Position numbers and translations under genes: made by a program. Below the pieces are notes generated by a model, which searched no databases, was not told the origin of the DNA, and saw only the letters and a program-made list of their open reading frames with translations. Shown here in pieces: positions 1 through 64,000 of a DNA stretch of 64,000 bases (its first letter is position 1; each line of letters starts with the position of its first letter). Source of the DNA: a virus; IMG/VR virus record IMGVR_UViG_3300020403_002374, positions 1-64,000 of that record, one strand, 5' to 3'.

Positions 1-210
1 ACGGGAGCAAGCCAGTGACCGTAACAGCACGCGATTCTTAGCCGGACGGCCAAGTGGCATACATGGCATAAGATAGTGGTTAAAGTAGGAACATTGCCAT
101 AACTGGCTCTGAAATTTGTGGGTACTTAAATGGTAAGCCCACCCTTCCATTTTTTACATCTTCTTGGCTAACCGTTAGGTTAAAAGACGGAAATAAAAGC
201 TAAGAGCAAG
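1..210 (+). ncRNA. Probable 3' part of a structured non-coding RNA, truncated by the window edge
   Basis: No ORF. Nested complementary segments: AGCCAGT 10-16/ACTGGCT 102-108, ATGGCA 63-68/TGCCAT 95-100, GCC-GGAC-GGC 41-50, GTGGG...CCCAC 118-142, TCTTGGCT 162-169/AGCTAAGA 198-205. Followed directly by an intrinsic terminator. Confidence 0.5.
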
Positions 211-245
211 ACCCTGCCAAGCCGGATGCTTGGTGGGGTTTTTTT
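211..245 (+). terminator. Rho-independent terminator
   Basis: ACCCTGCCAAGC-CGGAT-GCTTGGTGGGGT hairpin followed by a T-run. Confidence 0.85.
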
Positions 246-265
246 CTAAAAATTCTAAAGACCAC

Positions 266-294
266 TTGACAAATAGCCGATACTATGCTATAAT
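266..294 (+). promoter_or_regulatory. Sigma70-type promoter
   Basis: TTGACA-17 bp-TATAAT with extended -10 TG; RBS AAGGAG precedes ATG 313. Confidence 0.9.
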
Positions 295-312
295 AAGGGA
301 AAGGAGAACACA

Positions 313-762
313 ATGGGTTTTGAAAATGCAGAATTAGTATTTAGTATAGCTAACGTGATAGCTTTTGGTCTTTCTTGTTTTTTTGCAATGATGTTTATAG
401 GCGGATATTTACTGGGGCCAGACCATGTGCCACCCCTAAAGATTGACGACAAGTTTGATTTAGGTTACATTAGAGATGACAAACCCTCGACACTTGAGAC
501 TTCATCTAACACCCAGTATTACGCAACCTTGGAATCCGTAGAAATTAAGGAGAAGAAGAAGAAGAATAAGAAGAAGAAACCGGTGCAGAAGCCTGCTATT
601 TCACCAGCACCCCCTAAGCCAATAGTGAACGAGTGTATTGAGGCCATGATTGCTTTAGGGGAAAAGAAATCTCAGGCAAGAGCTACGGTAAATAAGTATT
701 TTGTAAGTAACCCAAAAACTAAAACCGTAGACGAATTTATATCAGGAGTATTTAAGAAATGA
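313..762 (+). CDS. Membrane protein with Lys-rich linker and C-terminal RuvA-domain-III-like helical domain
   Basis: N-terminal hydrophobic helix; poly-Lys; C-terminal ECIEAMIALGEKKSQARATV resembles the RuvA C-terminal motif. Confidence 0.55.
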   Translation: MGFENAELVFSIANVIAFGLSCFFAMMFIGGYLLGPDHVPPLKIDDKFDLGYIRDDKPSTLETSSNTQYYATLESVEIKEKKKKNKKKKPVQKPAISPAPPKPIVNECIEAMIALGEKKSQARATVNKYFVSNPKTKTVDEFISGVFKK

Positions 763-1856
763 TAATTAATCTACAAGCACCAGTTAATCAGCTTGGATAT
801 GGAGTCGCAGGAATAAACATCCTCAAGGCATTACAAGCACAGGACGTAAAGGTTTCATTTTTTCCCATAGGTCAGCCTCAAGTCACCAATCAGGTAGACG
901 CAGATGCGGTTACAAGAGGAGTGGAAACCGCTAAGACATTTGACCCACAAGCACCCTGCATTAAAATCTGGCATCAGAACCAGATGGCAGAACGTATAGG
1001 GTCAGGCAGGTTCATTGGCTTTCCTATTTTTGAGTTGGATACCTTTAACGACCTAGAGAAACACCATCTAAACTCTTGCGATGATCTAATGGTTTGTTCA
1101 GAATGGGCCAAAAAGGTGTGTTTAGATAACTTATACAAAACTAAACCTGTTATGTATAAATCAGGAGGAAAATGCTTAGACGCTGAACAACAAGTTCATG
1201 TTGTACCTCTTGGTGTAGACGCAGAACTGTTCCCGCCAGCACCAGCGAGACAGGACGACAAGACGATCTTCTTCAACTGTGGCAAGTGGGAGATCCGTAA
1301 GGGTCACGATATTCTAATTAAAGCCCTCAAAAAGGTACTTGAACACGGAGAAAATGCAGAATTGTGGATGATGTGCAGTAATCCTTTTAACTCTAGCGAA
1401 GAAAACGCCCGCTGGCATCAACTATACAACCATCCAAAAGTACGTATTATTCCAAGGGCTGAGACACAGGCAGAAGTGTATAATATTATGTCCCAAGTAG
1501 ATTGTGGTGTATTCCCTTCTCGTGGAGAGGGCTGGAATCTCGAACTTTTAGAAATGATGTCTGCTGGAAAACATGTCGTAGCTACAAATTATTCTGCCCA
1601 CACTGAATTTTGCAACCAAGAAAACTGCGGCCTTGTGGAGATAAAAGATGTAGAACCAGCATTTGATGGTAAATGGTTCTTTAATCAGGGTAATTGGGCA
1701 AAGATTGATGCTCACGTAGAGTTTGATTTGTATATGAAGATGATGCGATTTATTCTAGACAAAAAGGGTACACTGAACCAATCAGGAATTGAAACTGCAC
1801 AGAAGTTTAGCTGGGACAATACTGCTGACAAGATACTTCAAACTTTAAGGGGGTAA
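759..1856 (+). CDS. Glycosyltransferase, GT4/GT-B fold
   Basis: GKWEIRKG and FPSRGEGWNLELLEMMSAG (E-x7-E) motifs. Confidence 0.9.
   Translation: MIINLQAPVNQLGYGVAGINILKALQAQDVKVSFFPIGQPQVTNQVDADAVTRGVETAKTFDPQAPCIKIWHQNQMAERIGSGRFIGFPIFELDTFNDLEKHHLNSCDDLMVCSEWAKKVCLDNLYKTKPVMYKSGGKCLDAEQQVHVVPLGVDAELFPPAPARQDDKTIFFNCGKWEIRKGHDILIKALKKVLEHGENAELWMMCSNPFNSSEENARWHQLYNHPKVRIIPRAETQAEVYNIMSQVDCGVFPSRGEGWNLELLEMMSAGKHVVATNYSAHTEFCNQENCGLVEIKDVEPAFDGKWFFNQGNWAKIDAHVEFDLYMKMMRFILDKKGTLNQSGIETAQKFSWDNTADKILQTLRG
1476..1485 (+). promoter_or_regulatory. Putative late-promoter motif GTGTATAATA, inside the GT gene
   Basis: Exact copy of the motif also at 3123, 22333 and 54126 (-). Confidence 0.4.
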
Positions 1857-1857
1857 C

Positions 1858-2193
1858 ATGTCCGATGAGAGAACAAATTTTGCATCAGTATCGTATAGTG
1901 TAGATCAAAGCGGAGAATTCTATATTGATGTTCAGATAGAGGACTATTCAAATGAGACCTTATCTAAATTATCACTTTTAGTTGCCTCAATTGGTACAGA
2001 TGCGTTTGATGCTCAAACTCTGGAAATACTCAGAGCAGCTTTTGAACAAGATGGTAAATCAACAGAGTTTACGTCATTTATGACACAACTTTTACTAAGA
2101 CAAACTATTTTATCACGCGGTAAAGATACACTGGAGTTTAACGAAGAAAGCAATAAGGACAAACCAATAATAAAACCAACAGACTTGCTTTAG
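1858..2193 (+). CDS. Hypothetical protein
   Basis: ORF with RBS, tightly packed with its neighbours. Confidence 0.75.
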   Translation: MSDERTNFASVSYSVDQSGEFYIDVQIEDYSNETLSKLSLLVASIGTDAFDAQTLEILRAAFEQDGKSTEFTSFMTQLLLRQTILSRGKDTLEFNEESNKDKPIIKPTDLL

Positions 2194-2202
2194 GAGATAC
2201 AT

Positions 2203-2667
2203 ATGAAATACACTAAAAAAATAGGCTGGCAAAAGTATGAAGATATGATTCAAAATCAATTACAGTCACCACTTATTGAAGCAATGTATCAAAGTCTATC
2301 TGGACAAAGTTCAGAAATTGATTTGGATGATCTCTCAGAAGATGAGCAAGAAATCCTTAATTCACTTAGAGAAAACGAGCAGGAAGACCCTTATGGTCAG
2401 TATGTCATACCAGTAGATCCAAAAATGATGGAACATATAAATCTATCAGCAAATTTTGACTGCTGGTTGGGGCATACAAATTTTAATATTACAAAAGACG
2501 TATTGGATACTCTAGAGAGCATGGAGGGCGTAGAAGTTCTTAAAGTATGTAGTCGATACAGGTTTTTTGTTGGTATAGGTAGAATGTTTGACTTCTCAGA
2601 GGTCAGGCAAAACATTGAGGACACTTTAACAACCTTTCAGGAGAAAGAAATTGAGCAAGAAAATTGA
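2203..2667 (+). CDS. Hypothetical phage protein
   Basis: RBS AGGAG; acidic middle section. Confidence 0.8.
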   Translation: MKYTKKIGWQKYEDMIQNQLQSPLIEAMYQSLSGQSSEIDLDDLSEDEQEILNSLRENEQEDPYGQYVIPVDPKMMEHINLSANFDCWLGHTNFNITKDVLDTLESMEGVEVLKVCSRYRFFVGIGRMFDFSEVRQNIEDTLTTFQEKEIEQEN

Positions 2668-3130
2668 AGATTATTTGAATGATTCAGATGTGCTTGGTAT
2701 TGCAAACTCAGCAGCATCTTCGTTCTTTGGATCACTATCTAAAGACGAGATAAAAAACTGTGTTCTAAATGCGATATGGAAAGCATCTAAGAAATATGAC
2801 AAAAGGCACAAGACTAAATTTAGCTCTTATGTACACAAGGGGGTGGTATTAGAGTGCTTGAACCAAAGAAGATTTAATAAAAATAAGAATCAACTTGGTA
2901 ACTCGTCATATTACAGTATTCCAGACCCCAAAAACTGTTTTGAGCAAACTGATATGAAAGATTTGATTGATTCAGTTTGCGAAGATCCCTCACTGATTTA
3001 CGATAAATACTATAAAAATATGACTATAAAAGAAATGTCGGAAGATAGGGGTCTTTGTGGGGAAACGATTAGAATAAGATTGAAAAAAAATCTTGAAAAA
3101 GTAAAAAATGCGATCAAGAAAAGTGTATAA
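2651..3130 (+). CDS. Phage RNA polymerase sigma factor (sigma70 regions 2 and 4)
   Basis: AIWKASKKYDKRHKTKFSSY (region 2) and MTIKEMSEDRGLCGETIRIR (region 4 HTH); TTG start. Confidence 0.8.
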   Translation: MSKKIEDYLNDSDVLGIANSAASSFFGSLSKDEIKNCVLNAIWKASKKYDKRHKTKFSSYVHKGVVLECLNQRRFNKNKNQLGNSSYYSIPDPKNCFEQTDMKDLIDSVCEDPSLIYDKYYKNMTIKEMSEDRGLCGETIRIRLKKNLEKVKNAIKKSV

Positions 3131-3132
3131 TA
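3123..3132 (+). promoter_or_regulatory. Putative late promoter GTGTATAATA
   Basis: Overlaps the sigma stop codon; no -35 at 17 bp; lies upstream of a probable virion gene. Confidence 0.65.
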
Positions 3133-3205
3133 GTGTGGACTTGGACCTACAGTTAGGAATTTAGGAATCTAATTATTTTTTATTATTTTTATTAGGAGAT
3201 TTACT

Positions 3206-3871
3206 ATGCCTACTGTACGTCCTTCCGGTGCTGGCGATGAAGCTGTTGGCCTCGGAGAAGTTCGAGACGGTGGAACTGTCCTTCGTGGCGGTTCAAATTC
3301 CGCTGGTGTCATGACTAAGAACCTTAGCTTGGCCGACATCGCTGACGATCAAGGCCAGAGCTTTGGTTCAAAAGTTATTGCTAATCACGGAGATGGTGCT
3401 GCTACCACCGATATGGCTGGTGTGATTAAAGCTCAAGGTGGTGTTTCTCAGTCTGGTACTGCTGGAACTACGGTTCTTGGGTATCAATCTGATGGAACTG
3501 AATGGATTTTTAAAGGCGGTAATGTTACCACTACAATTGCTGGCGTTGCAAATACCACGCTGATTGGTGGTGCTGCTGGTCCTGATCCGGTTCGTGATAA
3601 CGTTGCTCAACTTGAGACATATCGCGATCATGGTTCTCTTGATCTTGATGTAGCCGCTGCTCCTTCTACCACCTTTAATCCAGCGAGAACAATCACTGGT
3701 GGTGGTGCGTTGAAAAATTACATCAACCCTGCGGTTGCTGGTGGTTCAACAAGCTCTGCCGATTCTGCTGCCAATACGACTCGCGGAATCCCCGGAGAGT
3801 TTGTCTACAGAGACGGTTCTGCAAATCCAATTCAAGACGACTTCAAATCTAAAGAAGCCGCTGAAGGGTGA
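3206..3871 (+). CDS. Gly/Ala/Thr-rich probable virion protein
   Basis: Composition, strong GCT/GGT codon bias, strong RBS, own promoter motif and terminator. Confidence 0.6.
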   Translation: MPTVRPSGAGDEAVGLGEVRDGGTVLRGGSNSAGVMTKNLSLADIADDQGQSFGSKVIANHGDGAATTDMAGVIKAQGGVSQSGTAGTTVLGYQSDGTEWIFKGGNVTTTIAGVANTTLIGGAAGPDPVRDNVAQLETYRDHGSLDLDVAAAPSTTFNPARTITGGGALKNYINPAVAGGSTSSADSAANTTRGIPGEFVYRDGSANPIQDDFKSKEAAEG

Positions 3872-3890
3872 TTTCCTAGATAGCATTATA

Positions 3891-3924
3891 CTTAGCCCCC
3901 AAATGCGGGGGCTAGGTTTTTTTT
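3891..3924 (+). terminator. Rho-independent terminator
   Basis: CTTAGCCCCC-AAATGC-GGGGGCTAGG followed by T8. Confidence 0.85.
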
Positions 3925-3935
3925 AGGAGATCGAA

Positions 3936-4511
3936 ATGATTACACCTGAATTTGCAGGAGCAGTAGCCACGCTAGTCGGGGCTGGAATAGCAATATTAGC
4001 ATTTGTGTGGAGAATATTTAAAGTAACTGGTGTCTTTTTAAAAGACCACGAAGAAATAAAGGTCTCCATCGAGACTATTAGAGCAGAGGTTACACCTAAT
4101 AGTGGAAAGTCATTGAAAGATACTGTAAATTCATTGAAAAAAACTTGTGATAGAATAGAAACTAGACAGAAGGTATTGGACCAAAGATCAAAGGCTGCAC
4201 TCCATTATTCAGATAGACCCCTATTTGAAACTGATGTGAACGGTAGATTGACTTGGTGTAATGCATCCTTCCAAGAATTAACCAAAGACAACGGTAGTTG
4301 TAAAGAAGGATTCGATTGGCTAACGGTTATTGACGATGATCGAAGAGAAGATTTCCTAAAAGAATTTAACTCTTGTCTAAAGATGTGTCGTAAAATAGAT
4401 ATTGAAACCGTTTCGGTACATGGACGAATTATACATTTTGTAGGATACCCGTACACAGTTGATACGGATGTCCATGAAGGTTTTTTAATTCATCTTTATA
4501 AAGGAGAATGA
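3936..4511 (+). CDS. Single-TM, coiled-coil, PAS-domain protein (possible holin or lysis regulator)
   Basis: N-terminal TM; PAS-like LFETDVNGRLTWCNASFQELT...GFDWLTVIDDDRREDF. Confidence 0.7.
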   Translation: MITPEFAGAVATLVGAGIAILAFVWRIFKVTGVFLKDHEEIKVSIETIRAEVTPNSGKSLKDTVNSLKKTCDRIETRQKVLDQRSKAALHYSDRPLFETDVNGRLTWCNASFQELTKDNGSCKEGFDWLTVIDDDRREDFLKEFNSCLKMCRKIDIETVSVHGRIIHFVGYPYTVDTDVHEGFLIHLYKGE

Positions 4512-4732
4512 ATATGGGCGAAGGTTCAAAAAGATTTAAACTTAATTGGGGAGACCTTACTGGGGTCGTTAAAAACGCTTTACTTGTCGGTGGTGCTGCT
4601 GCACTCACTGTTGTTGCAGAGAATTTGGAGGTTATCGACATTGGGTTGTATACCCCTTTGTTCGTGCCGATCATCGCTGTGGGTCTTGACACAGCAATTA
4701 AATGGATGAAAGACGCTTCAAAAGAGGATTAA
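4508..4732 (+). CDS. Small 2-TM holin-like protein
   Basis: 74 aa, two hydrophobic segments, charged termini. Confidence 0.55.
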   Translation: MNMGEGSKRFKLNWGDLTGVVKNALLVGGAAALTVVAENLEVIDIGLYTPLFVPIIAVGLDTAIKWMKDASKED

Positions 4733-4745
4733 CTAGGAGTTTGCG

Positions 4746-5669
4746 ATGGACTTTAATACACCACGCGATTTGCTAAATGCGTATCGCAATGGTTTTGAGG
4801 GTAGCATATGCGATCAAGAAGAGACCGCAGAGTTACTCGCTAAATTAGAGACTCCACTCTTTGGCGTTGCTGCACACACACTCTCTGGTGCAGGGGAAGG
4901 TAAACTTTCTCTGCCCTTTCTTTCTTTGCTAAAATACGACAAGGGTTTTGGCCCAGCAGAAAAGCAAACAACCGGAGACTGTGTATCGCACTCAACTAGA
5001 AACGCTATTGATGTGACAAGAGCAGTAGAAATCGACATAAAGGGTGAGTCAGAAGAATTCGTTAATCGTAGTGCAACCGAAGCAATCTATCAATCCAGAG
5101 GCCACAAGGGTCAGGGTATGACCTGTTCGGGTGCAGCCAAGTATGTCCACCAGAAAGGTGGGATTCTTTTAAGAAAAAATTATGGTTCAGTAGACCTATC
5201 TAAATATAATTCTTCTCTTGGTGCTAGACATAGAATTCCTAAGAGTATTTATATTGATGAAGCTAATAAGCATCAGGTTAAAACCATATCAATGATTACA
5301 ACTATAGAAGAAGCTAGAGATGCTTTAGCCAATGGTTACGGCATATCTGTGTGTTCTGGTTATGGTTTTTCAAGCCGCAGAGACTCAAACGGTATCGCTA
5401 AAAGAGGTAGCGGCTGGAGTCATGCTATGGCTTGGATTGCTTGCGATGACACTAAAAAGCGTTATAGAGAAACATTATTCTTAGTTCAAAATAGTTGGGG
5501 TAAATGGAATAGTGGGCCGAAAGTTCATGGTCAACCGGAAGGTAGTTTTTGGATTAGAGAAAGAGATGCTAGAGGTATGTTGGCATCAAATGGCTCTTGG
5601 GTATTCAGCGATGTAGACGGTTTTCCAGCGAGAAAGCTGCCTAATTATAATTTTAAAAAGTTTCTTTAG
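4746..5669 (+). CDS. Papain-family (C1A-like) cysteine protease
   Basis: QTTGDCVSH (oxyanion Gln, catalytic Cys), WSHAM (His), QNSWG (Asn); no signal peptide. Confidence 0.85.
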   Translation: MDFNTPRDLLNAYRNGFEGSICDQEETAELLAKLETPLFGVAAHTLSGAGEGKLSLPFLSLLKYDKGFGPAEKQTTGDCVSHSTRNAIDVTRAVEIDIKGESEEFVNRSATEAIYQSRGHKGQGMTCSGAAKYVHQKGGILLRKNYGSVDLSKYNSSLGARHRIPKSIYIDEANKHQVKTISMITTIEEARDALANGYGISVCSGYGFSSRRDSNGIAKRGSGWSHAMAWIACDDTKKRYRETLFLVQNSWGKWNSGPKVHGQPEGSFWIRERDARGMLASNGSWVFSDVDGFPARKLPNYNFKKFL

Positions 5670-5678
5670 GGTAATGAT

Positions 5679-6263
5679 ATGTACAAGTATTTAGTATTAT
5701 TTTGTCTGCTGCTCTCTGGTTGTATGCCATCACCAAGTGTGCATGTAGAAAGTCATCCAGACTATAGAGCATTTATTTCTACGAGAATAGCCTTAGCATC
5801 AATGGTTAATCCTGTAGTCCCAGACGATGAAGAAAATGAAGAACTTTGCGATGGCTCTGGTTGGATTGTTCAAGGTGATGGTCACAGAACCGAATGTCCG
5901 GGCTGTAAAGCCTGCGAAAAGTCAGCTTATCTACAAGAAGATGAATATTATGTGTACCATTTCGGTGCAAAGTGGTGTGCCCCCTGCGAAAAGTTAAAGA
6001 AAGAGACTTGGGAAAATAAAGATGTTAAGCAATTTTTTAAGAATAAGAACATAGAACTCATCTTGTTAGATGTAGACAATCCAAAACACAGTGAGTTTTT
6101 TAAGTATTACAAAGTTGAAAAATATCCAACCGTGATACTTTTAGATAAAGATAAGTTGTCAAATGTAATGTACAGATCTATTGGTTTTAAAGATAGTGAT
6201 ACTATGATTAAATCTATAGATGAAAATATTCCCGTATCCGTTTTGGAAGACGACAATGAATGA
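5679..6263 (+). CDS. Thioredoxin-fold lipoprotein with Zn-binding insert
   Basis: Lipobox LLLSG|C15; CDGSGW...CPGCKAC; WCAPC redox motif; cis-Pro motif YPT. Confidence 0.85.
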   Translation: MYKYLVLFCLLLSGCMPSPSVHVESHPDYRAFISTRIALASMVNPVVPDDEENEELCDGSGWIVQGDGHRTECPGCKACEKSAYLQEDEYYVYHFGAKWCAPCEKLKKETWENKDVKQFFKNKNIELILLDVDNPKHSEFFKYYKVEKYPTVILLDKDKLSNVMYRSIGFKDSDTMIKSIDENIPVSVLEDDNE

Positions 6264-6588
6264 TCTAGAAAAAGTAGCAAATAGAATATCTTCTCACATA
6301 TCAGCAAAAGATCAAAACTTTGGAATTGACCCCGCAACTGTAACACTGATTATAAGTATTATTATAAATCTTGTTAGATTGTGGTGGAATTGTAGAAGTG
6401 CTGAAAAAATTCAAGGGGAACTTCGCAACCCGTCTTGGTTGTTTAAGTTGTTTTTGAAGAGAGAGATAAGAAAAAAAGTAAAGTCCGGTAATCGTAGAAA
6501 GACGATGTACGGTGCTTTCATAGATGTTGGTAAAAATTTATCGGAAAAAGAATTAAATAATATTTTAAGAGAAATCGGAGGAAACTAA
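6256..6588 (+). CDS. Small membrane protein
   Basis: TM segment ATVTLIISIIINLVRLWW; ATG at 6256 overlaps the upstream gene end. Confidence 0.7.
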   Translation: MNDLEKVANRISSHISAKDQNFGIDPATVTLIISIIINLVRLWWNCRSAEKIQGELRNPSWLFKLFLKREIRKKVKSGNRRKTMYGAFIDVGKNLSEKELNNILREIGGN

Positions 6589-6875
6589 TGACTATGTTTC
6601 AGTGGGTAATGATTGGTTTGGCGGGTATCCTTGTTGCACCGATCTTTTGGGAAAAGGCTAAGGGTTTTATTCCACAAAGTAAACAACCTGAACCTGTACC
6701 AGAACCACCAGAACAAGACACGGAAGATACTTGCGATGGGTTGGTTGATGTTGTTGAGTGTTGGGATCATCTTTTACAGTGTTGTGAATCGCAAGATATG
6801 CATGATGCTTCAAGAGAATTAAGAAAGATCTTTCCCCTTTTCGTAATTTCTACCCCAAAGGAGGAGGAAGTATGA
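6588..6875 (+). CDS. Small N-terminally anchored membrane protein
   Basis: N-terminal TM, Pro/Glu linker, Cys-containing helical C-terminus; RBS GGAGG. Confidence 0.75.
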   Translation: MTMFQWVMIGLAGILVAPIFWEKAKGFIPQSKQPEPVPEPPEQDTEDTCDGLVDVVECWDHLLQCCESQDMHDASRELRKIFPLFVISTPKEEEV

Positions 6876-7339
6876 GCAACAATTTAAGAATTGGACTAGC
6901 GTTTATTCTAGTTGTCGTAGGATTATTTGGTGAGTCAACAATTGGTTGGTTTAAAGATAATGTAGAAGTTGTTAATGAACCGGAAGTAAAAATTACTGAA
7001 CCTTCATTAGAAAATAAAGAGTTAGTAAGACCAATTAGTGAAATAGATTTCTCTAAAGAAGATGCCAAATTAGTTTCTTGTTATTTTTTAGAAGTAGCAG
7101 ATGTGGTTGAAGATGATTCACAAGTAATTAAAACAACTGAAACATTTTCTAACTTTAATCTTATGTCTGGGCTTTTACATTTTAATACAAAGTTTGCAGG
7201 TAAATACGATGGTCTTGGAGATGCCGTAGAAAGTGCTGTTCAAAACACTATAGGTTTAGATAATCAAGCCTTGACACCTGACAAAAGAAAAGATTTGGTA
7301 GAAATCTTAGAAGCAATCGCTTGGAGTGCCAATCAATGA
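6872..7339 (+). CDS. Signal-anchor or exported protein
   Basis: N-terminal hydrophobic helix; RBS GGAGG. Confidence 0.75.
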   Translation: MSNNLRIGLAFILVVVGLFGESTIGWFKDNVEVVNEPEVKITEPSLENKELVRPISEIDFSKEDAKLVSCYFLEVADVVEDDSQVIKTTETFSNFNLMSGLLHFNTKFAGKYDGLGDAVESAVQNTIGLDNQALTPDKRKDLVEILEAIAWSANQ

Positions 7340-7515
7340 GTTTAATTGATGGTATCCTAGAAAGCGTTCTCAAAAAATATGGTATTGAAAAAACCGATAT
7401 TGACAAAGCAAAAAGAGTCATGGATAAAATAAAATTCACCAAACGTAACGGTGAAAATTATCTAATCATTGACATTGGTGATGGAGTAGAATTAAGCATA
7501 AAACAAAAAGACTAA
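7336..7515 (+). CDS. Small hypothetical protein
   Basis: ATGA overlap with the upstream stop. Confidence 0.65.
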   Translation: MSLIDGILESVLKKYGIEKTDIDKAKRVMDKIKFTKRNGENYLIIDIGDGVELSIKQKD

Positions 7516-7518
7516 ACC

Positions 7519-7561
7519 AAACCCACAGTATCTCTTGACTGCTGATATTGTGGGTTTTTTT
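7519..7561 (+). terminator. Rho-independent terminator
   Basis: AAACCCACAGTATC...GATATTGTGGGTTT hairpin followed by a T-run. Confidence 0.8.
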
Positions 7562-7572
7562 ATATTTACCGC

Positions 7573-7601
7573 TTGACAATTTCGGTTTCGTAGACTATAA
7601 T
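7573..7601 (+). promoter_or_regulatory. Sigma70-type promoter, GACTATAATA class
   Basis: TTGACA-17-TATAAT upstream of nrdA. Confidence 0.9.
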
Positions 7602-7656
7602 AGAGTGAACTACCCAAAGAAATCGACAACTTTTGTATAATACAAGGAATAACTAG

Positions 7657-9885
7657 ATGCAGGTTACAAAAAGAGATGGATCAAAAGAAGATTTCTCTGT
7701 TGAAAAGATCCATAAAGTTGTAAGCTGGGCTGTCAAAGGTATTAATGGCGTATCATTGTCTGACGTTGAAATGAACGCAAACCTGTCCCTATATGATGGG
7801 ATCAGTAGCTCAGAAATTCATAAGATTCTTATCAAATCGGCTAACGACCTAATATCAACATCATCCCCGAACTACCAATATGTTGCTGCTAGACTTCTTA
7901 ATATGCAACTCAGAAAAGAAGTTTGGGGTTATGGGGATCAACCAACTGACTTTCTAATGTTCATGCGTAGGAACATAGATAATGGAGTTTATGATCCACA
8001 AATAGAGAAAAAGTGGAATGAGGAACAGATCGACGCTCTAGGTAAATACATCAATCATAGTCGTGATGATATGTTTACATATGCCGGTCTACAACAGTTG
8101 ATTGATAAATACTTGGTGAAAAATAGAAGCACAGGACACATTTATGAGACTCCACAGTTTGCTTATATGGCTATTGCCATGTGTTTATTCGATGATATTA
8201 ACGAAGTAAAGAAGGCATATGACTGTTATTCAACGTTCCAAATTAACCTACCTACTCCTATCATGGCTGGTGTTAGGACTAATATACGCCAGTTTGCATC
8301 ATGTGTTTTGGTTGATATTGATGATAACCTTGATGCTATTTTTTCCAGCATACATGCTGTTGGAAAATACACCGCCAGACGAGCAGGAATTGGACTCAAC
8401 ATCGGACGTATGCGACCAATCAACTCACCCATCAGAGGCGGCGAAGTCATCCACACAGGACTCATTCCATATTTAAAGAACTTTGAGTCGGCAGTCAAAT
8501 CAACGTCTCAGAATGGGCTTCGTGGAGGCTCTGCTACGGTGCATGTACCATTCTGGCATTATGAGATTGAGGACATTATGGTTCTTAAAAACAATGCCGG
8601 TACAGACGACAACAGAGTGCGTAAATTAGATTACAGTATTCAGTTTTGTAAGCTATTCTATGATCGTTTAATTGCTAACGAAGATATTACCCTGTTCAGC
8701 CCCAACGAAGCAAAGGGTTTGTATGAGGCGTTTGGTAACAACGAGAAGTTTGAAGAGCTATATCTTAAATATGAAAGAGCAACATCTTTAAAGTTTAAGA
8801 AGAAAGTTCCCGCACGAAAGCTGGCAGAAATCTTTGCTCGCGAACGTCTGGAAACTGGGCGTATCTACAGTATGAATATTGACTCAGCCAATGAACACGG
8901 ATCGTGGAGTGTACCATGCTATATGTCAAATCTTTGTCAAGAAATTATTCATCCGACAAATCCTATTCAGGCTATTGATGATGCAGAAGGTGAGATTGGT
9001 ATTTGCATTTTGTCGGCTTTGAACCTGTTGGAGATGAACGATGAGAAAGATATTGAAGAAGCATGTCGAATTGCTGTACGGACTCTTGACTCTGTTATTG
9101 ATTACCAAGATTACCCCGTACTTGCAGGCGAAAACTTTACCAAAAATAGGCGATCACTTGGAATTGGTATTACTAACCTTGCTGGTTTCTTAGCTAAGAA
9201 CAAACTAAAGTATGAAGATCCCGAAGCGTTAGAGTTGATTCATGAGACTATGGAACAGATCCAGTGGAATCTGCTAAATGCAAGTTGTGAGTTGGCAGAA
9301 GAAAAGGGTGCATGTTCTAAATTTGATGAAACTAAATACTCGGACGGTCTTTTACCTATCGACTGGTACAAGAAAACTGTAGACGAATTAATTAAACCAA
9401 ATTATAACATGGATTGGGAGGGGTTACGTGAGAGGATTAAAAAACATGGTCTTCGGCACTCTACTCTATCTGCTGTTATGCCTTGCGAGTCTAGCTCCGT
9501 TATTCAGAACTCTACCAATGGAATTGAACCCGTCAGATCGTTGCTGATTCACAAGAAGGCAAAAAATGGTGTACTGAAACAATTAGTGCCAAATTATCAT
9601 ATGAGAAAGAACTTCTACACGCTTGCGTGGGACATGCCAAACAATCAAGCCATGCTCAACGTAGCTGCTGTGATCCAGAAGTTTGTGGATATGAGTATGA
9701 GTACAAACCTATACTACAATTACTCTCACTACGAGGATGGAAATATTCCACTGAGTGTTCTTATCAAAGATCAAATCTATGGCTATAAGTATGGATTAAA
9801 GAATTTCTACTATGCCAACACGCCGGATGGTGATGGCGAAACAGAAAAAGAAATGAACTGCGAATCAGGAGCATGTGCAATATGA
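7657..9885 (+). CDS. nrdA: Ribonucleotide reductase class Ia alpha subunit
   Basis: ATP cone (VTKRDG), RQFASC, SNLCQEI, C-terminal CESGAC. Confidence 0.97.
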   Translation: MQVTKRDGSKEDFSVEKIHKVVSWAVKGINGVSLSDVEMNANLSLYDGISSSEIHKILIKSANDLISTSSPNYQYVAARLLNMQLRKEVWGYGDQPTDFLMFMRRNIDNGVYDPQIEKKWNEEQIDALGKYINHSRDDMFTYAGLQQLIDKYLVKNRSTGHIYETPQFAYMAIAMCLFDDINEVKKAYDCYSTFQINLPTPIMAGVRTNIRQFASCVLVDIDDNLDAIFSSIHAVGKYTARRAGIGLNIGRMRPINSPIRGGEVIHTGLIPYLKNFESAVKSTSQNGLRGGSATVHVPFWHYEIEDIMVLKNNAGTDDNRVRKLDYSIQFCKLFYDRLIANEDITLFSPNEAKGLYEAFGNNEKFEELYLKYERATSLKFKKKVPARKLAEIFARERLETGRIYSMNIDSANEHGSWSVPCYMSNLCQEIIHPTNPIQAIDDAEGEIGICILSALNLLEMNDEKDIEEACRIAVRTLDSVIDYQDYPVLAGENFTKNRRSLGIGITNLAGFLAKNKLKYEDPEALELIHETMEQIQWNLLNASCELAEEKGACSKFDETKYSDGLLPIDWYKKTVDELIKPNYNMDWEGLRERIKKHGLRHSTLSAVMPCESSSVIQNSTNGIEPVRSLLIHKKAKNGVLKQLVPNYHMRKNFYTLAWDMPNNQAMLNVAAVIQKFVDMSMSTNLYYNYSHYEDGNIPLSVLIKDQIYGYKYGLKNFYYANTPDGDGETEKEMNCESGACAI

Positions 9886-10319
9886 TTAGCCTTTTATTTG
9901 CAGTTATATTAAGCATAACGCCTGTTCAAACACATGTGGTTGACTACGTTGACATTATCGAAGTGAACCACGTACATAGGAATTGGGCAGATCCAAACAC
10001 CCCAACACTAGAACAATGTATTTACAAAAACTGGAAGAGAACATATTATTGGAGCAAGACCAAAGAAGATAGGGTGTGGGGACATAACTTTGAGATAGTT
10101 GATTGGAGGATGTTAGATAAAACCGGACTTCCACAAAAGAATTGGAGAACCGGAAAGTGGGAACAGATATTCTACGATAACAAGTCTAAATGTATGAGAA
10201 AAATAATCGCTATTGGAACGATAACTTCTCACACAACTTATGACCCAGAAGTAGAAGCAAGAGATTTTTTATCACCAGAATACAGAATAAAACTTAGTAA
10301 ACCAAGAGAGCAGAAATGA
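9882..10319 (+). CDS. Secreted protein, probably of a Planctomycete-type family
   Basis: Signal peptide; VDIIEVNH...Q-I-Y-W...DWR pattern. Confidence 0.65.
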   Translation: MISLLFAVILSITPVQTHVVDYVDIIEVNHVHRNWADPNTPTLEQCIYKNWKRTYYWSKTKEDRVWGHNFEIVDWRMLDKTGLPQKNWRTGKWEQIFYDNKSKCMRKIIAIGTITSHTTYDPEVEARDFLSPEYRIKLSKPREQK

Positions 10320-11392
10320 AAACTATTTTCAATACTAAAAATGTTGACCCTATGAGCCAACCCTTATTCCTCGGTAAAGATCTTGGAGTGCAGCGATATG
10401 ACGTTGTTAAGTACCCCATCTTTAAAGATCTTGACAGTAAGCAAATGATGAACTTCTGGCGACCAGAAGAGATTGAGCTAAAAAAAGATCGCGGCGACTT
10501 CAAAGAGATGTCAGATAATGAAAAGTTTATCTTTACGTCCAATCTTAAATACCAGACTATGCTTGATAGTGTAATCTGTCGCGGTGTTCCTACTCTGCTA
10601 GAGTTTGTTACTAACACAGAACTAGAAGCCTGTCTGATGACTTGGCAATTCTTTGAGAAGATCCACTCACAAAGTTATAGTTATATCATTCAAAATGTCT
10701 TTGCTGATAGCTCTGAAATTTTTGGAGGAATCTATGAAGACAAAGAGATTATGAAGCGGGCAAAGAGTGCTATTTCAGACTATAATAACTTGATGGGTAT
10801 GGCTTGCGATACAACTTCTAAAGCAGACTTGAAGAAGCAAATCTATATGACTGTTGTTAGTATTAATATTCTTGAGGCTGTAAGGTTCTACGTTAGTTTT
10901 GTTTGCAGTTTTGCGTTTGCAGAGAACAAAAAGATGGTTGGGAACGCAGACATCATTAAACTTATCAAGCGTGATGAGGCATTACACTTAGCCAATACCC
11001 AGCAGATTCTAAAAATTCTCCACACAGAAGAGTCGGAAGGATTTATCAATACCGCAAAACAATGTCAAGATGCTGCTATTGAAATGTTTGATAACGCAGC
11101 TAAAGAAGAAAAAGAATGGGCATCATACTTATTTCAAAATGGTTCAATTATCGGACTAAATGAGAATGTGTTACACCAGTATGTTGATTGGTTGTGTATG
11201 TCCCGAAGAAAATCAATTGGGTTGCCTTACGAAAACGTTGGCAAGAACCCTATTGCTGGATGGACACAGGCTTGGATGCAAAGCGAAAGCGTTCAGGTAG
11301 CTCCGCAGGAACATGAGATCACCAGTTATAAAATTGGTGCAAGTAAGAACGATTTGGATGACATGGATCTAGGAGGTTTTACTTATGAGTGA
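10316..11392 (+). CDS. nrdB: Ribonucleotide reductase class Ia beta subunit
   Basis: FWRPEEI, QTMLDS, EKIHSQSY (radical Tyr), EAVRFYVSF, RDEALH. Confidence 0.97.
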   Translation: MKTIFNTKNVDPMSQPLFLGKDLGVQRYDVVKYPIFKDLDSKQMMNFWRPEEIELKKDRGDFKEMSDNEKFIFTSNLKYQTMLDSVICRGVPTLLEFVTNTELEACLMTWQFFEKIHSQSYSYIIQNVFADSSEIFGGIYEDKEIMKRAKSAISDYNNLMGMACDTTSKADLKKQIYMTVVSINILEAVRFYVSFVCSFAFAENKKMVGNADIIKLIKRDEALHLANTQQILKILHTEESEGFINTAKQCQDAAIEMFDNAAKEEKEWASYLFQNGSIIGLNENVLHQYVDWLCMSRRKSIGLPYENVGKNPIAGWTQAWMQSESVQVAPQEHEITSYKIGASKNDLDDMDLGGFTYE

Positions 11393-11759
11393 TGAATGTA
11401 AGGACTATTTAGTAAGACAGGCGATGCTTGGAAGTACAAATAACATTCCACGTAACGTAGGAACTAAGACTTACATTGAGAAGATTACGGGGTGGCATCA
11501 CGACCGCAATCTGATTGAAGGATCTACAGATAAAGATCAGTTTTGCAAACTAATGCAGGAGGCTGGTGAGCTTTCTGATAATATTTGCAAAGGTAAGGAT
11601 GTTTCTGACGATATTGGCGACATGATAGTTGTGTTAATCAATATCGCAGAGAGGAACAAACTTAGCATCTCTAAATGTCTCGAAAGGGCATGGGATGATA
11701 TTAAAGATAGGAAAGGACAGATGGTTGACGGTGTGTTCGTTAAGGAGGCCGACCTGTAA
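11385..11759 (+). CDS. MazG-like NTP pyrophosphohydrolase
   Basis: KLMQEAGEL...DDIGD...IKDRKGQMVDGVFVKE. Confidence 0.85.
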   Translation: MSDECKDYLVRQAMLGSTNNIPRNVGTKTYIEKITGWHHDRNLIEGSTDKDQFCKLMQEAGELSDNICKGKDVSDDIGDMIVVLINIAERNKLSISKCLERAWDDIKDRKGQMVDGVFVKEADL

Positions 11760-11782
11760 CTTTCCGACATAAAAGGGTTTAA

Positions 11783-12451
11783 ATGAGAACTAAACGACAA
11801 AGACGAGAAGACAAAAGACCTAATACTAAACTTGTACCTCTAGAGGCTAAAACTGATAACCAACGCGATTATATTAGATCTATTATTGAGAATGATATTA
11901 TTTTTTGTTCTGGGCCTGCTGGTTCTGGTAAATCATTTATCGCAGCGGGAATAGCAGCACAGCATCTTCATCATGGAAAGATTGAAAAAATTATTGTATC
12001 TAGACCATTAATTTGTACTGGTAAAGACATTGGATCTTTGCCCGGAGAGATGGGTGAAAAAATTGCACCATATCTTTTACCCATGAAAGAAAATGTAAAA
12101 TACTTTCTCGGTCAAGCATTGTATGGACTATATTCTAATGAAGGACAAATCCAATATAAACCTCTAGAAGTTATGCGTGGATCAACATTTCATAACACAT
12201 ATATGATACTTGATGAAGCACAGAACTGTACAGAAGATCAAATTAAAATGTTTGTCTCTCGCATGGGAGAAAACAGTAAAGTAATTATCAATGGCGATAT
12301 TGAGCAAAATGACCTGCGTGGTCGTAGCGGCCTTTCATATTGTATGAATAAGTTGAATAACGTTGAAGGTATTGGTATTTGTAAACTAGATTATAATGAT
12401 ATTCAGAGGAACGGTATCATTGGGAGATTTTTAAGAGCATTGGAGAATTAA
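11783..12451 (+). CDS. phoH: PhoH-like ATPase
   Basis: GPAGSGKS, MRGSTF, LDEAQN, GDIEQND. Confidence 0.95.
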   Translation: MRTKRQRREDKRPNTKLVPLEAKTDNQRDYIRSIIENDIIFCSGPAGSGKSFIAAGIAAQHLHHGKIEKIIVSRPLICTGKDIGSLPGEMGEKIAPYLLPMKENVKYFLGQALYGLYSNEGQIQYKPLEVMRGSTFHNTYMILDEAQNCTEDQIKMFVSRMGENSKVIINGDIEQNDLRGRSGLSYCMNKLNNVEGIGICKLDYNDIQRNGIIGRFLRALEN

Positions 12452-12811
12452 ATGCCAACATATATTTATGAATGTAAAAAGTGTGAACATTCTTTTGAGG
12501 AATTTCAAAAAGTATCAGATGAGCCACTTACAGAGTGCCCCGCCTGCGGTAAGAATAAGCTATTCAAGGTTATAACTGGCGGTATCCACGGTTCAGTCGT
12601 AGGATATAATACTATTGGAAGTATAGGCGATAAGAATTATCAAAGAGATAAAAATAAACTACAGGAAGAAGAACATAAGAAAAGGGAGGCAACACCAGAA
12701 GCTCCGAAGGCTTGGTATGAAAATAAGAAGTATGGAGACGCTACTTATAAAGAAATTAACAAGATGTCAGATAAACAACGCATAAAATACATAATGGAGG
12801 GTAGAAAATGA
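12452..12811 (+). CDS. FmdB-family zinc-ribbon protein
   Basis: MPTYIYECKKC...CPACG. Confidence 0.85.
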   Translation: MPTYIYECKKCEHSFEEFQKVSDEPLTECPACGKNKLFKVITGGIHGSVVGYNTIGSIGDKNYQRDKNKLQEEEHKKREATPEAPKAWYENKKYGDATYKEINKMSDKQRIKYIMEGRK

Positions 12812-13143
12812 AATATGTAGAAGGTAACTTCTTGCCTACGGATGAGAAAACAACATTGTTTTTTGGAAAAACAGGAAACGTTTTAAATGAGAAAGAAACT
12901 CATAAACTGCCGCATTACGCGAAACTTGTAAAGTTCAATACTAATGAGAAAGAAAACTACTACATTAGGATATATCAAAGTACACCATTCGATCCGATGG
13001 GTCCATATGGAAGAAGAGAACGTAACTTAGACACGCAAATGAAAAAGGTTTCAAGGAATACATTTGACTTTTACGTTACATATTTAAAAACTAATAATTC
13101 AATTTACTTAACCAAGGCTAGTAGAGGATTTTTAAATGACTAA
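12808..13143 (+). CDS. Hypothetical protein
   Basis: ATGA overlap, RBS GGAGG. Confidence 0.75.
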   Translation: MKYVEGNFLPTDEKTTLFFGKTGNVLNEKETHKLPHYAKLVKFNTNEKENYYIRIYQSTPFDPMGPYGRRERNLDTQMKKVSRNTFDFYVTYLKTNNSIYLTKASRGFLND

Positions 13144-13435
13144 GAAAGGACCACTCAGTAAAGCTGAAAAGTTTTATATAGAAAACCATCTAGACAAACC
13201 GATTGAGAAACTTTGCAAAGATCTTGATCGTGCGAAATCTACAATAAATAAATTTCTAAAAACCGTTGCTGTGGAAGAAACAGAGAAGGCTGAAACCCTT
13301 CTTTATCAGCAATTTGCAAGAAATAACAAAGGGTCAACTGTTATGACTGAAAATGCAGCAGTTCACTCAGATGAAGTCAAATGGGGAAAAGGGGGGAGCA
13401 CTAGATCAAACCAGTGTACAACAAGGATTAGATAA
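13136..13435 (+). CDS. Hypothetical protein, possible HTH
   Basis: PIEKLCKDLDRAKSTINKFL helix-turn-helix-like pattern. Confidence 0.6.
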   Translation: MTKKGPLSKAEKFYIENHLDKPIEKLCKDLDRAKSTINKFLKTVAVEETEKAETLLYQQFARNNKGSTVMTENAAVHSDEVKWGKGGSTRSNQCTTRIR

Positions 13436-13884
13436 TGGATAATAAAAAGTGGTCAGAGTTTTATCAGAAGAACAGGAAGGGTGCGACCAAAGTCATATGG
13501 ATAAAAATTATGACCTCAGACGGTAAGCACTTTTTCTTTCACGATTATGACGAATGGTATAATGTTAAAGAGTACTGCAATAAAAACTCTGTAATTGTTG
13601 AAGATTTACACTTGCAATTTCGGTCTAACAAATGTATAATAGATGTGACTGATGCAGATGGTATTTACTTTGTAAGATCCGTACTTGGTGCTATTGGTAT
13701 GAAAACCAAAGAGTACTATACTGCCGGTGTGCTTAGAGATGGTCAAGTCCACAAAGAAATGTGGCTTATACCGGAACTCATACGAGAAAAAGAATACCTA
13801 GATGATATTGAAAATTGTTTTGATGAGGCTATGATCTATTATGAAACAAAGAAAAAGAACAGAAAAGAGCAGGTACAAACATGA
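13435..13884 (+). CDS. Hypothetical protein
   Basis: TAATG coupling with the upstream gene. Confidence 0.75.
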   Translation: MDNKKWSEFYQKNRKGATKVIWIKIMTSDGKHFFFHDYDEWYNVKEYCNKNSVIVEDLHLQFRSNKCIIDVTDADGIYFVRSVLGAIGMKTKEYYTAGVLRDGQVHKEMWLIPELIREKEYLDDIENCFDEAMIYYETKKKNRKEQVQT

Positions 13885-14296
13885 ATCTACGGGTGATTAC
13901 TGCACATGTGCTGCCTATGTAGCTGAAATTATGTGTAGAAGAAACGCTGAGAATAAAAACGTTGGATCATTACCTTATAAATTTTGGAATAAAAAACCTT
14001 GGAACTGGACGTTTAAGAAACAGTTGTGGGCTGCTCAGAAAATTCTAAAAGATTTTAGCGAGGAAGCACTGGTCAAGGCTGTAAACTCTTCTGATTTTAA
14101 AGGTATTTTTTCTTTAAATCACCCGAAATGTATTGGTGTTATATCTAAATACGAACTACTATTAAAAGAAGAAAATGCTAAACCGAAACAAGAGATAGAT
14201 ATCAAAAAAGATCCAACTGTTCGTAATAAAAGCTACGGAAAGAAAAACCTGTTACATAAATTGAGGAAACTAGAAAATGGCGAAGAAGAAGAGTAA
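13841..14296 (+). CDS. Basic hypothetical protein
   Basis: ORF packed immediately upstream of recA. Confidence 0.7.
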   Translation: MKQRKRTEKSRYKHESTGDYCTCAAYVAEIMCRRNAENKNVGSLPYKFWNKKPWNWTFKKQLWAAQKILKDFSEEALVKAVNSSDFKGIFSLNHPKCIGVISKYELLLKEENAKPKQEIDIKKDPTVRNKSYGKKNLLHKLRKLENGEEEE

Positions 14297-15386
14297 AGCT
14301 GTTGAATATGATGATCCAACCGTTGCAACACTTTGTAAGAAGTATGGGAATGTAATTGAGTCTGGAACAAAGGTTCTTGAGTCCTTAGAGACGTATGATA
14401 CTATTAGCGTCAGTCCTGCCTTGGATATGGCACTAGGTGGTGGATTGCGAGAAGGTCAAGTAGTAGTTATGACCGGTGATCCTAAAACCGGTAAAACAAC
14501 AACTGCACTTTACGCCGCCGCTAAAGCACAAGCCAAAGGCAAGAAGGTATACTATCTTAACACCGAAGGTCGCTTGACCAAGCAGAACTTTCGTGGCATC
14601 AAAGGTTTAGATGTTGATGCTATTCAAATTGTCCAAGCTACGGACGATACACCTGTCGTATCGGCAGAGACATATCTCAATATTATGGAGCGACTTCTTA
14701 AAGAAGAAGAAAACCTGTTCTTAATCTGCGACTCTACATCCAATATGGTTCCACAGGATGAGATTGATGGAGAGATCCGAACAGGTGTTCGTAACGCTCT
14801 ACCACGCTTGTTGTCTATGTTCTTCAAGCGTATCAGTGGTGACGTATCACGCATGAAAGCCATCGCTGTATTTATCACTCACAATATCGCTAACACTGGT
14901 GGTTCACGTTTTGCACCAAGTAAGATGGCAGACTGTGGCAACATGTTACAGTTCCAAGCTGGAACCAACATGGTCATCACACACCGTGGCAAGTGGGAAG
15001 TACCCAAAGAATCGGGTAATCACGTTGGTCAAGTTGCTAACTGGGTAATCAAGACTTCTGCCGCTGGTGGCACACCTATGAGCACAGCCGCAAGTTGGAT
15101 TCGTTACGGTGTCGGTATTGATGAATCGCAAGAAATTGCACAGATCGCTACAGACTTTGCCCTTATCCAAGCAAAAGGTGCTTGGTATACGATTTCTTGT
15201 TTAGTAGATAACAAAGATCAAATTCTTGTTGCAAATTACCTTAAGGATAATGAGGTTGATATAGACGACCTAGAAGCTGTAACCAAAGCGTTTAAGTTTC
15301 AGGGGATGGAGAAGCTAGTCAACTTTTTGAACGACAACCAAGACCTTAGAGATATTGTTATCGAAGAAGTAAGAGACTTGTTCTAA
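14277..15386 (+). CDS. recA: RecA/UvsX-like recombinase
   Basis: SPALDMALGGG, Walker A GDPKTGKTT, Walker B LICDS, IQAKGAWY. Confidence 0.9.
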   Translation: MAKKKSKAVEYDDPTVATLCKKYGNVIESGTKVLESLETYDTISVSPALDMALGGGLREGQVVVMTGDPKTGKTTTALYAAAKAQAKGKKVYYLNTEGRLTKQNFRGIKGLDVDAIQIVQATDDTPVVSAETYLNIMERLLKEEENLFLICDSTSNMVPQDEIDGEIRTGVRNALPRLLSMFFKRISGDVSRMKAIAVFITHNIANTGGSRFAPSKMADCGNMLQFQAGTNMVITHRGKWEVPKESGNHVGQVANWVIKTSAAGGTPMSTAASWIRYGVGIDESQEIAQIATDFALIQAKGAWYTISCLVDNKDQILVANYLKDNEVDIDDLEAVTKAFKFQGMEKLVNFLNDNQDLRDIVIEEVRDLF

Positions 15387-15799
15387 TGAAAGTCACAGGC
15401 TTGAATGGTAGAGAATATAACCTCGATACCAAAAAATACTTAATTAGCACAAGGGTTAGGCGTAGCTTCTACCACTTACAAGCTAGGGAACTTATAGTAG
15501 AGCTATTTCATCCATATCAGGTACTTGAAGAAGTTACGCTTCCCGGTTCTTCTACAAAAAAATCCAAATTAGCCCTTGACTTTTTGATTCCATCGTGTAC
15601 AATAGGTATTGAGGTGCATGGTGAACAACACTTTAAGTATGTGCCATACTTTCATAAATCTAGAGTTGGTTTTGCACAAGCCAAGAAGCGAGATTTAGAC
15701 AAGAAAGAGTGGTGCAGAATTAACGACATCACACTTGTAGAGCTACGTTGGGACGAAGACCCAGAATATTGGAGAGAGAAAATTGAACGCAGCAGATAG
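15386..15799 (+). CDS. PD-(D/E)xK endonuclease, DUF559/Vsr-like
   Basis: LDFLIP...IEVHGEQH...RDLDKKEWC. Confidence 0.8.
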   Translation: MKVTGLNGREYNLDTKKYLISTRVRRSFYHLQARELIVELFHPYQVLEEVTLPGSSTKKSKLALDFLIPSCTIGIEVHGEQHFKYVPYFHKSRVGFAQAKKRDLDKKEWCRINDITLVELRWDEDPEYWREKIERSR

Positions 15800-16244
15800 A
15801 TTGAAATTATTTGTTGAGGGTATTGACAGATACATTACAGCGGAAAACATTTCCCCAACCAAGTTTAATCCAGAGTTTGCTATTGCAGAGACTCTAACAC
15901 TAGAAAAGATGGAGAAGTTGACTCAAGACGACTGTTTCAACTATGCTTATCAGTTATATCAGTATGCAGACCATATAGCTTGGTGCCGTTCAAAAAGTGA
16001 AAATGTTGTCAGGTGGTGCAAAGAAAATCTTGGCAGTATTGTGGCAAGTGAAGTCACGCAGATTGAAGTACAGTTTATGAAATATGAAACTAAAGTTGAC
16101 TTGGTTAAAAGAGAAAACGACATAGCAAAAAGTATTAACGAATGGCTAATAACAGCGGAGAGTAGATTAGAACTATTAAAGAGTAGGGAATATAATGTTC
16201 GCCGCAAGGCTGATATCTTAATCGAAAAAGGAAAGAGAAAATGA
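15783..16244 (+). CDS. Helical protein, possibly a UvsY-like recombination mediator
   Basis: Coiled-coil character and position near recA; TTG start. Confidence 0.45.
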   Translation: MNAADRLKLFVEGIDRYITAENISPTKFNPEFAIAETLTLEKMEKLTQDDCFNYAYQLYQYADHIAWCRSKSENVVRWCKENLGSIVASEVTQIEVQFMKYETKVDLVKRENDIAKSINEWLITAESRLELLKSREYNVRRKADILIEKGKRK

Positions 16245-16669
16245 GTGACGATGTTATAAAAGCATTACTAAATACTATGACAGACGAGCAGAAAGCTGAA
16301 CTGTTAAACAGTCTAGCTGGTTCTTTGAAAAAAGACACAGACGCAGAGCCAGCACCAAAACAAGAGGAAACGGTTTCCTCAACACCTCGGTCAAATGTGA
16401 CAGAGGATTTTAGGGTAGTCAGAGATAATGACCTAGATAAAAGGAAAACTCCGGTGAGAGCCAGAAAGAACCAATGGGTAGATGATGGAGAAAATAGAGA
16501 TCCAGACTTCGACCCTCAGAAGTTTGAACGTATGGGTAAAACGTCAAGAAATAGGGGCAAAGTAAAGAAACGCACTGTTGAATGTCATGTGTGCGGTCGT
16601 GATTTCCAAGTCAATCCCGCTTTGGTCCACGGTGAATACTTTAGATGTAACCGATGCACAGGAAGGTAA
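16241..16669 (+). CDS. Hypothetical protein with C-terminal zinc finger
   Basis: CHVCG...CNRC. Confidence 0.75.
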   Translation: MSDDVIKALLNTMTDEQKAELLNSLAGSLKKDTDAEPAPKQEETVSSTPRSNVTEDFRVVRDNDLDKRKTPVRARKNQWVDDGENRDPDFDPQKFERMGKTSRNRGKVKKRTVECHVCGRDFQVNPALVHGEYFRCNRCTGR

Positions 16670-16679
16670 TAGAAATATT

Positions 16680-18134
16680 ATGGACAATCGGCTTGGTGAT
16701 ACTGGTGCTGAACGAGCAGTACTTGCTGGCTTGTTTGCTTATGGCTTTGAATCTTATGTTGAAATAAGTGACTTTATTACGCATAGTAGTTTTGCTAATC
16801 GTAACAATCAAGTCATTTACAAATGTATTGAAAAGGTGTTGGAGAATGATGCTGTAGCTGATATTCCATCAATTCTTTCTGCTGCCGAACAATTAAATCT
16901 TACAGAGGTTGTTAAGACAGAGCAAGAATTAAACTACATTCGTGACCTGATGGACTATCCTGTAAAAAAGGATAACGTTCTGCATTTTGCTGCACAGGTT
17001 AAAAAGTTTGAGTTTGCCCGCAATGCAAAACGTATTGCTAAAAAAATAGATAAAGACATTGATTCCATTGTTGGAGACGAGAGCATTGATGATATCATCA
17101 ATCTTGTAGAAACTCCACTCATGGATTTTTTGCGTGATGATGAATCGGGTCAAAAGCCAGAGATGCTTGGCGATGATCTTGACGAATACATCGAATTTCT
17201 AATCGAAAACAAATGTGACCAAATAGGAATGTCCAGTGGATTTCCCAGATTTGATGCTGTCATTGGTGGTGGCTTACGTCGTAAGTGTGTGGATCTCGTA
17301 TCCGCAAGGCCCGGAGTGGGCAAGTCTGTGTTTGCAGATAATGTTGCTTTGCATAATGCTAGGAATGGAATTCCTGTACTTATGCTCGATACTGAGATGA
17401 GCAAAGAGGATCACCTCAACAGGATTCTCGCCAACATCAGCGGTGTTCCTATTCAAGATATTGCAACCGGTAAGTTCTCAGAAGATGACGAAAAAGCTAT
17501 TGCTGTTAAAAATGCAGCAGAAGAGATTAGAGATATTCCTTACACCTATGTTAGTGTCGCTGGTGCCCCGTTTGAAACCATTATGAATATCATCAAACGA
17601 TGGATTCTTCGTGAAGTTGGTCAAGACGAAAACGGCAGAACCAATGACTGCCTTGTTGTATACGATTATCTTAAACTTATGTCATCATCAGGTATTACAA
17701 ATAACATTCAAGAATATCAGGCTCTCGGTTTTCAAATCACAGAGTTGCACAATCTGACGGTTAAATATGACTTCCCATGTTTATCATTTGTTCAGTTGAA
17801 CCGCGATGGTATCACTAAGGAATCTACAGACGCTGTGAGCGGATCTGACCGTATCATTTGGTTGTGTACATCCTTCTCGATATTTAAATTAAAATCCGCA
17901 GAGGAACTGGCAGAAGACGGTCCGAATGGTGGTAACAGAAAGGTTGTCACATTAAAGGCTCGTCACGGTGCTGGATTACTTGACGGTAATTATATTAATA
18001 TGAACATGGTTGGCGAACATGCACAACTGCTTGAGTTGCGAACCAGAGATGAAATTAGGTCGTCACCCGATGGTGATGTAATTGAAGGTTCCGATGTACC
18101 ATTTGACATAGAGGAAGAAGATGCTGAAAATTGA
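16680..18134 (+). CDS. dnaB: Replicative DNA helicase
   Basis: AERAVLAG, ARPGVGKS, DTEMS, VYDYLKL, QLNR, KARHG. Confidence 0.95.
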   Translation: MDNRLGDTGAERAVLAGLFAYGFESYVEISDFITHSSFANRNNQVIYKCIEKVLENDAVADIPSILSAAEQLNLTEVVKTEQELNYIRDLMDYPVKKDNVLHFAAQVKKFEFARNAKRIAKKIDKDIDSIVGDESIDDIINLVETPLMDFLRDDESGQKPEMLGDDLDEYIEFLIENKCDQIGMSSGFPRFDAVIGGGLRRKCVDLVSARPGVGKSVFADNVALHNARNGIPVLMLDTEMSKEDHLNRILANISGVPIQDIATGKFSEDDEKAIAVKNAAEEIRDIPYTYVSVAGAPFETIMNIIKRWILREVGQDENGRTNDCLVVYDYLKLMSSSGITNNIQEYQALGFQITELHNLTVKYDFPCLSFVQLNRDGITKESTDAVSGSDRIIWLCTSFSIFKLKSAEELAEDGPNGGNRKVVTLKARHGAGLLDGNYINMNMVGEHAQLLELRTRDEIRSSPDGDVIEGSDVPFDIEEEDAEN

Positions 18135-19185
18135 TCCAGAACCGAAACTAGACTTTGATGATGTCTTACTCGTACCACAAAGATCGAAGGCAGCGAGTAG
18201 GAGAGAAGTAGATTTAAACAGAAAGTTCAAATTTTATCATTCACCGAAAGAGTGGCATGGCATACCGTTGGTGGCAGCTAATATGGACACTACGGGAACA
18301 TTTAAGATGGGTACTGCACTCAGTACCAAACAAATGGTCACATGTTTACATAAGCACTATGCCGCCGATGTGATAGATGACTACTACAAATATTATAATG
18401 TAGAGCATAATGTTTGGATTAGTATTGGTATGGATCTTGAACATGAACTAGAGCGTTTATTCTATATCGAAGATAATTCATCTATTCAACCTAATATCTG
18501 TATTGATATTGCTAATGGTTACACAGAGAGGTTTGTTGACTACTGCGGCAAAATCAGATTAGAATTTCCCAATTCAATTATTATGGCGGGCAATGTTTGC
18601 ACACCAGAGATGGTGTCAGAACTTATCCTACATGGAGAAGTTGACATTGTAAAGATTGGGATTGGTCCCGGTTCTGCATGTACGACCCGCCTAAAAACGG
18701 GTGTTGGATACCCACAGCTTTCAGCTATCGCAGAGTGTGCCCACGTAGCTCACGGTTTAAGGTCTGATGCCGGTAAACTGGGTCTCATTTGTGCAGATGG
18801 TGGCTGTAGGACTGCTGGCGATGTAGCTAAAGCCTATGCTGCTGGAGCAGACTTTGTGATGCTGGGCGGTATGCTGGCAGGAGCAGATGAGTGCGAAGGC
18901 GAGTGGGAATATGACATATCAGAAAAAAAGAAAAATTTACTTTTCTATGGTATGTCCTCAGAGAAAGCTCAAAACAAACACAACGATGGTATGAATGATT
19001 ACGCTACCAGCGAAGGTAGAGTCAAAAAAGTTCCATACAAGGGGAAAGTAGATGGAGTGGTTCGAGATATTTGCGGTGGTGTTCGTAGTGCTTGTGCTTA
19101 TACGGGAGCTACTTCATTAAAGGACTTTAGTAAAACGGCACGTTTTGTTCGTGTTAATCGTACTCATAACGATCAGAGTGTCTAA
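18121..19185 (+). CDS. guaC: GMP reductase
   Basis: KLDFDDVLL, AANMDT, DIANGY, GIGPGSACTTRLKTGVGYPQLSA, FYGMSS, SEG, GGVRSACAY. Confidence 0.93.
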   Translation: MLKIDPEPKLDFDDVLLVPQRSKAASRREVDLNRKFKFYHSPKEWHGIPLVAANMDTTGTFKMGTALSTKQMVTCLHKHYAADVIDDYYKYYNVEHNVWISIGMDLEHELERLFYIEDNSSIQPNICIDIANGYTERFVDYCGKIRLEFPNSIIMAGNVCTPEMVSELILHGEVDIVKIGIGPGSACTTRLKTGVGYPQLSAIAECAHVAHGLRSDAGKLGLICADGGCRTAGDVAKAYAAGADFVMLGGMLAGADECEGEWEYDISEKKKNLLFYGMSSEKAQNKHNDGMNDYATSEGRVKKVPYKGKVDGVVRDICGGVRSACAYTGATSLKDFSKTARFVRVNRTHNDQSV

Positions 19186-19649
19186 TGATTACATACGCAG
19201 CGATACCCAGCCCGCTGTTTGGCTATAAACAAATGTTCGACGCAGTTGAGCTTGTAGACGAAGCGTTTGCTGTTGGTTATTTTAAAAACCATCTAGAAGA
19301 AATCGAGTGTGCATGGATAGCACTTGATGGTGACAAAGTAGTAGGATGGGCAGCAGTAGGAGATTGTATTCTACGATGTATCGTTGTACATCCAGACTAT
19401 CGAGGACAAGGTGTCGGAAAAAGATTAACAGAAGAAAGATTAAAGTATTTAGGAGATTGCAAAGAAGTGATCTCTTATGCTTGGGTTCGTCCAGATGGTC
19501 GATGTATGTCTTGTAAAAACCTAGAAAATTTCGGTTTTGAGCTTGCAAAAGAGCTTCCTGAATACTATAATGATACTAGAAGCAACTGTAAATACTGTGG
19601 GAGTAATTGCACATGTGTGGCAAGGCTGTACGTCAAAGCACAACATTAG
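19185..19649 (+). CDS. GNAT acetyltransferase with Cys-rich C-terminus
   Basis: VVHPDYRGQGVG motif A; CKYC..CTC tail. Confidence 0.85.
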   Translation: MITYAAIPSPLFGYKQMFDAVELVDEAFAVGYFKNHLEEIECAWIALDGDKVVGWAAVGDCILRCIVVHPDYRGQGVGKRLTEERLKYLGDCKEVISYAWVRPDGRCMSCKNLENFGFELAKELPEYYNDTRSNCKYCGSNCTCVARLYVKAQH

Positions 19650-20671
19650 ACTTGAACAAAGTACGCGACATTATCTTCCAAGACATTTATAAGTTATTGG
19701 ATAGTTTTGATTTAGAATATACTCAAGACGCTGATAATATTTTTATGAAGTGTCCTATCCATGAGGGTAGTGATAACCCACAAGGATTGTCGATCTCGCT
19801 AGACAAACAAGTGTGGCGTTGCTGGACTCGTGGGTGTCACGATCACTATAGTTGTAATATTTGGGGATTCATCAAGGGTTGCCTGCAAACAGACTCATTT
19901 TCTGATGCACTCAAATATGTTTGTAAATTGTACGATGTAAATGGAGCATCTAAAAATGATAACGGCATTAATACTAATAATCCTAAGCGTGATAATGATT
20001 TCAGCGAGCTTGTACGCCAAATCAAAGGATCTAGAGGAGCAGATAGAAGCCCATGTGAAGTGGAGCATTTATCAAGACCAAAAACTGAGTCGTGCCCTTC
20101 ACCGTATTTCATTGCTAGAGGATACGAACCGGAAACGCTGCGATTTTTTGGAGTTCAACAAACACCAAATGACACAAGGGGAGTTCTTCGACACAGGGCT
20201 ATTATACCCATCTGGGGCGTTGACGGAAAATATGTTGGATACATCGGGAGAGCAACCCGTGATTTCATCCAGCCTAAATACATATTCTCTAAGGGAATCA
20301 GAAAGTCAGACTACCTCTACAACTACCACAACGCCACCACCTCAATGGTTCATCTAAATACTTTGTTCCTAGTAGAAGGTCAGGGTGACGTTTGGAGACT
20401 TTGGGAGTGCGGGGTAAAAAATGCGGTCGGACTATTTGGCAAAGACATATCATCACAACAGCGTAAGCTATTACTAAATAGTGGTGCTACCAGACTTGTT
20501 GTCCTCACCGACAACGACCAAGCGGGTCGAGAGTCCAAGATTAAAATCAAAAGAGAGTTAGGAAGATTATTTAAGTTGGTATTCCCCAAAATGCATACGA
20601 AAGATTTAGGGGGTATGCTTCATGAGACTATAGAACAAAACATTCTAAAAGATTTAAGAGGGTACTATTAA
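19607..20671 (+). CDS. dnaG: DNA primase (CHC2 zinc finger + TOPRIM); true start may be TTG 19652
   Basis: CPIH...CWTRGC, LVEGQGD, DNDQAG, KDLG. Confidence 0.92.
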   Translation: MHMCGKAVRQSTTLDLNKVRDIIFQDIYKLLDSFDLEYTQDADNIFMKCPIHEGSDNPQGLSISLDKQVWRCWTRGCHDHYSCNIWGFIKGCLQTDSFSDALKYVCKLYDVNGASKNDNGINTNNPKRDNDFSELVRQIKGSRGADRSPCEVEHLSRPKTESCPSPYFIARGYEPETLRFFGVQQTPNDTRGVLRHRAIIPIWGVDGKYVGYIGRATRDFIQPKYIFSKGIRKSDYLYNYHNATTSMVHLNTLFLVEGQGDVWRLWECGVKNAVGLFGKDISSQQRKLLLNSGATRLVVLTDNDQAGRESKIKIKRELGRLFKLVFPKMHTKDLGGMLHETIEQNILKDLRGYY

Positions 20672-21396
20672 TGATCGTAGGAATTTCGGGACGAAAACAA
20701 GCCGGTAAAAATACAACTGCCAATATACTTCATGGGATTATTCTCAAAAAAGAGGGATTCATAAAAGAGTGGAGTATTGGTGGCGAAGGACAACTAATGA
20801 TTGATTCTACGGATGGAAGCGGTTGGGGCGAGTTCGATATTACACGGCAAGACGAACAATTTGCAGAGTGGGCAGATTATAACATGTGGCCTTTTGTAAA
20901 ATTGTATAGTTTTGCAGATCATCTTAAGTGGATTTGTATTAAACTTTTTGATATTCCCTATGAGTGCGTTTGGGGGACAGATGAACAGAAGAATCAGATA
21001 CAGGAACATTTGGTATGGGAAAATATGCCGGTTTGGAGTCTACTGGTCGATAACACTGGCCCAATGACCGCCCGTGAATTCATGCAGTATCTTGGCACAG
21101 ATATCATGCGTAAAATGTACGAACCAATCTGGGTCAATGCTTGCATCAAGAAAATACAACAGGAACAATCAGAACTGGCAATTATTGCAGACGTTCGCTT
21201 CCCCAACGAGGCGAAAGCTATTGAACAAGCCGGTGGCAAGGTTGTGCGACTAACACGCAAGGTTCACGAGGATAACCATTCGAGCGAAGTAGCTCTGGAT
21301 GACTACCCCTTCACAGATTATATTGACAATAAAATTGAAAGCATCGACGTTCTGATGGTGAAGGTTACAGAATTTTACCGTAAACTAAAGGAATAA
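20671..21396 (+). CDS. Deoxynucleoside monophosphate kinase
   Basis: GISGRKQAGKNT, SFADHLK, REFMQYLGTD, DVRFPNE, HSSE. Confidence 0.9.
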   Translation: MIVGISGRKQAGKNTTANILHGIILKKEGFIKEWSIGGEGQLMIDSTDGSGWGEFDITRQDEQFAEWADYNMWPFVKLYSFADHLKWICIKLFDIPYECVWGTDEQKNQIQEHLVWENMPVWSLLVDNTGPMTAREFMQYLGTDIMRKMYEPIWVNACIKKIQQEQSELAIIADVRFPNEAKAIEQAGGKVVRLTRKVHEDNHSSEVALDDYPFTDYIDNKIESIDVLMVKVTEFYRKLKE

Positions 21397-21397
21397 G

Positions 21398-22438
21398 ATG
21401 TTAGTAACCTATGTGAGAAGTTCTTCCTACAACAATTATGAATTTTGCCAGATGCAATATTTTCTGACCTACGTTCTAGGTTGGCAAAGTGCTAGTGGTA
21501 AAAGAGCAGACATGGGAACTATGGCCCACAAGGTCATGGAGATTCTTGCTGGACTTAAAAAGTTTCAGCAGGACAATCCTCGTAGAAAATGGCTAGAAAT
21601 CGAAGATGATAAGTGTGGAAAAGTCAGAGTTAGCAAGGATGATCTCTACACTGACGCCTTTGTAGACGAATTGATCGCTAGATCCATCAAAGATTACGGC
21701 GAAACATCTGTACATAAGTTTTATCGTAAAGAACGTAAAGAAGTCAGCGACACAGTTTATACTTTTTTAACTCACAACAATGGTCAATTTGACCCTAGAC
21801 TTAGAAATGTATACTACCCAGAGCCCCATTTCGACCTGCCAATTGAAGAGGACTGGGCTAAATTTGATTTTGTAGATGCAAACGGTAATACTCAGAAGGG
21901 TCAATTAGCTATTAAGGGCACAATTGACCTCGTTACCCTTGTAAATGAAGACACAATCGAGGTGGTTGACTGGAAAAGCGGTCGCCGCCTGAATTGGGCG
22001 AGCGGTGAAGAAAAAACCTACGAAAAAATGATGAATGACCCACAGTTATTGCTGTATTTTTACGCTATGTCTAAAATGTTCCCTGATTTTCCCAATAGAA
22101 TTATGAGTATTTTCTTCTATAAAGATACTGAAGGGGAACCAGATCCTACACCCTATAGCTTCTGTTTTACCAAGGAGGATGAGGATAGGTTTCTAGGTAT
22201 GCTCAAAAAGCGGGTAGAAGAAATCAGACAGAATAATAATCCATCTGTACTAGATCCTACGAGAACAGACTTTAGATGTAAATATCTATGTCATTTTTGT
22301 AAAAATAAGTTTGAAGGTGAGACGGAAAATATGTGTATAATAACAGAGAAGCACTTGAAGGAACATGGTATGCAGGAAACAGTCAAAAAGTTAACCCGTC
22401 CGGGGTTCAATATAGGCTTCTACGAAGCTCCGGGCTAA
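21398..22438 (+). CDS. PD-(D/E)xK exonuclease, Cas4/AddB-like with Fe-S cysteines
   Basis: N-terminal Cys, GTMAH, GTIDLV, VDWKSG, QLLLY, CKYLCHFC. Confidence 0.88.
   Translation: MLVTYVRSSSYNNYEFCQMQYFLTYVLGWQSASGKRADMGTMAHKVMEILAGLKKFQQDNPRRKWLEIEDDKCGKVRVSKDDLYTDAFVDELIARSIKDYGETSVHKFYRKERKEVSDTVYTFLTHNNGQFDPRLRNVYYPEPHFDLPIEEDWAKFDFVDANGNTQKGQLAIKGTIDLVTLVNEDTIEVVDWKSGRRLNWASGEEKTYEKMMNDPQLLLYFYAMSKMFPDFPNRIMSIFFYKDTEGEPDPTPYSFCFTKEDEDRFLGMLKKRVEEIRQNNNPSVLDPTRTDFRCKYLCHFCKNKFEGETENMCIITEKHLKEHGMQETVKKLTRPGFNIGFYEAPG
22333..22342 (+). promoter_or_regulatory. Putative late-promoter motif GTGTATAATA
   Basis: Exact motif about 110 bp upstream of the 22453-25691 gene block. Confidence 0.5.
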
Positions 22439-22452
22439 AAGGGGGTGATATC

Positions 22453-22626
22453 GTGAGCGGGGTGAAAGATTTTATGTTAGGTTTTTTTGTTGCTGCTTCG
22501 TTTGGTTTTCTCTTGTATACGATTTGGGAGTATAAGAGACATGTTCCAGTTGTCATTAAACAGGTTCCAGTACCAATTCAGATGATGCCAAATCCATCAT
22601 CAGATATAGAAACTTGGGAAACATAA
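22453..22626 (+). CDS. Small single-TM protein
   Basis: GTG start after a GGGGGTG RBS; hydrophobic helix. Confidence 0.6.
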   Translation: MSGVKDFMLGFFVAASFGFLLYTIWEYKRHVPVVIKQVPVPIQMMPNPSSDIETWET

Positions 22627-22627
22627 T

Positions 22628-23857
22628 ATGAAAAGAAGAGATTTTGTCAAACTTGGTGCCGCAACATTCGTAGTAGGTAATGTAGAAGCTAGTTATGCAG
22701 ATTCAAAAAATAGTGACGAAACTGCCGTCCTTTTCGTTTTTCTTAACGGTGGGGCATCTCATATTGAGACTTTTAATCCTATACCACTTGCTCCTGCTGA
22801 CAGGCGATCTGTAACGGGTCATACTAAAACAAATGTTACCGGCATCGAGCTTGGCGGATTGTTTAAAGAATTATCCAAGCGTACAAATAAGATTGTAATT
22901 CCTAGAGCGTTTGGTCATAGAGATCAGAATCACGCATCTTCTGTACACTGGGTGGTTACTGGTGAAGCAAACTTTGGTGCTGGAACAAGCTCCAAGTGGC
23001 CTAGTCATGGGAGTATGATGAGTAGGTATCATGGTCCAAACACAGAGGATGGTTTACCACACTACGTCAAGATTGGTGGGTTCGCTCACGATGATGCTGC
23101 TTGGCTTGGCGGTAAGTATATGGGGTTTGATGCTACCAAGGAGGGGCGTAAAGATCTGCAACTTCTTGGCAGTAGTGATGCGTTCAAAAAAAGATTATTT
23201 GCACTAAACGTAATTGACAAAGGTTTTAAAGCCAGAGAACAACAATTGGCTAAAGACTGGTCTGCACTCCGTGAGCAATCCGTAGACATTATTCTGGGTA
23301 ATGCCTCCAAATCGTTTAGAGTAGAAGAAGATAAAGACTACAACTCGTTCAAGGAGCACTCTTTTGGCTCAGACGCTTTAACCGCAATCAGGCTTTTGCA
23401 GGCTGGGTCGAAGTTTGTAACACTTAACCTTGGCGGTTGGGATATGCATCAGAATATTGGAGCATCGTTATCTAACACACAGGTTGTACTAGACACATAC
23501 TTAGCTAAAATTATGGACACACTGGAAGCAAGGGGTATGTACGAAAGAGTTATGCTTGTTGTGACTTCTGAGTTTGGACGCACACCAAAAGTAAATGCAA
23601 ACCAAGGTAGAGATCATTTTGGTAAACTTGCCCCACTTATGATTAGCTGTGGTAGTTATGAAATGGGTAGGACTATTGGTCAAACAAATGCAAATGCTGA
23701 TGATTTTGAAGATGGTAGAACTACTCCAGAAGATTTATCTTGGACTATTTTTGACCACTTAAATATGGAAAAGCGTACACGTTATACGGCGACTGATGGT
23801 CGTCCACATTACATAGTCAAAGAAGATTCTAAAAATATTCTTAAAGATGTATCATGA
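22628..23857 (+). CDS. DUF1501-family protein with Tat signal
   Basis: KRRDFVK twin-arginine; FLNGGASHIETF, GWDMH, SEFGRTPKVN, GRDH. Confidence 0.9.
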   Translation: MKRRDFVKLGAATFVVGNVEASYADSKNSDETAVLFVFLNGGASHIETFNPIPLAPADRRSVTGHTKTNVTGIELGGLFKELSKRTNKIVIPRAFGHRDQNHASSVHWVVTGEANFGAGTSSKWPSHGSMMSRYHGPNTEDGLPHYVKIGGFAHDDAAWLGGKYMGFDATKEGRKDLQLLGSSDAFKKRLFALNVIDKGFKAREQQLAKDWSALREQSVDIILGNASKSFRVEEDKDYNSFKEHSFGSDALTAIRLLQAGSKFVTLNLGGWDMHQNIGASLSNTQVVLDTYLAKIMDTLEARGMYERVMLVVTSEFGRTPKVNANQGRDHFGKLAPLMISCGSYEMGRTIGQTNANADDFEDGRTTPEDLSWTIFDHLNMEKRTRYTATDGRPHYIVKEDSKNILKDVS

Positions 23858-24522
23858 GATTATCAGACATAGACGATTCTTTATCTAATAGACTAGAGTC
23901 TGTTAAGTATACAGAAAAGACCAGAACTTGGAAAGTATCCAAAAACATAACTATTGATTGGAAGGGCGTTTTACCAAACCCGCCAAAAAACACTTCCCAA
24001 GAAACAAAAGAAGAGTTGGAGTATTTAGAGAAAATTACCAACAATCTCATGTTGGGTGATAAAAGTTTGATACACTTAGTTGATGTAGAGCCTTTGGATT
24101 TATACAAACCCATATTTGACAAGATTGGACAACCCATACCCAGAAAAGAATTTAAAAAGATATGGAACATCACCAAGCCAATTATTTTAAATTTAAAACA
24201 TCAGTTCAATAGAGCTAGGCCAAAACAACTAGCAGACCTTTTAGGTTACGATATAAAAGTTACTAGAACAAAAACACACCACACACCAGCTTATCCTTCT
24301 GGACATACCGCATATGCCGCTATGGGTGCTTATCTATTTTCAGATATGTATCCACAATACTCATCAGAGTTTTTTCAAAAGATAAGTTTAGCTGGACTTG
24401 CACGTTGTTTGCAAGGTGTGCATTATCCATCAGATAACGAAGCATCTATGGTAATTAGTGGTGCTATTTGGCAAGATATTAGATACAAATTATTCCCTGA
24501 ATTAAAACCTTATAGGAGATAA
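23854..24522 (+). CDS. PAP2-family acid phosphatase / haloperoxidase-like protein
   Basis: KHQFNRARP, YPSGH, ARCLQGVHYPSD catalytic motifs. Confidence 0.88.
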   Translation: MRLSDIDDSLSNRLESVKYTEKTRTWKVSKNITIDWKGVLPNPPKNTSQETKEELEYLEKITNNLMLGDKSLIHLVDVEPLDLYKPIFDKIGQPIPRKEFKKIWNITKPIILNLKHQFNRARPKQLADLLGYDIKVTRTKTHHTPAYPSGHTAYAAMGAYLFSDMYPQYSSEFFQKISLAGLARCLQGVHYPSDNEASMVISGAIWQDIRYKLFPELKPYRR

Positions 24523-24524
24523 AA

Positions 24525-25691
24525 ATGCCTTTACCAGAAAAAAGAGAAGGTGAAAAACCCGGAGAGTTTATTGCTCGATGTATGAGTGATCCAAAAATTC
24601 ATAGAGAATATCCAGATCAAAAACAAAGAACAGCAGTCTGCATGAGTAAAGCCTGCGAGGGAATGAGTTACATTGAAGCTGCTGACTTTCAAATTAATTT
24701 TGAAGAATATGGCTTTACTGAGGATCTAACAGAAGATAATTGGTACTGCCCCACAGAAGCAGAGTATGTTGATGATGTTGAGTGGGGAGAGCAAACCGAA
24801 GAGTGGGATGTTTCGGAAGCAAGGCCGGGACTCTGGGAAAACATTCGTAGAAAAAAAGAGCGAGAAGGTAAGAACTATAAACCCGCTCGCACAGAAAAAG
24901 AAGGCAGACCTACACAAGAGCAACTTAAAAGGGCACAGTCTGATAAGCCCGGACCAAAAGATCCTCGTAGAACTCCTGCACCCAAGAAAGATCAAAAGAA
25001 AGGCTCCAAAAAGAATAAGCCAGATAGTGCCAAAGACGGCAAGAGTAAAATTACTTTTAGCAAAGAAGTGACTGCACAACTACAAAATAAAGTTAAAGAG
25101 CACAATGCTAAGGGTAAAGGTTCAAAAGCAACTCTTGGTATGCTTAAAGCTGTCTATCGTCGCGGTGCTGGTGCTTATTCAACAAGTCACGCTCCAAAAA
25201 TGAGTCGTCATGGCTGGGCTATTGCTCGTGTAAATGCTTTCCTCAAGCTGCTAAGAAGTGGAAGACCTTCCAATCCAAACTACACGACAGATAACGATTT
25301 GTTGCCAAAGGGTCATCCTAGAAAATCTAAAGCAGAAGAGGCGGAAGCAGGTTTCAAGTACCAAGACCCAAAAACAGGAGAGATTTACGAATACGAGCGT
25401 AAAGGAATCTATCGTAAAAACGGTCGCGTCCTTGTTCCTGCTCGTGCTGCGGAATACCAAGGTCGCAAGGTTCAGCTTGGTAAACCATTCAGAACCCCAA
25501 AGGGACCGAAGAAGTTTAGTGTATATGTTAAAAACGACAAGGGTAATGTTGTAAAGGTCAATTTTGGCGACCCTAACATGAAGATCAAAAAATCTGATCC
25601 TGCTCGTCGCAAGTCGTTCCGAGCTAGACACAACTGCGATAATCCCGGCCCTCGTTACAAAGCACGATATTGGAGTTGCCGTAAGTGGTAG
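24525..25691 (+). CDS. Multi-module basic protein, probable internal head polyprotein
   Basis: Chain of small Lys/Arg-rich modules (LKAVYRRGAGAY...WAIARVN; AEYQGRKV...RKSFRARHNC...YWSCRKW) typical of large phages. Confidence 0.65.
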   Translation: MPLPEKREGEKPGEFIARCMSDPKIHREYPDQKQRTAVCMSKACEGMSYIEAADFQINFEEYGFTEDLTEDNWYCPTEAEYVDDVEWGEQTEEWDVSEARPGLWENIRRKKEREGKNYKPARTEKEGRPTQEQLKRAQSDKPGPKDPRRTPAPKKDQKKGSKKNKPDSAKDGKSKITFSKEVTAQLQNKVKEHNAKGKGSKATLGMLKAVYRRGAGAYSTSHAPKMSRHGWAIARVNAFLKLLRSGRPSNPNYTTDNDLLPKGHPRKSKAEEAEAGFKYQDPKTGEIYEYERKGIYRKNGRVLVPARAAEYQGRKVQLGKPFRTPKGPKKFSVYVKNDKGNVVKVNFGDPNMKIKKSDPARRKSFRARHNCDNPGPRYKARYWSCRKW

Positions 25692-27670
25692 AAAAGGACT
25701 TCTCCAAATGCCAATGCCCAAAGGCGGGGTGGTGCGATCTTCTTAAAAAAGAAATGACCGCCATCCCTCCTAACTGGCAGTGGTGTCAAAATCTCACACC
25801 GCCAGAAAGAGAAGAGTATTACAATACAATATTTAAGCAAGCAAGGGTTATTCATAAATCAAAAGATGAAGACCTTGTTGATGTAGTTAATTTTTATGAT
25901 GAGCTACCTAAGCAGAAAAGTCACTTAGCCATCTGCGTGATTCCAGCTAATGATCTAGCTGTAGAACTTCTAAACATTACACGCGATTCAATCAAATCTT
26001 ATGCCGAAAAATGCGGTGCAGACTACATAGAGCTAACTGGAGATCAACATTCAGGCTGGCCTATGGCTAATAAGTATCGACTACACCAAGTAACATCAAA
26101 ATATGATAAAACACTATACTTAGACTGTGACGTTATCGTTTCTCCAAGTGCTGATAATATATTTGATGCAACCCCTGATGACAAAATATCTGCATACGAT
26201 GAATATGAAATATGGCAATTAAAAAATGAAACAAGATGGATTGAAATACAACAAGACTTAATAATTAGACAGTTAAATGAAGAGGATTTAAACGAGAAGT
26301 ATTTAAACAATGGTAAAACACTATTTCCAAATAGTATGATTAACGGGGGAGTGCTTGTGATTCCAAAGTGCTGCTCAGACTATTATCAACAACCAAAGAA
26401 TATTTATCCTAAGCACTGGTGTTTTGATCAGAATTATTTGACACTCAAGTTGCCAAAAGAAAAACTTCATAGACTAGATTTTAAATGGAATTGTTCATAT
26501 GTTTCTGGTGACGGTTTTTGGTATCATTCATCTAAGGCACACTTTATCCATGTAAATTCTTTAAGCAAAAGTTTAAAAGCTAGAAAAGCTATCTTATCGT
26601 CAATACTGCTGGGTGATTTTTGCCCAATAGAACAGCACAGGTACGACAGTTCTTATAACTATTCCAATCTTGAGTGGAAAGAAAGTAAGCTAAACATAAA
26701 GACGAATACGTTTAAAGAAAACAGAATAGGTCTGATTCAAGGTGAGATAGCTCCGGGCGGTGCCTTAACTTGGATGAAATTTTTTGCACAATGTTTTGGT
26801 GACGATATTTCAGGGATAGTCCCAATTATAGATTTTCCCAACTATCACCATCTTGAAACAGGGATGAAACAAGGTTATTCCAAAGAAGAAATGGAAGAGC
26901 TTTATGTTAAATCAGATACAATTATTTACTGGGCCTACTATCTACCAGATAATTTACCATCCTTTATAAGAGACAACCCCCTTAAAAAGAAAATCATTTA
27001 CATATCCCATTCAGGATTTAGACACAACAAATTACACGATCTACTACTAGACGTTTTTAAACCAGACATCAGTATTTTTGTAGATGACATTGTAGCAAAA
27101 CATTACGATTCTATATGTATACCACCACCAGTTTCTTTTAATGAAAAACTAGAAAGAAATCCAGTTCCAAAAAATATACTGTGGCACCACAGGTTAGAAC
27201 ATTATAAAGGGGTTTCGGTTCTCGCTGATATTATTCGCTATCTACCGGATTTTAATTTTCATATAGCTGGTAGTTGGGACGAAAGTTTTCACAGTAAAAA
27301 AACGGTCGAAGCTGTTAACAACCGAATATTGTCTAATGGAAACAAAAATGTTTTTTACTACGGCCATCTAGACAACATGGATGACTTATTAGAAACTTGT
27401 TCTCTATCTCTGTCTACTTCTTTTGATGAATCTTTTGGCTTATCAGTGGCAGAAAGTATTGCACACGGTATCCCAACAGTTTCCCACGCACTTGGGATAG
27501 GTAGGTTTGCTGACTTTACTTTGAAATACAAATCTCACCCTTCTGAGTGGGCCAAGGCAATAAGGCTCTGCGAACATGAAGTAAAAGAAGCGAAGAATAA
27601 AGATTACATTAGAGAAGAATTTTCTATAGAACGTTTTGAAGAAAAGTGGAGAAAAGTGTTATGTTTGTAA
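25685..27670 (+). CDS. Fused glycosyltransferase (Cys-rich N-terminus + GT8-like GT-A + GT4-like GT-B)
   Basis: LYLDCD, INGGV, DQNYL (GT8-like); ESFGLSVAE (GT4). Confidence 0.85.
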   Translation: MVEKDFSKCQCPKAGWCDLLKKEMTAIPPNWQWCQNLTPPEREEYYNTIFKQARVIHKSKDEDLVDVVNFYDELPKQKSHLAICVIPANDLAVELLNITRDSIKSYAEKCGADYIELTGDQHSGWPMANKYRLHQVTSKYDKTLYLDCDVIVSPSADNIFDATPDDKISAYDEYEIWQLKNETRWIEIQQDLIIRQLNEEDLNEKYLNNGKTLFPNSMINGGVLVIPKCCSDYYQQPKNIYPKHWCFDQNYLTLKLPKEKLHRLDFKWNCSYVSGDGFWYHSSKAHFIHVNSLSKSLKARKAILSSILLGDFCPIEQHRYDSSYNYSNLEWKESKLNIKTNTFKENRIGLIQGEIAPGGALTWMKFFAQCFGDDISGIVPIIDFPNYHHLETGMKQGYSKEEMEELYVKSDTIIYWAYYLPDNLPSFIRDNPLKKKIIYISHSGFRHNKLHDLLLDVFKPDISIFVDDIVAKHYDSICIPPPVSFNEKLERNPVPKNILWHHRLEHYKGVSVLADIIRYLPDFNFHIAGSWDESFHSKKTVEAVNNRILSNGNKNVFYYGHLDNMDDLLETCSLSLSTSFDESFGLSVAESIAHGIPTVSHALGIGRFADFTLKYKSHPSEWAKAIRLCEHEVKEAKNKDYIREEFSIERFEEKWRKVLCL

Positions 27671-28419
27671 ACATATCCATGCCAGTTTATAACACCGATG
27701 TGCCGTGGCTAGAAGAAGCGATTGAAAGCATCAGAAATCAAACATATAAAGATTGGAAACTTTTTATTGTAAACGATTGTAGCACAAACAAAGAGACAAT
27801 CGACTTTATCAATTCTATTAAAGATTCAAACATCAAAACTGTTACAACTAATGAGAATCTAGGTTGTGACCGAGCTAGACTATTTGTTAGAAACTTCCTA
27901 GACGAAGACTGTGAACTTGTCGCATCTATGGATGGTGATGACATAATGTTCCCAACAAGATTAGAAGAACAAGTTAATTTTTTGAATAGAAATGAAGATG
28001 TGGGAATATTGGGGGGACAAATGCAGCTATTTGTTGACCGTTCACTACCCTTCACTGATATGCGACTTCCAATAATCGACCCATTAACTTCGCATCCTTA
28101 TAATGTCAACGACTATATCCTATCAAGCGATTGGGTCATAAACAATCCCTCAACAATGATAAGACGCTCCATAGTAGATGATTTTAATATTGATTTAATA
28201 AAAAAAATCCAAGACGAACTAGGTTTAAGAAGAAATGTCTATGGGGACGTAATTTTTTACGGTATCAATGCAGTAAAAGGTGTGAAGATTAGAAATTTAT
28301 CAGACATTGTTATTTTTTATCGAGTGAGTAGACACAATCTTTCTTCTAAAAATTGGTATGGAAACATTGATATGCATAAGCAGTTAAGAAAGGTACTACT
28401 GTCATATTATGTTGGTTAA
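27661..28419 (+). CDS. Glycosyltransferase family 2
   Basis: MPVYN, VNDCS, NLG, MDGDD. Confidence 0.9.
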   Translation: MFVNISMPVYNTDVPWLEEAIESIRNQTYKDWKLFIVNDCSTNKETIDFINSIKDSNIKTVTTNENLGCDRARLFVRNFLDEDCELVASMDGDDIMFPTRLEEQVNFLNRNEDVGILGGQMQLFVDRSLPFTDMRLPIIDPLTSHPYNVNDYILSSDWVINNPSTMIRRSIVDDFNIDLIKKIQDELGLRRNVYGDVIFYGINAVKGVKIRNLSDIVIFYRVSRHNLSSKNWYGNIDMHKQLRKVLLSYYVG

Positions 28420-29017
28420 TAGAAAAAGAAAAATGATTTTGGTTCGTATTCCTAAAACCGCCTCTACGTCCATTAATGACGCACTAATTGAATCTGATGA
28501 GAATTGGAAATATATTGAGGTGTCGAAAGATTGGCATGTCAGTAGTAAAATCCTAAAAGACTTTGATGAATTTTCTGATTATGAATTAATTGCCGTCTCA
28601 AGAAATCCTTGGGATAGACTGGTTTCTCTTTTTTGTTTCTACTTCAAAAGAACCTCAGATATAATTCGAGATCCAGAATCTGTAAGACTAGAGGATCATG
28701 AAAAATGTTGGGCTTATGAGTGGGCTAGAAAGTTAAATATTGAAATTATAACGAAAGGATTTCATAATTTTATAAAAGATAACAAAGACACATCCTTAAA
28801 TAGTTATGACTTTTGGGTTGACGAATCTCACCCCGGAGGTGTAAAGTGGTTCCGTTTTGAACAAATATGTGACCTAGAACAATATCTAGACATAAAACTT
28901 ACAGTAAAAAACAAATCAAATCACCTGCACTACTCCCACTATTATGACGATGAGACAAAAGAGATCGTTAGGATAAGATACGAAAAAGACATAACGAGGT
29001 TTGGCTACGAATTTTAA
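28409..29017 (+). CDS. Sulfotransferase (Sulfotransfer_2-like)
   Basis: RIPKTASTS (5'-PSB), RNPWDRLVS (3'-PB), YEKDITRFGY. Confidence 0.85.
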   Translation: MLVNRKRKMILVRIPKTASTSINDALIESDENWKYIEVSKDWHVSSKILKDFDEFSDYELIAVSRNPWDRLVSLFCFYFKRTSDIIRDPESVRLEDHEKCWAYEWARKLNIEIITKGFHNFIKDNKDTSLNSYDFWVDESHPGGVKWFRFEQICDLEQYLDIKLTVKNKSNHLHYSHYYDDETKEIVRIRYEKDITRFGYEF

Positions 29018-29044
29018 AAGTTTGGCATAATTCACAAAAACCCC

Positions 29045-29073
29045 TTGCAAAATAGTCTTCCGTAGACTATAAT
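29045..29073 (+). promoter_or_regulatory. Sigma70-type promoter, GACTATAATA class
   Basis: TTGCAA-17-TATAAT; shares CGTAGACTATAATAG with the nrdA promoter. Confidence 0.85.
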
Positions 29074-29076
29074 AGG

Positions 29077-29136
29077 GTAGACGCAATTCAACGGATTTGG
29101 CGTATTATACGCCTTCAACTTCCCTTTGCGTTTTAC
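29077..29136 (+). promoter_or_regulatory. Structured 5' leader / operator of the polymerase gene
   Basis: GGCGTAT-T-ATACGCC inverted repeat (29099-29113) inside an outer stem GTAGACGCAA/TTGCGTTTTAC. Confidence 0.5.
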
Positions 29137-29164
29137 ATTGACTAACTAATATTGAAAGACGGCT

Positions 29165-30790
29165 ATGAATTGGTTTCCACTACTGAACTATACTCACTAT
29201 TCACTACAATACGGCTTTTCAAAGCCAAATGAGCTTGCTAAAAAATGCAAGCAAAACTCTTACCCTGCATGTGGTATTGCTGACTATAAAACAATCAGCG
29301 GTGCTGTATCTTTCTATAAAGCCTGCATCAACAATGATATTAAACCTATCATTGGCTGTTCTTTCGATGGCTTTACTCTTTTTGCCAAAAACCATGCGGG
29401 GTGGTTGAACCTCATCGAGATTGTCTCTACAATTGATGCAGATGGTAATGAGGACAGGGGAACGATTATAAAATTAGCGAGACAAGGCAATCTGATCTGT
29501 ATTGCAAAGTCTGAGGCTTTGTCTCCGGTTTCCGGTGATGATTTTTACATCTGGTCTGAGGCTTTTACAAAAAGCAATTACGTAAATAAAGACCAAGCAG
29601 ATTTACATAGAATTGTGCTTTGTGGAAAACTAAAAACGACCTTTCATAAAGTTAAAAAGAACGGACCACCCGAAGAATTAGCTCCATACTTTGAATCTAG
29701 TGAGTTCTATATTAAAGATAAGTCAGAGTCTGCTAAACTAATTGTTGATGACCCACGTATGGATGATTTCGATTCTATATTTAAAAAGGTAGAAAACTAT
29801 AATATTCTCAGCAAACCGATGCTGCCCAGATTTGATATCCCAAGTAAATTTTCTAGTGAAGGTGACTATCTACGTCATCTTGCTAGGCAGGGTTGGATGA
29901 AACTACTCAATGACAAAATTCAAAGCGAAGAGCAGCGTAAGGTGTACGGTGACAGATTCAATAAAGAGTTTTCGGTTATTGAAAAAGCAGATCTGTTCGG
30001 TTACTTCCTAATCGTCTGGGATATTTTAAATTGGTGTCGGGAGCAGGGTTGGATGGTGGGTCCGGGTCGTGGATCTGCTGCTGGTTGCCTAATCTCTTAC
30101 CTAGTTGGTATCACAGAGATTGACCCCATTGAGTTCGATCTGTTGTTTGAACGATTCTACAATGAGGGTCGTAACACAGAAGATCACATCTCTTTGCCCG
30201 ATGTTGACATGGATGTTCCGGGTAAGAAGCGAGATGAAATAATTACTAGACTAAAGGAAAAGTACGGGTCTGATAATGTTAGTCAAATGCTTACATTTGG
30301 TAGACTGCAAGGGCGAAGTGCGATGAAAGAGGTGCTTCGTGTAAACGATGCCTGTGGCTTTGCCGAAATGAACGAGATCACAAAGTACATTCCAGACGAA
30401 GCTGCTATCTCTGACCAACTTGCAGAGATGGACGAAGAAGACCGCTCTATTATTCGTTGGGCACTAATTAATCGTTCCGACGACCTGATGGACTATTGTC
30501 ACCTAAATGATAATGGAAGTCTTGAAGGTGATTTTGCAGAATACTTCCAACAAGCTATTGATATTGAAGGTACATTTAAAACACAGGGTAAACACGCTGC
30601 TGGTGTTGTTATATCCGCTGAACCACTATTTAGAGTTTGTCCTATGGTAAACCCAAAGAGTGGTGATGAAAAGATCGCGGGACTAGAAATGAACGACCTA
30701 GAAGCACTAGGACATGTTAAGTTTGATCTTTTAGGGTTGAACTTATTGGATAAATTAATGCATATTAAGGAGCTTATTAATGAATCGTGA
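29165..30790 (+). CDS. dnaE: DNA polymerase III alpha, N-terminal subunit (degenerate PHP, palm, thumb)
   Basis: GYFLIVWD, GPGRGSAAG, LLFERF, PDVDMD, GKHAAGVVI, VKFDLLG; ends just after the last palm Asp. Confidence 0.93.
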   Translation: MNWFPLLNYTHYSLQYGFSKPNELAKKCKQNSYPACGIADYKTISGAVSFYKACINNDIKPIIGCSFDGFTLFAKNHAGWLNLIEIVSTIDADGNEDRGTIIKLARQGNLICIAKSEALSPVSGDDFYIWSEAFTKSNYVNKDQADLHRIVLCGKLKTTFHKVKKNGPPEELAPYFESSEFYIKDKSESAKLIVDDPRMDDFDSIFKKVENYNILSKPMLPRFDIPSKFSSEGDYLRHLARQGWMKLLNDKIQSEEQRKVYGDRFNKEFSVIEKADLFGYFLIVWDILNWCREQGWMVGPGRGSAAGCLISYLVGITEIDPIEFDLLFERFYNEGRNTEDHISLPDVDMDVPGKKRDEIITRLKEKYGSDNVSQMLTFGRLQGRSAMKEVLRVNDACGFAEMNEITKYIPDEAAISDQLAEMDEEDRSIIRWALINRSDDLMDYCHLNDNGSLEGDFAEYFQQAIDIEGTFKTQGKHAAGVVISAEPLFRVCPMVNPKSGDEKIAGLEMNDLEALGHVKFDLLGLNLLDKLMHIKELINES

Positions 30791-31454
30791 CATTATTGTA
30801 TTTGACTTTGAAACTGGTGGACGCAATCCGCATAGGTGTCAGCCTACACAGATTGCTGCTATCGCACTTGACGGTAGGAACTTTAGACTCAAGGGACAAT
30901 TCAATAGTCTCATGCGTCCCATTATCGACGACGAGAAAGCAATTAAAGCTGGCGTTGACCCGCTAGAAGAAGGTGCTTTGAAAGTTACAGGTCAGACCAG
31001 AGAGAAGCTGGCTAAAGCACCACTTCCAAAGGGTGTATGGAAAAAGTTCTGTGCGTTTGTAGACAAATATAACTGGAAAGGCACATCTTACTTTGCACCT
31101 ATTCCATGTGGGTTTAATATTCTTGGTTACGATATGCACATTGTGAATAGGTTGTGCGAACAGTACGGACCCTATGACGATAAGCGTAAATGTCAAAAGT
31201 TATTTCATCAAATCTACAAGATAGACGTGATGGATGATGTATGGTTATGGACGGAGGGTGATCCAAATGTTAAGTCTATTAGTATGGATAGCTTGCGAGA
31301 AAGAATGGGACTGTCCAGTGAGAACGCTCACGATGCTCTCCAAGACGTTAAGGATACAGCAAACATCTGGATCAAATTGCAAAAGTCCAGACGAGCAGTC
31401 TACAGAAACATGAAATTTGAAAAGGCATTTGCCGATGGCAAACTTTTTGTATAG
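30780..31454 (+). CDS. DEDDh 3'-5' exonuclease (epsilon-like proofreader)
   Basis: DFETGG, GFNILGYD, HDALQD. Confidence 0.9.
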   Translation: MNRDIIVFDFETGGRNPHRCQPTQIAAIALDGRNFRLKGQFNSLMRPIIDDEKAIKAGVDPLEEGALKVTGQTREKLAKAPLPKGVWKKFCAFVDKYNWKGTSYFAPIPCGFNILGYDMHIVNRLCEQYGPYDDKRKCQKLFHQIYKIDVMDDVWLWTEGDPNVKSISMDSLRERMGLSSENAHDALQDVKDTANIWIKLQKSRRAVYRNMKFEKAFADGKLFV

Positions 31455-31487
31455 TTTCGTTGTAAATACTTTTAAAGGAGGATTTTA

Positions 31488-32198
31488 ATGGGTGTTTATC
31501 AATGGGATCAGTTTGTTGATTATAAAGGCATCAAACTGTTAGACGGGCGAAGTACAATACCTCATTTACCAATAGAGTCTCACGATGATGAGTACGATAT
31601 GTTTATGAGTGTGCTAGAAAATGTTAAAAACGATAATCCGGTAATGATAGAGTGTGGCTCTTGGTGGGCGTTTTGGTCACTAGCTTTCAGAAAAAAGTTT
31701 CCTGCTGGCAGAAACATTTTGATCGAGTTGGGCAAGCGTCAAATTTCTATGGGAAGAAAGAACTTCGCACTAAACGGTCTTGATGCATCTCACTACTGGG
31801 GAGGTTTTTACATTAACGATTCTAATGTATACGAACCTACGGTAAGAGAAAGTAACTACAACTATGACGATCATGGTGGTTATTGGGATACGACCCTATC
31901 TGGTCAAATGACCGGCCCAGAAATTAACTTTACAGACGTTTACGAGATTGAGGGGCTAGATGAAATTGATATGCTGCACATGGATATTCAAGGCAGCGAA
32001 TATAAATTAATTGTTGATTTGTATAACAATAATCGAGATGTTTTAGATAAGATTCAGAATGTTGTTATTGCTACTCATCACCCAGTTGCACAGCAAGAAT
32101 TAATTAGAATCCTTATGAGCAACGGAATGAGACTATTGAGAAATGAGCCATTCGGGAGTGTGGGTGGCGATGGAATGATCGCTTTAACTAGGAATTGA
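31488..32198 (+). CDS. FkbM-like SAM methyltransferase
   Basis: MIECGS, IDMLHMDIQGSE. Confidence 0.8.
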   Translation: MGVYQWDQFVDYKGIKLLDGRSTIPHLPIESHDDEYDMFMSVLENVKNDNPVMIECGSWWAFWSLAFRKKFPAGRNILIELGKRQISMGRKNFALNGLDASHYWGGFYINDSNVYEPTVRESNYNYDDHGGYWDTTLSGQMTGPEINFTDVYEIEGLDEIDMLHMDIQGSEYKLIVDLYNNNRDVLDKIQNVVIATHHPVAQQELIRILMSNGMRLLRNEPFGSVGGDGMIALTRN

Positions 32199-33769
32199 AT
32201 TATATGATTGAGAGAGATGACACAAAGGCTTGGGCTTTGTATAAGGATGGACTGACCAAGGGGTTGTTTCAGCTTGAGAGTAATCTTGGGCGAGCTTGGT
32301 CGAAGAGGGTTGCACCGGAGAGTATGGAAGAATTAGCGGCATTAATCGCTATCATCAGACCCGGAACGTTGAAGGCGGTTAGTGACGGAAAGTCTATGAC
32401 ACAAAGATTCGTAGACCGTAAACATAAGAGAGAAGATGTTGTATATCTTGACCCTAGTCTAGAAGAAATTCTAAAGACTACGCATGGCGTACTTGTATAC
32501 CAAGAGCAGGCTATGCTTATCGCGGTTAAAGCTGCGGGATTCAATGAAATGGAGGCAGACAACCTTCGTAAAGCTATTGGTAAAAAGAAAGCGTCTCTCA
32601 TGGCTGAGATTCGTGGACAATTTATTGAAGGCTGCAAAAAGATTGGACTTGTAGATCAAGACACTGCAAACCAGATTTTTGACTGGATTGAAAAATCATC
32701 TAGATACTCTTTCAATAAGTCTCATGCCGTAGCTTACGCAGTTAATTCGTACAACTCTGCTTGGTTCAAAGCTAATTACACCAAAGAGTTCTTCTTGTCG
32801 TACCTGTACTATGCGAATGAAAAGATGGACCCTCACCAAGAAATCTATGAGCTAGTAAACGAAGCTAAACTATTCGATATATTGGTAAAGACCCCTAAAC
32901 TAAGCAGGTTCTCTGAGAAGTTTGCCATCTTTGGTGATGATATCCAGTTTGGAGTTCGTGACGTTAAAGGTCTTACAGGTGTTACTGGTGAGAAAGTCTT
33001 AAAGGCTATTGGCGATTCAGCAGAAGAGTTGGGCAAGCCTGCCGACGAGTTTACTTGGATGGATGTACTTATCTACATCGCCCCCAAGATTACGTCTACG
33101 GCTTTCAAGGCACTCGCCGGTATTGGATTCTTCTCTACCAAATCAACTGGAGTGACTAGGAATCAAGCTCTTTACGAATACCTCATTTGGAGAGAACTAA
33201 CAAAAGCAGAAGTCAAGTGGGTAACAGAGAATTATCCTAAAAAGAAGTGGTCAAAACTACAGGATTGTTTCAGAGATCTGTCTCCCACCAAGAAAATGGG
33301 AGGTGGCTGTAGCAACGCTAATCGTAGTCAGATTGTACATGGTGAAATTGAGATGTTAGACAATCCACCATACGATATGGCTGATGAGCCACAGTGGGTT
33401 ATCGCAGAAGAGGTAAAACTCTTGGGTTGCCCTGTGTCATATCAGTACACAGATGCTATAGACGCATCAATCGCTAACACTACATGTCAAGAAGTAGCCA
33501 ACGGCAAGTTTGGCAAAGATATTTGCATTGTAGCAAATGTTCAACGTGTAGCTAATCATAAGATCAATAAAAAGAATAGCAAGCAGAAGGGTCGAACTAT
33601 GTCGTTTCTAACAATAGAAGATGCTACTTGCTCGCTTGACAATGTTATCATTTTTCCAGACGCCAGAGATAAGTACCAGTTTGTTTTATATGAAGGAGCG
33701 AACCTGATGCTTTGCGGCGAGATCGAGAAAGATAATTCGTTTATTGTTGACAAAATTCATGAAATCTAG
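32195..33769 (+). CDS. dnaE: DNA polymerase III alpha, C-terminal subunit (fingers, HhH, OB fold); TTG 32195 or ATG 32204 start
   Basis: GLFQLES, IRPG, THGVLVYQEQ, ADNLRKAIGKK, YSFNKSHAVAY, MSFLTIED. Confidence 0.93.
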   Translation: MNYMIERDDTKAWALYKDGLTKGLFQLESNLGRAWSKRVAPESMEELAALIAIIRPGTLKAVSDGKSMTQRFVDRKHKREDVVYLDPSLEEILKTTHGVLVYQEQAMLIAVKAAGFNEMEADNLRKAIGKKKASLMAEIRGQFIEGCKKIGLVDQDTANQIFDWIEKSSRYSFNKSHAVAYAVNSYNSAWFKANYTKEFFLSYLYYANEKMDPHQEIYELVNEAKLFDILVKTPKLSRFSEKFAIFGDDIQFGVRDVKGLTGVTGEKVLKAIGDSAEELGKPADEFTWMDVLIYIAPKITSTAFKALAGIGFFSTKSTGVTRNQALYEYLIWRELTKAEVKWVTENYPKKKWSKLQDCFRDLSPTKKMGGGCSNANRSQIVHGEIEMLDNPPYDMADEPQWVIAEEVKLLGCPVSYQYTDAIDASIANTTCQEVANGKFGKDICIVANVQRVANHKINKKNSKQKGRTMSFLTIEDATCSLDNVIIFPDARDKYQFVLYEGANLMLCGEIEKDNSFIVDKIHEI

Positions 33770-33798
33770 TTGCAAAAAATCGACTAGTGGACTATAAT
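33770..33798 (+). promoter_or_regulatory. Sigma70-type promoter, GACTATAATA class
   Basis: TTGCAA-17-TATAAT followed directly by AAGGAG. Confidence 0.8.
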
Positions 33799-33809
33799 AA
33801 GGAGTACAC

Positions 33810-34127
33810 ATGAACCATTGTATTTTTACAGGGTATCTATTGTTTGACCCAAGCGTGGGTTATGAATCAAATCCATCAGTTTGTGTTTTTAAGCTGGTAA
33901 CATACGAGTATACAAGAAACAGGCGTGGTGAAAAAAAGCGTTACCCAACGACTGTAACCTTCCAAGCCTTTGATAGTGGTGCAGATGCCATCGCTAAACT
34001 AGGAAAGAAGGGGATGAAAATGACCGTACACGCTTCAGCCAGAAACGGTGTTATGAAAACCGACTCTGCGGACGATATTATTTTTAGAGTTAATCAATTC
34101 GACTTTGGATGTTTGGACAAGGACTAA
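33810..34127 (+). CDS. ssb: Single-stranded DNA-binding protein (short OB fold)
   Basis: MNHCIFTGYL..DP, AF..GADAIAK..KKG pattern; lacks a long acidic tail. Confidence 0.7.
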   Translation: MNHCIFTGYLLFDPSVGYESNPSVCVFKLVTYEYTRNRRGEKKRYPTTVTFQAFDSGADAIAKLGKKGMKMTVHASARNGVMKTDSADDIIFRVNQFDFGCLDKD

Positions 34128-34128
34128 A

Positions 34129-35808
34129 ATGAGAAAGAAACGAATTCTGTTCTGTAGCGAAGCTACTTTCCTGAACACTGGATACGCGACCTATACTCGT
34201 GAGATTTTGAACTATCTTCACTCTACGGGTAAGTATGAGATTGCAGAGATGGGTGCGTATGGAGAAAGGAATGACTCAAGGGCTGCTAACATTCCTTGGA
34301 AGTATTATGGGGTAGCACCTAATACTACGTGTGAACCAAAAGCGACCAAAGAGGAATTAGATGCCTATGGAGCTAGTGGTACAAACCAATTTGGTGAATG
34401 GATTTTTGAACATGTTTGTTTAGATTTCATGCCAGACATTGTGTGTGACATTCGTGACTTTTGGATGCTTGACTTTGCAGAGCGTAGTCCTTTTCGTCAG
34501 TATTTTGATTGGGCCATTATGCCCACTGTAGATGCTCGACCACAAGCCAGACAGTGGGTATCTACTTACTCTGGAGCAGACGCATGTCTTACATATTCTG
34601 ATTGGGCAGGAGAAGTTCTAAAAAATCAAACTGGTGGTAAAATTAAGTATTGGGGATCGGCACCACCCTCTGCCCATCCAGCATATGCTCCAGTCGCAGA
34701 CAAGCGATCCCATAAATTATCTTGGGGTATAAATCCAGATCATAAGATTATCGGAACAGTTATGCGTAACCAGAGACGTAAACTGTACCCAGATTTGTTT
34801 GAGGCGTTCCGAAAGTTTTTAAATAACACAGGTAGAAACGATGTATTTCTTTATTGCCATACGTCCTACCCTGATCTTGGTTGGGACATCCCAGAGCTTC
34901 TGCTAGAAAATGATTTGTCTTCTAAGGTTTACTTTACATACATTTGTCCAGAAACAAAAAGACCATTCCCATCATTGTTTAAGGGGGCAGTGGCACAATC
35001 ACCATTTACTGGTAAGTGGGGTTCTACACTTTCTAATGTAAAGAATGGTGCATCATATGAAGATCTATCATCAATTCAAAACCTGTTTGACTTGTACACT
35101 CAATATGCAAACTGTGAAGGGTTTGGTCTGCCATATGTAGAAGCTGCGGCTTGCGGTGTTCCTGTGTGCGGCACTGATTATTCTGCTATGGAGAGCGAGA
35201 TTCGCAAGTTGCAAGGTCATCCAATCAAACCATCAGCACTATACAAAGAATTAGAAACTGGTTGTCTACGGGCAGTGCCGGATAATGATGCTGCGGCAAA
35301 ATACTTTGAAGATTTCTTCAATAAGTCTGATGAAGAACGTGCAGCAGAAGGTGAAAGAACCAGAAAGAATTTTGATAAACATTTTCAATGGCACCTGAGT
35401 GGATCAAAGTGGGAGGCTATTTTCGATTCTATGCAAATCAAAGATGTGCAACAGACTTGGGCTTCTCCACCTAAGATCCACCAACCAGCACCAAAGCCTG
35501 AAGGTATTGAAAACGCAGAACCATCTAAACAAGCACAATGGTTAATTGCAAATGTTCTTGGTGACACAAGTCGAATCAATACTTTCTACGAAAGAAGATT
35601 AATTAGAGATCTAACATATAAAAATGCTACTAGTTCCACTGGTGGTATGTATTTCAACGAATCTTCCGCTGCTTTTGAAGGTATGAACCAAAGGCATCCG
35701 TTTGACATCAACATAGCGTATGATAATCTAGCGGCACTTTGTAATCGGAGAAACAGTTGGGAACAAAAACGTGTAGACACAATGAAAGAAAGAGGTTTGA
35801 TGCAGTGA
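34129..35808 (+). CDS. Large GT4-type glycosyltransferase
   Basis: TGYA, RNQRRK, EGFGLPYVEAAACG. Confidence 0.9.
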   Translation: MRKKRILFCSEATFLNTGYATYTREILNYLHSTGKYEIAEMGAYGERNDSRAANIPWKYYGVAPNTTCEPKATKEELDAYGASGTNQFGEWIFEHVCLDFMPDIVCDIRDFWMLDFAERSPFRQYFDWAIMPTVDARPQARQWVSTYSGADACLTYSDWAGEVLKNQTGGKIKYWGSAPPSAHPAYAPVADKRSHKLSWGINPDHKIIGTVMRNQRRKLYPDLFEAFRKFLNNTGRNDVFLYCHTSYPDLGWDIPELLLENDLSSKVYFTYICPETKRPFPSLFKGAVAQSPFTGKWGSTLSNVKNGASYEDLSSIQNLFDLYTQYANCEGFGLPYVEAAACGVPVCGTDYSAMESEIRKLQGHPIKPSALYKELETGCLRAVPDNDAAAKYFEDFFNKSDEERAAEGERTRKNFDKHFQWHLSGSKWEAIFDSMQIKDVQQTWASPPKIHQPAPKPEGIENAEPSKQAQWLIANVLGDTSRINTFYERRLIRDLTYKNATSSTGGMYFNESSAAFEGMNQRHPFDINIAYDNLAALCNRRNSWEQKRVDTMKERGLMQ

Positions 35809-36812
35809 GAACAGTAATAGTAACAGGATGTGCAGGACTACTGGGTGCCCACTTTAGCCGACACCTTTTGAGTAAAGGTTATCGCGTTATTGGTATCGAC
35901 GATTTGAGTGGTGGTTATAGTGACTACCTCCCGAAGTCAGACGATTTTGAGTTCTGGCCCATTGATCTTTCTGAAAAGTCCACGGTAAAGTCACTCTCTT
36001 ATATCTTTTCAACTAATAAACCAGTAGCCTGTTTCCATTTTGCCGCCTATGCAGCGGAAGGATTGTCGCCCTTTATAAGGCACTATAACTATACAAATAA
36101 CATTTTATCAAGTGTTAATATTATTAATCAATGTATCGAGCATGATACGAAGATGATTTTTACATCTTCTATGGCTGTATACGGAGATCAAGATCCTCCG
36201 TTCACAGAAAATATGGGTCCAGCACCCATCGACCCCTACGGTGTTGCAAAGTATGCTACCGAACTCGACATCAAGATTGCTAACCAACAACACGGTCTTC
36301 AATACACTATTGTTAGGCCACACAATATCGTTGGTATTTATCAGAATATCTGGGACAAATACCGAAACGTTGCAGGTATTTTTATTCGTCGCGTGCTCGC
36401 TGGCGAGCCGATGTTGATTTATGGTGATGGAGAACAAACTCGTGCGTTCTCAGACGTTAAGTATTACATGGAACCATTTGAAACCTTGGTTGATAGATGT
36501 CACGGTTACACATTTAATCTGGGTGCAGACAAAGCATACACCATCAACGAGCTTGCAGACACAGTTCAACGTGTTGCTAAAAAGCATGACTACAAAGCAG
36601 AGAAGAAGCATGTAGAGGGTCGTCACGAAGCTAAACATGCACACTGCGACCATACATTGGCAAAAGATCCCAGAAACCTTGGTTTTTATGATGGTACAGA
36701 TCTTGATAAACTGATTGACGAAATGTTCCACTGGGCCATGCGTCAACCAGAACGAGAGCAAAAGAAGATGGACTATGAAGTAGAAAAAGGAATATATGAC
36801 TACTGGAAATAA
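35805..36812 (+). CDS. NAD-dependent NDP-sugar epimerase/dehydratase
   Basis: TGCAGLLG, TSSMAVYG, YGVAK, GDGEQTRAF; GTG start overlaps the upstream TGA. Confidence 0.92.
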   Translation: MRTVIVTGCAGLLGAHFSRHLLSKGYRVIGIDDLSGGYSDYLPKSDDFEFWPIDLSEKSTVKSLSYIFSTNKPVACFHFAAYAAEGLSPFIRHYNYTNNILSSVNIINQCIEHDTKMIFTSSMAVYGDQDPPFTENMGPAPIDPYGVAKYATELDIKIANQQHGLQYTIVRPHNIVGIYQNIWDKYRNVAGIFIRRVLAGEPMLIYGDGEQTRAFSDVKYYMEPFETLVDRCHGYTFNLGADKAYTINELADTVQRVAKKHDYKAEKKHVEGRHEAKHAHCDHTLAKDPRNLGFYDGTDLDKLIDEMFHWAMRQPEREQKKMDYEVEKGIYDYWK

Positions 36813-37440
36813 GTTTGGATTTTTGTTACTTCCGGGTCCACACCTCAACGAAGTAGATTTATCTAAAATTAAAAACTCAATTGTTATATTTATTTCAAGA
36901 GCTATAAAAGCATTTGATGAGGTTTGCCCTAGTAACGAAAAGTATTTTGCTTGTGGTGACTTGCACACGGTGAAGCAAATCCTACCAGATGTTCGCAAAG
37001 TAGATAAAGACAAAGTATACCTTGCGTCTTGTACATCACAAAAAGAATTTGACGGACATTGCGTGTGGAGTATGGATATGGAAAATAGACTAAGCGATGT
37101 TGGTCAGTTGTCCGTAGATATGTTAGATAATGACCCAATCCCTTGGGGCTATGGCTCTGTTAACGATATGGGTTTTCCACTAGCTTTAAGGTTGGGGCTA
37201 AAAACCATATTTCTAGCGGGTGCAAATCACGATACAGGAGGCCAGTTTTTTGATCCTAACTACAAAACAAGAGTAGGGCCAGATGCACAGGGTATTATTG
37301 ACGGTATAGGAAATTCATTTCATATTTACAGAGAATTCTTTGACCAACAAGGTGTTAAGGTTTATAATACTTGCACTTATAGTAAAGAGACAGCTTTTGA
37401 AAAGGTGAGTTTTGAAGAACTTAGCGATTATACCGGTTAG
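36796..37440 (+). CDS. Maf/DUF115-like (sialyltransferase-like) protein
   Basis: LLPGPHL (GPSL-like), LALRLGLKTIFLAGANH, VKVYN. Confidence 0.55.
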   Translation: MTTGNKFGFLLLPGPHLNEVDLSKIKNSIVIFISRAIKAFDEVCPSNEKYFACGDLHTVKQILPDVRKVDKDKVYLASCTSQKEFDGHCVWSMDMENRLSDVGQLSVDMLDNDPIPWGYGSVNDMGFPLALRLGLKTIFLAGANHDTGGQFFDPNYKTRVGPDAQGIIDGIGNSFHIYREFFDQQGVKVYNTCTYSKETAFEKVSFEELSDYTG

Positions 37441-38098
37441 AAAAGGGAGTATTAGAGTAAAGAACAAGGGCGTAAGACCCTTTGCTGGATCTAGTCTTTT
37501 GGAAATAAAGATAAAGCAATTGTTAGATTGTTCACTTATCCATGAAGTGATGGTTGGTACAAATGATCCAATAGCAAAAAGTATAGCTAAAAAGTACCCA
37601 GTAATTATTGCTGATAGAAGCGAGAGGGTTTGTGATGAGAAACTGTCTACAGCAAATGATATGATATTTGATTTGGCTAGTAGGGCAGACTCATCCGTTA
37701 CAAACATTGTATGGGCACATTGCACAAATCCACTTATTGATGAGAAAATTTATGATGAAGCAATCGACATTTTTATCAAAGGACAGTCAATGACGATGTT
37801 CGATTCGTTAGTTTCCGCATCAGAACTACGCAGTCATGTTTGGCAAGATTATGAACCTCTTAACTTTAACCCATACGGTGATCGTCATCCATTAGCTTCA
37901 GAGCTTGAACCATACTGTTATCAGAACGGTGGTATTTTCATTCAACCCAGAAAACAAATGGTGGATAATAAATATTTCTACGGCCAAAACCCACACTTAT
38001 TTTTAATCGACGAATACGATGCAATTGACATAGATACACCAAAAGATTTTAAAATAGCTGAACTTTTATATGAGGACAAATATGGAAACGCAAGATAA
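37412..38098 (+). CDS. Acylneuraminate cytidylyltransferase (NeuA/CMAS-like)
   Basis: AIIPVRKGSIRVKNK, CTNPL, QNGGIFI, IDIDTPKDF. Confidence 0.88.
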   Translation: MKNLAIIPVRKGSIRVKNKGVRPFAGSSLLEIKIKQLLDCSLIHEVMVGTNDPIAKSIAKKYPVIIADRSERVCDEKLSTANDMIFDLASRADSSVTNIVWAHCTNPLIDEKIYDEAIDIFIKGQSMTMFDSLVSASELRSHVWQDYEPLNFNPYGDRHPLASELEPYCYQNGGIFIQPRKQMVDNKYFYGQNPHLFLIDEYDAIDIDTPKDFKIAELLYEDKYGNAR

Positions 38099-38450
38099 AA
38101 CTTGGGGCAAAAATACGGTAATTCACAGTAGTGAAAATTCTATTGTTTGTTTTGCAGAAATAGATCCCGGTGGATTTTGTTCGGTTCATATTCATGAGGA
38201 CAGGCACAATTGGTTTCAGGTAGCAGAAGGTTCTGTTACCATCCATATATGGAATCATACCGATCAAGATGCAGAAGGTATACCAGCAAATTATGAACTA
38301 ACGTCAGATAGTGATCCAATTTGCCTTGAGGCTGGAATACCACACCAATTTTACAGTGAAGAAGGGTGCAAGCTAGTTGAAGTTTATACGCCCGCATCTG
38401 ACAGCCCTATTAATTTCGACGACATAATTAGACTGAGGTTAAATTTATGA
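38082..38450 (+). CDS. Cupin-fold protein (sugar isomerase-like)
   Basis: KTWG, CSVHIH, PHQF, EV...DDIIR. Confidence 0.8.
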   Translation: METQDKTWGKNTVIHSSENSIVCFAEIDPGGFCSVHIHEDRHNWFQVAEGSVTIHIWNHTDQDAEGIPANYELTSDSDPICLEAGIPHQFYSEEGCKLVEVYTPASDSPINFDDIIRLRLNL

Positions 38451-39037
38451 GTGTAGATCAATACTACAACATGGAGCTTGAGAGAGCAAGCGACATCAAT
38501 GAGCACCTTCCGGTTTTGCTAGAACTTGCAAATGATTGTGATACAATTGTAGAGCTAGGAACAAGGTGGGTGGTAAGTACATGGGCGTTTTTAAAATCTT
38601 CCGCAACAAGAATTACAATGTGCGACTTAAAAGAGCCAGATGTTTGGCATGATAGTCCAGAAAATCCAAGCCCAACACCTTGTAAGCTAGAAGAAGTCAT
38701 CCAGTCTGCACCCGACAAAGATGTTAATTTTATTAAGGGTAGTAGCCTAGATTTAGAGATTACAGATACAGACCTGCTTTTTATCGACACTTGGCACTGT
38801 TACGATCAATTAAAAGCAGAATTGGACAAGCACGCTCACGCAGTAAATAAATATATTGTACTACACGATGTAGTGTTATTTAAATATGTTGGCGAAAACT
38901 TTTACGGTGATCAAACTCGTCAGTATGAAGGTCTGCAAAAAGCTGTAGATGAGTTCCTAGAAGAAAACAAGAACTGGTCTGTTCATCAATGGCATACAAA
39001 CAATAATGGATTGGGAGTGCTAAAAAGAAATGACTAA
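38447..39037 (+). CDS. Class I SAM methyltransferase (Methyltransf_24-like)
   Basis: SDINEHL, VELGT, DLLFIDTWH, HD, NNNGL. Confidence 0.85.
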   Translation: MSVDQYYNMELERASDINEHLPVLLELANDCDTIVELGTRWVVSTWAFLKSSATRITMCDLKEPDVWHDSPENPSPTPCKLEEVIQSAPDKDVNFIKGSSLDLEITDTDLLFIDTWHCYDQLKAELDKHAHAVNKYIVLHDVVLFKYVGENFYGDQTRQYEGLQKAVDEFLEENKNWSVHQWHTNNNGLGVLKRND

Positions 39038-39779
39038 ATTACAACTGCCTGATGTAGCAATTTTTACTTTCTGTTGGGGTACAGAGCATGTAGAGAAGTC
39101 TCTTAGAGCCATGCTAATCGCAATGGATCAGGTAGATTTTAAGCGTAGCGTTCTAATTACTGATAGTGATAAAACTGATTTGTCGTTATTCGGTCAAGCT
39201 ATTGACAAACACAATATCGAAGTCTGTGATATGAGTGTCGATCTCAATAGCAATTTACAGAATGATGATAAGAATCGAAGCGGTTTCTGTGAATCATTCG
39301 TTCAACAAACAAATAAATACATTTTGGATGATTTCTGTTTGAATGTTCAGCATGACTCGACTATAATAGATAGTACCAAGTGGGACAATCGTTTTTTGGA
39401 TTACGACTACATCGGTGCCCCTTGGCCCATGAACATTATTCAAGCAAGCGATATGGTTGCTGGACGCATACAAGAGATACCGAACGTTGTTGGCAACGGA
39501 GGGTTCTCTTTGAGAACACGTAAGTTTGTAGAAGAATCGGCAAAGCTAGGTTGGGAACATAAGAACGAAGACCTCAATATTTGTGTTTTCAATTATGACA
39601 CAATGACTTCAGCAGGAATCAAATTTGCACCACCTAGTTTAGCGGCTAAATTCTCAAAAGAACATCCAACGCCATATGGCATGTTTTCCAGATCGTTACT
39701 ATTTACATACGAGTCGTTTGGATTTCATGGCGACTTTAACGTAGCTGGCATGGATTTTATTGAACATTACAATTTATAA
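39030..39779 (+). CDS. DUF5672-like GT-A-related protein
   Basis: QHD, DYDYIGAPW, VGNGGFSLR, NED, FGFH. Confidence 0.8.
   Translation: MTKLQLPDVAIFTFCWGTEHVEKSLRAMLIAMDQVDFKRSVLITDSDKTDLSLFGQAIDKHNIEVCDMSVDLNSNLQNDDKNRSGFCESFVQQTNKYILDDFCLNVQHDSTIIDSTKWDNRFLDYDYIGAPWPMNIIQASDMVAGRIQEIPNVVGNGGFSLRTRKFVEESAKLGWEHKNEDLNICVFNYDTMTSAGIKFAPPSLAAKFSKEHPTPYGMFSRSLLFTYESFGFHGDFNVAGMDFIEHYNL
39339..39368 (+). promoter_or_regulatory. Intragenic promoter, GACTATAATA class
   Basis: TTGAAT-17-TATAAT with GAC before the -10. Confidence 0.55.
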
Positions 39780-39787
39780 GGAATAAA

Positions 39788-40417
39788 ATGAAGGTTTTAG
39801 ACACTAGAGATGATTATCTAGACTATGTAAAAACACTGTTACCACAAAACCCAAAGGTTCTAGAAATTGGTGTTGAATATGGTCATTTTTCGGAAAAGAT
39901 TTTGAAGGTTCTACAACCCTCAGAATTGCATTTGCTAGACCCTTGGGAGTGGAATCCCGGCAACGGGTTGGTGTATCAGGAGGGGCATATGACAGGAACC
40001 CCTACTGCACACAGTAATGTGACAATGCAAATCAATATAGAAAGAAAATATGAGGCACAGATCTCTGCGGGACAAATCTACGTTCATAGAGGTTACTCAC
40101 ATGAACTAGTCGATACCTTTGATACAGCCTACTTTGACTTTATCTATTTAGACGGGTGTCATTTGTACGAGTCTGTCAAGAAAGATATTGAGGGTTACAT
40201 CAAAAAAGTCCAGCCAGATGGTATTTTGGGTGGTCACGATTATATTAGTCAAGAAACAAAGTTTGTGCAACAAGGTGTCGAGTACACAAACCAACTTGGT
40301 TACGGTATTAAACAAGCACTAGATGAATTTCTAGAGGTCAACCCTCAATTAGAATTGTGTGCGTTGGTCAGTAGTGACATGCCGTTTCCAGATTGGGCAA
40401 TTAGGAGGAAAAGCTAA
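39788..40417 (+). CDS. Class I SAM methyltransferase (Methyltransf_24-like)
   Basis: LEIGVEYG, DPW, DFIYLDGCH, GHDY. Confidence 0.88.
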   Translation: MKVLDTRDDYLDYVKTLLPQNPKVLEIGVEYGHFSEKILKVLQPSELHLLDPWEWNPGNGLVYQEGHMTGTPTAHSNVTMQINIERKYEAQISAGQIYVHRGYSHELVDTFDTAYFDFIYLDGCHLYESVKKDIEGYIKKVQPDGILGGHDYISQETKFVQQGVEYTNQLGYGIKQALDEFLEVNPQLELCALVSSDMPFPDWAIRRKS

Positions 40418-41484
40418 TGAAGGTTCTTTATATTGGATATTACAGAGAGCATAGTGATTGGTCGGAATCGGCTATAAATAATATGCTTGCTCTAGAAAAG
40501 GCTGGGTGCGATGTTGTCGCAAGGTGCATAGAATTCAGTAAGGGTGAAACACCTAATGAAATTAAACATCTAGAAAACAAAGACCTAGAAGGTGTGGAGT
40601 ACTGTATTCAACACGTATTCCCCCATCATATGATTGGAACTAATAAATTTAAAAAGAATGTCGGATATTTTTGTAATGAGCATGTCGATATTCAACACTC
40701 TACTTGGGTAGAAAAACTTGAACTGATGGATGAGGTGTGGACACCGACTGGATCGGTAGGGGTCAAAATGCCTCACGCTGTTAGTCATGAAAAGTTTAGC
40801 AACAATTATTCTGGCATGTCCGTCCCAGCACTAGACGCTACATTTAAATTTTATAATATAGTAAATACAAACTCGCTACCTAGTGTTATCAAGGCTTTCC
40901 ATAGTGAATTTAGCACATTTGAGCCAGTCAACCTGATTTTACAAGTAGACTCATTTCAACAAGACCAAGAACTTCACAATACTCTAGAGTCTAAGATCAC
41001 AGATATAAAAACAGGACTAGGTTTACAACCAGATCCTAGAATGTACAAGAGAGACTTTATCTCCACCAGTTGGGCATCACCGTTAAGTAAATTTCAGTTA
41101 CACGACTATGCAGACTGTTACATTTCTAACAATAATCCATCTATCACTAGTCATGACATTGAAGCTGTGGCATTTGGAAATACACCTTTGGTAGCATCCT
41201 TAAATCCAATTGTTGACATTTTTGATTCTGTGCAAAAAATTAATAGTATTTATGTTTCAAAATCACGGTCAGAATCATCGTTGTTTAGAGATATGAATAA
41301 CTCTCTAGACTTTTCAATTTCTGTGTGCGAAAGAGATTTGAGACAAAAAATGAGAGACACCTATGAAAAATGGAAACAAGATCCAATGACTTCTATAGAA
41401 AATAGAAAAAATGGAATCAATGCTGTTGCAGAACTATCTCTAGAAAAAACAGGAGAAAAAATGAAGGAGGCTTTAAGTGTTTAA
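40417..41484 (+). CDS. Degenerate GT-B glycosyltransferase-like protein
   Basis: MDEVWTP, FKFY, IKAFHSEF; E-x7-E motif reduced to HDIEAVAFG. Confidence 0.65.
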   Translation: MKVLYIGYYREHSDWSESAINNMLALEKAGCDVVARCIEFSKGETPNEIKHLENKDLEGVEYCIQHVFPHHMIGTNKFKKNVGYFCNEHVDIQHSTWVEKLELMDEVWTPTGSVGVKMPHAVSHEKFSNNYSGMSVPALDATFKFYNIVNTNSLPSVIKAFHSEFSTFEPVNLILQVDSFQQDQELHNTLESKITDIKTGLGLQPDPRMYKRDFISTSWASPLSKFQLHDYADCYISNNNPSITSHDIEAVAFGNTPLVASLNPIVDIFDSVQKINSIYVSKSRSESSLFRDMNNSLDFSISVCERDLRQKMRDTYEKWKQDPMTSIENRKNGINAVAELSLEKTGEKMKEALSV

Positions 41485-42448
41485 AACTTTAAATATACTA
41501 GATTCTACAAACACGGGGCGTAAAGAAAAACTAAATATCTTGACTTTTAATACTCATGAGAGATATCAAACTCAGCTATCTAAAACTGGGCACGACTTTT
41601 ATTGTTTTAATTTTGATCAAGGCAAAGAATGGTTTTCTGAACACGCACCGATGCCAGAAAATCACTATCAGCTACCGAAAAACTCTGTTTACCCCGGAAT
41701 TGTTTTTGATTTAATTCTAGTCCAAAGCAAATTTGGTCAGTTTCAAACGGCATCTAATATAAACTCAAAACTGCAACTACCAGTAGTGGTTTTAGAACAT
41801 ACTCTTCCGCACAAAAACTGGCCTCAAAACCATACGGATCAGTTCAGGTCAATGGTAGGTGAGAAAAATGTTTTTATCACAGAATACTCTAAAGGTAAGT
41901 GGGGTATTCCGGGTGATGTAATTTATCATTCTGTTGATACAAATGTGTTTAAACCAGCGAGTGGCGAGTCAAAAGCACAGGTTCTGACTGTTGCTCACGA
42001 CTTCATCAATCGGGATTATGCTCTGAACTTTAAAGGGTGGGATCGGATTACTCAGGGGTTGAATAGGGTTGTTGTTGGAGAAACAGAGGGGTTATCTAAA
42101 GCAGCAGAATCTGTAGACGAGCTAGTAAAAGCGTATCAACAGTCTTTGGTATATATTAATCCAAGCACGCTCAGTCCTGTTCCTACGTCCATGCTAGAGG
42201 CTATGGCTTGCGGCTGTGCGGTCGTAACAACAGAAACGTGTGAGATTCCTAATTTTATTAAACACGGCGAGAATGGCTTTATGTCGAACGATGAGACAGA
42301 ACTAAGGGGGTACATCGAGAAACTACTTGCCGATCCCGAACTTGCAATACACATTGGTAATAATGCAAGACAAACTATTAAAGAAAAGTTTTCAGAAGAA
42401 CGATTTATTAATGAATGGAACAAAATATTTTATGGAGTAGTAAAATGA
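41477..42448 (+). CDS. GT4 glycosyltransferase
   Basis: SVDTNVF, LEAMACG, HGENG, NARQTI; GTG start. Confidence 0.88.
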   Translation: MFKTLNILDSTNTGRKEKLNILTFNTHERYQTQLSKTGHDFYCFNFDQGKEWFSEHAPMPENHYQLPKNSVYPGIVFDLILVQSKFGQFQTASNINSKLQLPVVVLEHTLPHKNWPQNHTDQFRSMVGEKNVFITEYSKGKWGIPGDVIYHSVDTNVFKPASGESKAQVLTVAHDFINRDYALNFKGWDRITQGLNRVVVGETEGLSKAAESVDELVKAYQQSLVYINPSTLSPVPTSMLEAMACGCAVVTTETCEIPNFIKHGENGFMSNDETELRGYIEKLLADPELAIHIGNNARQTIKEKFSEERFINEWNKIFYGVVK

Positions 42449-42858
42449 AATTACAGGTTATTAAACCAAACCAAGAACCAATTAGCGGTTATGAGACAGT
42501 TGTATTGACAGACACTCTAGATCTTTCGCATGTTATAGCCAATTCTTGTGAAAGTGTTTTTTGTCCAGATATCTGCGACATGTTCCCAGCAGTGGACTTG
42601 GCTAAAGGTATTGAAGCGTTAGTTTCTAAAATGAGGATTGGTGCTAGTATTGTTTTAGGGGGTACAGACATTAGAGCTTTTAGTAAAAATGTTTCTAACG
42701 GACTTGTGCCACTGTTAGAAGCATCAAATATTATTGGTATCTGTCGTTCTATGACAACTCCAGATTCAATTATTCAGGTCTTTTCGTCTTTGGGTTTAAA
42801 TATTGAATCTGTAAATATAGACGGTATTCATTACGAAGTAAAAGCTAGGAGATCCTAA
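42445..42858 (+). CDS. Hypothetical protein, possible truncated methyltransferase fold
   Basis: LVSKMRIGASIVLGGTD resembles the MTase L(K/R)PGG strand. Confidence 0.5.
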   Translation: MKLQVIKPNQEPISGYETVVLTDTLDLSHVIANSCESVFCPDICDMFPAVDLAKGIEALVSKMRIGASIVLGGTDIRAFSKNVSNGLVPLLEASNIIGICRSMTTPDSIIQVFSSLGLNIESVNIDGIHYEVKARRS

Positions 42859-43595
42859 TGGATTGTGATGGTTGCGTATTCAACATTATGGACAACAACC
42901 CTCCGTCCAGTGGTGGTCCTTGGGCTGGAAACCAAATTGGGTGCAAGGCGGGTAGAATTGAAAAGTATATTGAAAGAGGTGAAGCTACACTTTCTTTAGG
43001 TAGAAAATTCTATGAACTAAAGCGATTTTGCAATATGTACAGAGATGAGGATGGCGTAACCCCAGAGAAAGCAAGAAAGCAAGTAAAGCAAAATTTTGGG
43101 GTTGTTATCGAAGATAGTTTGGATGCAAACACTTGGGAAGAACTTTTAGAGTTAGTAGACAGGGTTTTGCAGATTGACTATGATCCAGCACATATAAAAA
43201 TCATTATCTCTACAAATAGAAAGCGTGGAGTTAACAACGTATGCACCTTGGTCGATAAAATGCGGAAAACCTTTAGGCACTCAAGAGCAGTCTTTCACGA
43301 ACACGATGTACAAGATTTAAAGGAGTACGAAGATTTTTCTCAAATTACAAACGCTACCTATTTTGTAAACCTTAAAACTTGGAAGAATCCAAAATTTCAA
43401 AATGGATTTTTACAAGATATTGATGAAAGAACTAATGACCAACTGATACCTATTGTTATAGAAAAATTCGATGGGTTCTACGTAGTTCTAAAACAAGCTG
43501 TCAACTCTGTATACTTAGACTTTTATGATTACGAAAAAACAGTAGAGGCTATTTATAAAGTAGCTCAGGAGGGCGACAGTGGGAAAGCGGAATAA
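42858..43595 (+). CDS. Cys-rich N-terminus with degenerate GT-A-like domain
   Basis: CDGCVF...C...FCNMYR; alpha/beta C-terminal part lacking a DxD motif. Confidence 0.5.
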   Translation: MDCDGCVFNIMDNNPPSSGGPWAGNQIGCKAGRIEKYIERGEATLSLGRKFYELKRFCNMYRDEDGVTPEKARKQVKQNFGVVIEDSLDANTWEELLELVDRVLQIDYDPAHIKIIISTNRKRGVNNVCTLVDKMRKTFRHSRAVFHEHDVQDLKEYEDFSQITNATYFVNLKTWKNPKFQNGFLQDIDERTNDQLIPIVIEKFDGFYVVLKQAVNSVYLDFYDYEKTVEAIYKVAQEGDSGKAE

Positions 43596-44337
43596 CTCAA
43601 CCTTCGTAGTCAGTCCCAAATCTAACGATAGCAATGGGAAAAGAGAAGAAAAAGTAACATTTATATTGCTTGCGGAAAACTATGGGTACAGAATGAAATC
43701 TTATGGACCGCTTTCTTTGATAGATATACATGGTAAAACACTTTTAGAGCATCAAATTCAAGCAATCTCGTCAACATTTATAAATTTTGAGATTATTCTT
43801 TGCTCTGGATTTGAAACAAATAAAGTATACCATTTTATACAAAACAATTTTCCACCAAGTTTGCCAATCAGAATTGTAGAAAATCAAGTATATTACCATT
43901 CAAACTGCTGCGAAGGTTTAAGGCTTTGCATGAATAACACTATGAACGATAAGATAGTCGTATGCGGTGGCGGTGTATTACTAACAACGGACTATCTAAG
44001 GTCTTTAAATACTAGAAGATCTTCAATAATGTATCAGCTATCTGACAAGAAAGAAAATTTTGAAGTAGGTATAGTCAAAAATGAAGCCAATAGATTAGAA
44101 AATCTTTCACTCGCAGTTAGGGACAGAGTTTGGACTGAGCTATTGTATATAACTGGAACACCACTTGTGAAATCCTTTTACAATATGGTTTCTAAACCGG
44201 AACTAAAAAACAAATTCTTGTTTGAAGCAATAAATAATTGGAGGGGTAGAAAAAGTTTACACCTAGAAGAAAATGCAAATAACTCTATAATTAAAATAGA
44301 CAATATTAAAACACTGAAAAGGATCAAAAAGAAATGA
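43579..44337 (+). CDS. Nucleotidyltransferase-like protein (LicC/GlmU fold), degenerate
   Basis: LLAENYGYRMKSYGPLSL...TLLEHQI, IVEN, KIDN. Confidence 0.7.
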   Translation: MGKRNNSTFVVSPKSNDSNGKREEKVTFILLAENYGYRMKSYGPLSLIDIHGKTLLEHQIQAISSTFINFEIILCSGFETNKVYHFIQNNFPPSLPIRIVENQVYYHSNCCEGLRLCMNNTMNDKIVVCGGGVLLTTDYLRSLNTRRSSIMYQLSDKKENFEVGIVKNEANRLENLSLAVRDRVWTELLYITGTPLVKSFYNMVSKPELKNKFLFEAINNWRGRKSLHLEENANNSIIKIDNIKTLKRIKKK

Positions 44338-45212
44338 AATTATTAATTCACAATTACGCTGACCACAAATCTTCGGAACCTATATATCTTTATCAAGCAC
44401 TTCAATATGCGAATATTGATGTTGCAATTTGGTCTGATCCAAACGCCAGTGCTTTTGATGTATTTGACAGGGCAAAGCCAGATGTGTTTATCACACACTA
44501 TAGGTTTATCACTAATGACATTCTAACTTATTTGAATCAATCATCAAAAAATATAAGATTGGTTGTTAATGTTACAGATGCCTCGGAAACACAACTAGAT
44601 TCAATTAAATCCGTACTTCCTGAAAATTATTTGTTGTTCACTAATAGTTTTAATGGGCCAAGCGGTGTTGAAACCATTTACCCAGCAGCAGATATTTTCC
44701 AACAACCGTCCAATGACTTTAATCTTCCCAACCTGAAAAAACTCAGCGTTGGTTTAATTTCTGATAAAAATTCCGATACATTACAGGAAATTGCTGGTAA
44801 AAATAGCGTTTACCATATACTATATATGGGCGAAGATAAGGACTATGCAGACTTTGATCTTAGAGCAGATGTTAGATCGTTAAAGAGAATTATGAAATTG
44901 TATGAGCAAATTCACTTGGTTGGAGATTCTAATCTGTGTACATCACAGCTATTCTTTGACTTGTGCTTGTTCTCTGATAATCTTAGGGTAACATCTACTG
45001 AGCAAGAAAAATTTAACAAAACCATGTCTAAGATATTTGATGATGTTTCAGATGTTGAAGATGTACAGAAAGAGATGAAGTCTCAAGTCAAATTAAAGCA
45101 CACCCCGTTCCATAGAGCCGCTAGGTTGATGAAAATGTTAGGAGAAAAACGGGCTATGCAATCGTTAGAAACTATTAAATCTCAACTAGGCGAACTAATG
45201 AAGGATCTCTAA
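44334..45212 (+). CDS. Hypothetical protein, possibly GT-B-like
   Basis: FDRAKPDVFIT, PAAD, KHTPFHR. Confidence 0.6.
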   Translation: MKLLIHNYADHKSSEPIYLYQALQYANIDVAIWSDPNASAFDVFDRAKPDVFITHYRFITNDILTYLNQSSKNIRLVVNVTDASETQLDSIKSVLPENYLLFTNSFNGPSGVETIYPAADIFQQPSNDFNLPNLKKLSVGLISDKNSDTLQEIAGKNSVYHILYMGEDKDYADFDLRADVRSLKRIMKLYEQIHLVGDSNLCTSQLFFDLCLFSDNLRVTSTEQEKFNKTMSKIFDDVSDVEDVQKEMKSQVKLKHTPFHRAARLMKMLGEKRAMQSLETIKSQLGELMKDL

Positions 45213-45922
45213 TGAAATTGTTGATTCAATTCCCGACTTATGCAAGACCCGAAAAGTTTCTTCGGGTTTTAAATAAGTACGTCGAAACAGTCAGTAATCA
45301 TAATACAGTATTTTTTAACATCAATTGTGATGCGGCTGATTTAACTATGACAAATGCGTACATTCAAGAAAGAATCAAATTCATACTGGGTAAGATACCC
45401 AATGTAGATGGTGTGATTAATTATGATCAGAATACTACCAAGATTAGTGCAATCAACGACCACGTTGAAGAGCAAGAGTTTGACATTGTAGTTTGTGCCA
45501 GTGACGACATGGTTCCAAAGGCTTGGGGTTGGGACAATGAGATTGTTATTGCTATGCAAGAACACTTTCCAAATCTAGATGGGTGTGTTCATTTTAATGA
45601 TGGAAATACAGATGGAAAACTTATTACTTTTTCTATTCTTGGCAAAGAACTGTATAACCACTTTGGTTATATCTATCACCCGGACTATAAAAGCCTTTAT
45701 TGCGATGATGAGTTCACGCAGGAGGTAAGAGCTATGGGTAAAGAGAAATATATCAATAAGGTTATTATTAGTCACGAACATTGGAGCATTGAAGGCTCTG
45801 AAAATCATAACGAAACAGATATGGCTGTTCAAAAAACACTACACTTTTCAGGTCGAGATCAAGAGGTGTTTAATAGAAGAAAAAGTCTTGGATTTCCAAA
45901 ACAAAGGATTACAAATGACTAA
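45212..45922 (+). CDS. GT2-like glycosyltransferase
   Basis: PTYARP, KISAIN, ASDDM, YCDDE, HEH. Confidence 0.85.
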   Translation: MKLLIQFPTYARPEKFLRVLNKYVETVSNHNTVFFNINCDAADLTMTNAYIQERIKFILGKIPNVDGVINYDQNTTKISAINDHVEEQEFDIVVCASDDMVPKAWGWDNEIVIAMQEHFPNLDGCVHFNDGNTDGKLITFSILGKELYNHFGYIYHPDYKSLYCDDEFTQEVRAMGKEKYINKVIISHEHWSIEGSENHNETDMAVQKTLHFSGRDQEVFNRRKSLGFPKQRITND

Positions 45923-46586
45923 AGTTATATCTTTTAGTTTGTGGGGTAATGACCCAAGATACACACAGGGTATGGTAAGAAATGCAGAACTGGCTAAAGA
46001 AGTCTACCCAGACTGGACTGTAACTCTTTACGCACATCAAGATGTAAACCAAGACATATTGCAAGTTTTAGAAAACTTAGATGTTCAGATTCGCTTGATG
46101 ACTACTCAGAATTGGAAAGCAAGTATGTGGAGATTCTATCAAGCCGATGGGCCAAACACGGTTATCGTTAGAGATGCCGATAGTAGAATTTCTTACAGGG
46201 AAAAATTTGCTGTCGATGAATGGCTTGCAAGTGACAAAGATTTTCATATCATAAGAGATCATCCTTATCACGCTGTACCAATTATGGCTGGTATGTGGGG
46301 TGCAAGAAATGGAATCTTAAAAGGAATAACCGATCAGATTGAAAGATACGAAGTAGACAAATTCGGTGTAGATCAAGACTTTCTTAAAGATGTAGTTTTC
46401 CCCAAGGTTGTAAAAGAATCTTTTGTACATGATACCTTTTACGGTCATAACCCAATACCCATCGCACAAAGACATCCAGATTTTTTCGTTGGGCAAGCGT
46501 ATGATGGAGCCGACAAAATACTAGATGCCGATGGTAACTTCCAGAAATATTTTGAAGTGGAGAAAATAAATGCGGGTATTCGCTAA
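45915..46586 (+). CDS. Putative GT-A glycosyltransferase
   Basis: ISFSLWG, MWRF, RDADSR, RDHPYH, DQDFL. Confidence 0.75.
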   Translation: MTKVISFSLWGNDPRYTQGMVRNAELAKEVYPDWTVTLYAHQDVNQDILQVLENLDVQIRLMTTQNWKASMWRFYQADGPNTVIVRDADSRISYREKFAVDEWLASDKDFHIIRDHPYHAVPIMAGMWGARNGILKGITDQIERYEVDKFGVDQDFLKDVVFPKVVKESFVHDTFYGHNPIPIAQRHPDFFVGQAYDGADKILDADGNFQKYFEVEKINAGIR

Positions 46587-47382
46587 TGTAATGATACAAA
46601 ACGAGGCTCTGATTCTACCGCTTGTCTATGAGTACTGGAAGGATTACCCTATTGACCAGTGGGTTTTCTACAACGATAATTCTACAGATGCCACTCTAGA
46701 AGTTATAAACAGTTTGTTTCCAACCGCTATGGTCTTTGACAACAAAGATCCAAACTTTAGCGAAGCTAGAAATAGAGGAACAATGTTCGAGTATTCTAGG
46801 CAAAATGGTGCAGACTATGTACTTGCTATAGATGTGGATGAACTTCTTAGTGCTAATCTTGTAAATCATTGGTCGGAGCTTACAAACTGCGAATCTGAGT
46901 GTCAATTGTATTGGTATAATGTCGTGGGATCTGTAAATAAAATGCGGCAAGATCCGAGTTATTTAGAAAACTACAGAACGTTCTTTGTTCCTACCGCAAA
47001 AGCTGGAATGTTTAACCCCGGACATGTGACGTATCATACACCGAGAACACCACCTGTGTTTTTACCACAAACCAAAAGGAAAGACGTTGGAGTTATCCAT
47101 TTACAGTCTATAAATAAAAAATACTACGCTTTGAAACAGCTTTGGTATAAGCACTATGAGTGGGTAACTTGGAAAAAAGATCCTAATTATTTAAACGCAA
47201 TGTACGATGTGGTGGTTAATGGGTTGGATTTTTGTGAGCAAAATACCCCCGAAGAAATTGCTGGTGATTTAAAGTTCGATGCGTCTGTATACGACGAAAT
47301 AGCTGAAATCAAAGGCTATAGACAATTTATTCTAAATAATTATAATCCAACACTTGTAACATTTGGAGAACAATACCTGTGA
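46570..47382 (+). CDS. GT2-like glycosyltransferase
   Basis: NE, DNSTDAT, IDVDE. Confidence 0.8.
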   Translation: MRVFANVMIQNEALILPLVYEYWKDYPIDQWVFYNDNSTDATLEVINSLFPTAMVFDNKDPNFSEARNRGTMFEYSRQNGADYVLAIDVDELLSANLVNHWSELTNCESECQLYWYNVVGSVNKMRQDPSYLENYRTFFVPTAKAGMFNPGHVTYHTPRTPPVFLPQTKRKDVGVIHLQSINKKYYALKQLWYKHYEWVTWKKDPNYLNAMYDVVVNGLDFCEQNTPEEIAGDLKFDASVYDEIAEIKGYRQFILNNYNPTLVTFGEQYL

Positions 47383-48095
47383 AAATAATTGGTTTGATGC
47401 TTGCGTCGAATAATCAGGAAAATGGCCGGTCATATCTGGATATGGTCACTGCCTGTAAAGAGACGTGGATAAAAAAGAGACATCCTAATGTAGAGGTCAT
47501 CTCCACTTGGGGAAAAACGTTTAATCCATACCTCACAGAAAAACTAAATAATAATGAGTGGATGTTAACTCAAGAAAATGACCTATTGATAAACACTGAA
47601 GAGCATAGGGCAAACCTTTTAATTAAAACAGTTAAAGGTATGGAATGTGCCCTATTGAAATATCCAGATTTAGATTACGTCTTTAGGCCAAATTGCGGTA
47701 GCTATATCTGTACAGAACTGCTGTATGATTTTTTAAAAGATCAACCAGATAAGAACTACTATTCTGGAATGTTCGGAGATTATAAGGGGGTAGAGTTTTG
47801 TTCAGGGTCTTGTACATTATACAGTAAAGATGTTGTAGAGCATATCGTAGAAAACCAATCTAAGTTACAGTACGATGGTTGGGATATGATGGACGATGTT
47901 AGTATGGGGAAATTCTTAAAAGAATCTGGTTACAAGCGAACTGACGGTGCAAAAAGAGTTATGATTCAAACAGAGCAACAGTTAGTAGAAAAATGGGACA
48001 AAAAATGCTATCATCATTATTTCTGTCATACTATAAATCCACAACTCATATACAAATGTCATGAATTATTCGAGGGGGTAACAAATGAAAATTGA
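47379..48095 (+). CDS. Galactosyltransferase (GT31)-like protein
   Basis: ETW, KT, DYVFR, SGS, DDVSMG; GTG start. Confidence 0.6.
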   Translation: MKIIGLMLASNNQENGRSYLDMVTACKETWIKKRHPNVEVISTWGKTFNPYLTEKLNNNEWMLTQENDLLINTEEHRANLLIKTVKGMECALLKYPDLDYVFRPNCGSYICTELLYDFLKDQPDKNYYSGMFGDYKGVEFCSGSCTLYSKDVVEHIVENQSKLQYDGWDMMDDVSMGKFLKESGYKRTDGAKRVMIQTEQQLVEKWDKKCYHHYFCHTINPQLIYKCHELFEGVTNEN

Positions 48096-48870
48096 TAGAA
48101 TTGTTACGTCTATAAATGAGAACCCAGACTACGTTTCATTTGCACAGTCTACGTGTTGGATATGGCACAAGTTGGGGTATGCGGTCACACTAAATATTGT
48201 TGGGAACCATACGGTTGACGTAGGCGACACAGCAGAGGTTATCAATTGGGATAATCTACCGTCTGTAGAAAGCAACAAACAATCTCAATTTATTAGAATG
48301 TATAATGCTAGTACATATGGCGATGAAAACTGTATGATTGCAGACATTGATATGATTCCTCTAAGTGATGCACCACTTTTGGCCTACAATAAAGTTCCAG
48401 AGGATCATCTAGCTCAATTCGGTTATGAACACCCAGCGTTTCAAGTATATCCAGATGTTGGAAAATGGCCCATGCATGGGACCGCTGCAAAAGGTAATAC
48501 ATTTAAAGAAATTATTAATCCTCACAACAAGAGTCTGGAACAACTTGCGTTTGAATGGAATATTTCTATGTTAGACCATCGAGCAAGACCTATGGCTAAT
48601 GGGTATTTTTGTGACGAATCTTTAATTAAGTGTCTTCTAGATAAATGGGTGGGAAAAACTAATAGAGTCAGTAGGATACGAAGAGAACAAGCTGGAGATT
48701 TTAAACAGCATGAAGATGGAGGCTATACTGTCTACGGAAGAATAGATAAAGAAAAATGGGACACCATAGAGGGTGAAAATTTACGGGATTATTTTGAAAT
48801 TCATGGACCAAGACCGTTCACAAAAGAATGGTATGGTACAGTCATTGATTTTATAGGAGAAAACAAGTGA
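48085..48870 (+). CDS. Putative GT-A glycosyltransferase
   Basis: SQFIR, ADIDMIPL (DxD), CDE, H..RP. Confidence 0.65.
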   Translation: MKIDRIVTSINENPDYVSFAQSTCWIWHKLGYAVTLNIVGNHTVDVGDTAEVINWDNLPSVESNKQSQFIRMYNASTYGDENCMIADIDMIPLSDAPLLAYNKVPEDHLAQFGYEHPAFQVYPDVGKWPMHGTAAKGNTFKEIINPHNKSLEQLAFEWNISMLDHRARPMANGYFCDESLIKCLLDKWVGKTNRVSRIRREQAGDFKQHEDGGYTVYGRIDKEKWDTIEGENLRDYFEIHGPRPFTKEWYGTVIDFIGENK

Positions 48871-49520
48871 TTTATACTCACCCATTATTTACAAAATTTT
48901 TAGACAGAAATAACGTATCCACAATCGTAGAAGCTGGTGCTAGGTGGGGTGCGGAGTCTAGAGATTTGAGTGAATTTTATAGGCAGGCCGATATATATTC
49001 TTTTGAACCAAACCCTAACACAAGAGAAGATTGTAGAAATGAACTTGAGTCTTTGAGCAATGTAAAGTTCTACGATTTCGGACTTGGTGACAAAAATGAT
49101 GAACTTCCATTCTTTTCTACCCCAACCGGACACGAGGGCTCATCTTCTTTTTTGAAGCGAATAGATTTTGAAAGTTTTCAAGAGCAGACTGGTGTTATTA
49201 AAACTCTTAGGCTTGATGATTTTATGAGAAATGAAGGTATTCAGCATATCGACCTATTATGTATGGATGTTCAAGGTTTTGAACTAAACATATTAAAGGG
49301 TGCTGGAGAATTTATTGATAAGATTAAGTTTGTCATTATGGAAGAACCTACATCAGAGAAGTGGCCTGCATTTTTACCACAAGATATCCATTCTTTTTAT
49401 GTGGGAGCACCGCCCGCATCAGAAATTCAACGTTTTATGATTGATAACGGATTTCAAGAAATTGCAAGAATAAGAGAAAACGATGTAGAAGATAACGTTA
49501 TGTATGGGAGAATCAAATGA
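48867..49520 (+). CDS. FkbM-family methyltransferase
   Basis: EAGARWG, FEPNP, RLDDF, MDVQGFE. Confidence 0.9.
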   Translation: MIYTHPLFTKFLDRNNVSTIVEAGARWGAESRDLSEFYRQADIYSFEPNPNTREDCRNELESLSNVKFYDFGLGDKNDELPFFSTPTGHEGSSSFLKRIDFESFQEQTGVIKTLRLDDFMRNEGIQHIDLLCMDVQGFELNILKGAGEFIDKIKFVIMEEPTSEKWPAFLPQDIHSFYVGAPPASEIQRFMIDNGFQEIARIRENDVEDNVMYGRIK

Positions 49521-50452
49521 AGGTATTACTAACTGGCGGATCAGGATTTCTGGGAAAGAATATTAGGCAAAACTTTCAAGATAAACAGTATAGCCTTACA
49601 TCTCTAAGTAGCAAGGTATATGACCTTAGAGATAGTTATGCCTGCAAGAAAGTAATAGAAAATTATAGCCCTGACGTTATTGTTCATGCTGCTGGCAGCG
49701 TTGGTGGTATTCAGGCAAATAAAGAAAATCCCGGTAAATTCATGTACGATAACCTTTCTATGGGTATGAACATGATTGAACGCACCCGTCAATACCGAGA
49801 TAAAACACAGAAAGATATAAAGTTTATTATGTTGGGCACAGTTTGTGCATATCCAAAATATACACCTACCCCATTTTTGGAAAGCCACCTCTGGGAAGGT
49901 TATCCAGAAGAAACCAACGCACCTTATGGCATCGCTAAGAAAACTTTGATGAAGATGGGCGAGACTTACCATGAACAATATGGGATGAATATTGTAAATA
50001 TTATTCCTGTTAATATGTATGGTCCATACGATCATTTTAATCTTACTAGTAGCCATGTAATACCTGCCCTTATTTTAAAGTTTTATAATGCCATCAAGAA
50101 TAATCAGAAAGAAGTAGAGGTTTGGGGTACGGGTAGAGCATCAAGAGAGTTTTTATATGCTGATGATTGTGCCCAAGCAATTCATTGTGCTATTCATGCC
50201 AATGTCGGACCTGAACCAATCAATATTGGGACCGGAAAAGAGATTACTATTATGGATCTAGCTTTTGAAATTGCTGAACAAATGGCTTACGAAGGCGTTA
50301 TTAAATGGCAATCCGACAAGCCGGATGGTCAGCCCCGCCGTTGCCTGAACACTCATCAGGCTACTGAGAAGTTAAACTTTCGAGCTTCAACGGATTTACA
50401 AACTGGACTTAAACATACCATCGAATGGTTTTTAAAGGAGAATCAAAAATGA
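49517..50452 (+). CDS. fcl: GDP-L-fucose synthase
   Basis: TGGSGFLG, VGGIQAN, GTVCAYPK, YGIAK, SSHVIPAL, WGTGRASREFLY, PDGQPRR. Confidence 0.93.
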   Translation: MKVLLTGGSGFLGKNIRQNFQDKQYSLTSLSSKVYDLRDSYACKKVIENYSPDVIVHAAGSVGGIQANKENPGKFMYDNLSMGMNMIERTRQYRDKTQKDIKFIMLGTVCAYPKYTPTPFLESHLWEGYPEETNAPYGIAKKTLMKMGETYHEQYGMNIVNIIPVNMYGPYDHFNLTSSHVIPALILKFYNAIKNNQKEVEVWGTGRASREFLYADDCAQAIHCAIHANVGPEPINIGTGKEITIMDLAFEIAEQMAYEGVIKWQSDKPDGQPRRCLNTHQATEKLNFRASTDLQTGLKHTIEWFLKENQK

Positions 50453-50886
50453 AACTAGCATTTTATGTTGACACAAATGGTGGAACACCTCTAAACACAG
50501 AAATATACAATTTTCTAAATGAGAATATTGATGAGCTAGAAGATGCGGCAGTGTTTTTTGAGAACACAAACTTTAATCCTGTGCAGGTAAAGTTTGGGAT
50601 GTTTGATGCTGCGGATATTTGGAGTTTTAGTGGAGACCTTGTTTGTACTTCTCCAAGCTCATTTGCTAAAGCAAGAAATGTGGTTAACGACCAAAAGATA
50701 TGTTATATGTTTGACTCTAGTCAAAAAAGAGAAGAATCCTTATTTGATTTATTCTGGATCTCTCAAAGCGTTAAGGTATTTGTGAACAATGAAACAGATG
50801 CAAATATTTTTTACAGAATTACGGGTGTTAAGCCTGTAAATATAGAAGGTTTTAATTTAAGTAAGCTAAAAGAGGTATTCCAATGA
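50449..50886 (+). CDS. Hypothetical protein
   Basis: RBS AAGGAG, ATGA overlap. Confidence 0.75.
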   Translation: MKLAFYVDTNGGTPLNTEIYNFLNENIDELEDAAVFFENTNFNPVQVKFGMFDAADIWSFSGDLVCTSPSSFAKARNVVNDQKICYMFDSSQKREESLFDLFWISQSVKVFVNNETDANIFYRITGVKPVNIEGFNLSKLKEVFQ

Positions 50887-51647
50887 ATGATTTTGATAAA
50901 CAAGTCATCGAACTCTACAACGAAAAGAACAAGAGTACTTATGAGATAGCTAAACAGTTGGAGACATATCCTAACAAGATTAGACGAACGCTAATCAAAC
51001 ACGGTTATGAATTGAAGGATAAAAGTGCGGCACAAAAAGCTGCACTAAACTCTGGTCGTAGCCTACATCCAACTGCGGGTAAAAAAAGAACTGAGCAGCA
51101 AAAAATAGCTATCAGTAAAGGGTTGGTAAGTTATTGGGAAGAAATGAGTGATAAAGAAAAAGCAAGAAGAGTTAGGCAAGCAAAAAATAATTGGAAAAAT
51201 ATGTCGTCAGAACAAAGAGAAGTTATGAGATCTAAGGGAATCGCTGCTATTCGTGCCGCAGCGAAAGAAGGGTCGAAGATGGAAAAATGGGTAAAAGATA
51301 GGCTGGAAGAGGCTGGGTTTTTTGTTCGTATGCATGTTTTGATAATTCCTGCTGAAAATCTAGAAATTGACTTGTATATTCCTGAATTGAAGACTATAAT
51401 AGAGGTAGATGGGCCTAGTCATTTTTTACCAATCTGGGGAGAGGACAAACTCCAGAAACAGGTAAATGCTGACTTGAGGAAGTCAGGTTCTCTCCTATCT
51501 AAAGGATACGCAGTGATCCGTTTGAAGTCACTGGGACAGGAAAGTTTGGCGAAACGTGAAGAAATGTTATCGTCCGTAGTAGACGAAGTAATTAAGATTT
51601 CAAAGAAGTTCCCGCCAAAGGCAAAGCGTTTTATAGAGGTTGAATAA
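50883..51647 (+). CDS. HTH + NUMOD3 + DUF559-type endonuclease (homing-endonuclease-like)
   Basis: STYEIAKQL, GKKRTEQQKIAIS, IDLYIP..IIEVDGPSH. Confidence 0.8.
   Translation: MNDFDKQVIELYNEKNKSTYEIAKQLETYPNKIRRTLIKHGYELKDKSAAQKAALNSGRSLHPTAGKKRTEQQKIAISKGLVSYWEEMSDKEKARRVRQAKNNWKNMSSEQREVMRSKGIAAIRAAAKEGSKMEKWVKDRLEEAGFFVRMHVLIIPAENLEIDLYIPELKTIIEVDGPSHFLPIWGEDKLQKQVNADLRKSGSLLSKGYAVIRLKSLGQESLAKREEMLSSVVDEVIKISKKFPPKAKRFIEVE
51372..51401 (+). promoter_or_regulatory. Intragenic promoter, GACTATAATA class
   Basis: TTGTAT-17-TATAAT about 250 bp upstream of the annealase-like gene. Confidence 0.5.
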
Positions 51648-52405
51648 TGAGTGATGATATGTTTGAGGGCGTTGCTCTTGAGACTCCAGTAAGTGTTGAC
51701 ACTAGCGTAAAAGATGAGATTGTGGCAGATGGTCCAGACCCCACATCTCCAGAATGGAACGACTATGTTCTTGGTTTATTTGCTGAAAACGAGTTGTACG
51801 ATGGTAGACCATTGTGTGCTGGTCTCAGGAGAGTAGCAGAACTTCTGCTAGGAAGGATCGTTATCAGTAGACCTACTCAGGTTTTCCCCCCTACAGCGGG
51901 GGACACTATTGGTAGAGCTACTGTTATTTGGGAAGTGGTATTTGAAGATGGTAGTATTTTCAGTGACGTTGCAGACTGCTGGGAAGGTAACACAGACGAC
52001 ACATTTTGCGTCTTTAACACTGCTACAGCAGCAACCAGAGCAGAGGGTAGGGCTTTAAGAAAGGCTCTTAGACTCAAGACTGTGGCCGCAGAAGAGATGA
52101 CCAAGAAGAATACCGCAAGTATTGTACGTAGTATTAGCCAAACTAAGGCGATGGAAGCGACAGAAGGCGAGTATAATGATTCGCAGAGAATGACTGACCC
52201 ACAAGCCAACTTCATTGATGTCAAGTGTAAGCAGTTGAACCTTAACGTCGCGGAATTCTTTAAGGTGGTATTCGACGTAAATGTAAAGAGAAAAGTAGAT
52301 AAGGGTCAAGCGAGTGCTGCGATCCAAAAACTTAATGATTTCCAAGCTGACAAGGGTCTCATTCCAGACTCTATCAACTCTTACTCATCCGATTGGAGGG
52401 ATTAA
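51647..52405 (+). CDS. Rad52/Erf/Sak-like ssDNA annealing protein
   Basis: Beta-rich core, then ATAATRAEGRALRKAL helix; C-terminal MTDPQ...ASAAIQKL helical domain. Confidence 0.55.
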   Translation: MSDDMFEGVALETPVSVDTSVKDEIVADGPDPTSPEWNDYVLGLFAENELYDGRPLCAGLRRVAELLLGRIVISRPTQVFPPTAGDTIGRATVIWEVVFEDGSIFSDVADCWEGNTDDTFCVFNTATAATRAEGRALRKALRLKTVAAEEMTKKNTASIVRSISQTKAMEATEGEYNDSQRMTDPQANFIDVKCKQLNLNVAEFFKVVFDVNVKRKVDKGQASAAIQKLNDFQADKGLIPDSINSYSSDWRD

Positions 52406-52737
52406 TGAAAGTAAATTATACTTCAAAAAATGGTCGCATTTCAGTTGAATTGGAAGGCGATGGTCAAAGAGAGATTTTCGAGCAGATCTCAAGATTTCAA
52501 GAGGTTTTTGAAGAAGCCTCATGTGGAAAATGTGGCTCTGACAATATTAAATTCGTTGTTCGTAATGTAGATGATAACATGTACTATGAACTTCGTTGTC
52601 AAGATTGTGGAGCAAGGTTGTCCTTTGGTTCTCATAAGAAAGGGGGTGGTTTGTTTCCAAAACGTAAAGATGGCGACAACTGGCTACCTGACCGTGGTTG
52701 GGTAAAGTGGAATCCCAAGACTGAAAAGAACGAATAA
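52405..52737 (+). CDS. Zinc-ribbon phage protein
   Basis: CGKC...CQDC; RBS GGAGG. Confidence 0.8.
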   Translation: MKVNYTSKNGRISVELEGDGQREIFEQISRFQEVFEEASCGKCGSDNIKFVVRNVDDNMYYELRCQDCGARLSFGSHKKGGGLFPKRKDGDNWLPDRGWVKWNPKTEKNE

Positions 52738-52750
52738 AGGAGGATAAAAG

Positions 52751-52780
52751 AAAAGGGGTGGCAAAAACCACCCCTTTTTT
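52751..52780. terminator. Bidirectional intrinsic terminator between convergent operons
   Basis: AAAAGGGGTGG-CAAAAA-CCACCCCTTTTTT. Confidence 0.9.
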
Positions 52781-52800
52781 CTATTTCTACACTAAAATTA

Positions 52801-53265
52801 TTAGGTAGGTGTAGATTCAATCAAAACTCTGGCAGTAAGAGTACCGGTAGCACTTACAGTCTGACCTTGGTGTGCATACCACTGCAAGTCAGTCATTGCA
52901 TCTTGCAACTTATTCGCTCCCCACTTATCGGTGTTACCAGCTTGCCAAACAAACGGTTCGCCACGGGTCAAGTTAACAATAACATTTGTTCCGCCATCAT
53001 CCATGAGATAGCCAGAAGCGGCACTTGCACCTGTAATTTGAGCGGCAGTCTGCTCCCACAGAAACAATACAGATTGTGCGTCAGCAGCAGTCTCAAGATT
53101 AAAGCCGGGAATCGTTTTTGCTGATGTGATAGTGCCGTGTCCTACTACTTCAGCAGAGATATTAATCTCTAAATTACCAGTCTTTGAATAGTTCTCTGTA
53201 ATAGATTTAGTTGAACCACCGGCTGTGTAATTTGTAGTTTGAGCAATAACGTGTGTAAAAGACAT
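52801..53265 (-). CDS. Probable virion protein
   Basis: Thr/Ala/Gly-rich; strong RBS AGGAG; in the late-strand block. Confidence 0.65.
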   Translation of the reverse strand: MSFTHVIAQTTNYTAGGSTKSITENYSKTGNLEINISAEVVGHGTITSAKTIPGFNLETAADAQSVLFLWEQTAAQITGASAASGYLMDDGGTNVIVNLTRGEPFVWQAGNTDKWGANKLQDAMTDLQWYAHQGQTVSATGTLTARVLIESTPT

Positions 53266-53292
53266 GTCAAAATCTCCTATTTAAAATATTCG

Positions 53293-54084
53293 TTATAGGT
53301 ATTCTAGTGTAAAGTAAAGTCCAAAATCAGTTTTGCTTCCAATACTATCGGGGGAAGCACTCAAGGCTACGTACCAGTCGTGACGTGTTGCACGACAAGA
53401 GTTGCCAGATCTTGCAATATAATTAGTATATCCGCCCGCTGTGGAAACATTTGAACCCGGACTATCTTCTGCAATTCTTGTTTCGTCACCGCTAGTATTC
53501 AATCCACTTGGCCCCGGACCGGGAGTCATTACCAAGTCTGCCATAGCAGTTCCATCTGTATACTCACTCCATTGATGAACGTCATCTTCGCCCCTAAATT
53601 TTAATGGGCCAATATCAGAGTCGTAATCGACTCCTTCTGTGGGATTAGGATGCCTAATCTCATAGACTTGAGTAGTAACACCAACCGCATGTGTATTGAT
53701 GTCGTTCCTGTCGAAGATTCTTAATTTGCAGTTCTGAACCCTTACACCAGCAGCATCATCATGCTCGAATCTAATATTCAATGGTGCTTGAAAGTTTGGA
53801 ATTCCAGAAACTCCAATTGGAGTCGTAGAGGATTGGATAAGACAAGTATTCTCATCGGCAGTTTCTACGTACTTAATATTTGAGCATCTAACACCAGAGG
53901 CGGTTCCTGCGGCGTTTGTTACGTATGTCGAGGTTTGATATTCACCAACTGGCACAGAGATACCAAATCCACCACCAAAAAAGCCAAGACCGGACCCGGC
54001 AGTGTGGTTGATAGTATCTGGCGAAGTCGAATGATCGGATACAAGCCAATCGTTATTATTCGCATGAAATGTAATTGTAGGCAT
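53293..54084 (-). CDS. Probable virion protein
   Basis: Gly/Ser/Thr-rich; RBS AGGAG; preceded by GTGTATAATA. Confidence 0.65.
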   Translation of the reverse strand: MPTITFHANNNDWLVSDHSTSPDTINHTAGSGLGFFGGGFGISVPVGEYQTSTYVTNAAGTASGVRCSNIKYVETADENTCLIQSSTTPIGVSGIPNFQAPLNIRFEHDDAAGVRVQNCKLRIFDRNDINTHAVGVTTQVYEIRHPNPTEGVDYDSDIGPLKFRGEDDVHQWSEYTDGTAMADLVMTPGPGPSGLNTSGDETRIAEDSPGSNVSTAGGYTNYIARSGNSCRATRHDWYVALSASPDSIGSKTDFGLYFTLEYL

Positions 54085-54116
54085 TATTTTGATCTCCTAT
54101 TAAAAGATATCCGTAT

Positions 54117-54126
54117 TATTATACAC
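54117..54126 (-). promoter_or_regulatory. Putative late promoter GTGTATAATA
   Basis: Intergenic, 32 bp upstream of ATG 54084, no -35. Confidence 0.65.
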
Positions 54127-54134
54127 AAAAATGG

Positions 54135-57100
54135 TTAAGATGTTGAAATAGAGGCGGAAATAAATTGCTCCGTAAGTTTCATAGACGCAGAACCTCCGGC
54201 AGGACCAGCACCGTGAAACTTTGCATCGTAATCACCAGCAAGCCAAGTCATAGATGTATCGTTGTGGAAACGGTAAAAAACGTCATATGCATTATTTTCT
54301 GATAAGAAATTAGGATCTAACACAATCTCAGTCTCGTTCTGTTCTACAACAAAGGCATCAGCCGCTCCGGTGTCTTGATCGTTGTAAGTCCCCTGTGTAA
54401 ATTGTGGTGCTGTTTTTGATGATGAAACTATAAATTCCGTTTGGTTTTGTGCGTCAATTACTTGACGAGGTTTAGGGTCAGTAACTACATAGGATTGAAT
54501 TTGTGGAGCTAAGAAAGAAAGATCCAAATCTTTCCCATTTGTAGACTCTATAATGTCTAATCTAATTGGTCCTTTAAATCCACTACTCAAAATAGTGCCG
54601 CTAGAAATTGTGTTTGTAACGTTGACCCCAATACCCTCATATTTGAGTTTTACTGGGACACCCTCACCTACACCAGCAATATCAGCAACCTCAGTGACAC
54701 GTAATACCACGTTTTTACTTTCTATTCCAACCTTATCTCCCACACTAAATCCCGTACCAAATCCATTACCATTGTAAATGATTGATTTGATTTGATTACT
54801 AGTCAAATCAGTGATAAATGAAGGGTTTTCATTAAATGGGGCCTGTGTCTTTGGAAACATTTGGTGATCCAGTCCATCTAGTAATATGTTGATTTCCGAT
54901 TCATGCCAATTATCTGCAACTGATGGGACACCTTGTTCGTAAGAAAAATATCTATATGGTAATAGTTTACCAACCCGCGAGGTGACAATAGGCCAAAATT
55001 GCTCATCTGCCAAGGGTGGATCGAAAAACGATGGTGTTGGATTTGTCAGGTCTATAGTAGCATTAGAGAACATAAGAGAGCCAGATTCCAAGTATTGTGT
55101 AACATAATAACCGTCGTTTGCATGTACTTCTGCTCCTGCATACGAGGTATCTTCATGCAACAACCATCTAGCCGGTCTTTTAAAGTCCACTGTGCTACTT
55201 GGTACAGGTGCGAAATAATTCCAAACAATCGGTTCTCCTGCTGCATTTTGACCAGATAGCTCTTTCTTCAAACCATTTCGATTCGATAGTGTTACTGAAG
55301 AACCGGTATCATCGTAAGCAATTATTCTATTCCAGCTAAAAGCACTGTTGTTGTTAAAGTTTGTAGTATTACTTGTTCTGTCTAAATACATGTCATAGGC
55401 ATAATCTATATCTGGATTGTAATGGTGGACTGCAAATACTCTTGGATCATATACAGTTTGATTTCTTGGATGTTCATGGAATATTCTAGCGGCAAGCAAA
55501 GCATAGCCTATTTTTTGGTAGTCTGGCAGAGGACCAGCCGCTCCCCAAGTATGTGTAATGTCAAAGGAAACACCCCCGCCAAATTTAAATTCTGCTGATA
55601 CATCATTTCCCATGCCATACTTGTTGTCAGTGGTAATTGTAATAGACTTTGTTGCTCTAACTGTTGTGAATGTACTAATTACACCAAACGCATTAGGACC
55701 AAGCCGCATGGATGGCGGTGCCCACTGAAACGCACCGTCACCAGTTTGACCCAGAAACGAACCGATAATATTCTTCTCTGTAGCCCAATAACACTGCTTG
55801 CTCAAACCATTATAGCTATATTTGTATATATCATCTATATCTGATCCATACTTAAGTCCGTTTTGAATGTCAAATAACTGATTTTTATAATTAAATTTAT
55901 CTTGAAACTCTCTGGTTTCAAAACATCTAGTAACTGGTCTACTGAAGTCAAATTGGGTTCTGTGAATTTCAGATTCCATCCCCGTTCTCACTTCTTTGGT
56001 CGTTGTAGTAAGATTTTGAGGGCTACTAGTATTGTCTGGATCTTGAGGTGGATTTGCCTTTTTGCTTCCAAATTGCTGATAAGCCTCGATCTTTAATGGT
56101 CTAAACATTAATGTTCCGCCAATAGGTTTAAAATCAAAGGCACTATCATTTTCAGAATATTTAGGTGTCTCACCCTGTACGGCTTCTACCTTTCTAAGGT
56201 ATTCGTTTGCACCCTTGTATATGTTTGTATCTCTAGCTGGAACCCCAGCCTCATACATATCAGCCAATTTATGAATACTGTAAAGCGGGCTACCATTGAC
56301 ACCAGAGGGTGAAGCGTTAAGAGCTATATCTGCTGGTAACTGTACTAAAGCTGTTGATCCGTTGACAGTTTCCTGAAAAAACATAGAACCTTCTGGATGA
56401 AAATGACATCTTGACCATCTGTGGTCTATGTCGCCATCAAGATCTTGCCTTGGTTCATTGGCAGGTTTAGAGTTTGCATGACGACAATTGTTTCTGTTAG
56501 TACCTGCGTTAACGTCAAAACCTTCTGGATCTCCAACTTGAAAAGGTTTTGCATCTGCTGCTATCTGACCCGCTGTGAAAGATTGCAAATTAGACTCACG
56601 AGAAGCTCTAAGACCTGTAAAATAAGACCAAGGTTGTGCTACATAATCTCTACTCTCACCAAAATAATCACTATTACTGGCGTATCCGCCTTCAACAAGC
56701 AAACCAAAAAAGCCTCCGGTGTATGCACCATTCCTACCGTAAATGCGATTCCCCGGATTTGCATTAATATTTATGCCGCAAGAATTCGTTTTAGGGTTGG
56801 TGGTAGCGATAGTGCAAATATCGGATTCGCCTGCTGCACGACCTCTAATTCCGCAAACTTTTGAATCAAGACAATCAAAACTAGTGGTTTGAACATATCC
56901 TCGTGCTGGAATCCAATAATGTCTATTCTCAGGTATCTTATTGCTGAACGGTTTTATATGGTTATATCCACCATCTTGTCCGTAGTCAATATCATAATTT
57001 AATTCGTAATCATATTGATGTGAACCATAAAATGGATATTTACCAAAAAGAGCGTTGGTGTGTTCATTAAACCTGTTATAATAATAGGCGTGGAATCTTT

Positions 57101-58673
57101 CTTCAATATCTCTTGGGCCTACGTTATAGTCCACGGCATTTGACTCGTCAGAACTAGCTTTGTACCAAGAAGCACTATTGGTCATAAGCTGATAGATTTC
57201 TCCAATCTTACCAACATCGCCCGCACGCACATCGACTTCTGGCTCACCGGAAGGGTCAATACCTAACTGAGACACAATCCAGCGACCGTCTATTCTTGTC
57301 AACATAACATCTTCATTTTTACGGAATGTTCGATCCGTAGTCATGTTGTAAACGATCAATGTTTCTTTCTTTTTATCGTTTTCGTCTTCACATCTTGTTT
57401 CTTCTGAATTAAGATAGTTTGGTTGCCACTGTAATTTATTACCATTCTGCATACGTATGGGCATTGCTTCACCACTACTCAATACAAATCTATCCTTCTC
57501 ACTAATATTATCTAAAGCCTCTTTAATGTCTAGCTCTATAAGCCTATCTACATCTGGACTGTTAGCTTTGGGAGGTAAATCACTAACCATTTTAGCGATT
57601 AGATTTGAGTTACCAGCTTCAAACTTCCCGGTATTTGAATTGTAAGACATGTCTAATTCACCAGCAGCTTTGTTTACAGATGCCTCTCCTTCATCTACAT
57701 CTGTCCAAGCTCCATCAGCAGATGCTTCATAAGCCTTACCAGTCACATCACGTCTAACCCCTACAAATGTAGAACTATTTAGTGCGATACCTTGATTGGT
57801 GGTGGGTAAAGTTTTGTCATCATATAGGTACATTTTGAAGTTTACCCATTCTGTAATTGGGCACTCTTCTATAAGTCCATCATTAACATTCACATAAAAA
57901 GTTACTTGACCACTCCAACTAACAACTGGTAAACCACCCTTTGCAGCTTTGATGTCTGCTAAAAGTTCGTGTTCACCCCAAATATCGCTTTTGTTTTCTT
58001 TACCAAAAGTAGTATCATCATCTTTGTCCCAAAGTGTTCTTGGGAAGAACTTATCAAAACCTACATGCCACCTGTTCATCTGTATGAGGTTGTACAGGGG
58101 TTCAATTTCTGAACTCATAGATGGATCTGAATTTAATTCAAACTTATCTTGTGCTGTCGTGTCTTTAAAAATTAAATCACCATCAAGCTCATCCAAAGTT
58201 CCACCGATAATAGGGTTTGCGGAATTGTAGTAATCCCAATTTACATTACCTAAATTAACAGTTCCAATTTGACTTTTGAATTCAAAAGAACCTCCATCAC
58301 CTTTTAAGTCTCCGGGTGCATCATTGCCGTACTTATCACTTAAATTCTGCCTTAAATATCTACCGTCATTTTTTACACCGTCTGTAGGTTTCCATCCGTA
58401 CCAAAAGAATTCAGTGTTATCAAAACTCGATTCAGTTGAGTCATTTTCATAAAATCCAAGAATTCCACCATAACCAACATTTGGGTTATCAAAAGTGTCA
58501 TCAATGCCTTGTTTCTTGTTGAGGTGTCTTCGGTTTACGTAAACACCATCTCCATTTTTAGTATTCCACCAGTCATAAAGAGATCCCGTAGTCATAGTAG
58601 ACAAGCCCAACTCAGCAAAATATGGGTGGTTGGTTTGTATAATATGATAATCTTTTGTAATTGGTTTTTTCAT
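54135..58673 (-). CDS. Large probable tail/baseplate-associated virion protein (1512 aa)
   Basis: Long beta-rich, Asn/Asp/Gly/Tyr-rich ORF in the structural block; no enzyme motif recognised. Confidence 0.6.
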   Translation of the reverse strand: MKKPITKDYHIIQTNHPYFAELGLSTMTTGSLYDWWNTKNGDGVYVNRRHLNKKQGIDDTFDNPNVGYGGILGFYENDSTESSFDNTEFFWYGWKPTDGVKNDGRYLRQNLSDKYGNDAPGDLKGDGGSFEFKSQIGTVNLGNVNWDYYNSANPIIGGTLDELDGDLIFKDTTAQDKFELNSDPSMSSEIEPLYNLIQMNRWHVGFDKFFPRTLWDKDDDTTFGKENKSDIWGEHELLADIKAAKGGLPVVSWSGQVTFYVNVNDGLIEECPITEWVNFKMYLYDDKTLPTTNQGIALNSSTFVGVRRDVTGKAYEASADGAWTDVDEGEASVNKAAGELDMSYNSNTGKFEAGNSNLIAKMVSDLPPKANSPDVDRLIELDIKEALDNISEKDRFVLSSGEAMPIRMQNGNKLQWQPNYLNSEETRCEDENDKKKETLIVYNMTTDRTFRKNEDVMLTRIDGRWIVSQLGIDPSGEPEVDVRAGDVGKIGEIYQLMTNSASWYKASSDESNAVDYNVGPRDIEERFHAYYYNRFNEHTNALFGKYPFYGSHQYDYELNYDIDYGQDGGYNHIKPFSNKIPENRHYWIPARGYVQTTSFDCLDSKVCGIRGRAAGESDICTIATTNPKTNSCGININANPGNRIYGRNGAYTGGFFGLLVEGGYASNSDYFGESRDYVAQPWSYFTGLRASRESNLQSFTAGQIAADAKPFQVGDPEGFDVNAGTNRNNCRHANSKPANEPRQDLDGDIDHRWSRCHFHPEGSMFFQETVNGSTALVQLPADIALNASPSGVNGSPLYSIHKLADMYEAGVPARDTNIYKGANEYLRKVEAVQGETPKYSENDSAFDFKPIGGTLMFRPLKIEAYQQFGSKKANPPQDPDNTSSPQNLTTTTKEVRTGMESEIHRTQFDFSRPVTRCFETREFQDKFNYKNQLFDIQNGLKYGSDIDDIYKYSYNGLSKQCYWATEKNIIGSFLGQTGDGAFQWAPPSMRLGPNAFGVISTFTTVRATKSITITTDNKYGMGNDVSAEFKFGGGVSFDITHTWGAAGPLPDYQKIGYALLAARIFHEHPRNQTVYDPRVFAVHHYNPDIDYAYDMYLDRTSNTTNFNNNSAFSWNRIIAYDDTGSSVTLSNRNGLKKELSGQNAAGEPIVWNYFAPVPSSTVDFKRPARWLLHEDTSYAGAEVHANDGYYVTQYLESGSLMFSNATIDLTNPTPSFFDPPLADEQFWPIVTSRVGKLLPYRYFSYEQGVPSVADNWHESEINILLDGLDHQMFPKTQAPFNENPSFITDLTSNQIKSIIYNGNGFGTGFSVGDKVGIESKNVVLRVTEVADIAGVGEGVPVKLKYEGIGVNVTNTISSGTILSSGFKGPIRLDIIESTNGKDLDLSFLAPQIQSYVVTDPKPRQVIDAQNQTEFIVSSSKTAPQFTQGTYNDQDTGAADAFVVEQNETEIVLDPNFLSENNAYDVFYRFHNDTSMTWLAGDYDAKFHGAGPAGGSASMKLTEQFISASISTS

Positions 58674-58674
58674 C

Positions 58675-61600
58675 CTAGTTCTCCCGATTTAATCCGTCGT
58701 TTGTTCTATTGTCCATGTGCTCATTGTTTTTATCCACCTTGTTTGGTAAAAACTCACTTGGTGTTGTAGAGTACCCCAAGAACATACTTGCTAAAGATCC
58801 TACAGAATTTTTAGATAGGTTTTGCATAGTTTTCCCCGGCTCATCGCTTTGTAAGACACGTTGCATATCTCTTGTAGTCATCATAGTTCCCCCCTCTGAC
58901 CCTACAATTAATACCTGTTCATCTAGTTCCTCGCCTAGTTCTCTATTGGCCTCTCTTTGTGCTGAATTTTTCTCCACGGTATCTAATAGTGTTTTTCCTC
59001 CAGCCTGCATCACAGAATTTACTAAATCAGAACTTGTTGATCTTTTTCCAAGACCCCTTCTTGTTGCAGCATTTTTCTCATCGGTAAGTTTTTGTCTTTC
59101 TCTTGCAATTTGACTTATAGCCATTTCTTTTTGTTTAGCTAGTTTTCCGAATTGAGAAGTGTACAGGTCTAATTTGACAGTTGTCTTTACTCCACCCTCA
59201 CTGACGGATATACCAATTGATGTAATTAGTGGTCCTTCATTTTGTAGTGCTGTTGCTAAAGCAATCCCAGTCGGTGCATCTGGTATTACAAAACCCCCAC
59301 GCTCACTAAATAACAACAAGCTATTAGAAAAGTTTGCCTTCGTGCTACCCGCCTCATTTAGTAATTGATACCCCGCATAATTCCAAGGTGTCAACTCTTC
59401 GTCTTTCACAAACTCAACTTTACCACCTATATCAGAAAACTTTATTCTTGCGTCTGCACCGGGATCTAATTGTGATGCGGAAACCCAAGGACCATAACAT
59501 CTTTCCATTGACATCAAGGGTATAACAAATAGGTCAGGAACAATTGGAGATGGTGATGAGTAACCGAGAGAAACTTGAGGTTGACCGGCTATAAAGCCCT
59601 GATTAATTATCTTAGTTTGCTTTCTAGCCTCTGTAATCTGTCCTAGAGTAAGCTGGAGCCAGTTTTCTGGCTTTCCCGGTCTATAACCCGACTCTGGTAG
59701 ATTGTACCCCCCGCCAAAAATCTTAGCCTTACCAAGTTCAACATAATCCAGAAGGCTAGGTAGGTAATGACTACCAGTTAGTCCATATCCACTAGCTGCT
59801 GCTTCTGCTTCATCTTGAGTGTCAAATACTGGTGCTGGTCCACAAGCAAGTGGTATTCCAGAGTTCGTTTCCGCAAGGTTCGGTTTGCTAAACGCAGGAT
59901 TCATAAATACAACATCTTGCATCATTAAGTGTTTTTTCTCCACAGATTTAAATGCTTGCAGAGGTCCATCTTTCCACCTTATGTCTGCTGTGCTTTTAAT
60001 TCTTCCGGGCACAGTAACCAAAGCGTAGACATGTTCATCATCTAGGTTTTTAGTGTCTGACTCTATGATATCTGCTTCTAACACAGGGTCATAATTTCTT
60101 TTGAAACACCACCAATCTTCAGCGTACCCATCTTTACCACCATCTTTTGGAACTGAAAAAATGGGATTAACATCAGGATAATCTGTAATATACTTAGTGG
60201 TGCAGTTGTTAGAATCTTTTACTGCTCTAATCTCCGGTTCAGGGACAGTCAACTTCATCTCGTATTCTCTAGCCCAAACGTCAGTAGACTTTTTCTCTAG
60301 TTTTGGAGGCATATAAAACTTTTCATCTAATTCGCACCTAACAAAGGCCATAGACGGAGGCTGTCTTTCTTTCAGTCTTTGACCCTTTTCATATTCTTCT
60401 AATGAGGAAAATGATAGATCCGGTTTGCTTTCATTATTATTTGGAAGCTGCTCAACAACATCTGGCATGAATGTTCCGCCATAAGAAATTGTTTGTTGTG
60501 ACATTTCTCCACCATTAACACCGCCAAACTCTAGCAGATGACTGTTCTCATACTTGACATAACATTGCATCCGATTAGACTGAGACATAAAATTAGTGAC
60601 ATCCATCGGGCACAACCCCTGCTGTATAGCAAGCGGTAACTTTGACCAATTACCAAGAATATCAGTGTAATCTAAGGCGGTGGTATTTATACCAAATTGA
60701 TCATATGTAAAATACCCACCCTGTGGTTCAGGTTTATAATTCCATTCCCACTGTTCACTGAACGGGTTGTAGTTCCCCTTTAATGCTCCACCGTCCCAAC
60801 TAGCAGCAATAGGTAATCTATCGTTTAAGTTTTTAGGATGATCTAACGGGTCTTGGTAATCTTTTAGGTAATGATGTACAACGTCACCTTCATCCACCCT
60901 TAGCATTTGTCTAATTAATTCTAGACGAATCAAAAATTCTGGAGAGGTTTCAACATTAGGATTATAGTCTACTGCTCTAGGTTTGAAACCAAAGGGTCCA
61001 AATTGAATATTATTTAGAGCTTCAGAACCATCAAAGATTTTTATTCTATTTTTAAAATTAACATTTGCTCGTTTAGGAATTCTAACTAGGAATTTTTTAC
61101 CTAAGCACTCTTCAGCCACCTTTCGGACAAACTCGTATACCTTCTTAGCATTTTCATCATGCTTCTTTGCCGTCTTATCTATATTGTACAGGAATTTATC
61201 TAATAATCCGCCCTCTCCGTCTGCACCGCCTGTTATAGCTTCTACCTCGGCAATTCTATCTTCATTGCCCGACAAATTATTTTGCAAAGCATCCCAATTC
61301 TTATAGACTTTTTTTGCCTCTTCTATATTTTTGACAAATTCTTTGTATTTAGAGGTTGTCTTATATTCTTGATTTGTATCGGATTTTTGTTGTACAAACT
61401 TTCTAAGCTGTGTTTCTAATTTATCTATTCTCTTTTTAAGAATATTTTTAGATGGCACCTCCAGTAAGGGACTTCCACTATTTTCAAACTCTTTTTTAAG
61501 TTCAACCGTGTCAGTTACCAGCTTCGTTTTGGCGTTTATGATCTTACCAACACCAGCCTCAAGAATTCCAATTCTAGTTGCTCTCTTGTAATAAAGAGGA

Positions 61601-63996
61601 TAGCCAAATGGTGGGGAGCAAGGGCTTGCTAGAGTATCGGTATACTCATTCAGGTACTCTTTATCTGATCTGAATACACATCTAGGGACAGTAACCGCAT
61701 ATTGTTTACCCTTAATTCTATTCAAAATACCTTCAACAACATCTTTATCTGACCCACTATCAAGTCCATCAAAATCAACAGCGGTCTTGAAATCATTCAT
61801 AACGTCATCAATCTGATCATTAACGGAGTTTAACGAAGAAAGAAAAGCAGAATGTTCAGACACATCTTCTATAAAAGTGTCATTGTATGAAAGAAGAAAG
61901 TTTTTCCAAGACTTGTAACTAACTAATGCAGCCCTAAGTTCCATCTCTGTAGCTATGTATTGATTACCAACACCAAAAGCATTTAGTGAAGAAGAGTCCA
62001 AAAGAATCTGTTGATACCCGCCAAAACCTCTAGGAATAGTTACAGCCTTTTCTCCAATCATTCCGTAGTAAGGTATTGCCTGCTGTTGCAACATAGTCGT
62101 CAGATCCCACTGTCTCTGACCTATCAGCCTAACCTTTTCTGTATCGAAACGTTGAACCTGTAATTCATCCCTATCTCTCTCGGTAGAAAAATAGTACATG
62201 TCAACTTCTTGACCACCAACCAAAAATTTATCTGTCACAACGTTAGAAAGCTCAAATCCAATATCTCTATTTTCTACGAATACGCCTCTGCTATTTAAAT
62301 TATCTAGATAAGATTTGATTGCACCGTATCTTGGTTGTTGAGTTTTATCAATAGCATCTAACCTAATAATCCCAGCAACAATATTTTCTTTTTTACCAAG
62401 CAAAACCTGTTGCTTGTTGTAATTATATAAAAATTCACAAGATGGGTGGTCAATAACAGGTAGTAGAGAGACAAAAAGTTCATGACTAATAATGTCACAA
62501 AGCTCTTGTGCAAAACTAAGAAGATCCAACTTGTCGAAATCCATGTAATAAAGCAATGGAATTTTTTCTGTAGGAATTCCACCAAAATCTACCACATAAT
62601 TAAAACCTCTAAAGTTTATTTGACTGCCAAACCCCGCATTGAGAAACTCATTGTCTTCTGGTGTGCCTGCACTAAACGGTGTACCAGTTAATGGATACTC
62701 TCCGTAGTACCTAAACATGGCAGCAAGACCTTGTGATATTCTATACCAAGGCATACCTTTTTCGCTACGTCGAGAAAAACCTTGACCGGTGATAGGCCAG
62801 AATTCAGGAGGATTTTTACCGTCTGGTTTTCCTCGTTTTGGAATATAGTACTGATCTAATAGCGTAACTTCTTGCTGTGGAAACTCTACCTGTCGGCCTT
62901 GACCTTCAGAAACATTCCAAGTATACGATGGAATTGTGATCTTAGCTTCAGGACCATCGGTTTTCCAACCTTCAACTCTATCCCAATACGATGAAAATCC
63001 GTTGTACAAAACCCTGCCGTTATCAAGGACTCGTTTTTCTACAATCCCGGCTCGTGCCGAATTGCCTGCTAGAAACTCCAACATCTCTACGGACGGGTCG
63101 TGTTCCAAAAAACCATATAAATTTAATATATTCTTATTGTTAAACGTAGTACCCTGATAGTTATTAAACAATATCTGCACATTAGATAGGATTTCTCTAG
63201 GGTCATTAACGTTTACAGCATATACTGGTTTACCCCCTTGTCCCCTATTTTCTGTATAGCTTTGTAGAATACCGCCAAAAACAAAATGATTCCTACCTCT
63301 CCAATAGGTATCTTTGTCCCAAAGTAAACTTCTATCTTCTATTGTTCCAGTAATTTCGTCGTATAAAAAATATGGCTGAAGATCTACTTTGCTAAAATCT
63401 GGTCCAAAACCATCTGCATGTAATTGCTCCACTGTGATTCTGGGGAACTCATAATTAAATGCATTTTCAGAAGCTGGCCCAACCTCAATCCTATCTGGTA
63501 AAGTTTTTACTTTGTATAGATCGTCAAAAGTCTGTCTATAAGCCTGTTCTACAGACGCTGGATTTTTACCAAACTTAAAATAGACAGGTGTGCCAACCGG
63601 TGGTGGCTTAAACTGATCTGCTTTAGGAACATATTTTGCGTTAGCTGTTTCTGTGCCATGATAATGATCATCACCTTCACCAAGTCTGCTTCTATCAGAT
63701 AAATTATATTCATCGTTGACTAAATTTAGACTTAATGTAGATGTTGAATCACCAAAACCTGCATTTAGATTAAAGTCTCTGATTGAAGCACCCAGAAAAG
63801 TTTGCTGTATAAACCCCTCGTTACCTACATTTGCTGCTCTTAAATTGTCCCTTGTCCAACCGGCACTAGATAGTAGTCCACTAATACCTTGTGGTAGTAC
63901 GAAATGTTCATACCAATACCCCTCTTGATCATTCGGCTCGTTGTATTGACCACTAGAAGGTATCATCCCAAAGTGGAAATCATTTTTATCTGTCAT
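58675..63996 (-). CDS. Very large probable tail/baseplate hub protein (1773 aa or more; start near the window edge)
   Basis: N-terminal FLGASIRDFNLNAGFG..STLSLNLV and C-terminal ITSIGISVSEGGVKTT resemble tail-hub proteins; internal coiled coil. Confidence 0.6.
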   Translation of the reverse strand: MTDKNDFHFGMIPSSGQYNEPNDQEGYWYEHFVLPQGISGLLSSAGWTRDNLRAANVGNEGFIQQTFLGASIRDFNLNAGFGDSTSTLSLNLVNDEYNLSDRSRLGEGDDHYHGTETANAKYVPKADQFKPPPVGTPVYFKFGKNPASVEQAYRQTFDDLYKVKTLPDRIEVGPASENAFNYEFPRITVEQLHADGFGPDFSKVDLQPYFLYDEITGTIEDRSLLWDKDTYWRGRNHFVFGGILQSYTENRGQGGKPVYAVNVNDPREILSNVQILFNNYQGTTFNNKNILNLYGFLEHDPSVEMLEFLAGNSARAGIVEKRVLDNGRVLYNGFSSYWDRVEGWKTDGPEAKITIPSYTWNVSEGQGRQVEFPQQEVTLLDQYYIPKRGKPDGKNPPEFWPITGQGFSRRSEKGMPWYRISQGLAAMFRYYGEYPLTGTPFSAGTPEDNEFLNAGFGSQINFRGFNYVVDFGGIPTEKIPLLYYMDFDKLDLLSFAQELCDIISHELFVSLLPVIDHPSCEFLYNYNKQQVLLGKKENIVAGIIRLDAIDKTQQPRYGAIKSYLDNLNSRGVFVENRDIGFELSNVVTDKFLVGGQEVDMYYFSTERDRDELQVQRFDTEKVRLIGQRQWDLTTMLQQQAIPYYGMIGEKAVTIPRGFGGYQQILLDSSSLNAFGVGNQYIATEMELRAALVSYKSWKNFLLSYNDTFIEDVSEHSAFLSSLNSVNDQIDDVMNDFKTAVDFDGLDSGSDKDVVEGILNRIKGKQYAVTVPRCVFRSDKEYLNEYTDTLASPCSPPFGYPLYYKRATRIGILEAGVGKIINAKTKLVTDTVELKKEFENSGSPLLEVPSKNILKKRIDKLETQLRKFVQQKSDTNQEYKTTSKYKEFVKNIEEAKKVYKNWDALQNNLSGNEDRIAEVEAITGGADGEGGLLDKFLYNIDKTAKKHDENAKKVYEFVRKVAEECLGKKFLVRIPKRANVNFKNRIKIFDGSEALNNIQFGPFGFKPRAVDYNPNVETSPEFLIRLELIRQMLRVDEGDVVHHYLKDYQDPLDHPKNLNDRLPIAASWDGGALKGNYNPFSEQWEWNYKPEPQGGYFTYDQFGINTTALDYTDILGNWSKLPLAIQQGLCPMDVTNFMSQSNRMQCYVKYENSHLLEFGGVNGGEMSQQTISYGGTFMPDVVEQLPNNNESKPDLSFSSLEEYEKGQRLKERQPPSMAFVRCELDEKFYMPPKLEKKSTDVWAREYEMKLTVPEPEIRAVKDSNNCTTKYITDYPDVNPIFSVPKDGGKDGYAEDWWCFKRNYDPVLEADIIESDTKNLDDEHVYALVTVPGRIKSTADIRWKDGPLQAFKSVEKKHLMMQDVVFMNPAFSKPNLAETNSGIPLACGPAPVFDTQDEAEAAASGYGLTGSHYLPSLLDYVELGKAKIFGGGYNLPESGYRPGKPENWLQLTLGQITEARKQTKIINQGFIAGQPQVSLGYSSPSPIVPDLFVIPLMSMERCYGPWVSASQLDPGADARIKFSDIGGKVEFVKDEELTPWNYAGYQLLNEAGSTKANFSNSLLLFSERGGFVIPDAPTGIALATALQNEGPLITSIGISVSEGGVKTTVKLDLYTSQFGKLAKQKEMAISQIARERQKLTDEKNAATRRGLGKRSTSSDLVNSVMQAGGKTLLDTVEKNSAQREANRELGEELDEQVLIVGSEGGTMMTTRDMQRVLQSDEPGKTMQNLSKNSVGSLASMFLGYSTTPSEFLPNKVDKNNEHMDNRTNDGLNREN

Positions 63997-64000
63997 TTCC

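Follow-up and report, generated by a model that had tools for sequence, protein, structure and literature searches.

A papain-family peptidase and its predicted membrane-anchored partner in a candidate envelope-opening cassette of an uncultured marine phage

How might a phage in which no muralytic enzyme is recognisable open the envelope of its host? The question is raised by eight genes in the window, the 64,000-nucleotide stretch of viral DNA analysed here, for which a sequence-only reading had suggested a lysis system built on a protease and a thioredoxin. All eight open reading frames (ORFs) lie on the plus strand and are tightly coupled, with intergenic gaps of -44 to +13 nt, and two strong terminator hairpins, each followed by a T-run, flank them (Table 1). 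ORF layout and hairpin folding, for which energies and z values were computed, thus agree with the tightly packed, terminator-bounded unit described before. Read-through of the first hairpin (folding energy -21 kcal/mol, z -4.15) is a plausible route to cassette expression, although the corresponding gap of the complete relative G002 is devoid of a hairpin; a comparable one is found in the relative L006. A late-type TGTGTATAAT motif lies upstream of the cassette. The 9-mer GTGTATAAT occurs in intergenic positions 5' of structural genes at 54126 and 90392 of the phage's own genome (G000), and at 51809, 88022, 102402, 116040, 119122 and 169827 of G002, so that the copy preceding the cassette, which had been called late-type, is indeed of a kind common to structural genes in both genomes. 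The promoter of a separate nrdA unit forms the downstream boundary of the cassette, and an equivalent promoter is located 5' of nrdA in L006.

The third gene encodes the most conserved protein of the cassette, being 70-87% identical across loci whose neighbouring genes are 23-69% identical. Its AF2 model (pLDDT 93.4) adopts the papain two-lobe fold, and among 64 relatives Q74, C79, H226 and W251 are invariant, while N249 and S250 are conserved in at least 90%. The closest structure is xylellain (3OIS; Foldseek 8.5e-10, VIA Z 21.6), and many C1A enzymes match the model at VIA Z 17-19.5. A profile of the protease retrieved caricain from the PDB at 1e-4, with the motifs aligned to caricain Cys25 and His159. 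The protein itself has no Pfam match even at E 1 and does not reach the gathering threshold of Peptidase_C1 (PF00112), which is matched by only 3 of the 64 relatives (best E 3.6e-4). As judged from motifs and fold, it is a distant, separate subfamily of the papain family (MEROPS C1, clan CA) with predicted proteolytic activity. Proenzyme structures align from residue 4 and mature enzymes only from about residue 50; the pro-region is predicted to be short (about 1-50), and residues 298-307 are predicted to serve as a docking tail at the C-terminus. The N-terminus is not hydrophobic and a signal peptide is missing, and together with the catalytic residues and the fold this bears out the earlier description of an intact papain-type protease that is not exported by a signal of its own.

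Gene 7 codes for a 155-aa N-terminally anchored protein, recognised in this analysis as the conserved partner of the protease and predicted to bind its tail. At least five phage lineages, as well as prophage-like loci of planctomycetes, have a member of its family beside the protease: it is found in 68 of 90 loci of the 170-kb lineage and, by HMM, in the 141-kb phage L096, in the 60-kb and 43-kb phages G914 and G918, in the Planctomycetota loci L097, L098, L115 and L116, and in the contigs L099 and L100. Furthermore, a single polypeptide made of anchor, partner domain and protease, with the partner at the N-terminal side, is present in 14 of 150 representative clusters (50% identity). Modelling of the 155-aa protein in complex with the protease gave an ipSAE of 0.66, compared with 0.00 for the best of three controls; 58 of 80 solved complexes attain the mark applied, as do 2 of 110 mismatched pairs, and the runs had at least 80% of contacts in common with a partner pLDDT of at least 84. 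The thioredoxin had been cast as the companion of the protease; rather, the conserved, fused and predicted binder is the 155-aa protein, which was overlooked there.

Some relatives indicate where this protease family acts. The protein P0267 starts with a Tat-like signal (RRDALK), and in G918, G919 and L115 the protease has a transmembrane (TM) segment at its N-terminus; the family therefore acts outside the cytoplasm. In the fusions, the flanking charges would likewise place the protease outside the membrane, if read by the positive-inside rule. Small multi-TM proteins lie beside the protease-partner pair in every lineage examined, and a comparison of related phages, proposed earlier as a check, found the membrane-protein synteny preserved down to about 30% protease identity. 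In L115, a Planctomycetota locus, partner and protease are followed by an exported thioredoxin and an anchored protein, and these directly by the large terminase and portal genes. A position directly before terminase and portal is classic for lysis cassettes.

The remaining genes also encode mostly membrane or exported proteins. The gene 1 product has one TM helix (residues 6-24), and its AF2 model (pLDDT 82) matches LOV/PAS domains in Foldseek at 3.8e-7, with many PAS entries and no muralytic fold; the Pfam PAS match is weak (E 4e-3, below cut-off). This protein is a candidate lysis timer or sensor. The 74-aa gene 2 product matches nothing in Pfam or PHROG, holin families included, has homologues in 40 of 90 related loci (48-86% identity), and may be termed holin-like by its architecture. 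For gene 4, both Thioredoxin_2 (2.7e-11) and Thioredoxin (7.5e-9) score above the Pfam cut-off, and the protein contains an extra Cys-rich, zinc-ribbon-like segment. Proteins in the same slot of relatives always bear an N-terminal signal, lipobox or anchor; WCxPC, a reductase-type motif, occurs in about 30 of 74, and the modules of the 38-60 kb lineages have no thioredoxin. It is thus not a universal member of the module. Gene 5 homologues (TM at 34-56 in the 122-aa reading) were found in 40 loci, with that of the distant phage L096 among them. From the sequence, its start is more likely the ATG at 6256 than that at 6220, and that of gene 8 more likely the ATG at 7336 than the TTG at 7321. Neither the thioredoxin lipoprotein nor the three anchored proteins match a spanin family. 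The inventory drawn up earlier (a TM-PAS protein, a 74-aa two-TM protein, a lipoprotein thioredoxin, three membrane-anchored proteins and a small one) is confirmed by the TM helix and PAS fold of gene 1, the two hydrophobic segments of gene 2, the lipobox, WCAPC and Thioredoxin_2 match of gene 4, the single TM segment in each of genes 5-7 and the soluble nature of gene 8.

Table 1. Features of the cassette and its flanks (positions in the window)
Feature	Position	Strand	Remarks
Late-type promoter motif GTGTATAAT, extended -10 like	3123..3131	+	Upstream of the 221-aa gene preceding the cassette
Intrinsic-terminator hairpin and T-run	3890..3917	+	Separates the 221-aa late gene from the cassette; 11-bp stem, 7 GC pairs
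Gene 1, 191-aa membrane protein	3936..4511	+	N-terminal TM helix, long coiled helix, C-terminal PAS fold
Gene 2, 74 aa, two TM segments	4508..4732	+	Hydrophobic segments about 19-40 and 42-63; charged C-terminus
Gene 3, 307-aa papain-family (clan CA, C1-like) cysteine peptidase	4746..5669	+	Conserved catalytic residues, AF2 fold
Gene 4, 194-aa exported thioredoxin	5679..6263	+	Lipobox LLSG-C, WCAPC; Pfam Thioredoxin_2
Gene 5, about 110 aa, one central TM	6256..6588	+	Basic C-terminus; 122 aa from ATG at 6220
Gene 6, 95 aa, N-terminally anchored	6588..6875	+	One TM segment; acidic tail with 4 Cys
Gene 7, 155-aa signal-anchored helical protein	6872..7339	+	Predicted docking partner of the protease (synteny, fusions, complex model)
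Gene 8, small soluble protein, 59-64 aa	7336..7515	+	Conserved in 35 loci, 32-77% identity
Closing terminator hairpin and T-run	7519..7557	+	-19.4 kcal/mol, z -6.06
Consensus sigma-70 promoter TTGACA-17-TATAAT	7573..7601	+	Start of separate nrdA unit; 12/12 match

No endolysin had been recognised in the window, and the search was extended to whole genomes. None of 11 muralytic Pfam families was detected in six frames of G000-G004, two of which are 100% complete, and the CHAP and NLPC_P60 profiles gave no match in the six-frame search. Scanning 128 ORFs against Pfam, almost all of them from G002 and the giant tail proteins included, retrieved no muralytic family, nor did a search with 5 such families in 7 complete genomes of four other lineages, so that muralytic Pfam families were found in none of nine complete relatives overall. 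As a control, the same six-frame test with 3 families yielded only one above-threshold match in three cultured marine myophages; this absence is therefore weak evidence, and an unrecognised endolysin could exist in this phage too. By tblastn, no homologue was found in 50,697 deposited phage records, and therefore no cultured system, and the literature yielded no published description of the module.

We favour, with about even confidence, a late, envelope-directed lysis or egress module in which a papain-family peptidase is the effector instead of a muralytic enzyme. Such a cassette would probably open the host envelope in a way that has not been described before. The protease would be made in the cytoplasm without a signal peptide, its short pro-region possibly keeping it a zymogen, and would be released once the inner membrane is made permeable by the 74-aa two-TM protein, with the TM-PAS protein possibly setting the time. 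Synteny, natural fusions and the complex model suggest that tail residues 298-307 then dock onto the periplasmic helical domain of the 155-aa protein, which would keep the enzyme on the periplasmic side of the inner membrane. There it may cut an envelope target, candidates being structural or tethering envelope proteins or the peptide stems of peptidoglycan. As the periplasm is oxidising, the exported thioredoxin with its WCAPC motif may serve to maintain the catalytic thiol in the reduced state; alternatively, it may reduce disulfides of the target or of the pro-enzyme. Other lineages export this protease directly, by means of a Tat-like signal, through an anchor at its N-terminus or as a fusion with the anchored partner. 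Among the points against this proposal, the cassette is preceded by a strong terminator and no promoter of its own was seen, and C1-family peptidases are not known to cut peptidoglycan. Moreover, a stand-alone homologue lies amid housekeeping genes of a Bacteroidota chromosome, devoid of membrane partners, so that lysis contexts are not the only setting of the family. From the earlier lysis reading, the conserved envelope-directed protease cassette, the late-type motif and the lack of a recognisable muralytic enzyme are retained, but not the host, the wall or the role of the thioredoxin.

The module could instead be a lysis accessory, with an unrecognised muralytic enzyme elsewhere cutting the peptidoglycan and the protease dealing with another layer, for example by cleaving outer-membrane tethers, S-layer or envelope proteins, as spanins or mycobacteriophage LysB act. 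This is consistent with the Pfam-negative outcomes common in marine phages with ordinary hosts, with the spanin-like architecture of anchored inner-membrane proteins plus a lipoprotein, and with the presence of Cwp84, an S-layer-processing C1 peptidase, among the structural matches (Z 17.9). We nevertheless regard it as unlikely, as the 128 scanned ORFs and the six-frame searches of nine complete genomes showed no candidate muralytic domain and the protease surpasses all other cassette genes in conservation.

Somewhat less likely still is a module that remodels the envelope without any part in lysis: it might exclude superinfecting phages, remove the receptor of the phage itself from the infected cell or mature phage proteins that are exported. 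The rapid evolution of the partner proteins is typical of proteins facing the host surface, several relatives export or tether the protease domain, and homologues persist in bacterial chromosomes. However, a protease lacking a signal peptide could act outside only after membrane damage, and the context of the cassette is late, in L115 even terminase-adjacent, whereas exclusion genes are usually expressed early or from a prophage.

The sequence-only reading had assumed a phage of Planctomycetes and, in place of peptidoglycan, a disulfide-cross-linked protein wall that is reduced by the thioredoxin and then cut by the protease. In its favour, Planctomycetota chromosomes contain the module beside prophage genes, WCxPC is of the reductase type, and the 24 tRNAs of the complete relative, most of which serve A/T-ending codons, point to a GC-richer host. 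Some peptidoglycan-synthesis genes are reported to be non-essential in Planctopirus limnophila (PMC10632474). Planctomycetes do possess peptidoglycan (PMC4432640), and the premise of a disulfide-linked protein wall is for this reason outdated. As to the proposed correlation with Planctomycetota hosts, cellular homologues turned out sporadic, occurring in 3 of 300 other Planctomycetota genomes versus 1 of 300 from Bacteroidota and 0 of 300 from Pseudomonadota, and the phage itself has a GC content of 39%. Moreover, the MAG labels of the closest contigs disagree (Flavobacteriales, SAR202, Promethearchaeota) and the modules of several lineages do without thioredoxin; we consider this model improbable.

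A purely cytoplasmic protease for virion protein processing, host-protein degradation or counter-defence, with incidental membrane-gene neighbours, would suit the missing signal peptide and the stand-alone cellular homologues, but is highly improbable given the natural fusion to a signal-anchored partner, the Tat-like and anchored variants, the synteny with membrane proteins at protease identities as low as about 30%, and the ClpP-type protease already present in the structural (head) module of G002, because of which the 307-aa enzyme is not the head protease.

The favoured lysis or egress module can be compared with canonical holin-endolysin(-spanin) cassettes such as lambda S-R-Rz/Rz1 or T4 t/e, the latter with a holin that has a large periplasmic domain. 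Common to both is a compact cassette, here putatively late, that combines a soluble enzyme lacking a signal with a small multi-TM protein, a lipoprotein and proteins anchored in the inner membrane, as well as the terminase neighbourhood in L115; soluble forms with a holin-like protein and signal- or anchor-bearing forms among the relatives parallel soluble and SAR endolysins. In contrast, the enzyme is a papain-family peptidase rather than a glycosidase, amidase or known peptidoglycan endopeptidase, its part in lysis is putative, a dedicated partner is predicted to dock its C-terminal tail, and the lipoprotein is a thioredoxin, not an o-spanin. CHAP and NlpC/P60 endolysin domains are likewise clan CA Cys-His papain-like hydrolases acting on the envelope at lysis, as this enzyme may do, whereas its fold matches are C1A proteases. 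The protease shares the fold of Xylella fastidiosa xylellain (rmsd 2.9 A over 232 residues), the Gln/Cys/His/Asn-Ser-Trp catalytic set of xylellain, C1A pro-cathepsins and pro-papain, and a pro-segment that aligns with the propeptide part nearest the mature domain. It differs in an identity of only about 12-18%, a much shorter pro-region, the added docking tail, the location in a phage beside membrane partners and the frequent intein invasion of its relatives. The thioredoxin resembles the exported or lipid-anchored TlpA/ResA/CcmG periplasmic reductases in fold and W-C-x-P-C motif, but is phage-encoded, has the additional zinc-ribbon-like segment and neighbours a protease.

More tentatively, several unrelated tailed-phage lineages, of about 38 to 173 kb and 34% to 62% GC, possibly lyse without a muralytic enzyme, by means of a papain-family protease that is holin-released or exported, docked on an anchored protein and often assisted by thioredoxin. 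If true, phage lysis effectors would include a new class that acts on envelope protein or peptide.

About a quarter of the protease-relative clusters contain intein-sized insertions at the catalytic Cys or His, those of at least 100 aa being located at the Cys79 site in 24 of 150 clusters and at the His226 site in 13 of 150; the phage's own gene has no insertion at either site. Together with the strong conservation, these insertions may speak for the importance of the protease gene. Inteins were confirmed where checked, by Pfam Intein_splicing, Hint and LAGLIDADG_3 matches in P0121, P0126, P0131 and P0139, with the junctions QTTGD-C...HN-CVSH and ...HN-CMAW, that is, a terminal HN followed by Cys at +1.

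The eight genes of the cassette are tightly coupled on the + strand between two strong terminator hairpins (see the table), as the sequence-only reading had described. The hairpin ahead of the cassette is present in the relative L006 and absent from the complete relative G002, where the gap measures only 26 nt. Because the motif GTGTATAAT, which lies at 3123 upstream of the gene for a 221-aa protein, also precedes structural genes in both the window's genome and G002, its earlier designation as late-type is reasonable. The 221-aa protein, encoded directly after this motif and up to the strong terminator, is rich in Gly, Thr and Ala, lacks a family match and has conserved counterparts of 31-71% identity in relatives; it could be a late protein made in abundance. 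For genes 5 and 8, the table lists corrected starts, which are likely the true ones.

Features of the cassette and its surroundings in the window
Feature	Position	Strand	Remarks
Late-type motif	3123		
Gene for 221-aa protein	3206-3871		
Terminator hairpin with T-run	3890-3917	+	upstream of cassette; -21 kcal/mol, z -4.2
Eight-gene cassette	3936-7515	+	
Protease (gene 3)	4746-5669	+	307 aa
Hairpin within protease gene	4890-4914		terminator-like, pyrimidine-rich (T/C) tail
Thioredoxin (gene 4)	5679-6263	+	lipobox
Gene 5	6256-6588	+	one TM; start corrected to 6256 (likely)
Docking partner	6872-7339	+	155 aa
Gene 8	7336-7515	+	small, soluble; start corrected to 7336 (likely)
Terminator hairpin with T-run	7519-7557	+	closing cassette; -19.4 kcal/mol, z -6.1
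Sigma-70 promoter	7573-7601	+	perfect; downstream of closing terminator, starts nrdA unit
Giant tail proteins	52801-63996		up to 4,440 aa

A Pfam scan did not recognize the protease, and a profile of its family matches caricain and xylellain in the PDB. Across 64 relatives, down to 31% identity, there is no variation at Q74, C79, H226 and W251 and almost none at N249-S250. The AF2 model (pLDDT 93) is papain-like; its structural matches are xylellain (Foldseek 8.5e-10, VIA Z 21.6) and a large number of C1A enzymes (Z 17-19.5). The alignment with mature enzymes begins near residue 50 of the model and that with proenzymes at residue 4, so that a short pro-segment seems to occupy residues 1-50. 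No signal peptide is found in the window's copy, and the description as an intact, signal-less papain-type protease holds. The enzyme is far more conserved than the neighbouring genes. G002, a genome collinear with the window (172,984 bp, terminal repeats, 100% complete), has the same cassette, with 78% identity for the protease and 36-53% for the genes around it. A terminator-like hairpin within the protease gene recurs at the equivalent position in G002 (L090:11572-11595); it coincides in part with the codons of the conserved GxGKLSLP segment and may simply reflect protein constraint.

Among 150 representative protease clusters, about a quarter are interrupted by inserts of 100 aa or more, either at the Cys79 site (24) or just after His226 (13), and a few have both. 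The inserts checked are inteins with LAGLIDADG endonucleases, whose +1 extein residue is the catalytic Cys itself. Relatives with such large inserts include P0121, P0122, P0126, P0128, P0131, P0139 and P0141, and the window's copy is intein-free. This load at two catalytic residues marks the protease as one of the most constrained genes of these phages. A prohead protease assignment was rejected, as a ClpP-type protease occupies the head module.

The 155-aa partner carries a helical domain in addition to its N-terminal anchor. With an HMM of its family, members were located next to the protease in phages of 141 kb (L096), 60 kb (G914) and 43 kb (G918), in the contigs L099 and L100, and in four Planctomycetota loci. 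Fourteen of the 150 representatives are natural fusions: this HMM hits their first 150 residues, and each is one polypeptide that runs from the anchor through partner domain and linker to the protease. A complex model with alignments for both chains scored an ipSAE of 0.66, whereas none of three controls exceeded 0.00; 58 of 80 solved complexes attained this mark, as did 2 of 110 mismatched pairs. At least 80% of contacts are common to the runs (partner pLDDT at least 84), and the last ten protease residues, disordered in the monomer model, are placed on partner residues 92-129, including the conserved F104 and Y112. The model supports binding of the two proteins, short of proof.

In the natural fusions the residues following the anchor are acidic, which by the positive-inside rule would place partner domain and protease outside the cytoplasmic membrane. 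A Tat-like RRDALK signal stands at the N-terminus of one relative, P0267, and the protease has a hydrophobic N-terminal anchor in G918, in G919 and in the prophage-like locus L115. Fusion topology, signal and anchored forms all point to the envelope as the probable workplace of the family. The window's signal-less protease would need membrane permeabilization to reach its partner, and its gene is preceded by that of a 74-aa two-TM protein. This is the logic of holin-dependent endolysins, and the anchored forms of relatives recall SAR endolysins. The natural fusions, the exported variants, the predicted docking of the protease tail and the marine-phage control described below are new in this analysis.

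On the basis of these results, we favour a protease-based lysis or egress module as the best reading of the cassette, at about even odds. Its main competitor, a lysis accessory acting beside an unrecognized endolysin, is distinctly less probable. Six-frame searches with 11 muralytic Pfam families were negative in five genomes, the window's own and those of four relatives (two of the latter 100% complete), as were Pfam scans of 128 ORFs, nearly all from G002, which take in the giant tail proteins and the 70 kb that the window's contig lacks. Five families were likewise absent from four further lineages that carry the protease, represented by seven complete genomes. As a control, three of the families gave a single above-threshold match on three cultured marine myophages of ordinary hosts; marine phages thus often test negative with such profiles, and the absence is given modest weight. 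PF05838 (GH108) matched no control genome, so its absence here is uninformative. The lack of a recognizable endolysin, noted earlier for the window, extends to complete relatives in these searches. In the giant tail proteins (in G002 at 51-96 kb) FG-GAP repeats are the sole Pfam family, and no virion-associated wall hydrolase domain was detected in this tail region of either genome. Gene 1 combines a TM segment, a coiled helix and a PAS fold, in agreement with its TM-PAS label, and on account of this fold was rejected as a hidden muralytic enzyme. Non-lytic envelope remodelling is somewhat less probable still.

The thioredoxin noticed earlier was confirmed in gene 4. Because all slot proteins of relatives begin with a signal, a lipobox or an anchor, a cytoplasmic role as RNR reductant was rejected. 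WCxPC occurs in only about 30 of 74 slot proteins, and in 38-60 kb lineages a small Cys-bearing exported protein takes the place of the thioredoxin, which is therefore a frequent accessory outside the module core; L115 encodes a clear exported thioredoxin. The sequence-only reading had this protein and the protease reduce and cut a disulfide-linked planctomycete protein wall. We regard this as unlikely: the premise fails as stated, since Planctomycetes possess peptidoglycan (PMC4432640).

Among 300 genomes sampled from each phylum, a protease homologue was detected in 3 (other Planctomycetota), 1 (Bacteroidota) and 0 (Pseudomonadota), numbers too low for a host assignment. In L115 the module lies directly before terminase and portal genes. 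The Bacteroidota chromosome G479 (3.93 Mb) encodes a stand-alone 311-aa homologue (L114:10300-11235, E 5e-75) amid housekeeping-type genes such as an agmatine deiminase-like one, read from N-terminal sequences, with no membrane partners or phage genes nearby. A cytoplasmic role of the protease, to which this copy and the missing signal peptide would conform, is very improbable beside the exported and anchored relatives. Near-copies of this phage lineage (L092, L091, L093/L094) are placed in MAGs with conflicting labels, SAR202, Flavobacteriales and Promethearchaeota, on contigs that are short or phage-sized, one of 152,655 bp being roughly a whole phage; they look like mis-binned phage DNA, unfit as host evidence. 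The 24 tRNA genes of G002, in two clusters (L089:8019-19960 and L090:193-5009) within a part missing from the window's contig, serve mostly A/T-ending codons and hint at a GC-richer host.

The window comprises the first 64 kb of a 101.6-kb viral contig of 39% GC, estimated to be 61% complete. The protease has 1,584 matches among 90% clusters and 1,420 among representatives of 50%-identity clusters, most of them viral; viral members make up 85-93% of the closest Atlas clusters, and the phage lineage is common in ocean metagenomes. No homologue was found by tblastn in 50,697 deposited phage records or in viral-contig scans with P0229 and P0217, nrdA was the sole blastn match of the cassette region, PHROGs yielded no lysis-annotated family for the eight proteins, and a literature search found no published description of such a module. 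To our knowledge, every characterized tailed-phage lysis system depends on a peptidoglycan-degrading enzyme. If the protease module replaces it, this would be a new class of lysis effector on a large scale, non-peptidoglycan envelope components would be implicated in holding some bacteria together, and a bench-testable protease-docking pair with a periplasmic redox helper would be defined, for which the fusions and exported variants provide a concrete, testable topology.

The structural module of G002 (96-128 kb, L086-L088) also encodes a GDP-mannose dehydratase and a lipid-desaturase-domain protein in addition to the ClpP-type protease, and the early region of this genome contains a DNA polymerase II intein domain match and a UvdE endonuclease.
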